The position numbers were made by a program, and so were the translations under genes. This document shows, in pieces, positions 1 through 64,000 of a stretch of DNA of 64,000 nucleotides. Position 1 is the first letter of the stretch. Each line of letters starts with the position of its first letter. The notes under the pieces are model-generated. The model made no database searches. It was not told the DNA's origin and saw only the letters and a program-made list of their open reading frames with translations. Source of the stretch: Yuukianura sp. NJ FZ-2021 (taxonomy: Eukaryota); contig CM102287.1 of the NCBI GenBank assembly GCA_046563655.1, positions 4,092,001-4,156,000 on the forward strand, written 5' to 3'.

Positions 1-357
1 GAGGTAGGTTCCCACGGGTGTGCGGGGGTGGAATTCTCCCAGGGGTGTGGGATGTATCCCTCTATGTGTTCGTGGGGCGGGTCCCCCAGGCGTGTGGGGT
101 GGGTCCCCCGGGGGTGTGGGCGTGTGTTCCCCCACTTCTCCGCTGGCAGGACGTTGAAATGAAAAAGAAGTTGACCTTTGACCAAGAACGAGGTCACTTG
201 GGGTAATGTGATGGACACAAAAGTTGTTGGACTCGATGAGACGAACAACTTTTGTAGAAGTCATTTTCCATGTTGCCGGGGCTGAAACCGGTTGACCTTG
301 ACCTTTGACCCAGAAGGAGTTTAGCCACCGGGATCATATTCAATAGTGATCATGTCA
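1..357 (-). mobile_element. Partial copy of the DINE-1/HINE-like repeat family found complete at 48233-49429, in opposite orientation
   Basis: About 170-350 is a diverged reverse complement of about 48385-48560 (e.g. gaaaccggttgaccttgacctttgaccc, aacaacttttgtaga). The G-rich 1-145 resembles the reverse complement of 49160-49340. Confidence 0.75.
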
Positions 358-516
358 CAGTCTTTTAATTTTTTGTGGTTACTAACTGAACATAAAAATT
401 TTCAAGTTCGAAATCTTAGCTTCTTTTTTTCTAATTTCAGAATTTTTTTTTAACTAATCGTAAGTACTATAAAATTATATTTATTAATAGAAAAACAGTT
501 TCATGATACTTATGGG

Positions 517-740
517 CTAAAGGTAGTATACTCCGTATAAATCTTCGCCGGGTGGAAGAGTTCCTAAGATGAAGGCACAATTTCCTGTTTGAATGCCAAT
601 GCTGATTGTTGGTAGCAGAAAAGCAGTGGCTCTTGGTTCTCCAGTGTATTCAACAAGGCGTCGACTTCAGTAGCTTCAACCCTTCGTTTCCGAAAACTCC
701 AGTAGATTCAACAGCTATGATTGAAACGATGAAGTGATTT
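517..740 (-). mobile_element. Degenerate 3' fragment of an RLE-type (CRE-like) non-LTR retrotransposon ORF
   Basis: The minus strand translates with one frameshift to IAVESTGVFGNEGLKLLK/RRLVEYTGEPRATAFLLPTISIGIQTGNCAFILGTLPPGEDLYGVYYL*. This fits the recalled C-terminal pattern AVETxG...TGxxRA..S..IQRGN...GTLP of CRE-like elements. Confidence 0.65.
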
Positions 741-993
741 CAGAAAATTTTTTGGAGTTTTAAAAATACGTTTTTTTATTATTTTGCTTCAAAATTTGAT
801 TAGGGGTTGGCCGCGTAGTCGCCATGGATGGGACTACCGTAAACCGACGCATTTGTGTACCACAAACAGTGAAAAGTCAAAAAGGAGCAGGAGGGAGTGA
901 TTTTTTTGTTTTTTTTTGAAAATAGAAATTTTTGAAAGTAAATTTTTTTTTTCAATTCCTAATTTTATTAGAGTTTTATTCCATGTTTTTGAA

Positions 994-2974
994 ATGTACG
1001 CTGTTCGCTCCGTGATCATTTTCATTCTAGTCTTCAGCGGAAACTACGTTCAGAAGACTTCCGCTGCTGAAGAGGATCTCCCACCGTGTGTAAAAGACAG
1101 TGAAGGACAAGATCGTAAGCTTCTTTATGACTTTTGACCTTTCGACTTTTGACCTGGCACAACTGAATTCATCCGTTTGGTAGGTTGTCAAAGTGTGTTC
1201 AAATGCAATGATAAGGTAAAACCGCCCGTCTGCTGTCCATGGAACGCTCCAATTATGAGCGAAGGAAAGTGTCGCGCAGGCCTCGGCGGCGTGGATCCAT
1301 GCACGGAACCAAGTACAGAAATCACACATTTTCAGAACAAACAAAAAAAAGTGTTTTTTAACTTAAAAATAGTTTTTTTTTTAAATTGAAAAAATGTTTA
1401 ATTGTAAGAATATAAATATTCTTTTTTTAATAATTGTAACATTTTTGAAGATCATTGTATATCCGGTGACTGTGACACCAGCCAAGGCGAATGTCGTGGC
1501 GGGAGACCAAATCTCTCAACATACGGGGGCCATTGTATCAATAAAAGTTCGTATTCGAAATTTGATTCTATTTCAAATTATTTCAAAATTTTGATTTTCT
1601 TTTTAAATTCTGTATAGATAATTGCGATCCTAAGGAACTGGTCTGCACCAATACCAAATGTTCATGCCCAGCAGGATTAAAATGGAACCAGACGGCATGC
1701 GTTGCCAGAGGCCCGACGAAAACGATTAACGAACCCTGCTCAACGGATGGTAACGTTCAAATTCAAAACTAAAAAATAGAAATTTTTTTGAATTTTTTGC
1801 TTTTTGAAAAACTAGACGACTGCATCACCGAGCGACAGCTGAAATGTATCAACCAAAAATGCGACTGTGACCCAGGCTTTAGTTGGACCGAAGCAATTTG
1901 TAAAGCCAAATCAGAACTGCCAACATGCGATCCAGACGTATTTCGTAAGTTGACCTTTGACCTTGGAAATTAAGTTGGTTTGACCTTTGACCTTTGGTGT
2001 TTTTTTAACATAGCAAACGAGTGTCCTCATGATTCGAAGCAAATGGAGTGTGACAAAAAGCAGAAAGTTTGTCGCTGTCGCCAGGACATGGAATATTCTC
2101 CATCGATGAAGGCGTGTAAACTCAAAGCAGGAGAAAACTGTTTGATCAACAACACTTTGGAGCATGACCAATGCTTAAGTCAACAATGTCGTAACGAGGC
2201 AGGGTCGGACAACCACACATGCGCATGTAAAGACAACAATGGAATCCCGGAAATCTGGTCACCAGGCACACCAGGCAGTTGTGTCACTAACTACTTTGAG
2301 TTTACCTGTTCAGGTCAGTCCTTGTACAAATCTTTTCATAAAAGGCGTTTTCTTTTTAAAGTATTTGAATGTTTTGAATTTCAGGATCCAATTCCGAATG
2401 TCGCCCGGCGACATTTAACACGAGTCGTCAAGGCCTCATTTGCAAAGACAACGTTTGTCACTGTGAAGAAGGTTTGGCCTACCTTAGGGGCTACTGCGTC
2501 GTAGCTAACCGGACGTTTGGCGATCCCTGTGACCCGGGTGAGTGACCTTGACCTTTGACCTCAGATTCCTTTGCATGACCTTTGACCTCGACTTAGTTTG
2601 CATTCATTTGTACTTTTGTAGATGGAGTTCGTCCTACTTGCAAGATAGATGCTGACTTGACTTGTCGCGATGTTGGAGGAGGAGACTTTAGATGCGTGTG
2701 TCTCCAGCGTGTAATGACCGTGCGTGGGAAAAGACATACTGTGTTGTTGACGTGGAATGGTGCCCAGAAGAAGTGTGACCTCAAATCGCATGGTGAACGG
2801 TGCAAGGAAGCCATCGAATGTCGAAGTGGAGTCTGCCAGGAGACATGTATAGGCGAACAACCCGTGCCAATCCGACGATCGACTGGGACGACAATCTACG
2901 TATACGATACAAAAGTCTACGCTAACTACATATTTCTTATCATTTCATTTAACATGATCCTCACACTCTATTAA
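994..2974 (+). CDS. Cys-rich EB-module-like secreted/GPI-anchored protein, tandem copy 1 (multi-exon)
   Basis: Signal peptide MYAVRSVIIFILVFSG; phase-1 exons with DC-x5-LxC-x4-CxC-x5-W-x3/4-C; conserved core CKLKAGENC..NNTLxHDxC.SQQC; final exon CDLK..GERC...ECRSG.C..TC followed by a hydrophobic tail. Confidence 0.85.
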
Positions 2975-3524
2975 ATTTTTGGTGGTAACTGAAGAAAAAT
3001 TTTTCTACTTCCTTCAGCTTCCTTTTTTCAAATTTTAGAGAAAAAAAAAGAATTTGAAGTGCTGAAAATACATGTATCTCCCTGCATAATCTGTTTCTAA
3101 ATTTTTGAAACGATTTCAAAATTTTTGAAACGATTCGAATCGGAAAAGATGATTTTGTTGGTGCCAGTCGTCGTGTGGTTGCTGAATGCAAGTATGCAAC
3201 TTGTTTACTACTACAAACCAAGGTAAATAGAATACTATTTACTGAATCACATTTTCTAAATTTCAAAATTTAGCATCTCCTGAACCAATTTTTAAAATTT
3301 GTAATTTAAAAAATGCAGTTTTGAAACGATTCCGAATGGTGATGATGAATTTGGAAAAGATCTTTTCCTTGATGCAACGTCGTCACGAGAGCGACCTGCG
3401 TTTTCCGTGATGCAGTTTGGAAGTTCACAAAGGATTTTTGAAGTTGAAATTTGAAATTGAAATTGAAATATGAAATTTTTCAAACAAAAAGAGTTTTTTT
3501 TTCGTTTTAGCAGATTTTGTGACA

Positions 3525-5607
3525 ATGTACAACGCTGTTTTCACTGGAATCGTTTTTCTCCTAGTCATCAACGAGAAGCATCAACTTGACGTGACCTGTG
3601 CTGGACCTACAGGCCCATGCATACCAAACGAACAAGACAAAAAACGACCTAGTAAGTAATACATATGGTTAAGTAAACTTTGTCCTTGACCTTTGACCTT
3701 TACTTATCTGCCAGCATGACCTTTGACCTTGGTTCCATTTTTTTAGGTTGTCAAGGAGTGTATCCCTGCGATTACACCTTGAATCCACCCGGTTGCCGTT
3801 GTCCAGAGGGTGATCCGTATTGGAACGGAACTGCCTGTCGAAAAGCCGTTGTTGGTGAACCCTGTCTTCATGATTGTAAGCTCATCGCGAACGTGAAAAT
3901 TTATCGACGACACGCGGCGTGAAAAATAACGCGAAATTTTTATCACTTTTCTGTAGTTCATTGTACTTCCATTAAATGTGAGAACAGAAAATGCCTCTCG
4001 ACACCGGACGACCCACGTAGCAGTAACGGCGGATCATGTTCGGATGATGGTATGTTCCACTTGATTCAATTTTCAAAATTTTCGACTTTTTCGAAAAATC
4101 AATTTTTTTTTATTTTTGAAGGTGCATGTATTACCGAAAAATATCTGATGTGCACCAATGGGAAATGTTCATGCCATGTCGGATTTCGCTGGGAAAATGG
4201 AGTTTGTGAGAGAATTCCAAAGATAACGTTTGGGGGCAAATGTACCGAAAATGGTACGTTTCAAATTTTAAAAAAAACACATTTTTTGAAAAAAAAAGTT
4301 CAAAATTTTTCACTGTTTTCAAAAACTAGACGACTGCATCGTAGAACGTAAACTGTCGTGTATCAAACGGAAATGCGGATGTGAAAAAGGATTTGTGTGG
4401 GGTGAAGCCATTTGCAAACCAAAAGAAAGTCAGAAAAAATGCAATCCTGATGCAGATAGTAAGCTCACCTTTGACCTTTTGACCAATTTACTTTTTGACC
4501 TTTTGACCTCTGTTTTTTTTGAAAATTAGCAAATGAGTGTCAGAAAACTTCACAGCAAATGGAGTGCGACAAAGTGGAAAAGACTTGTCGCTGTCCAGTC
4601 AACATGGAATTTTCGTCTACGACGCAGGCGTGTAAACTCAAAGCTGGAGAGAACTGCTTCATCAACAACACTTTGCAACACGATCTCTGCGCAAGTCAAC
4701 AATGCGTTAAAGAAGCAGGATCGGCCAATCCTACCTGCGCATGTCAACAAAACAACAATGGAGTCCCGGAAACTTGGTCATCCGAACCAGGTCAACGATG
4801 TGTCACTGACTACTTCAACTTCCCCTGCACACGTAGAGGTTTGTTTCTAACATAAAAAGAAACAATGAATTTCAAATTTTTTTAAATTTTGAAAGATTTT
4901 TTTTACACATGTCTCTTTTTTTATTCTTCTTGAAGATAGCTTATTCATCCGAGTTTGTCTGCCTGTCTGTCCGCTTAGTAAAATTTTTTAGCACTTTTTT
5001 TTATTTTTTTATTTTTTTTGAATTTTAGGATCCTTCGAAGAATGTCGCCCGGGAACTTTCAATCCAAGTCGTAATGGGCTCACTTGCAAAGACGGTTTGT
5101 GTCAATGTGAACAAGGTTTGACCTACAGTAGAGGCTACTGCGTCATAGCTACCTTGCTGTTCAACGAAGTGTGTGACCCGGGTGAGTGACCTTGACCTTT
5201 GACCTCAACTAGGCTATTAGGCTTTTATTGGACCAATTTCGTTTGATTTTACTCTTGTAGATGGAAATGGAGCAACTTGCAGGGGAGATGCTGAGACGTC
5301 GCTGACTTGTCAAGATATTGGAGGAGGTGACAAGAGATGCGTGTGTCTCTTGCGTGAAATAGCAGTGCGCGAGAAAATTGAAACTGTTGCGTTGACCTGG
5401 AATGCTGCCGAGAAGAAGTGCGACCTCAAACCCACTGGAGAACGATGTAACGGAGGCTACGAGTGTCGCAGTGGCATTTGTCGTCAGACGTGTCAAGCAC
5501 CACTGAACCCACCGAAAGGAAAATCGATTCGAACGGTGATCAGCGCAAGTGCATTTCTTGTTTCATTTTGCAGCTATGCTTTCACACTTAAAAACTTAAA
5601 ATTCTGA
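3525..5607 (+). CDS. Cys-rich EB-module-like protein, tandem copy 2
   Basis: MYNAVFTGIVFLLVI signal peptide; same exon order, core and hydrophobic C-terminus as copy 1. Confidence 0.85.
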
Positions 5608-5975
5608 AGCTTCTGAATTCAATAAATTCGAATATTCAATTGAATTTTTTTAAAGTTGGATCTTTTTGGATTTTTGGACCCCAACATTTAGGAATTTCCA
5701 TTTTCAAACATTTTGAAAAAGTCTTCTACTTCTTTTTTTTTTCAAATCAGATCTGCAGAAATTTTCCAAAATTTACGGTAATCAGAGAGTTTGCAATGAA
5801 TTTGGTGGTGCGGTGGTCGTCATGTGATTGTTCACACGCTACTTGTTTACTTCCAAATAATCGGAAGTACTATAAAAAAAAAGTAATACCAACGGAACAG
5901 TATTTAAAAAAGAAAAAAAAGATGCCAAATTTTTTAACGTCATAATTTCCAAAAAACACGTTTTAACTTCAAGTG

Positions 5976-8828
5976 ATGTGCACTGGTCTGCCTGGAATCG
6001 TTTTCCTTCTAGTATTAATGTCAGATAACCTCCGAATGACATACGCTCAAGTTGGTGCACCTTGTAAGAAAATTGGCTCAGACTACCGTAAGTGACGAAC
6101 AAATTTGTTGTTGACCTTTGACCTTTGACCTTTGACCTTGCCACAACTTCATGTGACTAACCTAACTTCTGTAGGTTGTCAAGGACTGTTTCTCTGTGAA
6201 GACAAACCAGGAGGCCCTCAATGTCATTGTCCAGAAGAAAAGCCAGTTTGGATTAAAGGGGAAGCCTGTCGCAAAGGTCGTCCCAATGAGGCCTGCAATG
6301 ACCCAAGTAGGCAAATCAGCGATTCGCCGAAAATTTCGCACGCGAAAATTTTTCACGCAAAAATTTTACATGGTATGATAACTTTTTTAGTGCAATGTGA
6401 GAGCGACATGTGTTCCGATGGTAAGTGCCAATGCCCACGAAGTACTCCGTACTATGACGACGACCTCAAGGAGTGCAGAGCAAACCCACGCTCAAAGATC
6501 GGCGGTCCCTGCGATTCAACAGGTTTCAGTTTTGAAAGTTTTCAAAATTTCAAAAAATTTCAAACAAAAATTTTGTCTTTTAGATGACTGCATCCCTGGA
6601 AACTTTCTGACTTGTTCTGAGTACAAATGCATGTGTGAAGCAGGATACTATTTGTTTGGGGCGGATATCTGCAAGAAAAAAGAAACGTTTGGCGGCAAAT
6701 GTGAAACTGAAAGTACGTTTTCATAAAAAAAATTTTTGAAAAGATTTCAAAATTTGATAATTTTGAAACTGCAGATGAATGTGATGATAGGAAAAGTCTG
6801 CTCTGCAAAAATCAGACATGCGATTGTCCAGTTGATTTTGTATGGAAACCGAAAGGATGTAAACAAAAAGTATCGTTTGGAGAAAAATGTGCAATGAACG
6901 GTACGTTGGAACTTGCAAAAATTTTTTGAAAATTTGAAAAAAAAAATCGAAATTTTGGTGGTTTTTCTAAATTGGAAAGACGAGTGCAATGAGAGACAAC
7001 GTCTAGTATGCACCAAAAAGAAATGTGCCTGTATACTAGGATTGGACTGGAAACCGAAGGGATGTGAAAAAGCTGCACCACGGACGTTCGGTGGAAACTG
7101 TTCAAGAAATGGTAAATTTCAAATTTCAAATTTTTAACAAAAAAAAAATTTTTTTTTTGAAAAATGACACAGTTTTCAAAATTTGCAGACCACTGCATAA
7201 CACTACGTCAACTGGTTTGCATCAGGAAGAAATGCAAGTGTAAGACTGGATTTGTTTGGGCCGAAGGAATTTGTAAACTCAAAAAGAATCAAAAAAAGTG
7301 CAATCCATTTGCCGAGCGTAAGTGAATTGACCTTTGACCTTTGAAGTTAGGTTGACTTTTGTTAGAATTTTGACTTTTCAATAATGTTGACCTTTGACCT
7401 CAACTTTTTTGTTTGACCATTCGTTTTTTCAAATAGCAAGGGATTGTCAGGATGGTTTGATGGAATGTGACGTAAAAGATCTCGTTTGTCAATGTCCTGT
7501 CGGACACGAATTTTCTATAGTTACAAAAGCATGTAAGCTCAAAGCTGGAGAGAACTGTTTCATCAACGAAACTTTGCAGCACGATCTCTGCGCAAGTCAA
7601 CAGTGCAATACCAAAGAAGGCTCGGACGAAAAGATCTGCGCATGTCCAGAGAACAACGGAGTCACAGAAACATGGTCATCCGAACCCGGGCAAGGTTGTC
7701 TCACAGAGTACTTGGACCTTCCCTGCGCAGGTTTTCTACAAAACTAAACAAGAAAAAATTTTTTCTCAAAATTTCAAGTTTTTCAAAAAAATTAGGATCG
7801 AGCGACGAGTGTCGTGCAGGAACTTTTAACACGAGTCGTCAAGGCCTCATATGCAAAAACCACATTTGCCAATGTGCTGAAGGTTTGACCTACAAACGAG
7901 GCTACTGCGTCGTAGCCAATCGCCTGTTCGACGAACCCTGTGACCCGGGTAAGTGATCTTGACCTTTGACCTCAACTCACGAGGAGAGGCTTTCAACAGT
8001 TTCTCAAAATAAATTACGGGACTAGTCGCAAAAAAGTTCTTATAATTAAAGAAAAATTTTGACACTAGTTTCGTTTCAAAACGCGAAAAAAAAGTTTGAT
8101 CCCTTTGTGGGATCGAACACCAGCCGGGAATACAAATTGTATAAAAACATGAAAAATGTTGAAAAATTCAAAAGTCTAAGCTAACCAAACTTCATAAACA
8201 GGCTGTTAAAATGGTAAACAAATTTTTTTTAATATTTGTGCTTATTTTGCAATGGGAAAAACAAATTATAGCTTAACCCTTCATCGCCTGGCTGGGGTTT
8301 GAATCCATCTAGGGTTAACTTTTCTTCGCGTTGTGAAACGAAACTAGTGTCAAAAATTTTCTTTAATTATAAGAAATTTTTTGCAACTAGTCCCATAATT
8401 TATTTTGAGGAACGGTTGAACGCCTCTCCTCGTCAACTTCTATTGGGTCAGTATCGTTTGATTTTACTTTTGTAGATGGGATTAATGGAACTTGCAGGGG
8501 AGATGTTGAGACGTCGCTGACTTGTCGAGATATTGGAGGTGGTGACATGAGATGCGTTTGTCTCTTACGGGAGATGACCGTACATGGAAGAAAGGAAACT
8601 GTTGCGTTGAGCTGGAATGCTGACCAGAAAAAGTGTGACCTCAAGCCCAATGGTGCACGGTGCAACGGAAACTATGAGTGTCGAATCGGCCATTGTCGTG
8701 AAACATGTCAAAAAGGAATTTCAGAACGTGCCGGCAAAATATCAGCTGAAGCGAAACTCACTAATCACAAAATTCCGACTGTATTTACTCTCATTTTCAT
8801 CATTTTTAAACTAAATTGCTTGAATTAA
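5976..8828 (+). CDS. Cys-rich EB-module-like protein, tandem copy 3 (4 central modules)
   Basis: MCTGLPGIVFLLVLM signal; module exons near 6583, 6774, 6979 and 7189; conserved core; tail IPTVFTLIFIIFKLNCLN. Confidence 0.85.
7978..8433. mobile_element. Fold-back MITE in last intron of copy 3
   Basis: Long imperfect TIRs (cacgaggagaggc.../...gcctctcctcgt) flanked by a CAACT direct repeat at 7973-7977 and 8434-8438; absent from the same intron in copies 1, 2 and 6. Confidence 0.8.
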
Positions 8829-8839
8829 ATAATTCTGAG

Positions 8840-9085
8840 GGTTGAGGTAAACTTTAACGACCGTCATTGTAGCCGCACAGTGTAGCCACTCCGCCATTTT
8901 TAGTGGCTACAATGGGTGGCTGCACTGGGCGGCAACTTATGTTGCCACTTTAGGTTAGGTTAGGTTAGGTTAAAGCGGCTACTTAAGTTGCCGCTCAGGC
9001 GTAGCCACCCATTGTAGCCATTGAAAAATGGCGGAGTGGCTACACTGTGCGGCTACAATGACGGTCGTTAAAGTTTACCTCGACC
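8840..9085. mobile_element. Fold-back MITE with (TTAGG)n loop and 8-bp TSD
   Basis: About 110-bp inverted arms (ggttgaggtaaactttaacgaccgtc / gacggtcgttaaagtttacctcgacc); TSD ATTCTGAG at 8832-8839 and 9086-9093; centre taggttaggttaggttaggtta. Confidence 0.9.
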
Positions 9086-9457
9086 ATTCTGAGACAATAA
9101 ATTTTTGAATTTTTCTTGCTTTTTTTTTGTTTGAATTCATCTATTAATAGAAAGTTTTTGTAGACTTGCCTGCTAAAGTCTGTTTTCTGGCTCTTTTTAG
9201 ATCCCCAAAACATTCAGGATTTTCCATTTCAAAAATTTCCAGCACTTTTTCCATTTCTGAACTTCAGAAATCAAAATTCCCAAAGTTATCTAGGTACGTA
9301 AATGACGGCTTAATTTTTGTCGTCGTGTGAATCTCACACGATATTTGTTTACTAAACCATCGGAGGTATCAACAGAACTGTAAAAAAAAAATTTCAAAAA
9401 ATTGTCAAATTGAACTTCATAATTTCTAAAAAAAAAAAAGACACTTTTACATTAGTC

Positions 9458-12400
9458 ATGAACATTGCTCTATCTGGAATCGTTTTCCTTCTGGTCATTT
9501 CTGAGGAAATTTGCAAACCTACAAAAGCTATTACGTATGGCGGCAAATGTGCAAGTGAAAGTACGTTTTCGAAAAAACAATTTTTTTTTTAAAATTTAAT
9601 TCAATTTCATTTTTAACGAAAAATTTCAAACCTTCAAAAATTTTCTCTTTTAGAGGACTGCGACCCTGACAAATTTCTGACTTGCTCCTCTGACAAAAAA
9701 TGCACATGTAAACAAGGATACGTTTGGCTTGCAAGTAATATTTGCAAGAAAAAAGACGTACAGACAATTAATGGCAAATGTTTTACTGACGGTACGTTTT
9801 CAAAAAAAATTGATTTTTTTGAAAACTTTATCTCAAAATTTGATAATTTTGGAACCTTGAAAACTGTCAAGATGACTGTGATCCTGACAAAAGTCTTGCT
9901 TGCATTCATCTGAAATGCGTCTGCGCCGACGGTTTTGAATGGAAACCGAACGGATGTGAGAAAAAAGTTGGAAAATCGTTTGGTGAAGCATGTGCAATTA
10001 GAGGTATGTTGAAACACTTTTTTTGAAATTTTGAAAAAAATTTCAAAATTTTGCGTATTTTTCCAAATTGGAAAGACGACTGCGACGGTGGACGACGCCT
10101 TTACTGCATTAGTCAGAAATGTGCTTGCAATCCAGGATTGGAGTGGACACCGAGGGGATGTGAAAGACCTCCACCCAAAACGTTTAATGGAGACTGTACT
10201 TTTGATGGTAAATTTGAATTTTCAAATTTTGGAGAAAAAGGTTTTTTTTTGAAACACAGTTTTCAAAAATTTACAGACCAATGTACAGTGACCGCCAGCT
10301 AAAAGAGTACACCCAAAATATAAATAATTTGTTTATTTTCGAAACCAAGGAAACTGTGGGGGGAAAACTATAGGTTACATATTCTGTTCGGAATGATGTC
10401 CTTCTGCGACAATGCAATAACCTAAACGATCTTCAAATCCTTCTCCGGCCTTCTGAATTGTTTGTAAGGTAATTTCCGTGAAAGCTTGCACAATTTTTTG
10501 CTTGAGGTCATCAAGGTCTTCTGGTTCTTCCTGGAATACCTTGTGTTTAACAATACCCCAGAAACAGTAATCGAGCGGGGTCAGGTCGGGAGATCTGGCC
10601 GGCCATTTTATTGGCCCATCTCTGCCGATCCATTTGCCGGGAAATGCTGCGTCCAGGTAGTTCCTAACTTCCTTCAGCCAGTGAGCAGGGGCGCCATCTT
10701 GTTGATAAAAGACTTCGTTGTTCCCTGCTACTTGTTCCAATGCTGGCCCAATCTCAGATTCAAGCATATCCATGTAGCTTTGACCATTTATGTTGCCCTC
10801 GAAGAAGAAAGGTCCAATGATTGTGTCGCCAATTACCCCAGCCCAAACGTTCACCTTTGGGGCATTTTGAGACTTGGATGCTCTCATCCAGTGAGGATTC
10901 GAATCAGACCAATACCTAGGCACAATTTGGATTTAATCTTTAGTTTCATTTAAAATCGCACCAATACGTTTTTACAAACCGTAAGTTCTAGTGGTTCATG
11001 CGACCATTCGAAAAGAATGTTGCTTCACCTGTGAAACAAATTTTTGTCACCAGAGCAGGGTCTTGCAAGCACATATCCATCATTTGTTCACAGAATTCGA
11101 CCCTCTTTTTCGGGTAATCGTCGGTCAAGGCTTGATGGAATTGCATTTTATATGGGTGAAACCGTTGTAGTTTCAAAATTCTTCTCACAGAAGTTGCCGA
11201 AATTCCTGACCTCTGTGCAATTCGGCTTGTTGAGGCATTTGGGTTTGCAGAGACATATGCTAAAATGGATGCCGAATTCAGGTCATCGGTAGCTGTTTTG
11301 ATTCTGACTCTTTTTTTATTTTCTTGGCTTCCGTGTGTCTCGTGTTTCTTTACAGCTCTCTGGATTGTAAAAATACTAGGAATGGGAAGATTCGGATGAA
11401 TTGCACTGAAAACACTTTGTGCTTCTCGGAAGCTTGACTGTTGATAGTAATACGCAACCATCTCGGCGCGTTGCTGTGTCGTAAACTGAGGCATTGTGTA
11501 CTGCAAAACAGTTAGGTTGTATACTAAACGACAAACGCACGAAAAAAGGATCGTCGACAGGCTAATTCTGTCTACTTTCTTTAAGATGAAAAAAGGAACA
11601 CGATTTTGAAGTATTTTGATCCTTCGTTTTCACCCCGGCCCATTGTTTACCAATTTTTGAACTTGTTTCCTTGGAAACTGAATTGAAGGTGTACTCTTTT
11701 AGCTGGCGGTCACTGTATAACCATACGCCAACTGGTTTGTATCAACAAGAAATGCGGCTGTAAGGCTGGTTTTGATTGGGCCGAAGGATTTTGTAAAGCC
11801 AAGAGGAATCGAGAGCAGTGCAATCCATTGGCAACGCGTATGTCAATTGACCTTTGACCTTTCAAGTTAAATTTTGACTTTTCAGTCAAAATTTTTGACG
11901 GTTGAATTTTTTGACCAGTTGACCTTTGACCTTAACTTTTTTGTTTGACCTTTGTTTTTTCTACTAGCAAAAGATTGTCAGAAAGGTGGAATGGAATGTA
12001 TAGATGGCGTTTGTCGCTGTCCGGCCGGATCCGAATTTTCTGTAGCCGCAAAGGCATGTAAGCTTAAAGCTGGACAGGACTGCTTCATCGACGACATTTT
12101 CCAGCACGATCTCTGCGCAAGTCAACAGTGCATTAACGACAAGGGCAAAAAGATCTGCGCATGTCCAGAGATCAACGGAGTCACAGAAACATGGTCATCC
12201 GAACCCGTTCCAGGTTGTATCACGGAGTACGTGGACCTCCCCTGCGCAGGTTTTCTACACAACTAAACAACGAAAACATTTCCGAAAAGTTTTTCTTTCA
12301 AAATTTCAGGTTTTTTTTTAAAAAAAAAATTAGGATCCGACGACGAGTGTCGTGGAGGAACTTTTAACACGAGTCGTCAAGGCCTCATTTGCAAAAGCAA

Positions 12401-13014
12401 CATTTGCCAATGTGCTGAAGGTTTGACCTACAAGCGAGGCTACTGCGTCGAAGCCAATCGCCTGTTCGACGATCCCTGTGACCCGGGTAAGTGACCTTGA
12501 CCTTTGACCTCAACTCACGAGGAGAGCCTTTCAACAGTTTTTCAAAATAAATTATGAGACCTAAATTTTTCTAGAATTATAAGAAATTTTTTGCGACTAG
12601 TTTCATAATTTATTTTGAGGAACGGTTGAACGCCTCTCCTCGTCAACTTCTATTGGACCAATTTCGCTTGATTTTACTTTTGTAGATGGAATTGATGCAA
12701 CTTGTAGAGGAGATGCTGAGTTGACTTGTCAAGATATTGGAGGAGGTGACATGAGATGCGTCTGTCTCTTACGCAAGATGACCGTACATGGAAGGAAGGA
12801 AACTGTTGCGTTGAGCTGGAATGCTGACCAGAAAAAGTGTGACCTCAAGCCGAATGGGGCACGGTGCAACGGAGGCTACGAGTGTCGAATCGGTTACTGT
12901 CGTGAAACATGTCAAAGAGGAATTGTCGAACGCCCCAAATCAGCTGAACCGAAACTCACGAATTACAAAATTTCTACTGTTTTAACTTTCATTTTCATTT
13001 TAATTTTGCACTAA
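9458..13014 (+). CDS. Cys-rich EB-module-like protein, tandem copy 4 (N-terminal exons missing; exon interrupted by a transposon)
   Basis: The signal peptide runs directly into ...CKPTKAITYGGKC. All exons read by eye are open, except for the Tc1/mariner insertion at a TA within the first 10 nt of the exon starting at 10277. Confidence 0.75.
10286..11715 (-). mobile_element. Tc1/mariner DNA transposon, DD41D (rosa-like) family, 1430 bp
   Basis: Perfect 28-bp TIRs CAGTGACCGCCAGCTAAAAGAGTACACC; TA TSD at 10284-5 and 11716-7; transposase motifs YQQDGAPAH and WPARSPDLTPLDY, with 41 residues between the 2nd and 3rd Asp. Confidence 0.95.
10375..11494 (-). pseudogene. Inactivated DD41D transposase with one 64-bp intron (10916-10979)
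   Basis: N-terminal HTH region MPQFTTQQRAEMV. The first catalytic Asp position reads FTGEA instead of F(S/T)DEA, and there is an in-frame TAG at 10988-10990 in GRMNH*NLR|YWS. A GT-AG intron joins the two ORFs. Confidence 0.85.
12516..12643. mobile_element. Internally deleted copy of the 7978-8433 MITE at the homologous site in copy 4
   Basis: Same termini (cacgaggagag...gcctctcctcgt) and CAACT flanks. Confidence 0.8.
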
Positions 13015-13441
13015 TTCCGTGAATCAAATAATTCCTGACACGAAATTTTGAGTTTTCTCTTTTTTTTACTTCTGAGGAGATTTTTCTGCTTGATTCACCT
13101 TAACAGGATTTTTGTAAAATTTTCGTCTAAAGCCTATTTTCTCGTGCTTTTTGAATCCTAAAGCACTCAGAATTTACATTTTTTTTTTTCAAAAATTCTC
13201 AGCAGTTTTTGCAAAATTGAACTTGAGAAATGAAAAACTTCCAAACGTAGTGCCTACTACGTCAATCAGTATTTTTAAATTTGCTTTAATGTCGTCATGT
13301 AATTGTACACTCGATATTTTTGTTTAACATCAGAAGAGGTACCAACTACCAACAGAGCATGAACGAACAGTCTAAAAAAAATTTAATTAATTTGAAATTT
13401 CATAATTTCTAAAAGAAATACACTTTTTAGATTCTGCAGTT

Positions 13442-16400
13442 ATGTACACTGTTCTGTCTGGAATCGTTTTCTTTCTGGTCATCTCTGACAACACTCGAAT
13501 GACTTACACTCAGCGTGGTGCACCTTGCGATGACCTTGGAGACAAAAAATACCGTAAATGACCAAAAACTTTTTGGTTGACCTTTGACCTTGACACCATT
13601 CAAACTGGTTAACTTAACTTTTGTAGGTTGTCAAAGAATCTTCCAGTGTGAAGATAAACCACCTAGAAAGCCGACTTGCCGTTGTCCGTTAGAAGAGCCC
13701 ATCTTCACTGGAAGTCAACCGGATTGTCGCAAAGCTCGTGTCGGTGAAGAATGTGGTTTGCCATGTAAGGAAATCCGCGATTCTGCGAAAATTTCGCACG
13801 CGAAAACGTGAACCTCAGTACAGTTGACTTTCTCACTTAGGAATTGGGCAAAACACAAAGCAAATGGCAATCGCACAAATGGGGGTTAGAAAATTTCCTT
13901 CCCCTGAGGTTCTATTGCCATTGCAAAATCTACCCATTTCCAAATTTGGTGGATTTTGCAAAGGCAATAGAACTTATTGTCATTGCAAAATCAATCCATT
14001 TCAAAATTTGGTAGATTTTGTAAGGGCAATAGGACTTTTTGCCATTGCAAAATCTACACATTTGAAAATTTGGTAGATTTTGCAATGGCAATTCTCAAAG
14101 TAAGGAAATTTTCTAACCCTTGTTGTGCAATTGCCATTTGTTTTGTATTTTGCCGAATTCAGAAGTTAGAAAGTCCACTGTAGTTTTGATACTTTTTGTG
14201 TAGTCCATTGTGATACGGAGGTCTGTACTGATAACAAGTGCAAATGTCCACCAGAGAGTCCCGACTATGACAGCGATCTCAAAATGTGCAAATCAAAAGA
14301 TAAAGTTCCAGGCAAAGGAAAAACGAACGGAGAGGCATGCGCTAAAGGTTCGTCCAAAAAATTTTCGTTTTTGGTTTTCGAATTATGAATTTTGAATTTT
14401 CGTTTGTAGATGCAGACTGTAACGCTGAATTCCTTTTGAAATGTGAAAAGTCGAAGTGTGCCTGCCCTGCTAAAACCGAATGGAAGCCAGGCGGCTGTAA
14501 GCCATCAAAAGGGAAAGACAAAGAAGGCTCGGCATACGGCGGTCCCTGCGATACAGCAGGTTTCAGTTTAGAAAATTTTTGAAATTTTTCGAAATTTTCA
14601 AAAAAAAATTGCTTTAGGTGACTGCATGGATGGAAAAGGTCTGACTTGTACTTCAAAGCAATGCATATGTGAACCAGGAAGCATTTGGGATGCTGGAAAA
14701 TGCCAGAAAAAAGAAACAAAGCCGTCGTTTGGCGGCATATGTGCAAAGGACGGTACGTTTTCAAAAAAAAAAAAATTACATTTTGGTTTTTTAAATTTGG
14801 TTTCAAAATTTCATAATTTTGGAACCTTGAAAACCGTACAGATGACTGTGACGATAAGAAAAGTCTTGTTTGCTTCAATAAGAAGTGCGACTGTGCAGTC
14901 GAATTTAAATGGAAAGCAGACAAATGTGAGAAATTAAAATCGATTGGCGAAGATTGTACAACTCAAGGTACGTTCCAAAACTCTAGAATTTGCCAAATTC
15001 TTTGAAAAAAAAATTTCAAAATTTTGGTGGTTTTTCAAAATTGAAAAAGAGGATTGCCAGGACGGACAACGTCTAAACTGTACCAATAAGAAATGTGCCT
15101 GCAACCCTGGATATGACTGGAAAAAGAAGGGGTGTGAAAAAGGATCAGCGCGGACGTTTGACGGAACCTGTTCAACTGATGGTAAATTTCAAATTTCAAA
15201 TTTTGAACAACAGAAATTCTTTTTTGAAAATTTCAAAATTTCAAAATTTCCAGACCACTGTATAAAAGAACGCCAACTGGTTTGTATCAAGAACAAATGC
15301 GGCTGTAAGGCTGGATTTGATTGGATCAAAGGATTTTGTAAACCCAAAAAGGATCGAGAGCAATGCAATCCATATGCAATGCGTAAGTGAATTGACCTTT
15401 GACCTTTCAAGTTCAATTTTGACATTTCAGTCATAACTTTTGACCAGTTGACCTTTGACCTTTTGTTTTTTTCAAATAGCAAAAGATTGTCAGAAAGGTG
15501 GGATGGAATGTGACGCGAAAGAAAAATATTGTACCTGTCCTGTCGGATCCGAATTTTCTATAGCTGCAAAGTATTGTAAACTCAAAGCTGGAGAGAACTG
15601 CTTCATTAACAACACTTTGCAACACGATCTCTGCGCAAGTCAACAGTGCATTACCGAATCGGGCAAAAAGCATTGCGCATGTCCACAGGAAGACGGAGTC
15701 ACACAAACATGGTCGTCGTCCAGTCAAGATTGTATCACGGAGTACTTAAACGTTCCCTGCGCAGGTTTTCTACACAACTAAACAGGAAACGTTTCCGAAA
15801 ACATTTTTTTTTTCAAAATTTCAAGTTTTTCAAAAAAAAATTAGGATCCGACGACGAGTGTCGTGGAGGAACTGTTGACCCGCGTCGTCAAAGCCTCATT
15901 TGCAAAAACAACATTTGTCAATGTCGTGAAGGTTTGACCTACCTGAGAGGCTACTGCGTCCTAGCTACCTTGCTGTTCAACGAAGTGTGTGACCCGGGTG
16001 AGTGACCTTGACCTTTGACCTCAACTAGGCAACAAGAGTAGTGTCGAAATTTTTCTTAAATTATAAGAAATTTTTTGCCACAAGTCCCATAATTTATTTT
16101 GAGGAACGGTTGGACGCATCTCCTCGTCAACTTCTATTGGACCAATTTCGTTTGATTTTACTTTTGTAGATGGAATTGGCCCAACTTGCAGGGTAGATGC
16201 TGAGTTGACTTGTCAAGATATTGGAGGTGGAGACATGAGATGTGTGTGTCTCTTACGGGAGATCCCCGTACTAGGAAAGAAGGAAATTGTAGCGTTGAGC
16301 TGGAATGCTGACCAGAAAAAGTGCGACCTCAAGCCCAATGGAGCACGGTGCAACGGAGGCTACGAGTGTCGAATCGGTTACTGTCGTGAAACATGTCAAA

Positions 16401-16498
16401 GAGGAATTGTTGAACGCCCCAAATCAGCTCAACCGAAACTTACGAATTACAAAATTCCTACTGTTTTAACTTTCATTTTCATTTTAATTTTGCACTAA
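13442..16498 (+). CDS. Cys-rich EB-module-like protein, tandem copy 5 (5 central modules)
   Basis: MYTVLSGIVFFLVIS signal; module exons near 14409, 14618, 14843, 15049 and 15254; conserved core; tail VLTFIFILILH. Confidence 0.85.
13821..14180. mobile_element. Tc1/mariner-type MITE (TA TSD) in an intron of copy 5, with about 3 internal palindromic units
   Basis: ta|cagttgactttct ... agaaagtccactg|ta; internal repeated unit attgccattgcaaaatctac...gattttgcaa.ggcaatag. Confidence 0.8.
16039..16127. mobile_element. Right arm only of the 7978-8433 MITE in copy 5
   Basis: Matches about 8345-8433; the left flank is of the empty-site type (aactagg). Confidence 0.7.
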
Positions 16499-16915
16499 TT
16501 CCGTGAACCAAATAATTCCTGACATGAAATTTTGAGTTTTCTCTTTTTTTTTTTTGACTTCTGAGGAGATTTTTCTGCTTGATCATCTTAACAGGATTTT
16601 TGTAAAATTTTCGTCTAAAGGATATTTTCTCGTGCTTTTTGAATCCTAAAGCACTCAGAATTAACATTTTTTTTTTTCAAAAATTTCCAGCAGTTTTTGC
16701 AAAATTGAACTTGAGAAATGAAAAACTTCCAAACGTAGTGCCTACTACGTCAATCAGTATTTTTAAATGTGATTTAATGTCGTCATGTAATTGTACTTGC
16801 GATATTTTTGTTTAACATCAAAGGTACCAACAGAACATGAACAGTCTAAAACAATTGAAATAATTTGAAATTTCATAATTTCTAAAAAAAAATACACTTT
16901 TTAGATTCTGCAGTT

Positions 16916-19752
16916 ATGTACACTGTTCTGTCTGGAATCGTTTTCTTTCTGGTCATCTCTGACCACATTCGAATGACTTACACTCAACGCGGTGAAGCTT
17001 GCAGACAAGTTTCAGGCAAATTCCGTAAATGACCAAAAACTTTCTGGTTGACCTTTGACCTTGCCACAATTCAGACTGGCTAAGTTAACTTTTATAGGTT
17101 GTCAAGAAGTCTATGAGTGTGAAGTTACACCACCTAAACCGCCGACTTGCCGTTGTCCGATAGAAGAGCCAGTCTACACTGGAAAACAACCGGATTGTCG
17201 CAAAGCTCATGTCGGTGAAGAATGTGGTCAGCCGTGTAAGGAAATCCGCGATTCTGCGAAAATTTCGCACGTGAAAACGTGAACCTCAGTACAGTAGACT
17301 TTCTCACTTATGAATTGGGGAAAATACAAAACAAATTGCAATCGCACAAATGGGTGTTAGAAAATTTCCTTCCTCTGAGGTTCTATTGCCATTGCAAAAT
17401 CTACGCATTTGAAAATTTGGTAGATTTTGCAATGGTAATAGAACCTCAGAGGAAGAAAATTTACTAAACCCAGTTTGTGCAATTGCCATTTGTTTTGTAT
17501 TTTGCCGAATTCATAAGTTAGAAAGTCTACTGTAGTTTTGATACTTTTTTTTGTAGTCCATTGTGATACTGAGGTGTGTACTGCTAACAAGTGCCAATGC
17601 CCACCAGAGAGTCCGGATTACGACAGCGATCTCAAAATGTGCAAATCAAAAGATAAAGCTCCAGGCAAAGGAAAAACGAACGGAGAAGCTTGCTCTAAAG
17701 GTTCGTCCAAAAAATTTTCGTTTTTGGTTTTCAAATTATGAATTTTGAATTTTCGTATTTGTAGATGCAGACTGTAACGCTGAATTTCTTTTGAAATGTG
17801 AAAAATCGAAGTGTGCCTGCCCTGCTAAAACCGAATGGAAGCCGGGCGGCTGTAAGCCATCTAAAGGGAAAGACAAGGAAGGCTCGGCATACGGCGGTCC
17901 CTGCAATACAGCAGGTTGCAGTTTAGAAAATTTTTGAAATTTTTCGAAATTTTCAAAAAAAAAATTGCTTTAGGTGACTGCATGGATGGAAAAGGTCTGA
18001 CTTGTACTTCAAAGCAATGTATATGTGAACCAGGAAGCATTTGGGATGCTGGGAAATGCCAGAAAAAGCCGTCGTTGGGCGGCATATGTGTAAAAGACAG
18101 TACGTTTAAAAAAAATGAAATCTTGGTTTTTCAAAATTTGGTTTCAAAATTTCATAATTTTGGAACCTTGAAAACCGTATAGATGACTGTGAGGATGGAA
18201 AAAGTCTTATTTGCTTCAATCGGAAATGCGAATGTCCAAGCGGTTTGAGATGGGGAGAGGACAGATGTGGAGAATTAAAATCGATTGGCGAAAATTGTAC
18301 AACTGAAAGTACGTTGCAAAACTCTAGAATTTGCCAAATTTTTTGAAAAAAAAAAAGAATTTAAAATTTTGGCGGTTTTTCAAAATTGAAAAAGGTGATT
18401 GCCATGACGGACAACGTCTAAACTGTACCAATAAGAAATGTGCCTGCAATCCAGAATATGACTGGAAACCGAAATCGAAGGGATGTGAGAAAGCACCACC
18501 GCGGACTTTTGACGGACCTTGTTCAAGTGACGGTAAATTTCAAATTTCAAATTTTTAACAAAAAAAAAATTCTTTGAAAAATGACCCAATTTTCAAAATT
18601 TGAAGACCACTGCATAAAAGAACGCCAACTGGTTTGTATCAAGAACAAATGCGGCTGTAAGGCTGGATTTGAGTGGGTGGAGGTGGAAGGATTTTGTAAA
18701 CCCAAAGGGAATCAAGAGAAATGCAATCCATTTGCAACGCGTAAGTGAATTAACCTTTGACCTTTCAATTTTCACTTTTCAATAATGTTGACCTTTGACC
18801 TTAATTTTTTGTTTGACCTTTTTTTTTTTAAATAGCAAAAGACTGTCAGAAAGGTGGGATGGAATGTGACGCGAAAAAACAATATTGTACCTGTCCTGTC
18901 GGATCCGAATTTTCTATAGTTGCAAAGTCATGTAAGCTTAAAGCTGGAGAGAATTGCTTCATCAACAACACTTTGCAGCACGATCTCTGCGCAAGTCAAC
19001 AGTGCATTACCGAATCGGGCAAAAAGCATTGCGCATGTCCACAGGAAGACGGAGTCACACAAACATGGTCGTCCGGTAATGGTTGTATCACGGAGTACTT
19101 GAACCTTCCCTGTGCAGGTTTTCTACACAACTAAACTAAGGTTTCCGAAAATTTCTTCTTTCTTCAAAATTAGTTTTTCAAAAAAAATTTAGCATCCGAC
19201 GACGAGTGTCATGGAGGAACTTTTAACAAGCGTCGTCAAGGCCTCATTTGCAAAGACAACATTTGCCAATGTGATGAAGGTTTGACCTACCTGAGAGGCT
19301 ACTGCGTCCTAGCTACCTTGCTGTTCAACGAAGTGTGTGACCCGGGTGAGTGACCTTGACCTTTGACCTCAACTAGGTTTCTATTGGACCAATTTCGCTT
19401 GATTCTACTTGTAGATGGGATTAATGCAACTTGCAGGGGAGATGCTGAGTTGACTTGTCAAGATATTGGAGGAGGAGACAAGAGATGCGTGTGTCTCTTA
19501 CGGGAGATTCCCGTACATGGAAAGAAGGAAATTGTAGCGTTGAGCTGGAATGCTGACCAGAAAAAGTGCGACCTCAAGCCCAATGGTGCACGGTGCAACG
19601 GAGGCTATGAGTGTCGAATCGGTTACTGTCGTGAAACATGTCAAAAAGGAATTGTTGAACGTCCAAATTCAGCTGAACCGAAACTCAAACTCACCAATCA
19701 CAAGATTCCTACTGCATTTACTCTCATTTTCTTGATTTTTAGACTAAATTAA
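16916..19752 (+). CDS. Cys-rich EB-module-like protein, tandem copy 6 (5 central modules)
   Basis: 5' half nearly identical to copy 5; conserved core; tail IPTAFTLIFLIFRLN. Confidence 0.85.
17292..17532. mobile_element. Shorter copy of the 13821-14180 MITE at the homologous site in copy 6
   Basis: ta|cagtagactttct...agaaagtctactg|ta with one internal unit. Confidence 0.8.
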
Positions 19753-19995
19753 CGTAATCTTCGCAAAAAAAATTTCTTCTACTTGACCTGAGAAAAAGTT
19801 TTGCTTCGATTTCCAGCTAAAATACATATAATTTTTGACACTTCCCAAGAAAGGAGAAAATTTTGCTTGACTTGATAACCTAATCTGCCTAACCATAACC
19901 TAATCTAAACTTAACTATGTTTTGATTATACTAACTAACCTAATCCCCTATGTTTCCTGTGTTATGCTTTTATGCACAAACCATTGTTATATTTT

Positions 19996-21682
19996 TTATA
20001 GTCCAAAGTATGGGTGTGGTTCGTCGTCGTCGAATTCATAGTCGTCGTTGTCGTATGCTTCCGGAAAGTAGCCGAAGTGAGCCAAATGTCGTCGTCGTCC
20101 GGCTTCTTCTTCATCGTCTTCGTTAGTCGGAAGTCTAGAATTTCAAAATTGAAATTTTGACAAAAAAATGACCTTTTGAAATTTTGAGGTCAAATGTCAC
20201 GCTCAAGGTTTGTTGACTTTGATTTTCTTTAACAGGTTTAGTAATACCTCTTGTTTTTTTCGATTTTGCAAAAAAAAAGTGTGTCTTTCATTTCATGGCA
20301 TCAAATACAGTCGAATTTTTTAACAATTTTACATACGAAATGGTGCAAATTTTTTGGACCTAACAAATTTTCTTTTTTCATTTTTATGTCAACAAGTGAG
20401 GTAGTACTCAACGTATTAAAGAAAATTCATTTTTTGTTGTCAAGCAACCTTGGTCACGCTTGTTTTTAAAATTTACCGTGCTGGAAGAGCCTGAAGCGGT
20501 GGACGGAAGACCGGCTTACTAATGAGTGGTTGAGCATTGACTTCGTTCGATACTGGAGCAGTTGCAGCTACCTCCGAAGACGGTATTTCTTTTTCGTCAC
20601 TGTCAGTGGGATTCGATCCCGCGGCCGAAACAGTTTCTTCGCTGCTTCCGGAAACGTTCGGGTTTTCAGCGGATTCGGTTTCGCTATCTTTTGATTTCTC
20701 TGTTTTAACTACTGCAGATTCTTCAGAACTTTTTTCAACTTCGGTTTCCTCTGAAACAACGGCAGAAACCGATGGGCCATTGGTGTCATCTAGACCCAAA
20801 AAATCAAAATTTTGAAAATTTTAAAATTTTGAAAATTGAGTTTTGAAATTTCAAACAATGCTGTTTAGAACACACCTCTGGTTATGGCATAGACCGGTGG
20901 GAGGTACTTGGTTTCTTCGTCATGAAAGTACTTTTGGTACACGTCAAACGGTACCAGAACTTGTCCATCTTCTGTCACAAATCCATTGATGACCAGATCG
21001 TACTTCAACGGTGGATTTTTTGGACTTCCGCCTTTGACCAATGTGTTTGACCCCGAGGTCAGCGATTTTGACTTGCGCCGTGACAACAAAGTCCGCCGTT
21101 CGTCGTCTTCGTCTTCATCGGCCTCCTCCGAACTCGAATCATCTTCTTCCGAAGTGCTATTGACCTTTGGTTGCTCCGGCCGAGGAACGATAGTGACCGG
21201 TTCGGCAGAAGGTACCGCTGGAGTTGGTGAAACGACTGGTACCGGTTCGACTGACGGTTCGACAGGAGCTACGACCGGTACGGCTGCTTCTTTTACCGGT
21301 TCGGGTGGAACTACGGGGGCGGCTGTAGTTGGTTCTCCGACGGGCGTATTTCCGGTTTTTGGTTTGACTGTTGTCATCATAACTTCAACTTCGGGCATAA
21401 CTTGTTCCGGTACCGCGGGTTTCGGTTTCGACACGACCGCTGCCACGTCTCCATCTTAAAAGGACGCTAACTTTCAGAAGTTCTGTATCGGTACTTAAAT
21501 GGAAGTTTACGGTACTTACCGGAATTGGCATTCGCTGGTACCGGTACCGCTGCCGGAGTGGTACCTCCTAGCAAGGCGTCTTTCGATCGTGGATTTTTGT
21601 AAACTCGGTATTTCGACTGCGTCGGAAGCGATTCAGTCAGAGCCAGACATCCAAGGATAACCAAAATTGCAAACCGTTTCAT
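19996..21682 (-). CDS. Secreted low-complexity Pro/Val/Glu/Ser-rich protein of unknown function (multi-exon)
   Basis: Signal MKRFAILVILGCLALTES; ORFs 20865-21446 and 20473-20799 bounded by GT-AG; last exon ...GRRRHLAHFGYFPEAYDNDDYEFDDDEPHPYFGL*. Confidence 0.7.
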
Positions 21683-22325
21683 GATTAATTAGTTTCACAC
21701 TTTAAATTAATCGATTAATTGTTAAAATGAATTATTGTCAGTATGTTTTAAACCTAACTGGAGAGATGCAGAGTAGAGACTAAGAATAATTTGGCAAAGA
21801 TTGAACTTTTGTTCCTTGCGGCCAGATCATTCAACCTGTTCTTCCATCCTTCTGCAAATACCGTAAAACTTCTAATAATTTTCCCTTTATAATGGTCTCG
21901 TCATGACTAAGCACATAACCTGGTGTAAAAATTGGAATTTTAGACGCCGGGGCGGTTATAAGAACTTTTACGGTACGGGCATCCCAAAACCGGTCAAAAA
22001 TCTTCATCTTCAAACTGGTTTTACAACTTCACAAATCACTCAAGTGGACATAAGAAGATGAAGAAGACTCAAGATTTAAAACGCACATTAACACCTAAGC
22101 TTTTTTCAAAAGTTTGACCTTTGACCTCCGCCTTTTAAAAAAATACAACACGTGACATTTTTTGTCTTTTAATTTAAAAAACAATAAGTTGAGGTGAGCA
22201 ACATTTTTGGGGGCGGGGCTGACTGCGACGTGACGTCATTCGGCAGACACTGCTGACAAATAACGCCGCGGATTGGCGGAACGTGATTTTTTGGATGACC
22301 GTGCGGAAGTATTCCAACCGTGGAT

Positions 22326-23094
22326 TTATGGAACGGTGTTCAACGGTTTTTGGAGTGCTGGAGCAATTTCGGAGTAGGATCCATGTTGACCACCTCCGCC
22401 GTGGGGTTGCCAGCCTTGGGAATGTCCGTAACTGTCATGGCCGGTGCCTTTGCCCTTGTCACCTCCCTTGTCTACGTGGTTGTAGTCCCAGTAATGCTGA
22501 ACACACAAAAAAAAAGTTAACCTCTGACCTGAATTTCGAAATTTTCAAAATTTTGAATTTCTATTTCGAAAACTTACCTCTCCATATCCTGAGTTCTTGT
22601 CTCCCCATCGCACCTACACAAAGTTTAAAATTTTGAATTGTCTGGATTTGGATGGTTCAATTTTGAACTCCTTAAGTTGAATTTGAATGTTTCAATTTAG
22701 AATTGTTTGAGTTTAAAAAATTGACTCGTTCAAAAAAATTTGAACATTTACGAAAAAAAAACTTTGACCTTTGACCTCTGGCTTACCTTTGTCCTGAACC
22801 TCCAGTTGTTGCCTTGCTCATACCGACTTGTGTAGTGGTAAGGATTTCCACGGTTGTACCCAAATTCATACTGAAAATTCAAAATTTCAAGAGTTGTATT
22901 TTTCAAAATTTTCAAAATTGGAGCATTTCAAAAAAAATCAAAAAACACATTACCTGACCATATGCTGGAATGTTGGCATACTGGAAGTATCCTTGATGTT
23001 GATGGTCACTTCCACGACCATGTTGTGACCTGACCTCTGACCCCCACATTACCAGCAGCATCCCCACCACAACTAGTATCCTTGGCTTCAACAT
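22326..23094 (-). CDS. Small secreted arthropod protein, putatively cuticle-associated (4 exons)
   Basis: Signal peptide, then spliced YANIPAYGQ|YEFGYNRGNPYHYTSRYEQGNNWRFRTK|VRWGDKNSGYGE|HYWDYNH (motif recalled from uncharacterised arthropod proteins), then a Gly/His-rich tail. Confidence 0.7.
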
Positions 23095-23654
23095 TTTCAA
23101 TTCAATTACTAATCGAAAACTCAAGTCAACTTAAGAAATGCACCCAATCGAAATGAAGTTAGGCCCTTAAGTACCCTCGCCTCAACTTTCAACAGTCGTC
23201 ACACTATTTGACCTCCCACCGCACAGATTCCGTCACGGTCTGACCTCCACCGTGACTATAATTGCTCATCATCGTGAAGATACAACGTACGAAGGTGGTT
23301 AACGCCTTAACCACCTTCGTACTTCGTTGGGTGGTAAGGCGGTTAAGATATACGAATGGAATGGGTGATTTGCCACTGGTTTGGAAAAATTTCTAACATC
23401 ACGGTCACGGCCCAATAATTTGGTAATCGTCTGCCAGCATCAGAAAAAGTGCGTGATACTGCCAAGAAATAGAAATTGGTACAAATGAAGACGAAATGAT
23501 TGCAATTAATTAAAAACTTTTCACTTCTCAAGGCTACCAACCTAAATAAATTACTCAGAACCAAGTAATTAGCAAGTAATTAACGAATTAGTTACGAGGC
23601 CTTAACAAAATCATTTATTCAAAACTCAAAACCTTCTTCTGTAGTTGATAATCT

Positions 23655-25011
23655 TTAGTAGCCGTACTGTTTGATGATCTTGTTAAAAGGCTCGGCCTGT
23701 TTAGCAATCTTCTCCGATGCTGTTCTGGTCAGCTTCCTCTTGATCTTGCGTTTCTTCTCTCGAATGGCATTTTTCATTCGTCTTCTGTTCTCCAGTTGTT
23801 TCACAACTGGAGCATACTTCCATCCTACCTCTTGCGACAGACGACCGACATAGCAGTACTGCAACATAACAAAAACAATTGAATTTCAACATGTTTTTGA
23901 TTTGAATTACTTCTTTGACCTTTGACCCCTCACCTTCCTGCCGGGCTTCAAACACATGATTCTCATGGCTTGTGGGACGACGACGCGCTTCTTTTTGTCG
24001 TAAGGAGCTGGCATGCCTTCGAACACCTTTAGCCGCCTCAGAGCTTCCTTGCCTCGAGCGGTGTTGTGTGGAACCATACCTAGAAATCAACAAAAAGTTC
24101 AATTAGAAGTTAGTTGTTGAGTAAATTTATGATAAACTTCACGAAGTAATTGATTTGGTTGTTTGTTGGATGACTAAGACCTTTTGAATTGAAACACTAA
24201 ACAGAATCGGTCATATTTAGAACGGGAATGATAGACCTGGGCCTGGATAAGGCAATGTCCATCGTGTTCTCCACGTTCAACATTTTCCGAAAGGTCAAGT
24301 GCTGGATCAAAAGGTCAACTCTCATCAACAATTTGCTTTGCCACTGTACTAACACTGTTCAGTTATGGAAAAACAAAAGTCCTGGAGAGAAATAGAACAT
24401 TTCTCAGAGGCGGACGTATGTCATGTAAAACTGACCAGCTGACTTCAACGTGGAACTGTAACTACTAAAACTAAAATCGGAGTTTAGTTGCTAATTAGTT
24501 TGTGCTTGTGCTTATACCTCGAACAACTCGTTTGAAGATCTCACTGGGAGCTCGGTAGTGGAAAGGTCCTTTGATGGGGTTGACATTACACCGCTTCCTC
24601 AGGAACGCCAAATACTTCAACTTGTTTCTACACAAAACAATCAAAGTTAATTGAAAACTTATACACTCGACTACTATTAATCTGGTACAGTTGAATAGGA
24701 GACGGAGCTTACCGGTAAAAATTTCCGGAGATGTTGACAAGTTCTGATCTAAGAACGACGACTTTATGTCCATTGAGGGTGGCCTTCGCTACAGTTGTCG
24801 CCAGGCGACCAAGCATATGTCCCGCACCATCAATCCTTATTGTGGCCTAATCAATCAAAACCAAAATCAAGTGAAACAATTTGCAAATTTCACATTAGGA
24901 TATACACAAAAGGCTATCCGATATCAAACTACGAAAAAGCAATGTTTATCAATCACCTAACCTACATAGTTCCTAGTACTACTCAATTAATAATCGATTA
25001 CTTACCACCAT
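23655..25011 (-). CDS. RpL13A: 60S ribosomal protein L13a (uL13), 5 coding exons
   Basis: [78 protein letters not shown]. Confidence 0.97.
24161..24455 (-). ncRNA. Candidate large intronic H/ACA-type RNA (about 295 nt) in RpL13A intron
   Basis: UCCACGUU/AACGUGGA closing stem around a branched 5' domain, then AGAACA (ANANNA H box), a GAUGG/UCAUC-closed 3' domain and ACA; balanced base composition in a long RP-gene intron. Confidence 0.5.
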
Positions 25012-25066
25012 TTCGGATGTTAATTAAAATTGGAACACTTATCCCTAAAATTAAACCAATTTTAAT

Positions 25067-25080
25067 TGAAAACGAGGAGA
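25067..25080 (-). promoter_or_regulatory. Possible TCT/5'TOP pyrimidine-rich start of RpL13A
   Basis: Minus strand reads tctcctcgttttca about 60 nt upstream of the ATG; the tract is imperfect. Confidence 0.35.
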
Positions 25081-25726
25081 TCTGCAACCGGATGGGCTTT
25101 TGCCGTGTGTTGAAAAATGGAATTTTGGTGGATCTCAACGTGAGGATTTGAGTTCATGCAAAGCTCAGAGATGGAGCCACAACTACCATCCAGTAACGCC
25201 AACACATAGCATTTTACTCAAACTCAACTTAATTAATTAATTACTTTACAATTATATTATATTTTTATTATAATTATTTGTAATCATGAATATTAGCCCG
25301 AGGAGAAAGTGTAAGGCAATGTAGTAACAAGCTCTATCAAAAAAAAACGTTCATTTTCATTCTAAAATCGACAGAAATCTCCTTTCATTTTTCGTATGAA
25401 TGAGTTAATAACAACGTTTTATTTTCATTTTAAAAAGGTCATGCAGGTCAAATTTTTTTTAACAAGAATTTAAATTTGTGACATTTGTACAAAATTGGAA
25501 AGTTTTACTATGAAAAGTTCTTCAAATTAGACTTCAAATAACTTCAGAACTAAACTTCTTTGTTCTTTTTAAGTAAAATGTTTTTTTTAAATGGTTTCGA
25601 ATTTTGAATTTTGAATCCAATTTGACTAGACTTTACACGTGAAGTGTATAACATTTAATACTAAAGTAAGATTGGATGATGGAGGTCAACAGGTCACGTT
25701 GAGGTCAACAAAAATATTATAGCATT

Positions 25727-26388
25727 TTAGTGGTAGCCTCCGCCGTGAGTTTGAACAGGATGATCAGAGTACCAGCCGAAAGCACCTGAGTAAAGAACAA
25801 TCTTCAGTAAATTTTGGAATGATTTCAAAAATTTCAAATCAAAATTTTGATTTTTTTCAACCATAGCCTCCAGTGTATGCTCCGTAGTCAACGTAATCAT
25901 ATGGTTGTGAAGAGTGTCCGTATCCCGTTTCAGCCGTGATTGGCTCTTTGTTTGACGGGGCGGGGACAAGGTCAAGGTCACTGCGTTGTTGCGGGTTAAA
26001 GTGTGGCTCACGCTGTTCTACTCCTTCCGGCATATCTTTTTCAAAAATAGAATTTTTTTCAAAAAGGTTTTGAAAAAAAGTGCAAAATGTTCAGAATTTC
26101 GAAAACTTACAAACAAGCTTTTCTTGGGCAGGTCGACCTTGCCTATGAGCGGCTCGTGCGAAGCGTCTGACCGGAACAAGCCGAACGTACCCCTCCGGAT
26201 CTCCTTCATAAATCGCTTCATCTTCTTCTCTTTCATAAGGATACGCTAGAGATCCAACAATCAGCGACAGCATCACTACTGCCAGTACCTAAAACCGCCA
26301 AAGTTCAAAATTTCGAAATTATTCCAAATTTCGAAATAAATTCCAAAAATGAAAACCAAAAACTTTTTGAACTTACGGAAATCTGCAT
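25727..26388 (-). CDS. Small secreted arthropod protein, cuticle-type (4 exons)
   Basis: MQIS|VLAVVMLSLIVGSLA signal; spliced C-terminus YDYVDYGAYTGGY|GAFGWYSDHPVQTHGGGYH*. Confidence 0.75.
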
Positions 26389-27461
26389 TCTGAAAATTAT
26401 GTTTTACTTTCATAAACTTTTAACGACTGAAATAGAAACTTTGACTCAAAATTCACTTTTATATACAACTCAAAATTTTTAGCAATTTTTACGCATGCAA
26501 GGGCAGAGAAAATCAAAATTTTTAAGGTTGAGATGATCTGTGTCACGCTTCCAAAAAAAGTGAAGATTTAGGCGATATCTCGATCCTTAGCTTCTTCTTA
26601 CTTTCCTTTTAACTGCACATGCAAAAAGTAGCTTCAAAATTCCATTTTGAAATGTAGCGTGAAAAGCAAAATCAAAATTTTGTAAAATCCTTTTAAGCCG
26701 TCAAAAAATTTGAAAAATTTGATCAGAGTTCAACCCCGTTGGCTATTTTATCAGATCAGATTTCGCACAAAGAGTTAAAAATTTAGAAGTTAATCTGGTG
26801 TTAATGCGTGAAACTGAAAATTTTAGTTAACCTGGAATAATAAAAATAGTTTGACCTTGACCCCTTATGTATATATTATAATGAATAAATAGAATATAAT
26901 AATCAATAAAATGTAACAAAACATTTTTGTGATGCCCATGTATGTCTCAAGTGGTGACAAAAGAGAGAGTGTGTGAGTAGCTGCTACATGAGTTTGCCAA
27001 ATTTCAGTACGGAAAATTTTAACGTCATTTTTCAACTTTTGGCTGTGATTTTGGTATGCACTGCGCCGTATTCATCTCTTCGTTTGAAAAGAACAAAAGT
27101 TTGTAAGATTCTTGTTTTTGTCATCTTTTCTTGATCAATCATTGTCATTGTCACTTGTACAAGCTGTCCAAGGAACGAAAAGAGGTAATTCATCTTCCGG
27201 GAGGGGTAGGTCATTCGCTACATTCGTAATAGGCATCAACAGGTTCAGGTAAAAATCCATAGTCCATAGTTAACATTTCACTAATCTGTGAAATTCTAAT
27301 TAAATTTTCTTTGTTGATTAGTGTTTGTACTGCTGCTGAGGTTGCAAAGTACTGCGGCCTAAGCACGACGGCGAAAGAACATTGTAGCAGCACAACTGGC
27401 TGGAGTAATAGTTGCAAGAGCTGCTTCTGTTTACTCGGTTCGAAGACGTAAGCGACCGCCA

Positions 27462-29082
<1,621 letters not shown>

Positions 29083-29651
29083 AGAACAAGTTAAATGCAG
29101 TTAACTTAAAGTTAAGATTAACGGAAGAGGAGGACTCAGTTAAGTTTAAAAAAAGTGACAAAAACCTTCCTGTTACCTTCCTTACACGATAAGTATTCAG
29201 TAAAAACATTGGACTCATTAATCAGTTAATTTAAACTTAATTAAATCATTGTGAAACATAATTTTCCTTTTGTGTAATACAATAAAATTGACCTTTGACC
29301 TTGACATTTTGAATCTGAGCACGAGCACAAGCAACTTAAAATTATTTATTAAGCATGTAAATAGTTGGTCAGCAGAAATCGGTTAACTTAATTCGTTACT
29401 TCTAATTAACTAAATTAATTATATAATTAAAACTTAAAATGTTGCCTTAAGTTTACTGATAATTAAGAGTTTTTACCTGTATTATAGTAAGTATGGGTTG
29501 CATTTTGTCCAATTAACGGTCTCTCATGTGGTTCGTTGATCAGTTAACATTGATCCGTGCTTGAAGTTAAACTTGACCTTGACATAATGTCAATGTAAGG
29601 TCAATTGACATGTCAAGGTCATTTGACTTGTGTCACGGTGCCACGGTCTGG

Positions 29652-31889
29652 TCAACCACTTCCTTCGTCCCACCCGTCCGAATCGTACTCACTGGATCCA
29701 GAGTCGCTGTCTGACATTTCCACGGCCACACGCCGTGCCAAAATTGACGCCACGTCGTGATACGTTGACGGTTTTTCTTCAACTTTGCTTCCATTGGTTT
29801 CCACCTTCCTTAGAGCAATTCCTGCACCAAAAAGTTATAATTGTAACTTTTTTCAAAATTTTTATAAATTGTACTTTTTAAAAAGTACTTACCATCACGA
29901 ATTGCCTTCAGCAGTTCATCTCTTCCGTCATCTCGCTCAATATGCACAGTTTTCCTTGCCTTGGGAGCATTATTACCGGAAGGAGGTAACGACGAATCGA
30001 TTCCATTCATTTGAGCCGTTAGACCTGGCGGAGGAGGAGGCGGAGGTGGAGGAGCATTGCTTGGCATATCGTCCATAAGAGGAGGAGGAGGAGGGGAAGG
30101 AGGAAGATGCTCTTCAGGAATATTTGGAGTCCGAAGCATCGTTTGTTCCATTGGAGTTGGCGGGGGAGGGGGAAGGTCATCTTCATCTGGGTGTGGAAAC
30201 ATGTTGTCCACTGGAGGAGGAGGCGGAGGAGGCAGAGTTTCACGGAAGTTGGACCTTGCTGTGGACATTCTACTGGCGTTGATAGGTGTTGAGGTTTGCA
30301 TTGGTGGCGTTGATTGCGGTGGTGTTCTAAATAACCAAAAAACGAAGTTAATTGAGCTAATTAGTGATAAATAGTTAAGTTAATTAGCTTGTAATTGTTA
30401 AAAACTTACCCCATGATGTATCCTGGTGGTGGGGCTGGCGGGGGTTGACTCGGTCTGTAACCATTGACAGGCGTATTTCTGTTACTACTGGTTCTGTAGT
30501 TGGGAGATTCGTAATTTGGAGTTTGGGAAGCATAATAACGCTGGTAAGCTTCGTACTGTTGGCGCTGCAGTTGCTGTTGTTGCATTGACGACATCGACAT
30601 GACTCTGCTAATAACATGACAGAAAAGCACAAAAAGCACAAAGTTATCATGATGCTGACGAGGACAGAGACTTGATTAATAATCGACATTGCTGACATTG
30701 ATAAGCACATGAAGCTTATGTAAGGCGTCCAGTACCTGTTATGTCCCGCGTGACTTCCGTCTTCATCAATCCTTCCAGCGACAGCATAAGAAGCGCGACC
30801 GTCCGGAGTCGTTTGTTGATACACTGGACCGTTTCCATCATGTGACTCGGTGTTATTCACCTAAAGAATAGCATCATCAGTATCATCATCTTCATCATCA
30901 GCATCATCAACATCAGTATTTGATTGAGGTCAAGGTCATCCAAAAAAATATACTTACCTGGCCTTGATAAACCGGAGTAGGCGTTGAGCCCATAATATGC
31001 TCTCCGCGCTGCATCGCTGCATTGCGAAGTTGCTCTCTCGTGTTATGTGGCTGTCTCACTCGCTTCTTATGCCGATTTTGTCCATCGTGCTTTAGTTTGT
31101 GCGGCTGAAACAGAAATTAGAACAATCAGCTCACAACTAATTAGATTTAAAAGTACTGAAGTCCAGACCTGCGACTCCTGCAGCATGAAAGGAACAAGAA
31201 CAAGTGCAAAACAAGTTCAAGTGAAAGCTAAGCTTGCGACGAACACTAGAAAATTAGTAATTGACTTAGACTTTCAGTACCTTCTTCCCTCGATCAATCC
31301 GTTCTGTGTCCTTTAACATTTCTTGTCTCCACAAATCAAAGAAATAACTCGGATCGGTGTAGAATTTGAGCCCATTACGTCCATCGTCACGATACTTGTT
31401 CAGCTTGTCCAATGGCGGAGGTTTGTCACACAGTTGAAACGTTATGAGCATTGATGGCGGTATACTTGCTCTCGAAACGACTTGCTGGTCAAACACCAAT
31501 GAAGACGTGAATGGCTTCGTGTTTAAGCTCTCATGGATCGATGCAGCTGAATCAGAAAGAAAAAACAATCGTAAATCAAACGTTCCGAATCCCATTCACA
31601 GAAGTTTAAACTTACGCTCTTCTTGAATTGCATCAATTGGTCCGATTCTGACCGCTAATCGGTCAATTCTGGCCTGTAGATTTCCTGTCCGATGGGCCAT
31701 TTCACTTGCAACGCCGATCAAGTTGGCAAACAACTCTTCTGCGTGATGCGACAGTGCAGACAGTTGTCGTATGACGTTGGACAGGGTTCCATTTGACACA
31801 GCTTCAAGGTCATTTTCTACTGGAAATCGATCCGGCAGGGTTCCACGGGCTACATGTGTAGGTTCAACTGTTCGCAGTAGAAGGGGCAT
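29652..31889 (-). CDS. SCAR: SCAR/WAVE Arp2/3 activator
   Basis: WHD (LEAVSNGTLSNVIRQLSALSHHAEELF; GLKFYTDPSYFFDLWRQEM), poly-Pro region, WH2 (DGRDELLKAIRDG), central/acidic DVASILARRVAVE...DSDGWDE. Confidence 0.96.
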
Positions 31890-32817
31890 CTCCGAGGTTT
31901 ACTGCCGCAGCGGCGATTGTGAATACGATACGAATCTACAAGGAATTACAAAATTAGCATTCAATATAATTTATGATATTTGATTAATACAAACTAATTG
32001 TAAATCCAGAAATTGACAAATAACGGGATAACTTACAAAGTTGACAGTTCCTCCTGTGAGGTCAAGTTCTACACAGGGTTAATCACCGACCAAATAAAAT
32101 TTTATCCAGAACAGCATTCAGATTTTACTTGTCCAAGATTGACGGTAGCTTTTGATGTAGCTCAATTTTAAAAAGATTGTGAATGGAGTCAATACTATCA
32201 CTATGCAGTGACAGGCAGTTAAAAGTCATGACGTTCAATTGACCTCAATATTTAACCTCCTTCCATTGGGTACATCAAGACGCAAGTAAAGTAGTTCACT
32301 CAAATTAACACGTAGTAAACAACCGATTAATTAGTGCCTCGCCCCGTCCAATAAATCACAAACCAGTTCACACTTCACACAATTCACAAATTCTCCGTCT
32401 GTTTCCTTCGCTATCGCTCGTAGTAATTCACTTTCTTCGAAATAATGTTGAGGAAGGTACGTGGTTGAAGGGAAATTTCAATCACTACAGTGTAATCACG
32501 GGAGTCACAAAAATACTGAAACAATTTCACAGTATCACCACAATTTGTAGCACAACAATGTACATAATTACAAATAGATTATAATTTTAACTATAGTAAT
32601 TAATTTTTAAGTTACAGTGCATCCTCTGTGTTATGAATTTAATAATGTTTTAATTCTTTGACACGTATACTTACACTGCTTTACTGCTTAAATTTTTATG
32701 ATACTCAATCAGCCAAATGCCTCACTCTTATGCCAAGCTAACTTGGGATCAAAGTTGGAATAACATATATAATTATTAGTAATATATATTACATGAGTGT
32801 ATAATAATACTTTAAAC

Positions 32818-32952
32818 TTAGACTATCGATGAATTTTTCACCAAACGCATGTAAAAGTTAGAGTATCGGTGAATTTTTGGCCACGCAAACGCATTTTAAG
32901 AGTTTTAGACCATCGGCGAATTTTTCACCAAACAAACACGTCTAAAGTTAGG
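32818..32952. repeat. About 3 degenerate ~45-bp tandem units
   Basis: Repeated ttagactatcg.tgaatttt.caccaaacgca. Confidence 0.6.
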
Positions 32953-33567
32953 AAAGTTCGAAAGTTTGTAGTAAGGGTGCGTCGGTATCGATTACTTCCT
33001 GTGGTACAATAGTGTAGGTTGACCTTACTTCAATTTTGTAAAGAAAAAATAGAAGCGGGTGTGGAGGAAGAAGACGCGATGAGTGTACTTGGCAATGGGG
33101 GCGGAAAGATTAACACTTATTTTTTCTGCTTCATCTTCTCATCTTACACAGATGACGAAGGAGAAAGGAGATGCTGATTCAGAGCAAGAGATTAATTACA
33201 AATTGTAAAACTAATTACGCGAGCATGTTCAAAATACTGAGAGATGTGTACTTCGCGGTTAGTAGAAAGATGCACTCTGGACCAGGGATGCTGCTAAACA
33301 GGGCGTTGGCTTATGTAAATTAATTTTTTCAACATACGCTTTTCAGTCACATGGAACTACAGAGGAAATTGGTCATTCTCCTCATCTTCATCACTCTTCA
33401 CTTCCTGATTAATCATACATTACTCAACTCAGCATGGGTTGTGAGGTCAAAAGGTCACGGATGACAGATGACATAGTGACACAAAATCAAAAAAACATTG
33501 AGATTTCCCATTTTGAAATTTGAATTCCAAATTTTATTAACAAATGTGTTTTTTATGGTAGGAAAAG

Positions 33568-35428
33568 TTAAACAAGGAACACAGCGTCAACTTGACCTTG
33601 ACCCGGGTTGACCTTTGACCCCGCAGTATCTGCTTTCATGAGCGGAATTCTGATTGGTTCGTCTCTAACCGGAGCTGTCTTGTTTCTAAAAAGTTTTGGA
33701 CGTCCGAGTGGGGCGGGTTGCGACATACCATGACTCGTTTGTGGTTTCAGCGCTCCCCGATGCACCCCATTGGCTAGGATCGCTGGAGGGGGCGTGGCTA
33801 GCTGCTTGCCAACTTCTGCGTCTGCGCTGAACTTATGCATTTCGTCCGCAGGGTTGAAAACTACCCCGTCGACGGACATGACCGAAGAGCTCAGCGTGAC
33901 GGCCGATTCGGATCGGGCTCTCTGAATGTGCACTTCGGCTCGGGATTCGACTATGACAACTTCCGGAAACTGTGAATATCCGTTAATTAACTTAATTACA
34001 ATTAATTAATTAATTGTAATTAATTGAAAGTTTACCTCATCTTCAGTATCAGGTTGCAACACAACTTGATGTGTCGCGTCCGGTATCCAGTCTTTAACGT
34101 CATTCCCGCCTTCCGGATCCAGCCTCTTCTGCGGTATGATCATGAGCACTGCAGCGTCTTCACTCTGATCGACTATTGGTCCAGAAACTTCTTCCAGGCG
34201 AACCGACCTTCCAGAAATCGCTGATCGCTGGGAGCGATCAGCCGGAGACTCCACATCAGCACAAGCACTCCGTGACCTGGCCATGTCATCGTCGTCACCT
34301 GACATGACCTTGACCGGTGACAAGGACGACACTGTCGCTGATTTAGCATGGAGTGCTTCAAATTTTGCATTTTCTTGAGAACGTTCCAGAAACGAATCTT
34401 GCTCAACGCGTTCGCTGAGTTCTGCCCAGTGCCACTTGACATAGTTGATCATCCATCTGCAATAGGTTAGTATTGAGCTAATTAAGTTATGACTAATTGA
34501 GTAATTGAGTAAACGATTACCGAAATCCGATTAACAGTCCATCTTGAAGTCCTTCAAGTTTGTATTTGCTGGTCATGTCTACGCGTGTAAGGCATTTGGC
34601 TGAATTTACCATTTGAATTAAGTCCATTTGTGTAATCAGTTGATCCACTTGGACTGTTTCAATGTCTTGCTTATTTCCTAAACTAAAACCACAATTTTTT
34701 TCAAAAATGTCTTTTTTCAAAATTTTGAAAATTTTGGATTTTACACTAAGAGTGGCTTCCTCTTGACACGCTCATCCTGCAGAACATCAGAAAGTATTTC
34801 AGCTTGCTTTGCAATACTGCTGCTTCTTCCGCTCACGTCCACAACGAAGATGATTCCATGAGCCTGTTCAAAATTTAAAACAAAAGTTTGAACCCAAATT
34901 TTTTAAGTTTGAAATTTTTTTTTGAATACTTACGTCTGGATAGTAGTGAGGCCAAAGTTCACGCACGGCTTCACTGCCCCCCAAATCGTACAACCGAACT
35001 GCCGTCCCTTTGTCTTTTACATTGAACACGGAAAATCCCTTCGTAGGAACATACGCCTCCGCTTCTTCTAAAAGGTTTTCTAAAATTTTGAATTTCAAAA
35101 AACTGTTTCATAAACTAAATTTCAAAAAATTTTTAGTAACGTTAACTGAAAAAGTGTTATAGTATAAACTTGCGGTTTGCAATCCTGGAAGCAATGACGC
35201 TTTTGCCGACCTCTTGAGCCCCAAGTACTAACAGTACTACTGGAGGTTTTCCACGTTTTTCTAGAAATTAAATTTAAGAAATTAGTTGACTAATTAAGTA
35301 GATCAATTACTTAATTACTATAAATTGTCATTTATACTAAAGTATGTCTTACTTTTAGAAGTGCTTGTCCAGAGAGAGTTGATGGCTAGACCTATCCGAG
35401 CTATTCCAAGTCGAATGGCATTACCCAT
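33568..35428 (-). CDS. Arl13B: ARL13B-like ARF-family GTPase with long C-terminal tail
   Basis: MGN start; P-loop GAQEVGKS; PTKGFS; YDLGG (Gly in place of the catalytic Gln, an ARL13 hallmark); WPHYYPD|AHGIIFVVD; GNKQD; long disordered C-terminus. Confidence 0.82.
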
Positions 35429-35859
35429 GCTTTTTTTTCTTTACATTTAGTTTTAATTAGTAGTTATAATATAATGATAATGTTAATTGTAATCAAAATT
35501 AGTTACTCCCTCCTCCGTTGTTTACTTCTTCAGCTTTCTCTACTTCCTGAATGGAGAAAGTTTGTGTTGTGACAGGTGAGTCCTTGGATACAGAGAAAGT
35601 TTCCCAGGAAAAAATCCAGGGCAAGGGCAACAAACAACTCATATTCAATTGATAATTGAAACATGAGTCACTCAATTCTCGGAAAACGGAAGTGACCAAG
35701 CGTTGACTAATAATTAACTAACATTGATTTTTATAAAAGTTTACAAAAATTTAAAAAGACATGACCTTTGACCTGGCACAAAAATGCTTGTGCGCTTTAC
35801 TCCCCATCTAGTGGCTGTTGAACAGATTTAAAATTTGAATTTTAAGCGGGAAAATATCG

Positions 35860-36195
35860 AAATACAGTAATGGCAATTGACAGAATTAAAATTGCAGAAT
35901 CCGAATTACAAGACATTGGAATACAGTAGACTTTCCCACTTATTCCATATGCCAAATACAAAACAATTTCAATTGACAAATACAAAACCCGCACCCGTAC
36001 ACTGGCGGTAAAATGGCAAAATGAAACATGCAATGGCAAATGGGGGATTTGCCAATGATAATTTGAACTTAGACTCATGTAATTTTCTAACCCCAGTGTA
36101 GTCCAATTGTATTTTGTTTTGTATTTGGCAAATGGAATAAGTGGGAAAGTTTACTGTATTGCCAATATTTTTGGCAATTATGTCAATTACTACCA
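35860..36195. repeat. Degenerate fold-back/MITE remnant related to 13821-14180
   Basis: Shares ttttctaaccc...caattg...ttgttttgtattt.gc and has inverted segments (actttcccacttattccat / atggaataagtgggaaagt). Confidence 0.55.
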
Positions 36196-36386
36196 TTCTG
36201 CTCCAAATTACTGCAAATTAAATTAATCAGTAAACAAAGAATTTATTGGTGTCTTGAGCCGATTATCTGTTGGAGTTGTGATTGTTGGGTAACTTCGAAA
36301 GGTAAAACTTCAATTAATTGTGGTTAATCTTTTCAGTTGTTTTAATACTCACTTTAATTGAATTTCAGCCTACCTAAGCCAAAGCC

Positions 36387-37535
36387 ATGCTACGGCGATT
36401 TCGATCAAGACTGTGCTTCCCACGCTTCCACCCCAACTTGCAGATACGGATAGGCGTTTACCTCCTGCTCGTTTGCGTCACGCTACTTGGCATTACATTC
36501 TGGACTCACCCGAGAGTCCTAGTCAGGGACGCCATTTATCTAGCTAGACCAATCTGGGGCCAACCACTCAACCAGCCGAAAAACGTCATACCACATTTCT
36601 ACGCCGAGAACTTGACCACTGCCGAGTTGTGTCGTCTCCATGGCTGGACGACTCGTACACCAGAAGAGCAGCCTGCTGTCTTTGATGCTACGATATTCAG
36701 CACGGAAATTGACTTGCTGGAGATACGACTCCGGGAGTTATGGAACGTTGTTGACAGGTTCATCGTGATTGAAGCCAACTTGACCTTCACCGGAATGGAA
36801 AAACGACTTCACTTGGCTGAAGAACTGAGTAGATTCGAGTGGGCCGAGGAAAAACTGTTTCATTTCACCGTTGACGGACTCGTCAGTCCGCTACCGAAAG
36901 GAGAAACGCCGTTCTACAACGAAATCAAGATGAGGACCTACATGGGCAATCTTCTGGCATCGGATATGTTTGGATTGAAAGCAGGCGATCTAGTTATCGT
37001 TAGTGACGTGGACGAAATCCCTTCAGCAAAAACGATTTCGCTACTCAAGGCCTGTAAGGGATACCGAACTGGCCTTCACCTGCAAATGTTCACCTACTTG
37101 TACTCCTTTGATTTCGTAATGGACAGAGATACGTGGCGACCGCATGTGGAACTTGTGGAACTGTACAATGGGACCAAGTACACGATACCCTACCATCATC
37201 AATTTGCGTCCGATTACATTCTAGCACATGCTGGATGGCACTGCTCCTTCTGTTTTCGAACCCTGGACCAGTTTATATTCAAAATGCTGGCATACTCACA
37301 TACTGACAGGGTTACCAGGGAGGATCAACTGGACAAGACGAACATCCAGGACAAGATTTGCAAAGGTGCGGACATTTTTGACATGTTCCCGGAAGGCTAT
37401 ACTTATCGAGAGCTCATTTCCAAGATGGGCGACCTGCCAAAAACGAATTCAGCTATTGATATACCTGATTTTGTTGTCCAAAATGCTGAGAGGTTCAAGT
37501 ATTTGCTACCCGGTGGCTGTCGACGAGAAAACTAG
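36387..37535 (+). CDS. GT17 beta-1,4-N-acetylglucosaminyltransferase-like protein (plant/fungal type), intronless CDS
   Basis: 382 aa type II membrane protein; RPIW..PHFY.EN...LCRLHGW; FSTEIDLLEIRLREL; EANLTFTG; SDVDEIP (DxD); AGWHCSFCFR; FKYLLPGGC. Confidence 0.92.
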   Translation: MLRRFRSRLCFPRFHPNLQIRIGVYLLLVCVTLLGITFWTHPRVLVRDAIYLARPIWGQPLNQPKNVIPHFYAENLTTAELCRLHGWTTRTPEEQPAVFDATIFSTEIDLLEIRLRELWNVVDRFIVIEANLTFTGMEKRLHLAEELSRFEWAEEKLFHFTVDGLVSPLPKGETPFYNEIKMRTYMGNLLASDMFGLKAGDLVIVSDVDEIPSAKTISLLKACKGYRTGLHLQMFTYLYSFDFVMDRDTWRPHVELVELYNGTKYTIPYHHQFASDYILAHAGWHCSFCFRTLDQFIFKMLAYSHTDRVTREDQLDKTNIQDKICKGADIFDMFPEGYTYRELISKMGDLPKTNSAIDIPDFVVQNAERFKYLLPGGCRREN

Positions 37536-37990
37536 AAAACCAACAATAAACAAGGTTAATATTTTAATTATGAGTAACAATTATTTTTAAATTAAGTTAA
37601 TTAATTAATTTACTATTGATGAATAGAATCTACTAAACAACATCCGACGCTAAACGTACTAATTGAGAATTCCAGCCAAATTCAAAAGTCAAATTAGAGA
37701 AAAGGAGAAAATTGAAAAAGAAAAAGCAAAATGTAAGAAAAAAAACTCAAAAAAAAATTCTAGGTAAACAAAACTGTGATTCACTACATAAAGGTACTCA
37801 ATTAATTAATCAAATGCTTAATTATCAAAGTGTAATGTAGATCGGATTCATCTAAAGGTGAAAGAGTAACAAGTGATTCCAAGCAAAGGTACGTTAAAGT
37901 CAATTTATACATAAATGATTGGCAGAACATCACCAATCGATTGTCAATCGTTAAAGCTAACCATAGTTTATATTCGTTAAATTTTAGGGA

Positions 37991-40295
37991 ATGGAGAGGA
38001 CAATGGAGGTAGAAACAACGGATGCGTCAACTGTATTGACACAAAATGAAAATCACAAACAACTGGAACTGGACAGTCGATACCTTTGGATTGGTGGTGG
38101 GACTGTCATCGTTTTGTCAATTGCACCATGGTTGTTTTTCGTAACAATGCTGGGAGTAGTACTTGGATTCTGCTCTCTAGAAATCGTCAAAGAACGACTT
38201 CAGCCCCTACTTCGCCACCACGTCAAACGCAAAATATCGGAAGAGAGAAACTACGATCCTCTACTACATCCACATCAAACTTCAGTGTCTACCGCTTGCA
38301 GAATTTGTAACACCAACAACTGTACTCACGATTCACATCAGAACCGTCCTCGACTCAAGTCATCTTGGTCAACATCCCAGATGAGCCCAGATCTTAGAAT
38401 TGATCCTCGTCTGGATGCTGCTTTAGCACGCTTTTGCAATGCCGTGTTTGCCGAATACGTCAGTCCTGATTGGGCTCCATATGAAACGAGGCTGGAACTG
38501 AAACGGGCTCTCGTCAAGACGCTGTTGACATTTGGCCAAGGTGTAAAGGAAACTTTCCTGGCCAATGACGAAGATTCGATCATTTTCGTGCGGCAGAAGG
38601 TCTTACCTCTGTTTTTGTTCCATGTCAATTCTATTAGAGAGCATCGGAGTATCACCAAGGAAGAGCAGGAAGAATGTTACAACAAAGTCATGGCACTTAC
38701 GAAGATGTTGCTTCAGAAATACTTGAATCCAGAAGATGCCAAATGTAAGCTCTGGACTGAACTTGTACTGGCAGTACTCGGGAGCGGAGTATTCTGGAAC
38801 TTGATTCTGCTGGGAAGAGAGGAAATTCCAATTCTGCTACGGGAGTTGCACGAAGAAAGCAAAATGTCAGCTGTTTCATCGGGGCAAGCCGAACTTGTTG
38901 TTTCAGCACAAGGTGCAGCGACACTTTCAGTTTCTTCGGTTTCGAAAGAAAATGAGCAGTATGTGTCCCTGCTCCTTGACAGTTTTCTGGATCCGGCGAA
39001 GGATGTTGAGCAACCATCAGCGATTTCTTCTAGATATCGTCCAACTATGTCCTACGTTTTGAAAGAAAGTGATTTACTGTACTGTTTGATCCAATTTCTA
39101 AAAGGAGAGGGTGCACTGGAATGGCTTCAAACGCTTTTAGAACAAGACAACACCGATCCAAGTTCATTTCCTCGCAAAGTCATTGAAATCAAGCATTTGA
39201 ATCACTTTGCTCGCTCCAAAGTTTTCCTAGAGAACTTGGGGTTCAGTCGTGTCGAACCCGCAGTCGAAGTGGATCCAGAATTACTCTATCCTTCTACAAA
39301 CACGTAATTCTTAAGAAAACTTAATTAAAAACTAATTAGTTAATCTTTACCAATTAATCAGCTGTTTTGTTCTTTCTTCTAGAAAATCTTCGCACCATAC
39401 AAGATCTTCGTCATACGGAGGTGGAAGTAGCGGTGTTGGACTCTTTGATAAGAAAGTTGTAGATGGATTAGCACTTTACCCCACTCCAGCTGTGAATCAA
39501 CCAATCAGATCAGCGATTCCGGGAGGTCCCAACGCTGCTTCAGCGTTACCATCACCTCCTTCTGAAACCGATTCGATGTTTCGACGCAGAGATACACTGG
39601 AACCGTTTATAGCCAAGTTTTATGCATCGCTGATTCAGCCAGACCCGGAAAGTGACTTGGTTGCACGAGAAGCTTTACCGGAGAAGAAACGGGTCGGAAC
39701 GGACGCAAAAGCAAGAAGACGAACGTCACTCAAACGTTTTGTCGTTTCGGATAAGCCCAAAGACGTTCTGGAAACGTTGACATCGACTGGTAAAACAAAA
39801 AAAAACGTTTTTCCCGCGAATTTTGATCCTGATCAATTGAATGTTGATTAATTTTGGTTAGTGATTTCGCTAATGCGGAAGCAAAGTCCATGGAAAGGCG
39901 TGATTGGCGGGTGGATTGACCTGCTACGGCCACTTCTCAACGAACAGCTGACGAATGTGCTGGACAAGTATACTGCACAAGTACTGGAGCTGGACAGTAT
40001 CCTGTTTCTAATCAATCTCATCACTGATGCTTTCATAGAGTCACAAGATCCTGAACTCAAGAAACTCAAAGCACAAAAACAAAAGCTAAACACAAACGCC
40101 AGTACTACTGCGGAACACGATGGAAATGCTGCGCAAATCCTCACTCCTGATTGGTTCCTAGAAAATCTCTTTGATAGAGAAGATCTGCTGAATACTTTAT
40201 GTTCCTACCCCGATGGAATTTTACTTTTCTTTGTAGATTTACTTGATCTTCTTGTCTCTACTTTAACTTCACCCACAATCACTTCTGTTTCCTAA
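37991..40295 (+). CDS. SNX14: Divergent SNX14-like protein (TM, PXA, RGS remnant, C-terminal region), 3 coding exons
   Basis: N-terminal TM segments; CRICxxxNCxH; PXA start LRIDPRLDAALARF...EYV..W; RGS start DLLYCLIQFLKGEGALEWLQ; LEPFIAKF. Introns at about 39304-39382 and 39790-39860. Confidence 0.65.
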
Positions 40296-40558
40296 AAAAA
40301 AACTTTTTTCAAAAAAAAAAATCTTCAAAAACGTTTTTTGACAAAGAATTTTTAATTTATTCTAAATTCGAAAATATTTCCAATTCATACATAGCCTATT
40401 TGAAAATCTGGAAACCTCAATCAGCAAAAACTGGCAAAAATCCTACGCAAAAACCTTAATTTTTTCAAAATTTGCTTTTCTGCTCACTCATTTTTTTTCT
40501 TAACCTAAATACATTCTCCACTTGGGATGAAATCGCTTCACTTCTAAATTTTAACTTT

Positions 40559-43500
40559 TTAAACTCCGAGTTGCGCTGCTGTTTGAATCAGTGCTTTAAT
40601 CGCTGGTAGAAAACTGGAAATTTCTGAAAAGCTTCCGGAAGTTACCAACTGCGTATGAATTCCAAGGCCTAATTGGTAGTCTTTCTTTTCCAGAGCTTCT
40701 GCCATGTTGTGCAAGGAAGACAGTGTTTTAGCCGACAAACTTCCGTCACGTAACTTCTCCGCCAGTATTTCCAATTTTTTTGCAATATCCTCCAACTTCC
40801 GCTTGACTGGTACTTGGTGAGCATGATTGTAGCAAACACTTCGCAGATCTTCCAAAACTTTTATCAACTGAGCATGTTCTGCTGGAACTTCCAAGGAGTT
40901 AGAAGGCTGCTGTGGTTCTAATTTTTGATTGGTTGGAGGGAGTGGAGGAGGAGTTTGCGGTAGGCGAGACTGGTTGCGTGCAGTTGGTGGTGGAGCTCCG
41001 TGTAAATTTGAAACTGACGGTGGCCTTGACGGCGGGCCTTCATGTGGAGTTGAAACTGGTGGTGGCATCGGCATGAATGGCGGAGCTTCATGTGGAGTTG
41101 AAACTGGTGGTGGCATCGGCATGAATGGCGGGCCTTCATGTGGAGTTGAAACTGGTGGTGGCATCGGCTTGACTGGCGGGCCTTCATGTGGAGTTGAAAC
41201 TGGTGGTGCCATCGGCTTGACTGGCGGAGCTTCATGTGGAGTTGAAACTGGTGGTGGCATCGGCATGACTGGCGGAGCTTCATGTGGAGTTGAAACTGGT
41301 GGTGGTATCGACATGAGTGGCGGAGCTTCATGTGGAGTTGAAACTGGTGGTGGCATCGGCATGAATGGCGGAGCTTCATGTGGAGTTGAAACTGGTGGTG
41401 GCATCGGCATGAATGGCGGTGCTCCATACGAACGTGATTGCATAACTGGCGGTGCTCCATATGAACTTGATGGCATAACTGGCGGTGCTCCATATGAACT
41501 TGAGTGCATAACTGGCGGTGCTCCATACGAACTTGATTGCATAACTGGCGGTGCTCCATACGAACTTGATGGCATAACTGGCGGTGCTCCATATGAACTT
41601 GCTTGCATAACTGGCGGTGCTCCATACGAACTTGGTTGCATAACTGGCGGTGCTCCATATGAACTTGAATGCATAACTGGCGGTGCTCCATATGAACTTG
41701 AACGCATAACTGGCGGTGCTCCATATGAACTTGATTGCATAACTGGCGGTGCTCCATATGAACTTGATTGCATAACTGGTGGTGCTCCATATGAGCATGC
41801 AGCTTGTGGCGTGGGGCCCTTTCTTCCTGTCGGAGGCGGTCCCATTGGTGTAGAAGATGCATTATATCCCATCAGCAAACCTGGTGCTGGTGCAGCCTGT
41901 TCAAGCCATCCGTCATATTAAACTATCTGTTTTAAACCGTTTTTTAAAAAATGTGTATAACATTCTTACCCCTCCTCCATACGGAGAATACATCGTCTGC
42001 GGTTCCGGTGCAGCACTGCCAAATATCGGATGTGTTATTGCTTCAACTGCTGGCGTCTTTGGAACCACCGCCTAAAAGACAAAAACGATTTTCAATACAA
42101 AAAATTTTTCAAATATATCAAAAGTGCAACGAAAAATGAAAAACCGTGGATTTAGGCTTCAAAGGCGGCGGATCATTCCATCCATGCGGAACATTTGAAA
42201 TCATTGGTGGTGGAAGTGAAGTAGCAGACGGACGACGTTCTGGATTGGCATATCCGCCACCACCATAGTAGGAAGCACCACCCGACGGAAGATTAGTTGA
42301 GCCACCACCAATTGGTGTCATTTGTTGATGTTGACCATAAGCAGGAGTAGTCATCGTTGTATTGACATTCAATGGATTGTAAAATCCCATTGCATCTACT
42401 GCTTGCTGAACAGGCGGAACTGGTGGTCCAGTTAATGAACTGATGTTTGGTCCATCTGCATACCCTGACATCCTTCTAGAATCATACGTTGATCCAAGTG
42501 CAGGAGACATTTGTCCTGGCATTGGATACGATGGACGTTTGGTCAGTGAATATTTGGAACTTTCTGAAGGTTGTCGACTTCTGGCTGTTTGAACAGGAAG
42601 AGCAGAAGGAGCTGGAGCCGGTCGTGAAGTTCCCAGTACATATTCGACGCGTTGTTTCAAATCAACAATGGCTGGATCCGTTGAGTCCGAGATGTACTTG
42701 AGAGCCGTTTTGAGTGACCCCTGTGACACAAGCAGAGAGCCGTACTTGACCAACTTCTCTCCCAGAATTCTGTCAAGCTCAAAATAGTCTCTGCCATGCA
42801 ATTCCCCAACTTTCTTCAAAACTAGCAACTGCTCAACAGCATCCTGGAAAGGAAAAAAAAATCAAGTTTTCAAAAAAATTCACCCAAAATTGGCAATTCT
42901 TGTGTTAGGCTGGTCAATTCTAGACAAACCTGAAGATGTTCCGGCTTGCCAGACTCATCAGCACGTTCTACAGCCGCAGATGCCCAACTGTCCACCAGAT
43001 GATTGATGTGTCCACAACAAATGTAGCACAGCAGTGCATTCTTCCTCAAACTTTCATCTTCACTTGACCCTAGTCGTCTTCCAAGCGTTTCTGTAAACAA
43101 GAAACAAAGTTAATCTAATAAGTATATCGACGATGCCAGCGTTACGCTGAATTTCATACCTGCCAAGTATGGAAACCCAAGGGGGTCAGAATATGTTAGA
43201 GCAGTGGCCAAAGCTTCCTTCCAGCACTTCAAATCACAGTGTTCAACTACTCGACGCAAATCACGAGTTACGACAGCTACTATCATATTGGAAGTTTCAT
43301 GAGCACGTTTCTGAAAATCGCAACAACAAAAACTCAACTTTTCGAAAATAAACGTAGATATCGAAAAAAGTGAATAAGTGAAAAGTGAAGTACCTGGAAA
43401 TATTTGAGCTGCGTCTTTTTGATTAGTTCTTGACTTCCGGTGGAGGCGAGAATAAGGGCATCTTCCCACCGTGAATGTTGAAGGCACAAGTCTACTGCAA

Positions 43501-44715
43501 CTTCAGTATTTCCAGACAAAAGAGCTTGATTGATCAGTCCCTCAGTGCCTATATCAAGAATTTAAACCAGCATTCAATTAATTGCGTTACTCAATTACTT
43601 CATCTCATGACTCACTTTCATCAGTCGGGATATCAATTAACTCTTTGTCTCCTTCTTCGTGGCTATGAACATGACTATCAGATTCAATGTCCCCGTTTTG
43701 GCTAGATTGATTTGAAATGTATCCATCTGGAACCTAGGGAAAGTTAGCAATGTTAGAGGTCACCTTGTTCCAGACCCAATTAAGTTAACTAGCTTAAATT
43801 GGTGTTATTTTTGTAGTCTTGAAGCCTGAATTACTTACTCCTCTTGTGAGCGTAACAAAACCATCAGTCATGGAGTCTGAGCCATCCTTCCTCGATTCCA
43901 TTATATTATGCAACTGTAAAAAGAAACAGATCGATTAACTTCGATTTTCAATAAAAACGATAAGATGAAGGTACAGATGATGAGAAAAAGTGAATAACCT
44001 TGGAAAACATTTCACTTGATTCGTATCCCATGATTGATAAATAAGCTTGACTTGGTGTCGGACTAAAACTTGCTTGCAGGAATTCCCAGACTTTGGCTTG
44101 CGAAGGATCCAATGCTTCCTCGGACTAAAGATTTTCCAAATTAATTCAAATATTAATGAAAATGTCATAAATTTTGAAATTACAAATGTCTAGATCACCT
44201 TTTCCCTACAAAAGTCGCCCAGATTTCCAGATTCCAAAGCATAATCCAATCGTTCTGATCTTGCTACAAACTCCGGTTCTGTCACAACTTTTGAAATGGT
44301 GACAAGTCGTTGGTATGGTAACCCCCCGATGCCAACATCCGGTTTGACATTGAAGTACTGGACCAATTTTCCATCAAACTGTGAAACAAAAAATAACATT
44401 ATTGCTTCCTTCCGGATCCGGACTCATCTCATCTCCACTGAAATATCGATGTCGTCACTCCTACGTCAATGACAGTTTCGTTTAGATCAGTAATTCGTTC
44501 ATCAAGAATATCTAAGTTAATCGTACCCCAAAACCGGCACCGCAAGGTTGTTGTTGATGCTGCTGAAGTTCATGTTGACCTTGTGCTTGTCCAGCAGCCG
44601 GTCTCTGCTGAGGTTGCTGCTGCTGCTGATGCTGCTGATGGTATGGTTGTTGCAGTGTATTCTGGGCAGGTACCGGCTGGTACTGCTGAGAGTACATTAG
44701 GTCCGCAGACATCAT
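40559..44715 (-). CDS. Sec31: Sec31-like COPII outer-coat protein (no WD40 domain visible)
   Basis: PCGAGFG|FDGKLV; ISKVVTEPEF; ACE1 (AVDLCLQHSRWEDALILA; WKEALA; LGRRL..ALLCYIC.G); GWNDPP; C-terminal KRKLEDIAKKLEIL...SFSEISSFLPAIKALI. Confidence 0.92.
41032..41416 (-). repeat. Coding tandem repeat, 8 x 48 bp (PPPVSTPHE[A/G]PPxxxx) in Sec31
   Basis: Counted from the translation and the DNA unit ttcatgtggagttgaaactggtggtggcatcggcatgaatggcggagc. Confidence 0.95.
41417..41795 (-). repeat. Coding tandem repeat, about 11.5 x 33 bp (YGAPPVMxSSS) in Sec31
   Basis: DNA unit ggcggtgctccatatgaacttgattgcataact. Confidence 0.95.
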
Positions 44716-45323
44716 TGTCCGATGACTTTCAATTACCGAGGAATCAATCAATTAATGCAGTCAATGTACAACAAGCAAATCACTGTTTAAAAGTAAATGA
44801 ATGATGCAGAAAACGGAAGCGCACTAATAATTTAACACGTTTGATAAATAATTTCGTCTTCTCTTCCGTTCTTCGTCTTCCAACTCATCAACGGCTCAAC
44901 TGTCGGCACTTTCTGCTGTACTTCGTTCGTGATGATAACATCTGTCAAAATATGTCATACATTTACATATTAACATTGAGTAAAATAAATTTAGCAGACA
45001 TTGTTACTTAATTGCATAATAAATTAAATAAATTAGAAATTACATGTTACTAGAATTAGTTGAAATTACTGTTCTGATTTATTCTAATTTGGGTTTTTTA
45101 ATAACCAGATGAACTACTCGTGTAACAGAAGCTAAATTTTTTTGCCGACAACTGAACCCCCAAGATAAACAAATCCAGTCAGTAGTGATTCACTTTTTGA
45201 CTAACGAAATGACTCATTCTTTTCTTACGTGTTACTGGCTACTAAAAAATAAAATAAAACAACATTTTTTGGTGCATTATTAAAAAAAAAATTGCGGAAA
45301 ATTTTGAATTTTTGAATTGAATT

Positions 45324-47818
45324 ATGTCGTCGTCAAGGGAACGCTATGCGTAAACTGTTATGAAAAAGAAGATGCAAAAAATACAAGATTTTAAAAACTT
45401 TTTTTTAAAACTTTGGCATACAAAAGTCAATTTCATCTTCATCTCATCAGAGGAGGTCAGAGGTCGGAAACAGAGGTCTCATCTTTCTGCGCGAATTTGT
45501 CCAAACGTTAGTCAAATTACTTAAATTATAACTATATTTATTATAATTACATGTTACTAATTATATACTTCCGATTATCAGTTTCTTGATTGGCGATTCA
45601 CCGAGTTTTTCAACCAATCAACGATGGGGGGACTTGAAAAATATTATCTGGATTCTCTACAAGAGGACGAAGGTAGAGCAATTACTTTTAATTACAATTA
45701 CATTGAATTGTAATTACTTTGAATTAGTTTAATATTTCAACTAATTCAGAATATGGAGATGACTATCAAGAGTACCTTTATCGACGAATGAAACTGAACG
45801 AAGCAGTATTTGGGCGACCTCCGCAGTACTACTCCCAGGTCACCGCTGATTGGCACGCCGAGTACCCAAATGGATCCTCCACCAGGAATTTGTTCAAGGT
45901 CAAATTTTGGAAGAAGGTCAAGAGAATTTTGCTCCCACCAGGTCAACATCTAAAACCATAATCAAAATTTCAAAACCAGCATTTCGAAAAATTTTAAAAT
46001 TTTCAAAAAAACTTTTTTAGAAAAAGACGATGATGATGAAAAAACATCTCCGAGTGTACCAGTGCCTGTGAAGGAAGTCATCACGGAAGATGAAGTTGAA
46101 CTGAATCCGGTTGGAAGAGATAATGGAACTCCTATCCAACGCAAGTTTTTCAAAATTTAAAAAAAAAATATTTTTTTTTTAGAAAATTTTGTCTATTTTG
46201 AACATTTTTTTGAAAATGTTTTTTCTACCACTTTCAAGATACCGGAGGTGGGCCTAGAGTTGTTGATGACAAAGATGGTTTCTTCTTGTCACCACACCGA
46301 GTACGCACTGCGCAGACTCAAATCCAAGCTTCCAGCGCTGAAGCACCTCGTACAGGCATTCTCGGATCGCTGAAAATTTCTGCAGCGTCAACCTCACTCG
46401 TCAACGACTGTGCTTCATCTGGTGACACTTTGCTCAATACGAGTCTTTTGGAAAAATCATCTGAGCTGGAAAGCTGCACTGGAATCACTGAATCGCTGGA
46501 ATTTGCCGCTGCTGGTTGCGTCAACCAAGTTGTCGCAACAGTTGAAGTCGTTTACGACCTGACTCTGACGTCGTCGCTGTCAACAAATGACGTTTCCGCG
46601 TTTGAAGCTCCACCAATCACTGAAGATCCACCGATCGCTCAAACTCCATCAATCGCTGAAGATCCACCAATCGCTGAAAATCCTCAAATCGCTGAAAATC
46701 CACCAATCGCTGAAGATCAAACCAGCACAAACGCTGGTCAGCTGATTGCATCATTCTTGACAAATGAAAACTTGGAACTAATGCTGCAACCAAAGTGTCA
46801 AGCGACAATCAAAGAACAACTTGAAAATGGCAGCGTTTCGGAAGTCTTGTTTCGCCAAATATTCAGCGATACTTTTACAAATGAAATTTTCGGTCAAGTC
46901 ACTACACAAGGTCAAGATGCTGCCGACGCTGAAAAAATCGCTGAAAACGTCAAAGGTCAAGAGCCTTTGGATACCCCCCAGCCTCAAGGTCAAATCAAAC
47001 CAAACGTCGTTAAAAAAAGCTTATCGCAACAATCGCTGGAAAAGAGACGCAGAAACACTGAAAAGAAGAAGAAACCGGAGTTGTCTCCACCTTCACCCAG
47101 AAAAGTTCCGAAAGTTTCCGAAGACAGAATTCGGCGTCAAATTTTGGAATCAGCGTCATCAGCGATGTTCGGTGGAAGTGGTGACGTCAATCACTTTAAC
47201 CTTGGCGGGAAGAAGAGGTCAAAGGTCAAGTCGCTCCTTCATCATACGCCTCCCGGTCTTAAACCTATTGTCACCGCACCACTTTCGGGAAGGAAAACGC
47301 CCGAGTCAAAACCTGAAAAGTTATTCAAAAAATTCAAAATTCAAAATTTTGAAATTTAAAAAAATTGTTTTTGAAATAGGCCACCTCATGGACTGCTGAC
47401 CAATCAGGATTGGTTGCCTGAACTTCTCAGCGGAACTGCATTTGGTGTATCTCCAGGCAGTAGTGTGGCACCAAGTCCCCGTAACACCTCAAGCACACTG
47501 GGGCCGCGTTTCAGCGATTTCAGCCTCAGCGCAATACCACCATCGCTGCAAGTTTACTACAATTATGATGGACGGAAATTTTTTTCGGATCGGGAAAGAA
47601 TGCACCCAACCGGGAAAGTTAAGTTGAAGCCAAAAGAAGTCAAATCTGAGGCGGGAACTCCAAGAACCAAGTAATTACGAAATACTAATTACTTTTGTAA
47701 TTACTTCAAAGTATTTCATCATTTTTTTGAACTTTTACTTTTCAGAAAAGGAACTCCCACAGTGAGTCGAAATGCAAGCTCAACGAGTGTCAAAGGCACC
47801 AACGAAAAACAAAAGTAA
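45324..47818 (+). CDS. Orphan multi-exon protein, largely disordered, with basic patches; start uncertain
   Basis: Exons from about 45582 onward splice in frame through ORFs 46286-47359 and 47414-47674 to a TAA at 47816-47818; no family recognised. Confidence 0.6.
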
Positions 47819-48069
47819 TTACAACAAATCAAAACAATAATTACAATTAAAATTCCTAATTACTTGAAATACTTCGTAATTACTTGAATTACTTTGTAAT
47901 TACATTAAATTCACTGCTGTCCAGTTCCTCTTCTTCCCTCTCTCAAACTTTTGCAAGTTAAATCAATAATACAATACATGTTTAATTTATAGAATTACTT
48001 TAATAAAATATATTAATCAATTAATTGATTGTAATTATTTAAGTAATTGGTTAACTTTTTTATATTATT

Positions 48070-51000
48070 TTAAATACTTCTAATAAAATTATTAGAAACA
48101 GAATCCTCATTGTCAGGATCGCTGAAGCGCGATTTGCTCCAGTGCTCAAGAATCATTTGAGAAGCGAGTTCGGCAACAGCCTATGAATAAAATATATTAA
48201 AATAAATATAATATTTACAACCATTTCATAGGTTTATTATAATAGCGAAGCTATTATGATAAAAGTGGTTTGTCTGTCTGTCCGTCTGTCTGTCCGTCTG
48301 TCTGTCCAGATTAATTATCTCAGAAACTACTGGCCCGATTTGATTCCGGTTTTCACCTATCAACAGCCCATGACCCGGACTAGGTCACTATTGAATATGA
48401 CCCCCGGGTGTCAACTCCTTCCGGGTCAAAGGTCAAGGTCAACCGGTTTCATCCCCGGTAACATGAAAAATGACCTCTACAAAAGTTGTTCATCTCATTG
48501 AGACTAACAACTTTTGTGTGGAATGTGTGACCCTAGGTCACCTCCTTCCGGGTCAAAATTGATTTTAAAGGTCATTTGTAATGCAAGTGTGGGTACAAAA
48601 AACTCTGCTTGTGAGACTGGAAAGGCAATTGGCATGGGAGTTGGTTCTCTGCTTAGAAAAAAATCCATTGCGCAGTTGACTAACACACTCAACTGTCACC
48701 TGTCACAGTTCATCTGTCACTTCACCTGTCACTTGTCACGTGCCGGGTGTCACCTGTCACGTCTGTCACTTGCCGGGTGTCACCTGTCACTTGCCGGGTG
48801 TCAGCTGTCACCTGTCACTTCCCGGGTGTCATCTGTCACCTGTCACTTTCCGGGTGTCATCTGTCACCTGTCACTCTCCGGGTGTCACCTGTCACTTTCC
48901 GGGTGTCGCCTGTCACCTGTCACTCTCCCGGTGTCACCTGTCACCTGTCACTTTCCGGGTGTCACCTGTTACTTTCCGGGTGTGACCTGTCACCTGTCAC
49001 GTGCCGGGTGTCACCTGTCACTTGTCACTTGCCGGGTGTCACCTGCCACGTGCCGCGTGTCACCTGCCACGTGCCGCGTGTCACCTGTCACCCTCAAGTG
49101 TCACTTGCCGGGTGTCACCTGTCACGCCTCAGCTGTCACGTCTCACCTGTCAAAACCCCCAGGGGGAAGGGCGGGAAAGTGGGGGGAACACACCCCCACT
49201 ACCCCGGGGGGGCGGGAAAGTGGGGGGAACACACCCCTACGCTTCCTGGGGTGCGGAGCAAAAAAGCGGGAAAACACACCCCTACTCCCCGAGGGGGGGG
49301 CGGGAAAGTGAGGAAAACACACCCCCACTTCCCCCGGGGGGGAGGCAGGAAATTGGGGGGAACAAACCCCCTTCGGGGGGACTATTGCTTCGCTATTATC
49401 AGTATGGGCGGTTTACAACCGGTTTATTTGTGCAGTAGGTGAGTTAATCAACTCAGTATTCACAATTTGGGTCAAAACCGTTTTGACCTTTGACCTTACC
49501 TGAACCGTCACGTGATTCACCGATAAATATCGCACTTGCAATACTGAAGCATCTACGACTCTGAGGCCGTTGACCCCCAGAACCCTGAAAGTCCAAAATT
49601 CATTCAGTTTTTACCATTTCCGTTAAAGGTCATCGACCCCCATTAAAGGTCATTGACCTCGTGACCCCTCAAGGTCATTGACCTCACTACCTTAGTTCTG
49701 GATCCACCACAGCCTCGGGGTCAGTTCGGTCCTTCCCCATGGGGGCAGTGGCAGAATACTTGTAGGCAGTCAAGGTCAAATGTCTTGCGTAACACTCCCA
49801 GTACGCGTCACTCTTCCACGGAAATTTTTCACACCCTGGCAGTGGTACGGAAATAAGCGAACCGTTGATTTCCTTGTACGCTTTCGTTTCTTCGACCAAC
49901 TTCACTGAGAATTTGATTGCTAAAAAGAAGGGAACAAATTCGGCAAAACGGCGCTTCGATTTTTTACGATTAAAATATCATTTTATATCAATTTTTGGGT
50001 GTAGATTCCGAATCTGAAACCCGTTTTTGGCGGTCGCACCTCCTTCCTGGTAAGATTAATTAATTAATATTTTAATTAACAGTGTATGCATTTCACATGC
50101 AGAATGAGTGTGTAACCAATGGAGATTCGAATTTATTGTTGTTATATGCTAACCAAACCTAACGCGCGCCTTCGGCGCGGAGATATAACAAACAACAATC
50201 CTTGGTTTCCATTGGTTACACCACAAATTCTCATTCTGTTTATCAAATTCACACTGTTAATTAGAATATTAATTAATTAATCTTACCAAGAAGGAGGTGT
50301 GACCGCCAAAAACGGATTTCAGATTCGGAATCTACACCCAAAAATTGATATAAGACAATATTTTAATCGTAAAAAATCGAAGCGCCGTTTTGCCGAATAT
50401 AAGCCAAAAGAAGTTTTGACAGGTTTAATTTCGGCAGTTTTGTATTTATATGATTTTGATTTCGGAAATTTTAATTTCGCTGAAATTGTATTGCCTCTAT
50501 GCTCACCTTCTAGCAAAATGGCCATGTCACGTGGATTCTGGAGGTACTTGGGGTCAAGTAGAGGGTGGTCAAAGGGGTCCTTGCTACGAAGTTTAAGGGT
50601 CCCTGTCCCTGTGACCCTGTTGAGTGTCACCATTTGGAGAAAAGAGTCTTGACCTTTGACCTTTCCATAATACCTGTCCAGAATGTTCGATTTGATTCCA
50701 AAAGCATTTTGTAGTTCCTGATGATATCGTTCATCTACAGACTGCGCTAAGAAGTAGATGTGGATGTCCGGGTAACCTTGAAGTCCGTCCCTAAATGCCC
50801 TGGAACTGGAAATTGTAAAAGTTGCTTCCGTGCGAGAACATTGAACTGGACCGGTTCCGGAAGTGGCCCATTCCTGCATTGACCTCAAGTTGAGGTCACG
50901 CTCACGCAGAAAACTTGTTCCTGGAGAGGTCACGAATGGACCCAACAGAGTTCCGTATTTGTCCTGCATGATCTCGCCCACTGGAGAGTCCACAACCACT

Positions 51001-54000
51001 GGAATCTAATAAAAAATTTTAAAATTCTTGTATTTTTTGAGTTTCGGAAAATTTGATCTTAGAGTTTTTGAGTTTCGGATAATTTGATTTTATGTTTTTA
51101 GAGTTTTTGGATTTCATTTTCTCGATTCTTTTTAGTTTCGGAGAATTTGTCTTTAGATTTTTTTGAGTTTCGAAGAATTTGGCTTTAGATTTCTTGGCGT
51201 GATCTTACCCCAAGATCATTCAGGTGAGCTTTTGGTCCAATTCCAGACAGCATCAGAATTTTTGCACTTTGAATTGACCCGGCGCTCAACACGACTTCTT
51301 TTTTGCAATAAATTTTGCGCAATTTTCCATACTGAAAGTATTCTACGCCAATTGCTTTTTCTTTCTTTAGCAGGACCTGAAGCAATAAAAGTGCCATAGG
51401 TTGGAACCAGACTTGTGAACCCACATTCGTGTCAGAAAATTTTGAATTTGCACTTTCCGAAAATATTCGCGAATTTTAAAACTGACCTTTGTGACCATAG
51501 CATATTTGAGAACAGTGAGAGATTTTCGCTGGCCAATGATTTCTTGCAAATAGCCTTGGTACGAACTCCATCTTCTGCCGTTCTTCAAGTAAAAGTCCAT
51601 AGGAGCAAATCCTGGAATTTTTGCAATTAGTTTTTTTTAAATTGCAAATTTTTGCAAATTGCGAATTTTTTGCACTAACCTTCGGTAACAGGACCGTAGG
51701 GATTGGGATCACGAACTGGGTAGCCTAACTCAATTCCAGCACGGAGAAAATGGGTTGACACGGGATTCAAATGAGATTTTTCAATTGACAAGTGACCACC
51801 TTTACCATGAGTAAAACCTTGCAAAAAAAAAATGAAAAAATGCAAACAAAAGTTAAAATTTTTGAAAAAGGGAGAAAAAATCTTTCAATTGTTTCAAGTG
51901 AACTAGAGCTGTAAGTTATTGTTAAACCAAATAGAAAGAATGAAAATTTTACCGTCGTCGAAGTATCCATGATAGTCTTCCAGAGATTTGTAGAATCTAG
52001 TTTTTTGAAAATAATTTAGAAAATTTCTTTTGAAACTAACAAAAATTTCGAATTTTTTTTTGAAATTTTTGTTTACTTCAGGATATTGCTCATCTTCCAC
52101 TTTGGATTTCCAGTCATGTTAGCAAAAGTGTCAAATCCCTGGACATTTCCACGCAGAAAAATCATTCCGTTTATGTTACTCGACCCACCTAAGCCTTTCC
52201 CTGCTGGCCAGCGATTGGACTTCAAAATTTCGAAAAAAAAAAAAAAAAAAAATTGAAAATTTTCTGAACTTGAGGTGTCTAATCAGTGTTCCCAGTTTCA
52301 GTCACTGGACATTCTGGTCGTCCGCCCGAAAACGTCTTTTGGACATTTCGGTCCAAACCCTTTCAGTCGACCGAAATGATCAAAAGTAATTTTAACCCTA
52401 CAGGAGGTGCGGGAGATTTGAACATTTGGGAGACGTGGCCAGGTTTGGCACACGGTGCATGTGCATACCGTGTATGCATTTTGGTCGGACATGTCGGTCA
52501 TTTTAGTCGTTTCAGACATTTCAGACCAAAATTTGAAAAAGTGACCGAAACTGGGAACACTGTGTCTAATAACACTTTGACTGTTTGAACTCACGTTGTT
52601 AATTATTCCAAAAGAAGCCGCTTTTTGCGGAACAGTTCTGTACTGCCAGTCCACTCCATCGCGACCATGCATAACTTAAGGTCAAAAGGTCAAAGGTCAA
52701 TTGGGTTTCAAATTGTTTTCAAGTTGACCTTGAAAAAAGTTAAGGTGAATTTACCATAGGTTAGTAGAGGTATTCTCAGAAGAGGTATTGGGGTACCACC
52801 TGAAGAAGAAACAATTTACATCATCATTTCCTGGAGCGTGCTTGGGAGTGTCACGTACGCAGTGTTTTTAGTTCGTAATTATGACAAAAAATTGCGAATT
52901 TTTCGTTTTTGCGAAAAAAATATTCAAAAATTTTTTGCAAGTACCTGCTTCAATGAGTAGCACTTTGTGACTTTCCGACAACCTGTTTGCCACTACGGCT
53001 CCAGCACTCCCTCCTCCAACTAGAAAATTTAATACATTTAATACAAATCATCCAAATTCGCAAAAATTCGAAAAAAAAATTCCAAAGTTTGCAAAATACG
53101 TGGGTTTCCCAAAGTATGCCAAGTTGACATTGAACTTTGTCCAACTTTAGGCATTACGTAAAGGATTTAAGTTGTTTATGATACAATATTTTGAAAAAAT
53201 GAGCTGAAGAGTATAAATCACAGACTTTGGCTTAACCTTGTTGCGATTTAGCAAAAACTCCAAATCCTGATTTGCGAATAAATTGGCAAAAATTAAAATT
53301 GAAATTGGAATTATTAAGGTAGACCACTGGAGAAGTAGACCTTCAGAAAACAGGTTGACTCATGTGCAGAATTAAGAAGAAACTTGTTATGATCCAGCAC
53401 TGACGTTAAAACAGTGTCATTTTGTGTACTTTTTTGTGAATTGTGCTCATTACATTTTGTTTTGGTATTTAAATTGTATTGAAAATCAACAAAAAAGTTT
53501 GTTTAGATTCCAAAACTTCCTTGTTTCTTTTGTTTTTGCGTCATCCTAACCACAAGAATAACTAAGTCAAGGATTTTGTTTCTGATTTTTGTTTCAGATT
53601 CTGGAAAACTCCGACTCCAAAATTTTGAAAATTTCGCATTTTTAAGTTTTTTGAAAACTCAAAATAGCGAAATGTGTGGACATGGTTTTCGCAAAGAAAA
53701 TATGCATAGGAGTTTGTCAAAAATTTGAATTACAAAAAGCCAAAAAAAATTCATCAGTGAAGAAATTTTCGAATCATCACTGATAAATCATCACAGTCCA
53801 TAAAAATTATTTTGTCATTTTGTCAACTGCAAGGTTTGAAAACAAAGAAAAATGTTCGTTTTTCTACAACCTGTTGTAGAAAATACAATTCTGTTCTCAA
53901 GGAACCTTGGTCAACTGTTGGAAATTCGAAAAGCAAAATTTTTGTAAAAAATTTCAAAAAACACTTCAAAAATTTTTCTTACCAACAATAAAGTCGAAAT

Positions 54001-54184
54001 CCTCCGGTAGTTTTCCGCGTGACCTGAGTGACCTCTGGTCTCTTCTGGCGTCCATCACATGATAAGCGTACAAAATTGGCGTAAGAAATTCAATGCTGAT
54101 CATAAGGAACTGTGCAAGTCCAGTCAACGCTGAAGCACCGCCTGCTCCAAATCCACTATTGATCAGCGCTGATGCTGGATCCAT
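48070..54184 (-). CDS. GMC oxidoreductase (glucose dehydrogenase-like), copy B
   Basis: FDFIV|VGGGSAGAVVANRL; GKGLGGSSNINGMIFLRG; EVVLSAGSIQSAKILMLSGIGP; AVVDPELR|VLGVNGLRVVDASV. Confidence 0.93.
48233..49429 (+). mobile_element. DINE-1/HINE-like non-autonomous Helentron-type element in the last intron of GMC-B
   Basis: 13-bp subterminal inverted repeat ATAATAGCGAAGC (48239-48251) / GCTTCGCTATTAT (49387-49399); 5' hairpin; (GTCY)n microsatellite; central TGTCACC tandem array; 3' stem-loop cggtt-tac-aaccg; T-rich ends; no TSD. Confidence 0.85.
49938..50398. mobile_element. Fold-back MITE in GMC-B intron
   Basis: About 190-bp inverted arms (attcggcaaaacggcgcttcg / cgaagcgccgttttgccgaat); centre ctaaccaaacctaac plus GC hairpin cgcgcc-ttc-ggcgcg. 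Confidence 0.85.
52284..52562. mobile_element. hAT-type MITE in GMC-B intron
   Basis: TIR cagtgttcccagtttc / gaaactgggaacactg; 8-bp TSD TGTCTAAT at 52276-52283 and 52563-52570. Confidence 0.92.
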
Positions 54185-54809
54185 CGTGACCTTTGACCTT
54201 TACCACTAAAATTCTAAAAATTTTGGACTTTTCTGAAATTTTGAAATTACGAAACTACTATTGTCCAAATTTTAGATTGCGTGTTACACCAGTCTTTTCT
54301 GGAAGAAAACTGTGGATTTTTGGGGATGAGACAGTGGAGAAAATGACGTGCGAGAAACCGTGCCCATTTGACACTCCTTCCTTTACAAAATTGCAAAAAC
54401 ATTTCGCAAAACCAATTTTTTGCATAAAAGTCTCGAGTTTACTAGAATTTAGCAAATCGCTTCTCACTTTATAGCTAAACGTGGGACTAACTTTTGCAAT
54501 TTTTCAATAAAGTGCGAAAGACATGAAACCAAAAGCTAAAATTTAAAAGTTTATGTTTTTATTCAGTTTGTGCAAAATCCACGTTCAACGTTCTGGTGGA
54601 ATGGCACAAGTTGTTTGAAGTATGTTTGACCCTAGAGGTCAAAGGTCAATCCTAATTCACTAATTAACTAACTAGTTATTAAACTGTACTAAACTAGTTT
54701 TTTAACTAATCAACGGCCTTAAGTTAATAGGAAATGAATACTGATCACTGTGAGGAGAGTGAACGGCTGATGATATGGCGGGATTCTTTGAGAGAATAGT
54801 CTTGACTGG

Positions 54810-57800
54810 TCATCTGATGATGTTGTCATGGTCGAAGGGCCCCCCTGACCCTTGACCTCCCTCTGACCCCTGACCCCTTCGCTTCCAGAAGTTGAGGATG
54901 AAGCGGGAGGCGAGTTCTGCCATACCCTGAATGGTAACGTGGTTCACTGACAGATGACGTACTTGCAACACTGATGCATCTATGACCCTTAGGCCATTGA
55001 CCCCAAATACCCTGAAAGTTGACAAAACATTAAGGGTCAAAATTTGTAAGGGTAAAGATTCGGGACATATGTGGTCAGAATATGTCAAGGTCCAAATATA
55101 CCAGGGTCAGGAACTATGTGGTCAAAATATGTCGCCAGAATATGGAAGCGTCAGACTATATCAGGGTCAAGAAATATGTGGTCAAAAAATGTCGCCAGAA
55201 TATGGAAGCGTCAGAATATATCAGGGTCAGGAACTATGTGGCCAAAAAATGTGGTCAAAATATGTCGCCAGAATATGGAAGCGTCAGAATATATCAGGGT
55301 CAAGAAATATGTGGTCAAAATATGTCGCCAGAATATGGAAGCGTCAGAATATATCAGGGTCAAGAAATATGTGGTCAAAAAATGTGGTCAAAATATGTCG
55401 CTAGAATATGGAAGCGTCAGAATATATCAGGGTCAGGAACTATGTGGCCAAAAACTGTGGTCAAAATATGTCGCCAGAATATGGAAGCGTCAGAATATAT
55501 CAGGGTCAAGAAACATGTGGTCAAAAAATGTGGGTCCGGAAATATGTAGACAAAATATGTCAAGGTCAGGAAACATTTGTTTGGAATATGTAGGTCTGGG
55601 TCATGAAATATGTGGTCAAAAGATCTGGGTGAAGAAATATGTGGTTAGAATATGTCATGGTCTGGAAATATTATGTGGTCGGAATATGTGGGCCAGGAAA
55701 TATGTGGTTAGAATGCGTTTGAACCTCAGTTCTGAGTCGACGACTGCTTCTGGGTCAGAGAGATCACGGCCAATTGGCGCAGTCGCAGAGTATTTGTAGG
55801 CCGTGACCGTCACATGACGTGCCAGACACTCATAGTACTCATCACTCTTGAACACATGACCTTCACACCCCGGGAACGGAATGGGCAGCAGCTTAGCATC
55901 AATTTCTCTAAACGCCGTAGTATTCTCCACCAACTCCACAGCAAATCGTATTCCTTCAAATAATCATAATTAATAAACTAATTAATTTATTTTATTAATT
56001 ATTAAAACTAATTAACTTTTACCTTCTACTAACGCTTCCACATCTCTCGAATTCTGAAGATACTTGGGGTCAAGCAGGGGCTGAGCAAAGGGGTCCTTGC
56101 TCCTCAGTTTCAGCGTCCCACTTCCAAAAACTTTGTTTAGTGACACCTTTGTTCAAGCAAAAATTCAAAATTTCAAAAAAAATGAATGTTTTGAAAAATT
56201 TTGACTAAAATTTTGAAAAACGAGACCTTACCATTTGGAAAAAAGCATCTTGACCTTTGACTCGTCCGTAGTACCTCCGTGAGATACCTTTGTTCATGTT
56301 GAATGTCGTGGCCATGTCTTGTTCATATCGCTCATCAATTGACCACGCGAGGAACTATTTAATTTATAAATTCACATGTAATTATTATAAATTATAAAAA
56401 CTAATATATTTTATTCAGTTCAAGTACGTATGTATGGAGGTCAGGAAATCCTCCATAGCCATCCTTCTTGGCAAAAGAGCTGCTCCAAGTATAGGTCGCC
56501 TCTGACCTCGAGCACTGGAACGGACCAGTACCTATCAAAAGCAAAGTAATTCAAGTTAATTCATGTAATTCAAGTAATTACTAAACAAATTACAAAAAAT
56601 AGTATTAAACATTAATTCAAATTAATTAAAGTTTACCAGCCGTGACCCACTGCAGAAATGTCTGGACATTGATATCTCGCTCTCTGAGAAAACTTGATCC
56701 TGGTGAAGACACGAACGGTCCAACTGGAAATCAAAGTTCAAAATTTGAAAAAAAAAATAAGCAATTTCGTAGGAAATTTCATGAAAAAGTTCAAAAAATT
56801 TTATAAATCTAATTTCTGGAATTTCAGATTTTTGAAATTTCAGAATTTTGTAGGTTACCGAATGCTCCGTATTTGTCTTGCAACATTTTTCCAACGGGCA
56901 AGTCAACTTTCGTCTTTATCTAAAAAATCAAATCAAATAAGCTTCAAATTCTCTTTTTTCAAAATTTTTGTTCGAAATTTTGAAAATTACTCCAAGTTCT
57001 TTGAGGTGCTCTTTCGGACCAATTCCGGACAGCATCAAAAGTTTTGCAGACTGAATCGAACCGGCGCTCAAAATCACTTCTTTTGAAGCCTTAGCAATTT
57101 TTATGACCCCATTTTGAAAGTATTCTACGCCATAAGCTCGGTTGTTCTCATCCAAGAGGACCTACGGTAAAAGAACATGTTGACCTTGACCTTTGACCTT
57201 TGACCTTTACTTGACCTTTGGAAATTTGACCTGACCTTGGTCACTGTCGCATACTTTCGAATTGTTAGTAAAGGAAGATTGTCTCTCAAGTATCCATCAA
57301 ACGCAGTCCAACGCCGACCATTTTTTAAGTAGAAATCCATTGGGGCAAAACCTATGTTAAAAAAAGTTTTAAAATGATGGCCATGTGCAATTTTTACAAA
57401 AATCAAAATCTCCAAAAATTTTCCCAAATTTTTTTTTGAAAATATTTTTCACCGTCTGTGATTGGTCCATTTGCATTCGGATCACGGATTGGGTAGCCAA
57501 GTTCTTCAGCAGCCCTTAGGAGTTGAACTGAGCATGGATGAAGATGAGATTTTTCAATTGACAATCGCCCGCCACGCCCGTGACCTTTGACCCCGCCAAC
57601 TTCAAAGTACCCGTCATAGTCTTCCATTGATTTCAAAATTTGCAACATGTTAGTCATGCTCCAGGCGGGATTCCCACTCAAATTTGCAACAGTGTCAAAT
57701 CCTTGGACATTGCCACGAAAGTAAATCATTCCATTTATGTTGCTTGAGCCACCTAAGCCACGCCCCGCCGGCCAAAAACTGACCTAAAAAGTTGCAAAAA

Positions 57801-59602
57801 GATTATCTTTGCAGATTTGCAAAAGTGAAAGAAGTTGCAAAAATTCAAAATTTCGAAAACGTACATTGTTTCTTAGGCCGAAACAAGCTGCTTTTTGAGG
57901 AACTGTTCGCCATTTCCAGTCGACTGCTCCGATTCCGTGCAAAAAATACGTCATCAGAGGAATTCGTAACATGGGGTGCGATGTCCCACCGGCCTCGAGC
58001 AGTAAAACGCGGTGGGACTGTGATAAACGATTAGTCACCACAGCTCCAGCAGATCCAGATCCAACTTGAATTTGCAAAAAAAAAGAGAAGAATTTTTGCA
58101 ATGTTGCAAAAAGTAACAAAGACTTTTTAAAACCTTTCGTTTATTGTCCAAAATCTTCCTTTTGTGTAATTCGCAAACTGTGAAATCGCAAATTACATCA
58201 GCACTCTTTATTTTTTGACAAAAAGTTTGCGAATTTGCGTATTTTTGTACTTTTTGTTAGTTTTTATGACTCATCAGAGGTGTTATTTTGCGAAATAGAT
58301 TAAAAATGGAAACAAACACAAAGAAAATTGAAACTTGGAAGAAATTAAAAAGTGTGGGAATTTTGCAAAAAGTGATTTCGCATGGCGTCCTTGAATTTTT
58401 GTAGGAAGAATGTCAGTTCCCTGAGAGTGTCAATTTGCAATTAGTTTCGATTTAATTGCAAATTTCAGTGAGTACAAGTAACTCATCCTTCAATTCGTGC
58501 GAAAACTTAATATGAGCATGACATCTTTAAACTTGATACACAAGGAAGACAATCCACGACTATAAATGCAAAACAAACACCATTTTGCATAAACAAACAA
58601 TGATTTGTTTACAAAAATTTGCAACATACAAAAAGGAGTCTCATTTCTCTCCATTTCTTCTTTGCAAAAATTCAGTCTTTAATAAAAAGTCTGTTTTTTC
58701 AATATTTCTTGTTTCATAAAAATCCTCATTAATTCAATTGCTCCTGATTTTCTCAGGAACCTAATTTCTAAAATTTGCAAATCCAGAAATTGCAGAAATT
58801 ACAGAAACTGCAACCATTTTGCAACTTTTGCAATATCCGGTACATTAACTTTAATAATTTTTGGATTACGTGGCTGCACTTGAACTTTAATGCTTAATTT
58901 TAGCACAAGTTTGTGACATTGCCATTTCTCACCAAAATTTGCACACTTTTGCAAAAAGAAAATAGGCACGCTTGTTCTTTGCTGTTGTTACAGCTGTGCT
59001 AAAAATTTGCGTGATGCAAACAAAACCATCAATGCTCAGTTTTGCACTAGTTAACAAACGCAATTGAGTCACTCAAAACTTTAAAGCTCACCAAAACTTA
59101 CTCTAACATTCAGTTTAGATACAAATAGGGTTCAAAGCCAAAATTCAGTTAAGCAATTAGGATTAGATGCATTTTTTCTTTGAAATTTTGAAAAACCCAA
59201 ATTTTTTATTTCGGAAATTTTGAAACACCTTGAAATTCTGCTGATGTTAGGTAAGATTAGGCCAGGAACAAATAAGGTACAAAGCCAGAATTTGGATTAA
59301 GATGCATTTTTCTTTGAAATTTTGAAAACCAGATTTTTTTTAATTTGAAAATTTTGAAATTAGGTATGCTATGTTTGAGCGTTCTTACCCACAATGAAGT
59401 CAAATTCCTCTTGACCTAAGTCATCAAATCGACCTGCCATGCGTTCCACATTAGTGTCAAAGGTCAACCATGAATAGAGTATGGGAGCAATGAACTCCAG
59501 GCCAATTATGAGCATTTGAGCCATCGCAGTCAGCTGACCTCCATTGGCACTGACCAAAGCCAAAGTGGCGGGAAACCCACCGCCGGATTCAAAATCAGCC
59601 AT
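54810..59602 (-). CDS. GMC oxidoreductase, copy A
   Basis: EFDFIV|VGSGSAGAVVTNRL..VLLLEAGG; GRGLGGSSNINGMIYFRG; EVILSAGSIQSAKLLMLSGIGP; AVVDSELR|VFGVNGLRVIDASV. Confidence 0.93.
55067..55712. repeat. Intronic minisatellite with a 60/72-bp unit that degenerates to a 12-bp core
   Basis: Unit tatgtggtcaaaatatgtcgccagaatatggaagcgtcagaatatatcagggtca(g/a)gaa, about 7 copies. Confidence 0.9.
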
Positions 59603-61979
59603 CTTGAAAACTACACTTGCGCAGAACTATTTTTGTAAATCTTCGCCTGCGTCGTGTCTATTCAAGAAACTACTGCTTTAGATGACCTCGTGACCCCTCT
59701 TGGCTGTACTCCTCAGCGGCTACAGTCCAACTGTCCACGATCATTGTCACGTCCACTCCAATTTATGCGGTGGTTTCCATTGTGTTTCTGCTACCTCCAG
59801 AACCAAAACTGGGAGGTCCATTCAAAAAGGTCCAAGTTTGCAAAAAAATTTGCAACAAAAAATTGCAAATTGAAAGCAAACAACTTTTGATTCCAGAAGC
59901 AAACTGCTGGACTATAAAAGGAACAACCAGGAACACTGTTGCACAAAACCGGTTTGAAACTGGAAAAAGACGGACGTTGTCGTCGCCTCCTGATCACTTA
60001 CGCTACTAAAGTTGCAATTTTTTTTTGCAAATGTTTTTGCAATTTTCGTGAATGGGTGTATAAGGGGTAGGGGAGCCTTCAGCTAAGGGGCTTATGATTA
60101 CTTCATAGTTTTACGGAAGTTGGGTTGTTATGTACCACGCAAATTTTTGAGAAGAGAGGAGAATTCTGCAGTGCTTTATTTTTTGCAACGTTTTTGCAAA
60201 TTCTCATTACGCTGTGACTATCATTTCAAATAGTTACTGTAAAACATTAAGATGTTGTAGGTACTTTATGTTTAGATGTAAAAGGAGAGCGGTTCTACGT
60301 TCTACGCTACAATTGAGGTTGACATGAATGCCCAAAGGAGCTTCTCAGAACTTTAAGTAATTAACACATTAATTAATTAACTTTAATTTCAATTAAAGAG
60401 GAAACAAATTCGAACTTTCGCAATTTGCAAAATTTTTGCCAAAAGTTCCAGGATTTCCCAAGCATATGTCGATAATGATGTCCAATTTTTAGCAAAACAT
60501 TTTTCAATCCAGGAAGATTTTTTTTGCAAACCTTGAAATTTGCAAACCAGGAGGTTCCAAAGTGATTCACCTTCCTCAAGTTCTAGGAAATTTTTGCCAA
60601 TAACTTCATTTGTGCAAAAATGTAAATTCTTAATTGTTTCTTAATGACAGGTTAATTAAATTAACTTTAGTAGCTTCATGAGTGAATGGGATGCTCTGAC
60701 TTTTGACACTTGCGTGACTTGGGGTGTGAGATTTGCAAAAAAAAATAATAATTTGCACTTGGGAAAAAATTACAAATGATTTTGGTTTGCAAAAACAAAA
60801 GATCAGTGCACTAAGGTAAGTTGCAAGAATTTTGCAAACTTTTTTTTCTGATTCAAATCTCTCATCTTTCTTTATCTTTGACCCAAAGCGGTCCAAATGA
60901 CTTTCAATTTAAGTTGGAAACTGGTACTTTTGCGCAACAAAAATTTTGCAATAATTTGCAAAAATTTAGCGGTTTAACATTTGACCCCTTTTAGATATGA
61001 GTTTGACTCCTTAATCAAAGTAAGGTGATGACTTATCATGAGTCAGAATTTGTGTTTTCCAGGGTCAATTGACCCAGTTTTTGGGTCAATAACACCTTGT
61101 AGTCATTCCACTTGTCCAAATTAACCCAGTGTTAGAGTGGAAGTGCAAACTGTTGCATCTTTGTCTCAAAAGGTCATGGTCACTTCATGTATCGTTGTGA
61201 AATTAGGCATTAATCAACCAAAACAGTGAATTTGGGTCACATGAGGTGGGTGACCTGTCATTTAGTACCTTTTTGCATTGACTTGTTCAATTCCCAAAAG
61301 CGTGGGCGGAATCCTTCTGTGTTTTTCATACTTTTTTCTCATTTACTTTTTTAATGTTCAAAATTTACAATTTGGAAAACAATTCAAGAAAAATTTTTAT
61401 TGACCTTTGCCTCATTTGAGTTCAGCAAACTTTGAAACGTTTTCAAGATTTCTAAGAAGAAACTTTTTACTGAAAGTCTCACAAAGGAGGCTATCAAAAA
61501 CAGTCTAAAAATATTTTGAAAAACAAAAAAAAAATTGCAGAGGAACAGAAAAGATGACTGAAAGAAAAAAAATTCTTTGAAACTCGGGTTAGTTTTTCTT
61601 TTCAAATTCAGACTTTCGGTGAGATGAAGGATTATGTCGGGTAAGTGGACTTCAAATTTTGAAAAAAATTTTTGAAACCCTTTGTTTATCGACTTTTCTT
61701 TTGGATTCATTTTTAAAAAAAAATGGTAAATTATTATTATGGTAAATGTAGTAAATGGATTATTTCAAGTCCGTTTCCACATTTCAGTTTGACCTTTGGT
61801 GACCCCTGAAGAAAAATAAGTCGCCCTTTGAAAATTTGAGTGTTATAAAACCGGAGGGAAAGTGTGTCCAAAATTCATTTTCGTTGTGTTTTCTAAAACT
61901 AAACATAAAAAGTGTCGAGAAGTTTAAAAAAAACAGCGTATTACATATTTATACGTTATTAAAAGTAGTAGTTTGAGCC

Positions 61980-63382
61980 ATGTACAAACTCAACATTTTC
62001 ATCACATTTTGCTTTCTGTTTTTCACATACGCTAAAGGTAAAGTAAACGGATATACAAATCAAACTCAGTTAAAAAATTTTGAAATTTTGTTTAAAAAAA
62101 ATCAACTCGGTTCAAAAAAAAAACTTTCCTTATTTAATTAACGGACTGGATTTATCAGGTTTTATTGAAGTAGCGAAAGCTACTTTATGTTTATGAGTTG
62201 GAGTGGAGTTGTCTGTCTGCCCGTCTGTGTGATTGACATTTCGACATTTGATGTGCTTATTTTTTCTCAAATAACTTTGGATTTTGTTTTCAGGAATAAC
62301 GGCGAAGGACACGACGAGAGAAACGGCAGAAACGTGGAGGAAGTGGACCGTTATCGGCAGGGGTATAACGGCATGGCGTAACAAACTAAATTCAGAAGTC
62401 GGAGCACTGCAAATTTTTATGGGAGAAGATTTCAGTCCTCGCTGCTTTTATTACTTTGGAACAGGCATAGCTGAAGATTTATATGATGCTATGGACTTTT
62501 CAATCCGTGAAGGAAAAGAAATGATCCAGAAAGTTAAGGAGGAATCCATCAATAGAACGCTGACGATTGGGAACTTTGCAAAGTACAAATACGACATCGA
62601 CACCAACCGTCACGAAAGGCAACTATGGATTGGTGCTTGGTTGCTGGCTTGCGCCGACACAGAGTTCCGGAACAAACTGTTCTTCCACTACTATAGCATC
62701 ATTGTGCCAGATCCAGAGTCAACGCAGACACTGCTATACCACATCTACGCACTCGAATATCCGAACTACCTAATTGGTACCGTAAAATTCCTGATTTTGA
62801 ACTCCGAATTTACAGATTTCTGCATAAAGTTGCATTTTTTTTAAATTATTATAATGTGTAATTTTAGTTTCAGAAGGAACGGTTGAGGACCCGAAGAGAA
62901 ACGAAACGGAAGAAAGGTGGGAAGCTATGGAGCGTGCTGTTGCGGCATTGCGTCTCAAGTTCGAAGAAGAAGTCCGAACGTTTCAAAGTTTTCTTGGCTC
63001 CAGCAATCACTCCTGGCATGAACAACTCAAATTTGACCGTTTCCAACCTACCGTGCAACATCGAATTCGTGGTGTACATAATGAGATCAAGAAACTTGAG
63101 GAGGAAGTGGCCAATAGGACGCTAACAGTAATGAAGTTTGTAGAGTTCAAATACGAGTACGAGCGTATACGTAAAGTCGTGCAATCGGCCTACAATTATT
63201 ATTGGCTAGTGAATTTAGCAGACGCAGAACTTCGGGACAAATTGTTCTTCCGCTACTACAGTATCCTTGTTTCAGATCCACAGTCGACACAGACGCTACT
63301 CTACGACCTCTACGCGCTCCACTATCCAAACTACTTGGAATCTCCTCCAGCACTTCCTATAAAGATATCCCATAAAAAATAA
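61980..63382 (+). CDS. Secreted protein with two internal homologous domains, 3 exons
   Basis: Signal exon MYKLNIFITFCFLFFTYAK|G. Exons 2 and 3 both contain NRTLT..F..YKY/FKY...AD.E.R.KLFF.YYSI.V.DP.STQTLLY..YAL.YPNYL. Confidence 0.82.
62160..62235 (+). mobile_element. 5' remnant of a HINE-like element in intron 1
   Basis: ttttattg, hairpin aagtagc-gaaa-gctactt, then a gtctgtctgcccgtctgt microsatellite, as at 48233. Confidence 0.5.
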
Positions 63383-63958
63383 TTACATACAATACAATAA
63401 AAATAAATATAAATAACAAGTTTTAAAAATCTTGTTGTAACTGTTTGCGAATTCGAAATGTGCAATTTGCAAAACAATTAAAAATCTTATTAATCTTTGC
63501 CTCATTTAGGTTCAGTAAACTTTTTAAAAGTTTTGAAGAATTCTTGAAGAAAACTTTTTTAATAGTAAAATCTGACAAAGGAGGTTTTTAAAAACAGTCT
63601 AAAAAAAATATTGGAAAAACGAAAAACAAAAATGAATTGTCGAGGAACTTAAAGGAAAACGCGATTGAAGGGATTTTAAAATTCTTTGACCTTCGGGTTG
63701 GCTTTTTTTCAAACAAAGAAATTCCCAATTTCAGTGCGAAGAGGGATTACCTATGTCAGGCTGCAGTTAAGTGGACTTAAAAATTTGTAGGCAAAAAAAA
63801 ATGTTTTTTTTGAAAGTCTTAGTTTTTCGACTTTTATTTTGGATTTTTTAAAAAAGTTCAACAAAACCGGAGGGAAATTCGTTCCAAAAAGCATTTCCGT
63901 TTTGTTCTCTAGTAGAAACCGTGGAGAAGTTTTCATAAAAATATAATCACATCGAAAC

Positions 63959-64000
63959 ATGTATAAACTCAACACTTTCATCATATTTTGTTTTCTTTTC
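63959..64000 (+). CDS. Start of the next tandem paralogue (truncated by window edge)
   Basis: MYKLNTFIIFCFLF; upstream 63490-63960 is a diverged copy of 61400-61980. Confidence 0.75.
   Translation, partial: MYKLNTFIIFCFLF

What the first reader, a model, noticed from the sequence alone, without database searches (positions are those of the whole stretch)
10277..11760. Exonic DD41D transposon whose right TIR supplies an in-frame splice acceptor that restores the interrupted Cys
Seen: the element sits at the TA of TGT ATA in exon ag|AC CAA TGT ATA ACC. The right TIR reads ...gtactcttttAG|CT GGC GGT CAC TG, followed by the duplicated TA. Splicing the normal upstream donor (GAT G|gt, about 10208) to the AG at 11701-11702 gives ...FD-AGGHCITIRQLVC. 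This is in frame, adds two residues, and rebuilds the H-C-I that copies 3, 5 and 6 have (DHCI). A donor at the left junction (CAA T|gtacag) is also in frame (DQSGGHCI). All other exons of copy 4 stay open while the transposase is dead. Established: Tc1 insertions can be spliced out of host mRNA. Inference: copy 4 may still be functional, and this TIR may generally let the family behave as an intron.
Basis: partly seen in the sequence, partly recalled or inferred. Interest (0 to 1): 0.8.

Follow-up and report, generated by a model that had tools for sequence, protein, structure and literature searches.

The report
Young transposon inside a coding exon
A recently inserted Tc1/mariner-type transposon interrupts a coding exon of one of six tandem gene copies, and its end happens to carry a splice-acceptor-like sequence that could remove it from the mRNA in frame, but no RNA data could be obtained to show that this happens.

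Summary
A 1430-bp Tc1/mariner element (10286-11715) has perfect 28-nt inverted ends and a TA duplication. It sits in the first Cys codon of exon 5 of paralogue copy 4, 9 nt after the exon's acceptor. Its transposase (minus strand, DD41D spacing) has an in-frame TAG and a Gly at the first catalytic Asp.

The AG at 11701-11702 follows 'ctcttttag', the same 9-mer as copy 4's modelled exon-2 acceptor.

No RNA run was listed and no genome is held.

Three results weaken it:
- The coincidence is not rare: 22 of 39 TA sites in this gene's exons 2-8 would be in frame, and 10 of those rebuild a Cys.
- Every exon is phase 1-1, so skipping exon 5 is also in frame.
- The AG lies inside a 30-bp, -58 kcal/mol TIR duplex, and the native acceptor is intact.

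The idea is already in print. Zhao et al. 2025 (SOS splicing) describe Tc1 11 nt from an acceptor being removed by junctions from the upstream donor into the 3' ITR. About half were GU-AG.

Verdict: a real, young exonic insertion and a new member of a known kind. Moderate-low interest.

The parts
10286..11715 (-). Tc1/mariner element, 1430 bp. The transposase gene is on the minus strand, antisense to the host gene.
   Evidence: Pfam DUF4817, HTH_Tnp_Tc3_2 and DDE_3. 342 homologues at E<=0.001, the best at 58% identity.
10286..10313 (.). Left TIR, 28 nt.
   Evidence: 100% complementary to 11688-11715. Similarity ends after 28 nt.
11688..11715 (.). Right TIR, 28 nt. On the host sense strand it reads ggtgtactcttttag|CTGGCGGTCACTG.
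10284..10285 (.). TA target-site duplication, left copy. Its T is the third base of the Cys codon 10282-10284.
11716..11717 (.). TA target-site duplication, right copy.
11701..11702 (+). Candidate 3' splice-site AG inside the right TIR. 13 nt of TIR plus the TA remain after it.
   Evidence: The 9-mer ctcttttag is identical to the modelled exon-2 acceptor of the same gene (9645-9653). Its use is not shown.
10375..11494 (-). Transposase coding region, 351 codons, read on the minus strand. It runs from the ATG at 11494 down to the last codon at 10375, with one 64-nt GT..AG intron.
   Evidence: and the alignment to homologues.
10916..10979 (-). Inferred intron of the transposase gene. Removing it gives NLRYWSDSNPHW, as in the homologues.
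   Evidence: Inference from alignment, no RNA.
10988..10990 (-). In-frame TAG at codon 169 of the transposase.
11027..11029 (-). GGT (Gly) at codon 156, where 6 of 6 aligned homologues have the first catalytic Asp (F[ST]DE).
9458..13014 (+). Host gene, paralogue copy 4. Eight modelled exons: 9458-9560, 9654-9791, 9872-10003, 10076-10207, 10277-11837 (interrupted), 11968-12249, 12334-12486 and 12686-13014. All internal exons are phase 1-1.
   Evidence: The model rests on paralogue alignment and open frames, not on RNA.
10207..10208 (+). Donor of intron 4 (ATG|gtaaat).
10275..10276 (+). Native acceptor AG of exon 5 (tttacag|AC). It is intact and lies 9 nt upstream of the element.
10300..10302 (+). 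First in-frame stop (TAA) if exon 5 is read into the element.

Best explanation
A young copy of a DD41D-type Tc1/mariner transposon inserted at a TA inside the first Cys codon of exon 5. The host is one of six tandemly duplicated genes for a secreted, Cys-rich modular protein. The transposase of this copy is already disabled.

The native acceptor 9 nt upstream is untouched. Default splicing should therefore give an mRNA that stops 24 nt into the exon, so the allele is most likely a recent null or hypomorph in a redundant family. The open state of its other exons reflects the youth of the insertion.

The acceptor-like AG in the TIR and the in-frame H-C-I read-out are real sequence facts. They are of a kind expected by chance in this gene.

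If any functional mRNA is made, the best-supported route is the published removal of inverted-repeat transposons from animal mRNAs. That process is triggered by pairing of the two TIRs (SOS splicing). It includes the 'hybrid' and GU-AG isoforms seen when the element lies within about 11 nt of a host splice site. The junction 10207^11703 would be one candidate isoform among several.

Shown: the anatomy, the frames, the TIR duplex and the dN/dS values. Inferred: every statement about RNA.
For: Youth of the insertion: the TIRs match 28 of 28, the TA duplication is intact, and the transposase has only two disabling features in 351 codons, with its intron ends intact.

Host gene: the empty-site model is a complete 457-codon frame. 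The native acceptor is intact, and the first stop falls at 10300.

Selection: pairwise dN/dS over 327 codons is 0.39-0.51 for all six pairs of copies 3-6. Pairs with copy 4 give 0.44-0.48. So there has been no long neutral drift.

Chance: 22 of 39 TA sites are in frame, and 10 of 39 also rebuild a Cys.

TIR duplex: 30 bp, -58 kcal/mol.

Literature, Zhao et al. 2025, PMC12779559, Main parts 1-2 and passages of Extended Data legends read:
- Exonic Tc1, Tc3 and Tc4 are excised from 90-100% of host mRNAs.
- ITR pairing is necessary and sufficient.
- Excision sites rarely map to GU-AG.
- With Tc1 11 nt from a host acceptor, isoforms join the upstream donor to sites in or near the 3' ITR, about half of them GU-AG.

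Redundancy: six paralogues with differing module numbers.
Against: There is no RNA evidence of any kind, so 'null or hypomorph' is as untested as 'rescued'.

The organism was not identified. SOS splicing has been shown only in C. elegans and human cells. Whether this host has AKAP17A, CAAP1 and RTCB orthologues could not be checked.

The TIR acceptor is at least as good as the gene's own modelled acceptors: 6 T and 8 pyrimidines in -15..-4, against a native range of 2-8 T. The published dpy-19 case shows that an intact nearby acceptor does not prevent use of ITR sites.

A complete frame with unelevated dN/dS is also what a still-functional gene would show.
Confidence: 0.5

Rival explanations
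1. The spliceosome joins the intron-4 donor (10207) to the AG in the right TIR (11702), or uses the 10282 donor. The element is removed as an intron, and copy 4 makes a working protein with 2 or 4 extra residues.
For: Both junctions are in frame without stops.

'ctcttttag' equals the modelled exon-2 acceptor of the same gene and ranks with the best of 7 native acceptors.

The left-junction donor AAT|gtacag shares gtac with two native donors, which read gtacgt.

Because the TIRs are perfect, the acceptor is present in either orientation.

Precedent: GU-AG isoforms from the upstream donor into the 3' ITR in Tc1::dpy-19(n1347). The authors also speculate that transposons evolved splice sites in their ITRs (Zhao et al. 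2025, Extended Data Fig. 9 legend).
Against: The native acceptor 9 nt upstream is intact and closes a 69-nt intron. The alternative intron would be 1495 nt.

The 10282 route needs a 6-nt exon.

The AG lies inside a perfect 30-bp duplex of -58 kcal/mol, which would hide it from splicing factors.

No RNA data.
Confidence: 0.15
2. Exon skipping. Exon 5 with its 1.4-kb insert is skipped (10207^11968). The protein stays in frame and lacks one module of about 43 residues.
For: All internal exons are phase 1-1, and the skipped form translates without a stop.

Module number differs among the paralogues. Copy 4 lacks about 1.1 kb of modules that copy 5 has between 13488 and 14660. Loss or gain of a module has therefore been tolerated in the family.
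Against: Introns here are short (69-199 nt). That suggests intron-by-intron recognition, in which the small intron 4 would be spliced normally.

The exon-6 acceptor (ctactag|C) is not stronger than the native exon-5 acceptor.

No RNA data.
Confidence: 0.1
3. Adaptive 'introner-like' TIR. This transposon lineage has evolved a 3' splice site in its TIR so that exonic insertions are tolerated. Copies should then be enriched in exons at compatible codon phases.
For: The AG with its T-run lies 13 nt from the end in both orientations.

Introner families of DNA-transposon type carry one splice site and co-opt the other from the target duplication. Some add 12 nt, which is 4 residues, to the mRNA (Gozashti et al. 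2022, PMC9860276, passages).
Against: Only one copy is visible: 1 in 64 kb.

Among 12 relatives' TIRs, 6 share the A4G box that gives the T-run. None has a T-run followed by [ACT]AG, and one has TTTTGAG. The T-run therefore looks like an inherited TIR feature, and the AG like a single lineage-specific step.

The element carries no convincing 5' splice site. CA|gtgacc would be out of frame, and GA|gtacac runs into a TAA (and my reading).

In-frame outcomes are the majority expectation anyway (22 of 39).
Confidence: 0.07

Closest known systems
SOS splicing and hybrid SOS-spliceosome splicing of exonic Tc1, Tc3 and Tc4 in C. elegans (Zhao et al., Nature 2025, PMC12779559). The earlier report is Rushforth & Anderson 1996, which I saw only in that paper's reference list; the paper itself is not held.
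   Same: A Tc1/mariner-superfamily element with base-pairing TIRs sits in a coding exon. Here it is 9 nt from the host acceptor, against 11 nt in Tc1::dpy-19(n1347). The proposed junction, upstream host donor to a site in the 3' TIR, is the geometry reported there. Some products are in frame and leave short indels.
   Different: A different element family (DD41D spacing, 28-nt TIRs against the 54-nt ITRs of Tc1) and an unidentified host. No RNA, no genetics. Whether the host has the SOS factors is unknown.
Introners: DNA-transposon-derived elements that create introns (Gozashti et al. 2022, PMC9860276, passages read).
   Same: TIRs and a target duplication. One splice site is carried by the element and the other taken from host or duplication. 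A few extra codons may be left in the mRNA.
   Different: Introners are defined by many near-identical copies sitting as spliced introns, and the described families are nonautonomous transposons. This is a single full-length copy with a transposase gene. It has no carried donor, and splicing is not shown.
Visitor (DD41D) family of Tc1/mariner transposons. The name was seen in the abstract listing of bioRxiv 10.1101/2022.10.13.512200.
   Same: TA duplication, short TIRs, HTH plus DDE_3 domains, and 41 residues between the second and third catalytic Asp.
   Different: The first catalytic Asp is Gly in this copy. The best protein match is only 58% identical. Phylogenetic placement within the family was not done. 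The transposase gene has an inferred 64-nt intron.

Membership tests
Tc1/mariner superfamily, DD41D (Visitor-type) | TA target-site duplication and terminal inverted repeats | tested here: met
   TA at 10284-5 and 11716-7. TIRs match 28 of 28.
Tc1/mariner superfamily, DD41D (Visitor-type) | Transposase with N-terminal HTH domains and a DDE_3 catalytic domain | tested here: met
   DUF4817 at E 2e-8 (above its cutoff). HTH_Tnp_Tc3_2 at 2.4e-6 (below its cutoff). DDE_3 at 1.3e-6 and 28.7 bits, against a cutoff of 28.6.
Tc1/mariner superfamily, DD41D (Visitor-type) | Catalytic triad D, D, D with 41 residues between the second and third | tested here: inconclusive
   D245 and D287 give a spacing of 41. 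The first position is Gly156 in this copy, where 6 of 6 aligned homologues have Asp.
Tc1/mariner superfamily, DD41D (Visitor-type) | Phylogenetic grouping with named Visitor or rosa transposases | not tested
   No named reference sequences were fetched. The closest database proteins are unnamed, or called 'transposase' or 'hypothetical'.
Substrate of SOS or hybrid splicing | Inverted repeats able to base-pair in the transcript | tested here: met
   30-bp perfect duplex, -58 kcal/mol.
Substrate of SOS or hybrid splicing | Located in an exon of a transcribed mRNA (intronic copies are not excised) | tested here: inconclusive
   It is exonic by the gene model. Transcription is not shown, because no RNA holder was listed.
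Substrate of SOS or hybrid splicing | Host encodes AKAP17A, CAAP1 and RTCB orthologues, and excision depends on them | not testable with these tools
   No genome is held for the window.
Substrate of SOS or hybrid splicing | Heterogeneous excision junctions in or near the TIRs in cDNA | not testable with these tools
   No runs were available for read laying.
Introner | Element carries or co-opts both splice sites | tested here: inconclusive
   A 3' site-like AG is present. No in-frame donor is carried by the element. The only in-frame donors are host sites at 10207 and 10282.
Introner | Many near-identical copies sitting as introns in genes | not testable with these tools
   One copy in the window. 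No genome is held. Exact 22-nt TIR scans of prokaryote genomes and viral contigs gave 0 and 0. Those collections would not hold this host.

The most novel reading that the evidence does not exclude
This DD41D lineage carries, in both TIRs, a working 3' splice site 13 nt from its end. Exonic insertions with the T of the target TA at codon position 3 would then be spliced out in frame from the upstream host donor, reading ...H-C at the junction. This would apply especially to insertions close to a host acceptor. It would be a full-length animal Tc1/mariner element caught at the first step towards introner behaviour. It would also be natural evidence for the speculation of Zhao et al. 2025 that transposons evolve splice sites in their ITRs.
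Probability: 0.1. Interest if true: 0.65.

Novelty: new member of a known kind. Interest (0 to 1): 0.33.

Why it matters
If copy 4 still makes in-frame mRNA, it would be a natural, non-laboratory example of an animal gene buffered against an exonic DNA-transposon insertion. It would come from an element family and a host other than those in which the phenomenon was defined.

It would also offer a clean test case. One defined GU-AG candidate junction can be set against TIR-pairing-driven excision, with five uninterrupted paralogues beside it as internal controls.

As it stands, it is a well-documented young insertion whose consequences for the RNA are unknown.

Tried and rejected
RNA evidence: the look-up of sequencing runs on window:9000-13100, kind rna.

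Whole genome: none is held, so there was no census of other copies, no phase-bias test and no search for SOS-factor orthologues.

Earlier scan notes: nothing by place, by sequence (twice) or by words.

Host protein family:
- The last exon against longer proteins gave no hit at E<=0.001.
- Pfam on seven exon translations gave only sub-threshold EGF/EB-like matches. The best was EB at 19.2 bits against a cutoff of 24.3. An earlier Pfam call gave 0 families for two exons.

Organism: Rfam gave 0 matches and there were 0 tRNAs. A neighbouring GT17 gene matches springtails, Mucoromycota and plants at 54% or less. The Atlas gave only GMC-oxidoreductase clusters. The taxon is left open. I first took the host for a nematode and dropped that.

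Exact 22-nt TIR scans gave 0 matches in genome contigs and 0 in viral contigs. Neither collection is expected to hold this host.

Other donors inside the left TIR, from my reading: CA|gtgacc leaves +17 nt and is out of frame. GA|gtacac is in frame but passes the TAA at 10300.

Rushforth & Anderson 1996 (PMC231018) is not held.

A literature search for TIR splice acceptors in mariner elements listed 10 of 24 papers, none on this point by title or abstract.

Full report
**What is there**

Positions 10286-11715 are a 1430-bp element. Its 28-nt ends are perfect inverted repeats, and it is flanked by a duplicated TA at 10284-5 and 11716-7. Similarity between the two ends stops after 28 nt. No second copy or fragment lies in the 64-kb window.

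The minus strand encodes a transposase. Pfam finds DUF4817 and HTH_Tnp_Tc3_2 in the N-terminal half and DDE_3 in the C-terminal half. A database search with the C-terminal half found 342 longer proteins at E<=0.001, the best at 58% identity. Most are unnamed, a few are called transposase, and a few come from insects.

I aligned the two window frames with six of these proteins. The two frames are separated by a 64-nt GT..AG stretch (10916-10979). Removing it restores the family motif NLRYWSDSNPHW, so I read that stretch as an intron of the transposase gene.

The resulting 351-codon frame has two disabling features:
- an in-frame TAG at codon 169 (10988-10990);
- Gly at codon 156, where all six homologues have the first catalytic Asp.

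The second and third Asp (245 and 287) are 41 residues apart. 'DD41D' and 'dead' are therefore both justified. With so few lesions and perfect ends, the copy is also young.

**The host gene**

The first 20 kb of the window hold six tandem paralogues. For copy 4 I built a model from paralogue alignment, open frames and GT-AG boundaries. It has eight exons between 9458 and 13014.

With the element and one TA removed, the model gives a complete 457-codon frame. It starts with a hydrophobic leader and ends with a hydrophobic tail. Exons 2-5 each encode one Cys-rich module of about 43-45 residues. These modules have only sub-threshold EGF/EB-like Pfam matches.

All internal exons are phase 1-1. The model rests on no RNA.

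The element lies in exon 5, which begins at 10277. The target TA spans the third base of the exon's first Cys codon. Copies 3, 5 and 6 are uninterrupted at the homologous site and read DHCI. Copy 4 reads DQCI.

Every step checks out.
- The donor is at 10207|10208.
- The AG is at 11701-11702.
- Junction 10207^11703 gives FD-AGGHCITIRQLVC, a net gain of 2 residues.
- Junction 10282^11703 gives DQSGGHCI, a net gain of 4 residues.

The two junctions differ by six bases, so their being in frame is one coincidence and not two.

The acceptor context 'ctcttttag' is the same 9-mer as the modelled acceptor of exon 2 of this gene. By T and pyrimidine content it ranks with the best of the seven native acceptors, several of which end in aag or tag. 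The left-junction donor AAT|gtacag resembles two native donors that read gtacgt. Because the TIRs are perfect, the same acceptor would be offered in either orientation.

**Is it more than chance?**

Not obviously. I enumerated all 39 TA dinucleotides in exons 2-8 of the empty-site model.
- At 22 of them the junction 'upstream donor to TIR AG' would be in frame, and none of the 22 runs into a stop.
- Ten of those 22 hit a TGT codon.

The bias arises because coding sequence avoids TA at the codon positions that risk stop codons, and because this protein is full of Cys. Once the frame fits, the TIR's last bases plus the TA always read CAC TGT. The 'restored H-C' follows automatically and needs no separate explanation.

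I also looked at relatives' ends. From 80 metagenome loci encoding relatives at 48% identity or less, an inverted-repeat scan gave 27 candidates. I picked 12 by eye whose ends looked like family termini. The other 15 were contig-end palindromes or unrelated repeats.
- Six of the 12 share an AAAAG box at about the same distance from the end as here. On the other strand this box gives the T-run.
- None has the T-run followed by [ACT]AG, and one has TTTTGAG.

The pyrimidine run therefore looks like an inherited TIR feature, and the AG like a lineage-specific addition. These relatives probably come from other animal groups, so this is weak evidence.

**What happens to the RNA?**

This could not be tested. 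No genome is held.

Sequence alone allows four outcomes:
1. Default splicing to the intact native acceptor at 10276, 9 nt before the element. This gives a stop at 10300 and probably a decayed message.
3. Skipping of exon 5, which is also in frame. It is plausible in a family whose paralogues differ in module number.
4. Excision triggered by pairing of the TIRs.

For outcome 4 there is now a strong precedent in Zhao et al. 2025 (PMC12779559). I read Main parts 1-2 and passages of the Extended Data legends.
- Exonic Tc1, Tc3 and Tc4 are removed from 90-100% of host mRNAs in C. elegans.
- Removal occurs at several sites in or near the ITRs and rarely at GU-AG.
- It rescues function only when the product is in frame and the indel is tolerated.
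- In the Extended Data Fig. 9 legend, Tc1 lies 11 nt from a host acceptor (dpy-19(n1347)). It gives isoforms that join the upstream donor to sites in or near the 3' ITR, and about half are GU-AG.
- The authors speculate that transposons have evolved splice sites in their ITRs.

That is the geometry proposed here, with the element 9 nt from the acceptor.

Two points count against the AG being the main route:
- It sits inside a perfect 30-bp duplex of -58 kcal/mol.
- The competing native intron is 69 nt, against 1495 nt for the alternative.

**Is copy 4 still functional?**

Nei-Gojobori dN/dS over 327 aligned codons of exons 4-8 is 0.39-0.51 for all six pairs among copies 3-6, and 0.44-0.48 for pairs with copy 4. 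By my own arithmetic on those distances, the terminal branch of copy 4 has a ratio of about 0.4, no higher than that of copy 3.

Copy 4 was therefore under constraint for most of its history. This says nothing about the time since the insertion, which looks short. An intact frame is expected either way.

**Comparison with known systems**

The element is a Tc1/mariner member with DD41D spacing. It works like, and may be a substrate of, the transposon-excision pathways described for Tc1. It resembles an introner only in carrying an acceptor-like site. Introner families of DNA-transposon type that carry one splice site and add 12 nt to the message are described in Gozashti et al. 2022 (passages). 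They are defined by many spliced copies, and only one copy can be seen here.

The host organism was not identified. Rfam and tRNA scans were empty. A neighbouring GT17 gene matches springtails, fungi and plants at 54% or less.

**Verdict**

The functional interpretation is untested and not favoured over simpler readings. It is a new member of a known kind, of moderate-low interest. One RT-PCR would settle it.

Noticed in passing
window 8840-9085: Two 83-nt arms (8840-8921 and about 9003-9085) are inverted copies at 96% identity. The loop holds four TTAGG units (about 8943-8965). This is a MITE-like palindrome in the spacer between paralogue copies 3 and 4.
   Followed up: no
window 12517-12643, also 7979-8059/8340-8433 and 16084-16127: Intron 7 of the paralogues holds a stretch that matches itself in reverse orientation at 75-89%. 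It is probably another small inverted-repeat element, shared by several copies.
   Followed up: no
window 10916-10979 (minus strand): The transposase gene of the element appears to have its own 64-nt GT..AG intron. Removing it restores the conserved NLRYWSDSNPHW motif.
   Followed up: partly
window 9458-9653 compared with 13488-14660 and 6013-6553: Copy 4 goes from the signal-peptide exon almost directly into the last four short modules. It lacks about 1.1 kb of modules present in copy 5 and about 0.5 kb present in copy 3. Module number varies among the six paralogues.
   Followed up: partly
window 36378-37532 (+): A single-exon glycosyltransferase family 17 ORF (PF04724). Its best matches are springtails, Mucoromycota fungi and plants at 54% identity or less, with no close relative in the database. 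The distribution is patchy, and the taxon of the window is unresolved.
   Followed up: no
window 40562-41917 (-), 48508-49439 (+), 54958-55796 (+): Three long open frames are made of tandem peptide repeats: SSYGAPPVMQ-type and PPVSTPHEAPP-type, CHLS/VTCRVSP-type, and KYVARIWKRQNISGS-type.
   Followed up: no
window 50322-51005 (-), 57406-58140 (-): Exons of GMC-oxidoreductase-like genes. The Atlas features gave GMC_oxred_C clusters for the first stretch. The second I judged by eye from its GxGxxG motif.
   Followed up: no
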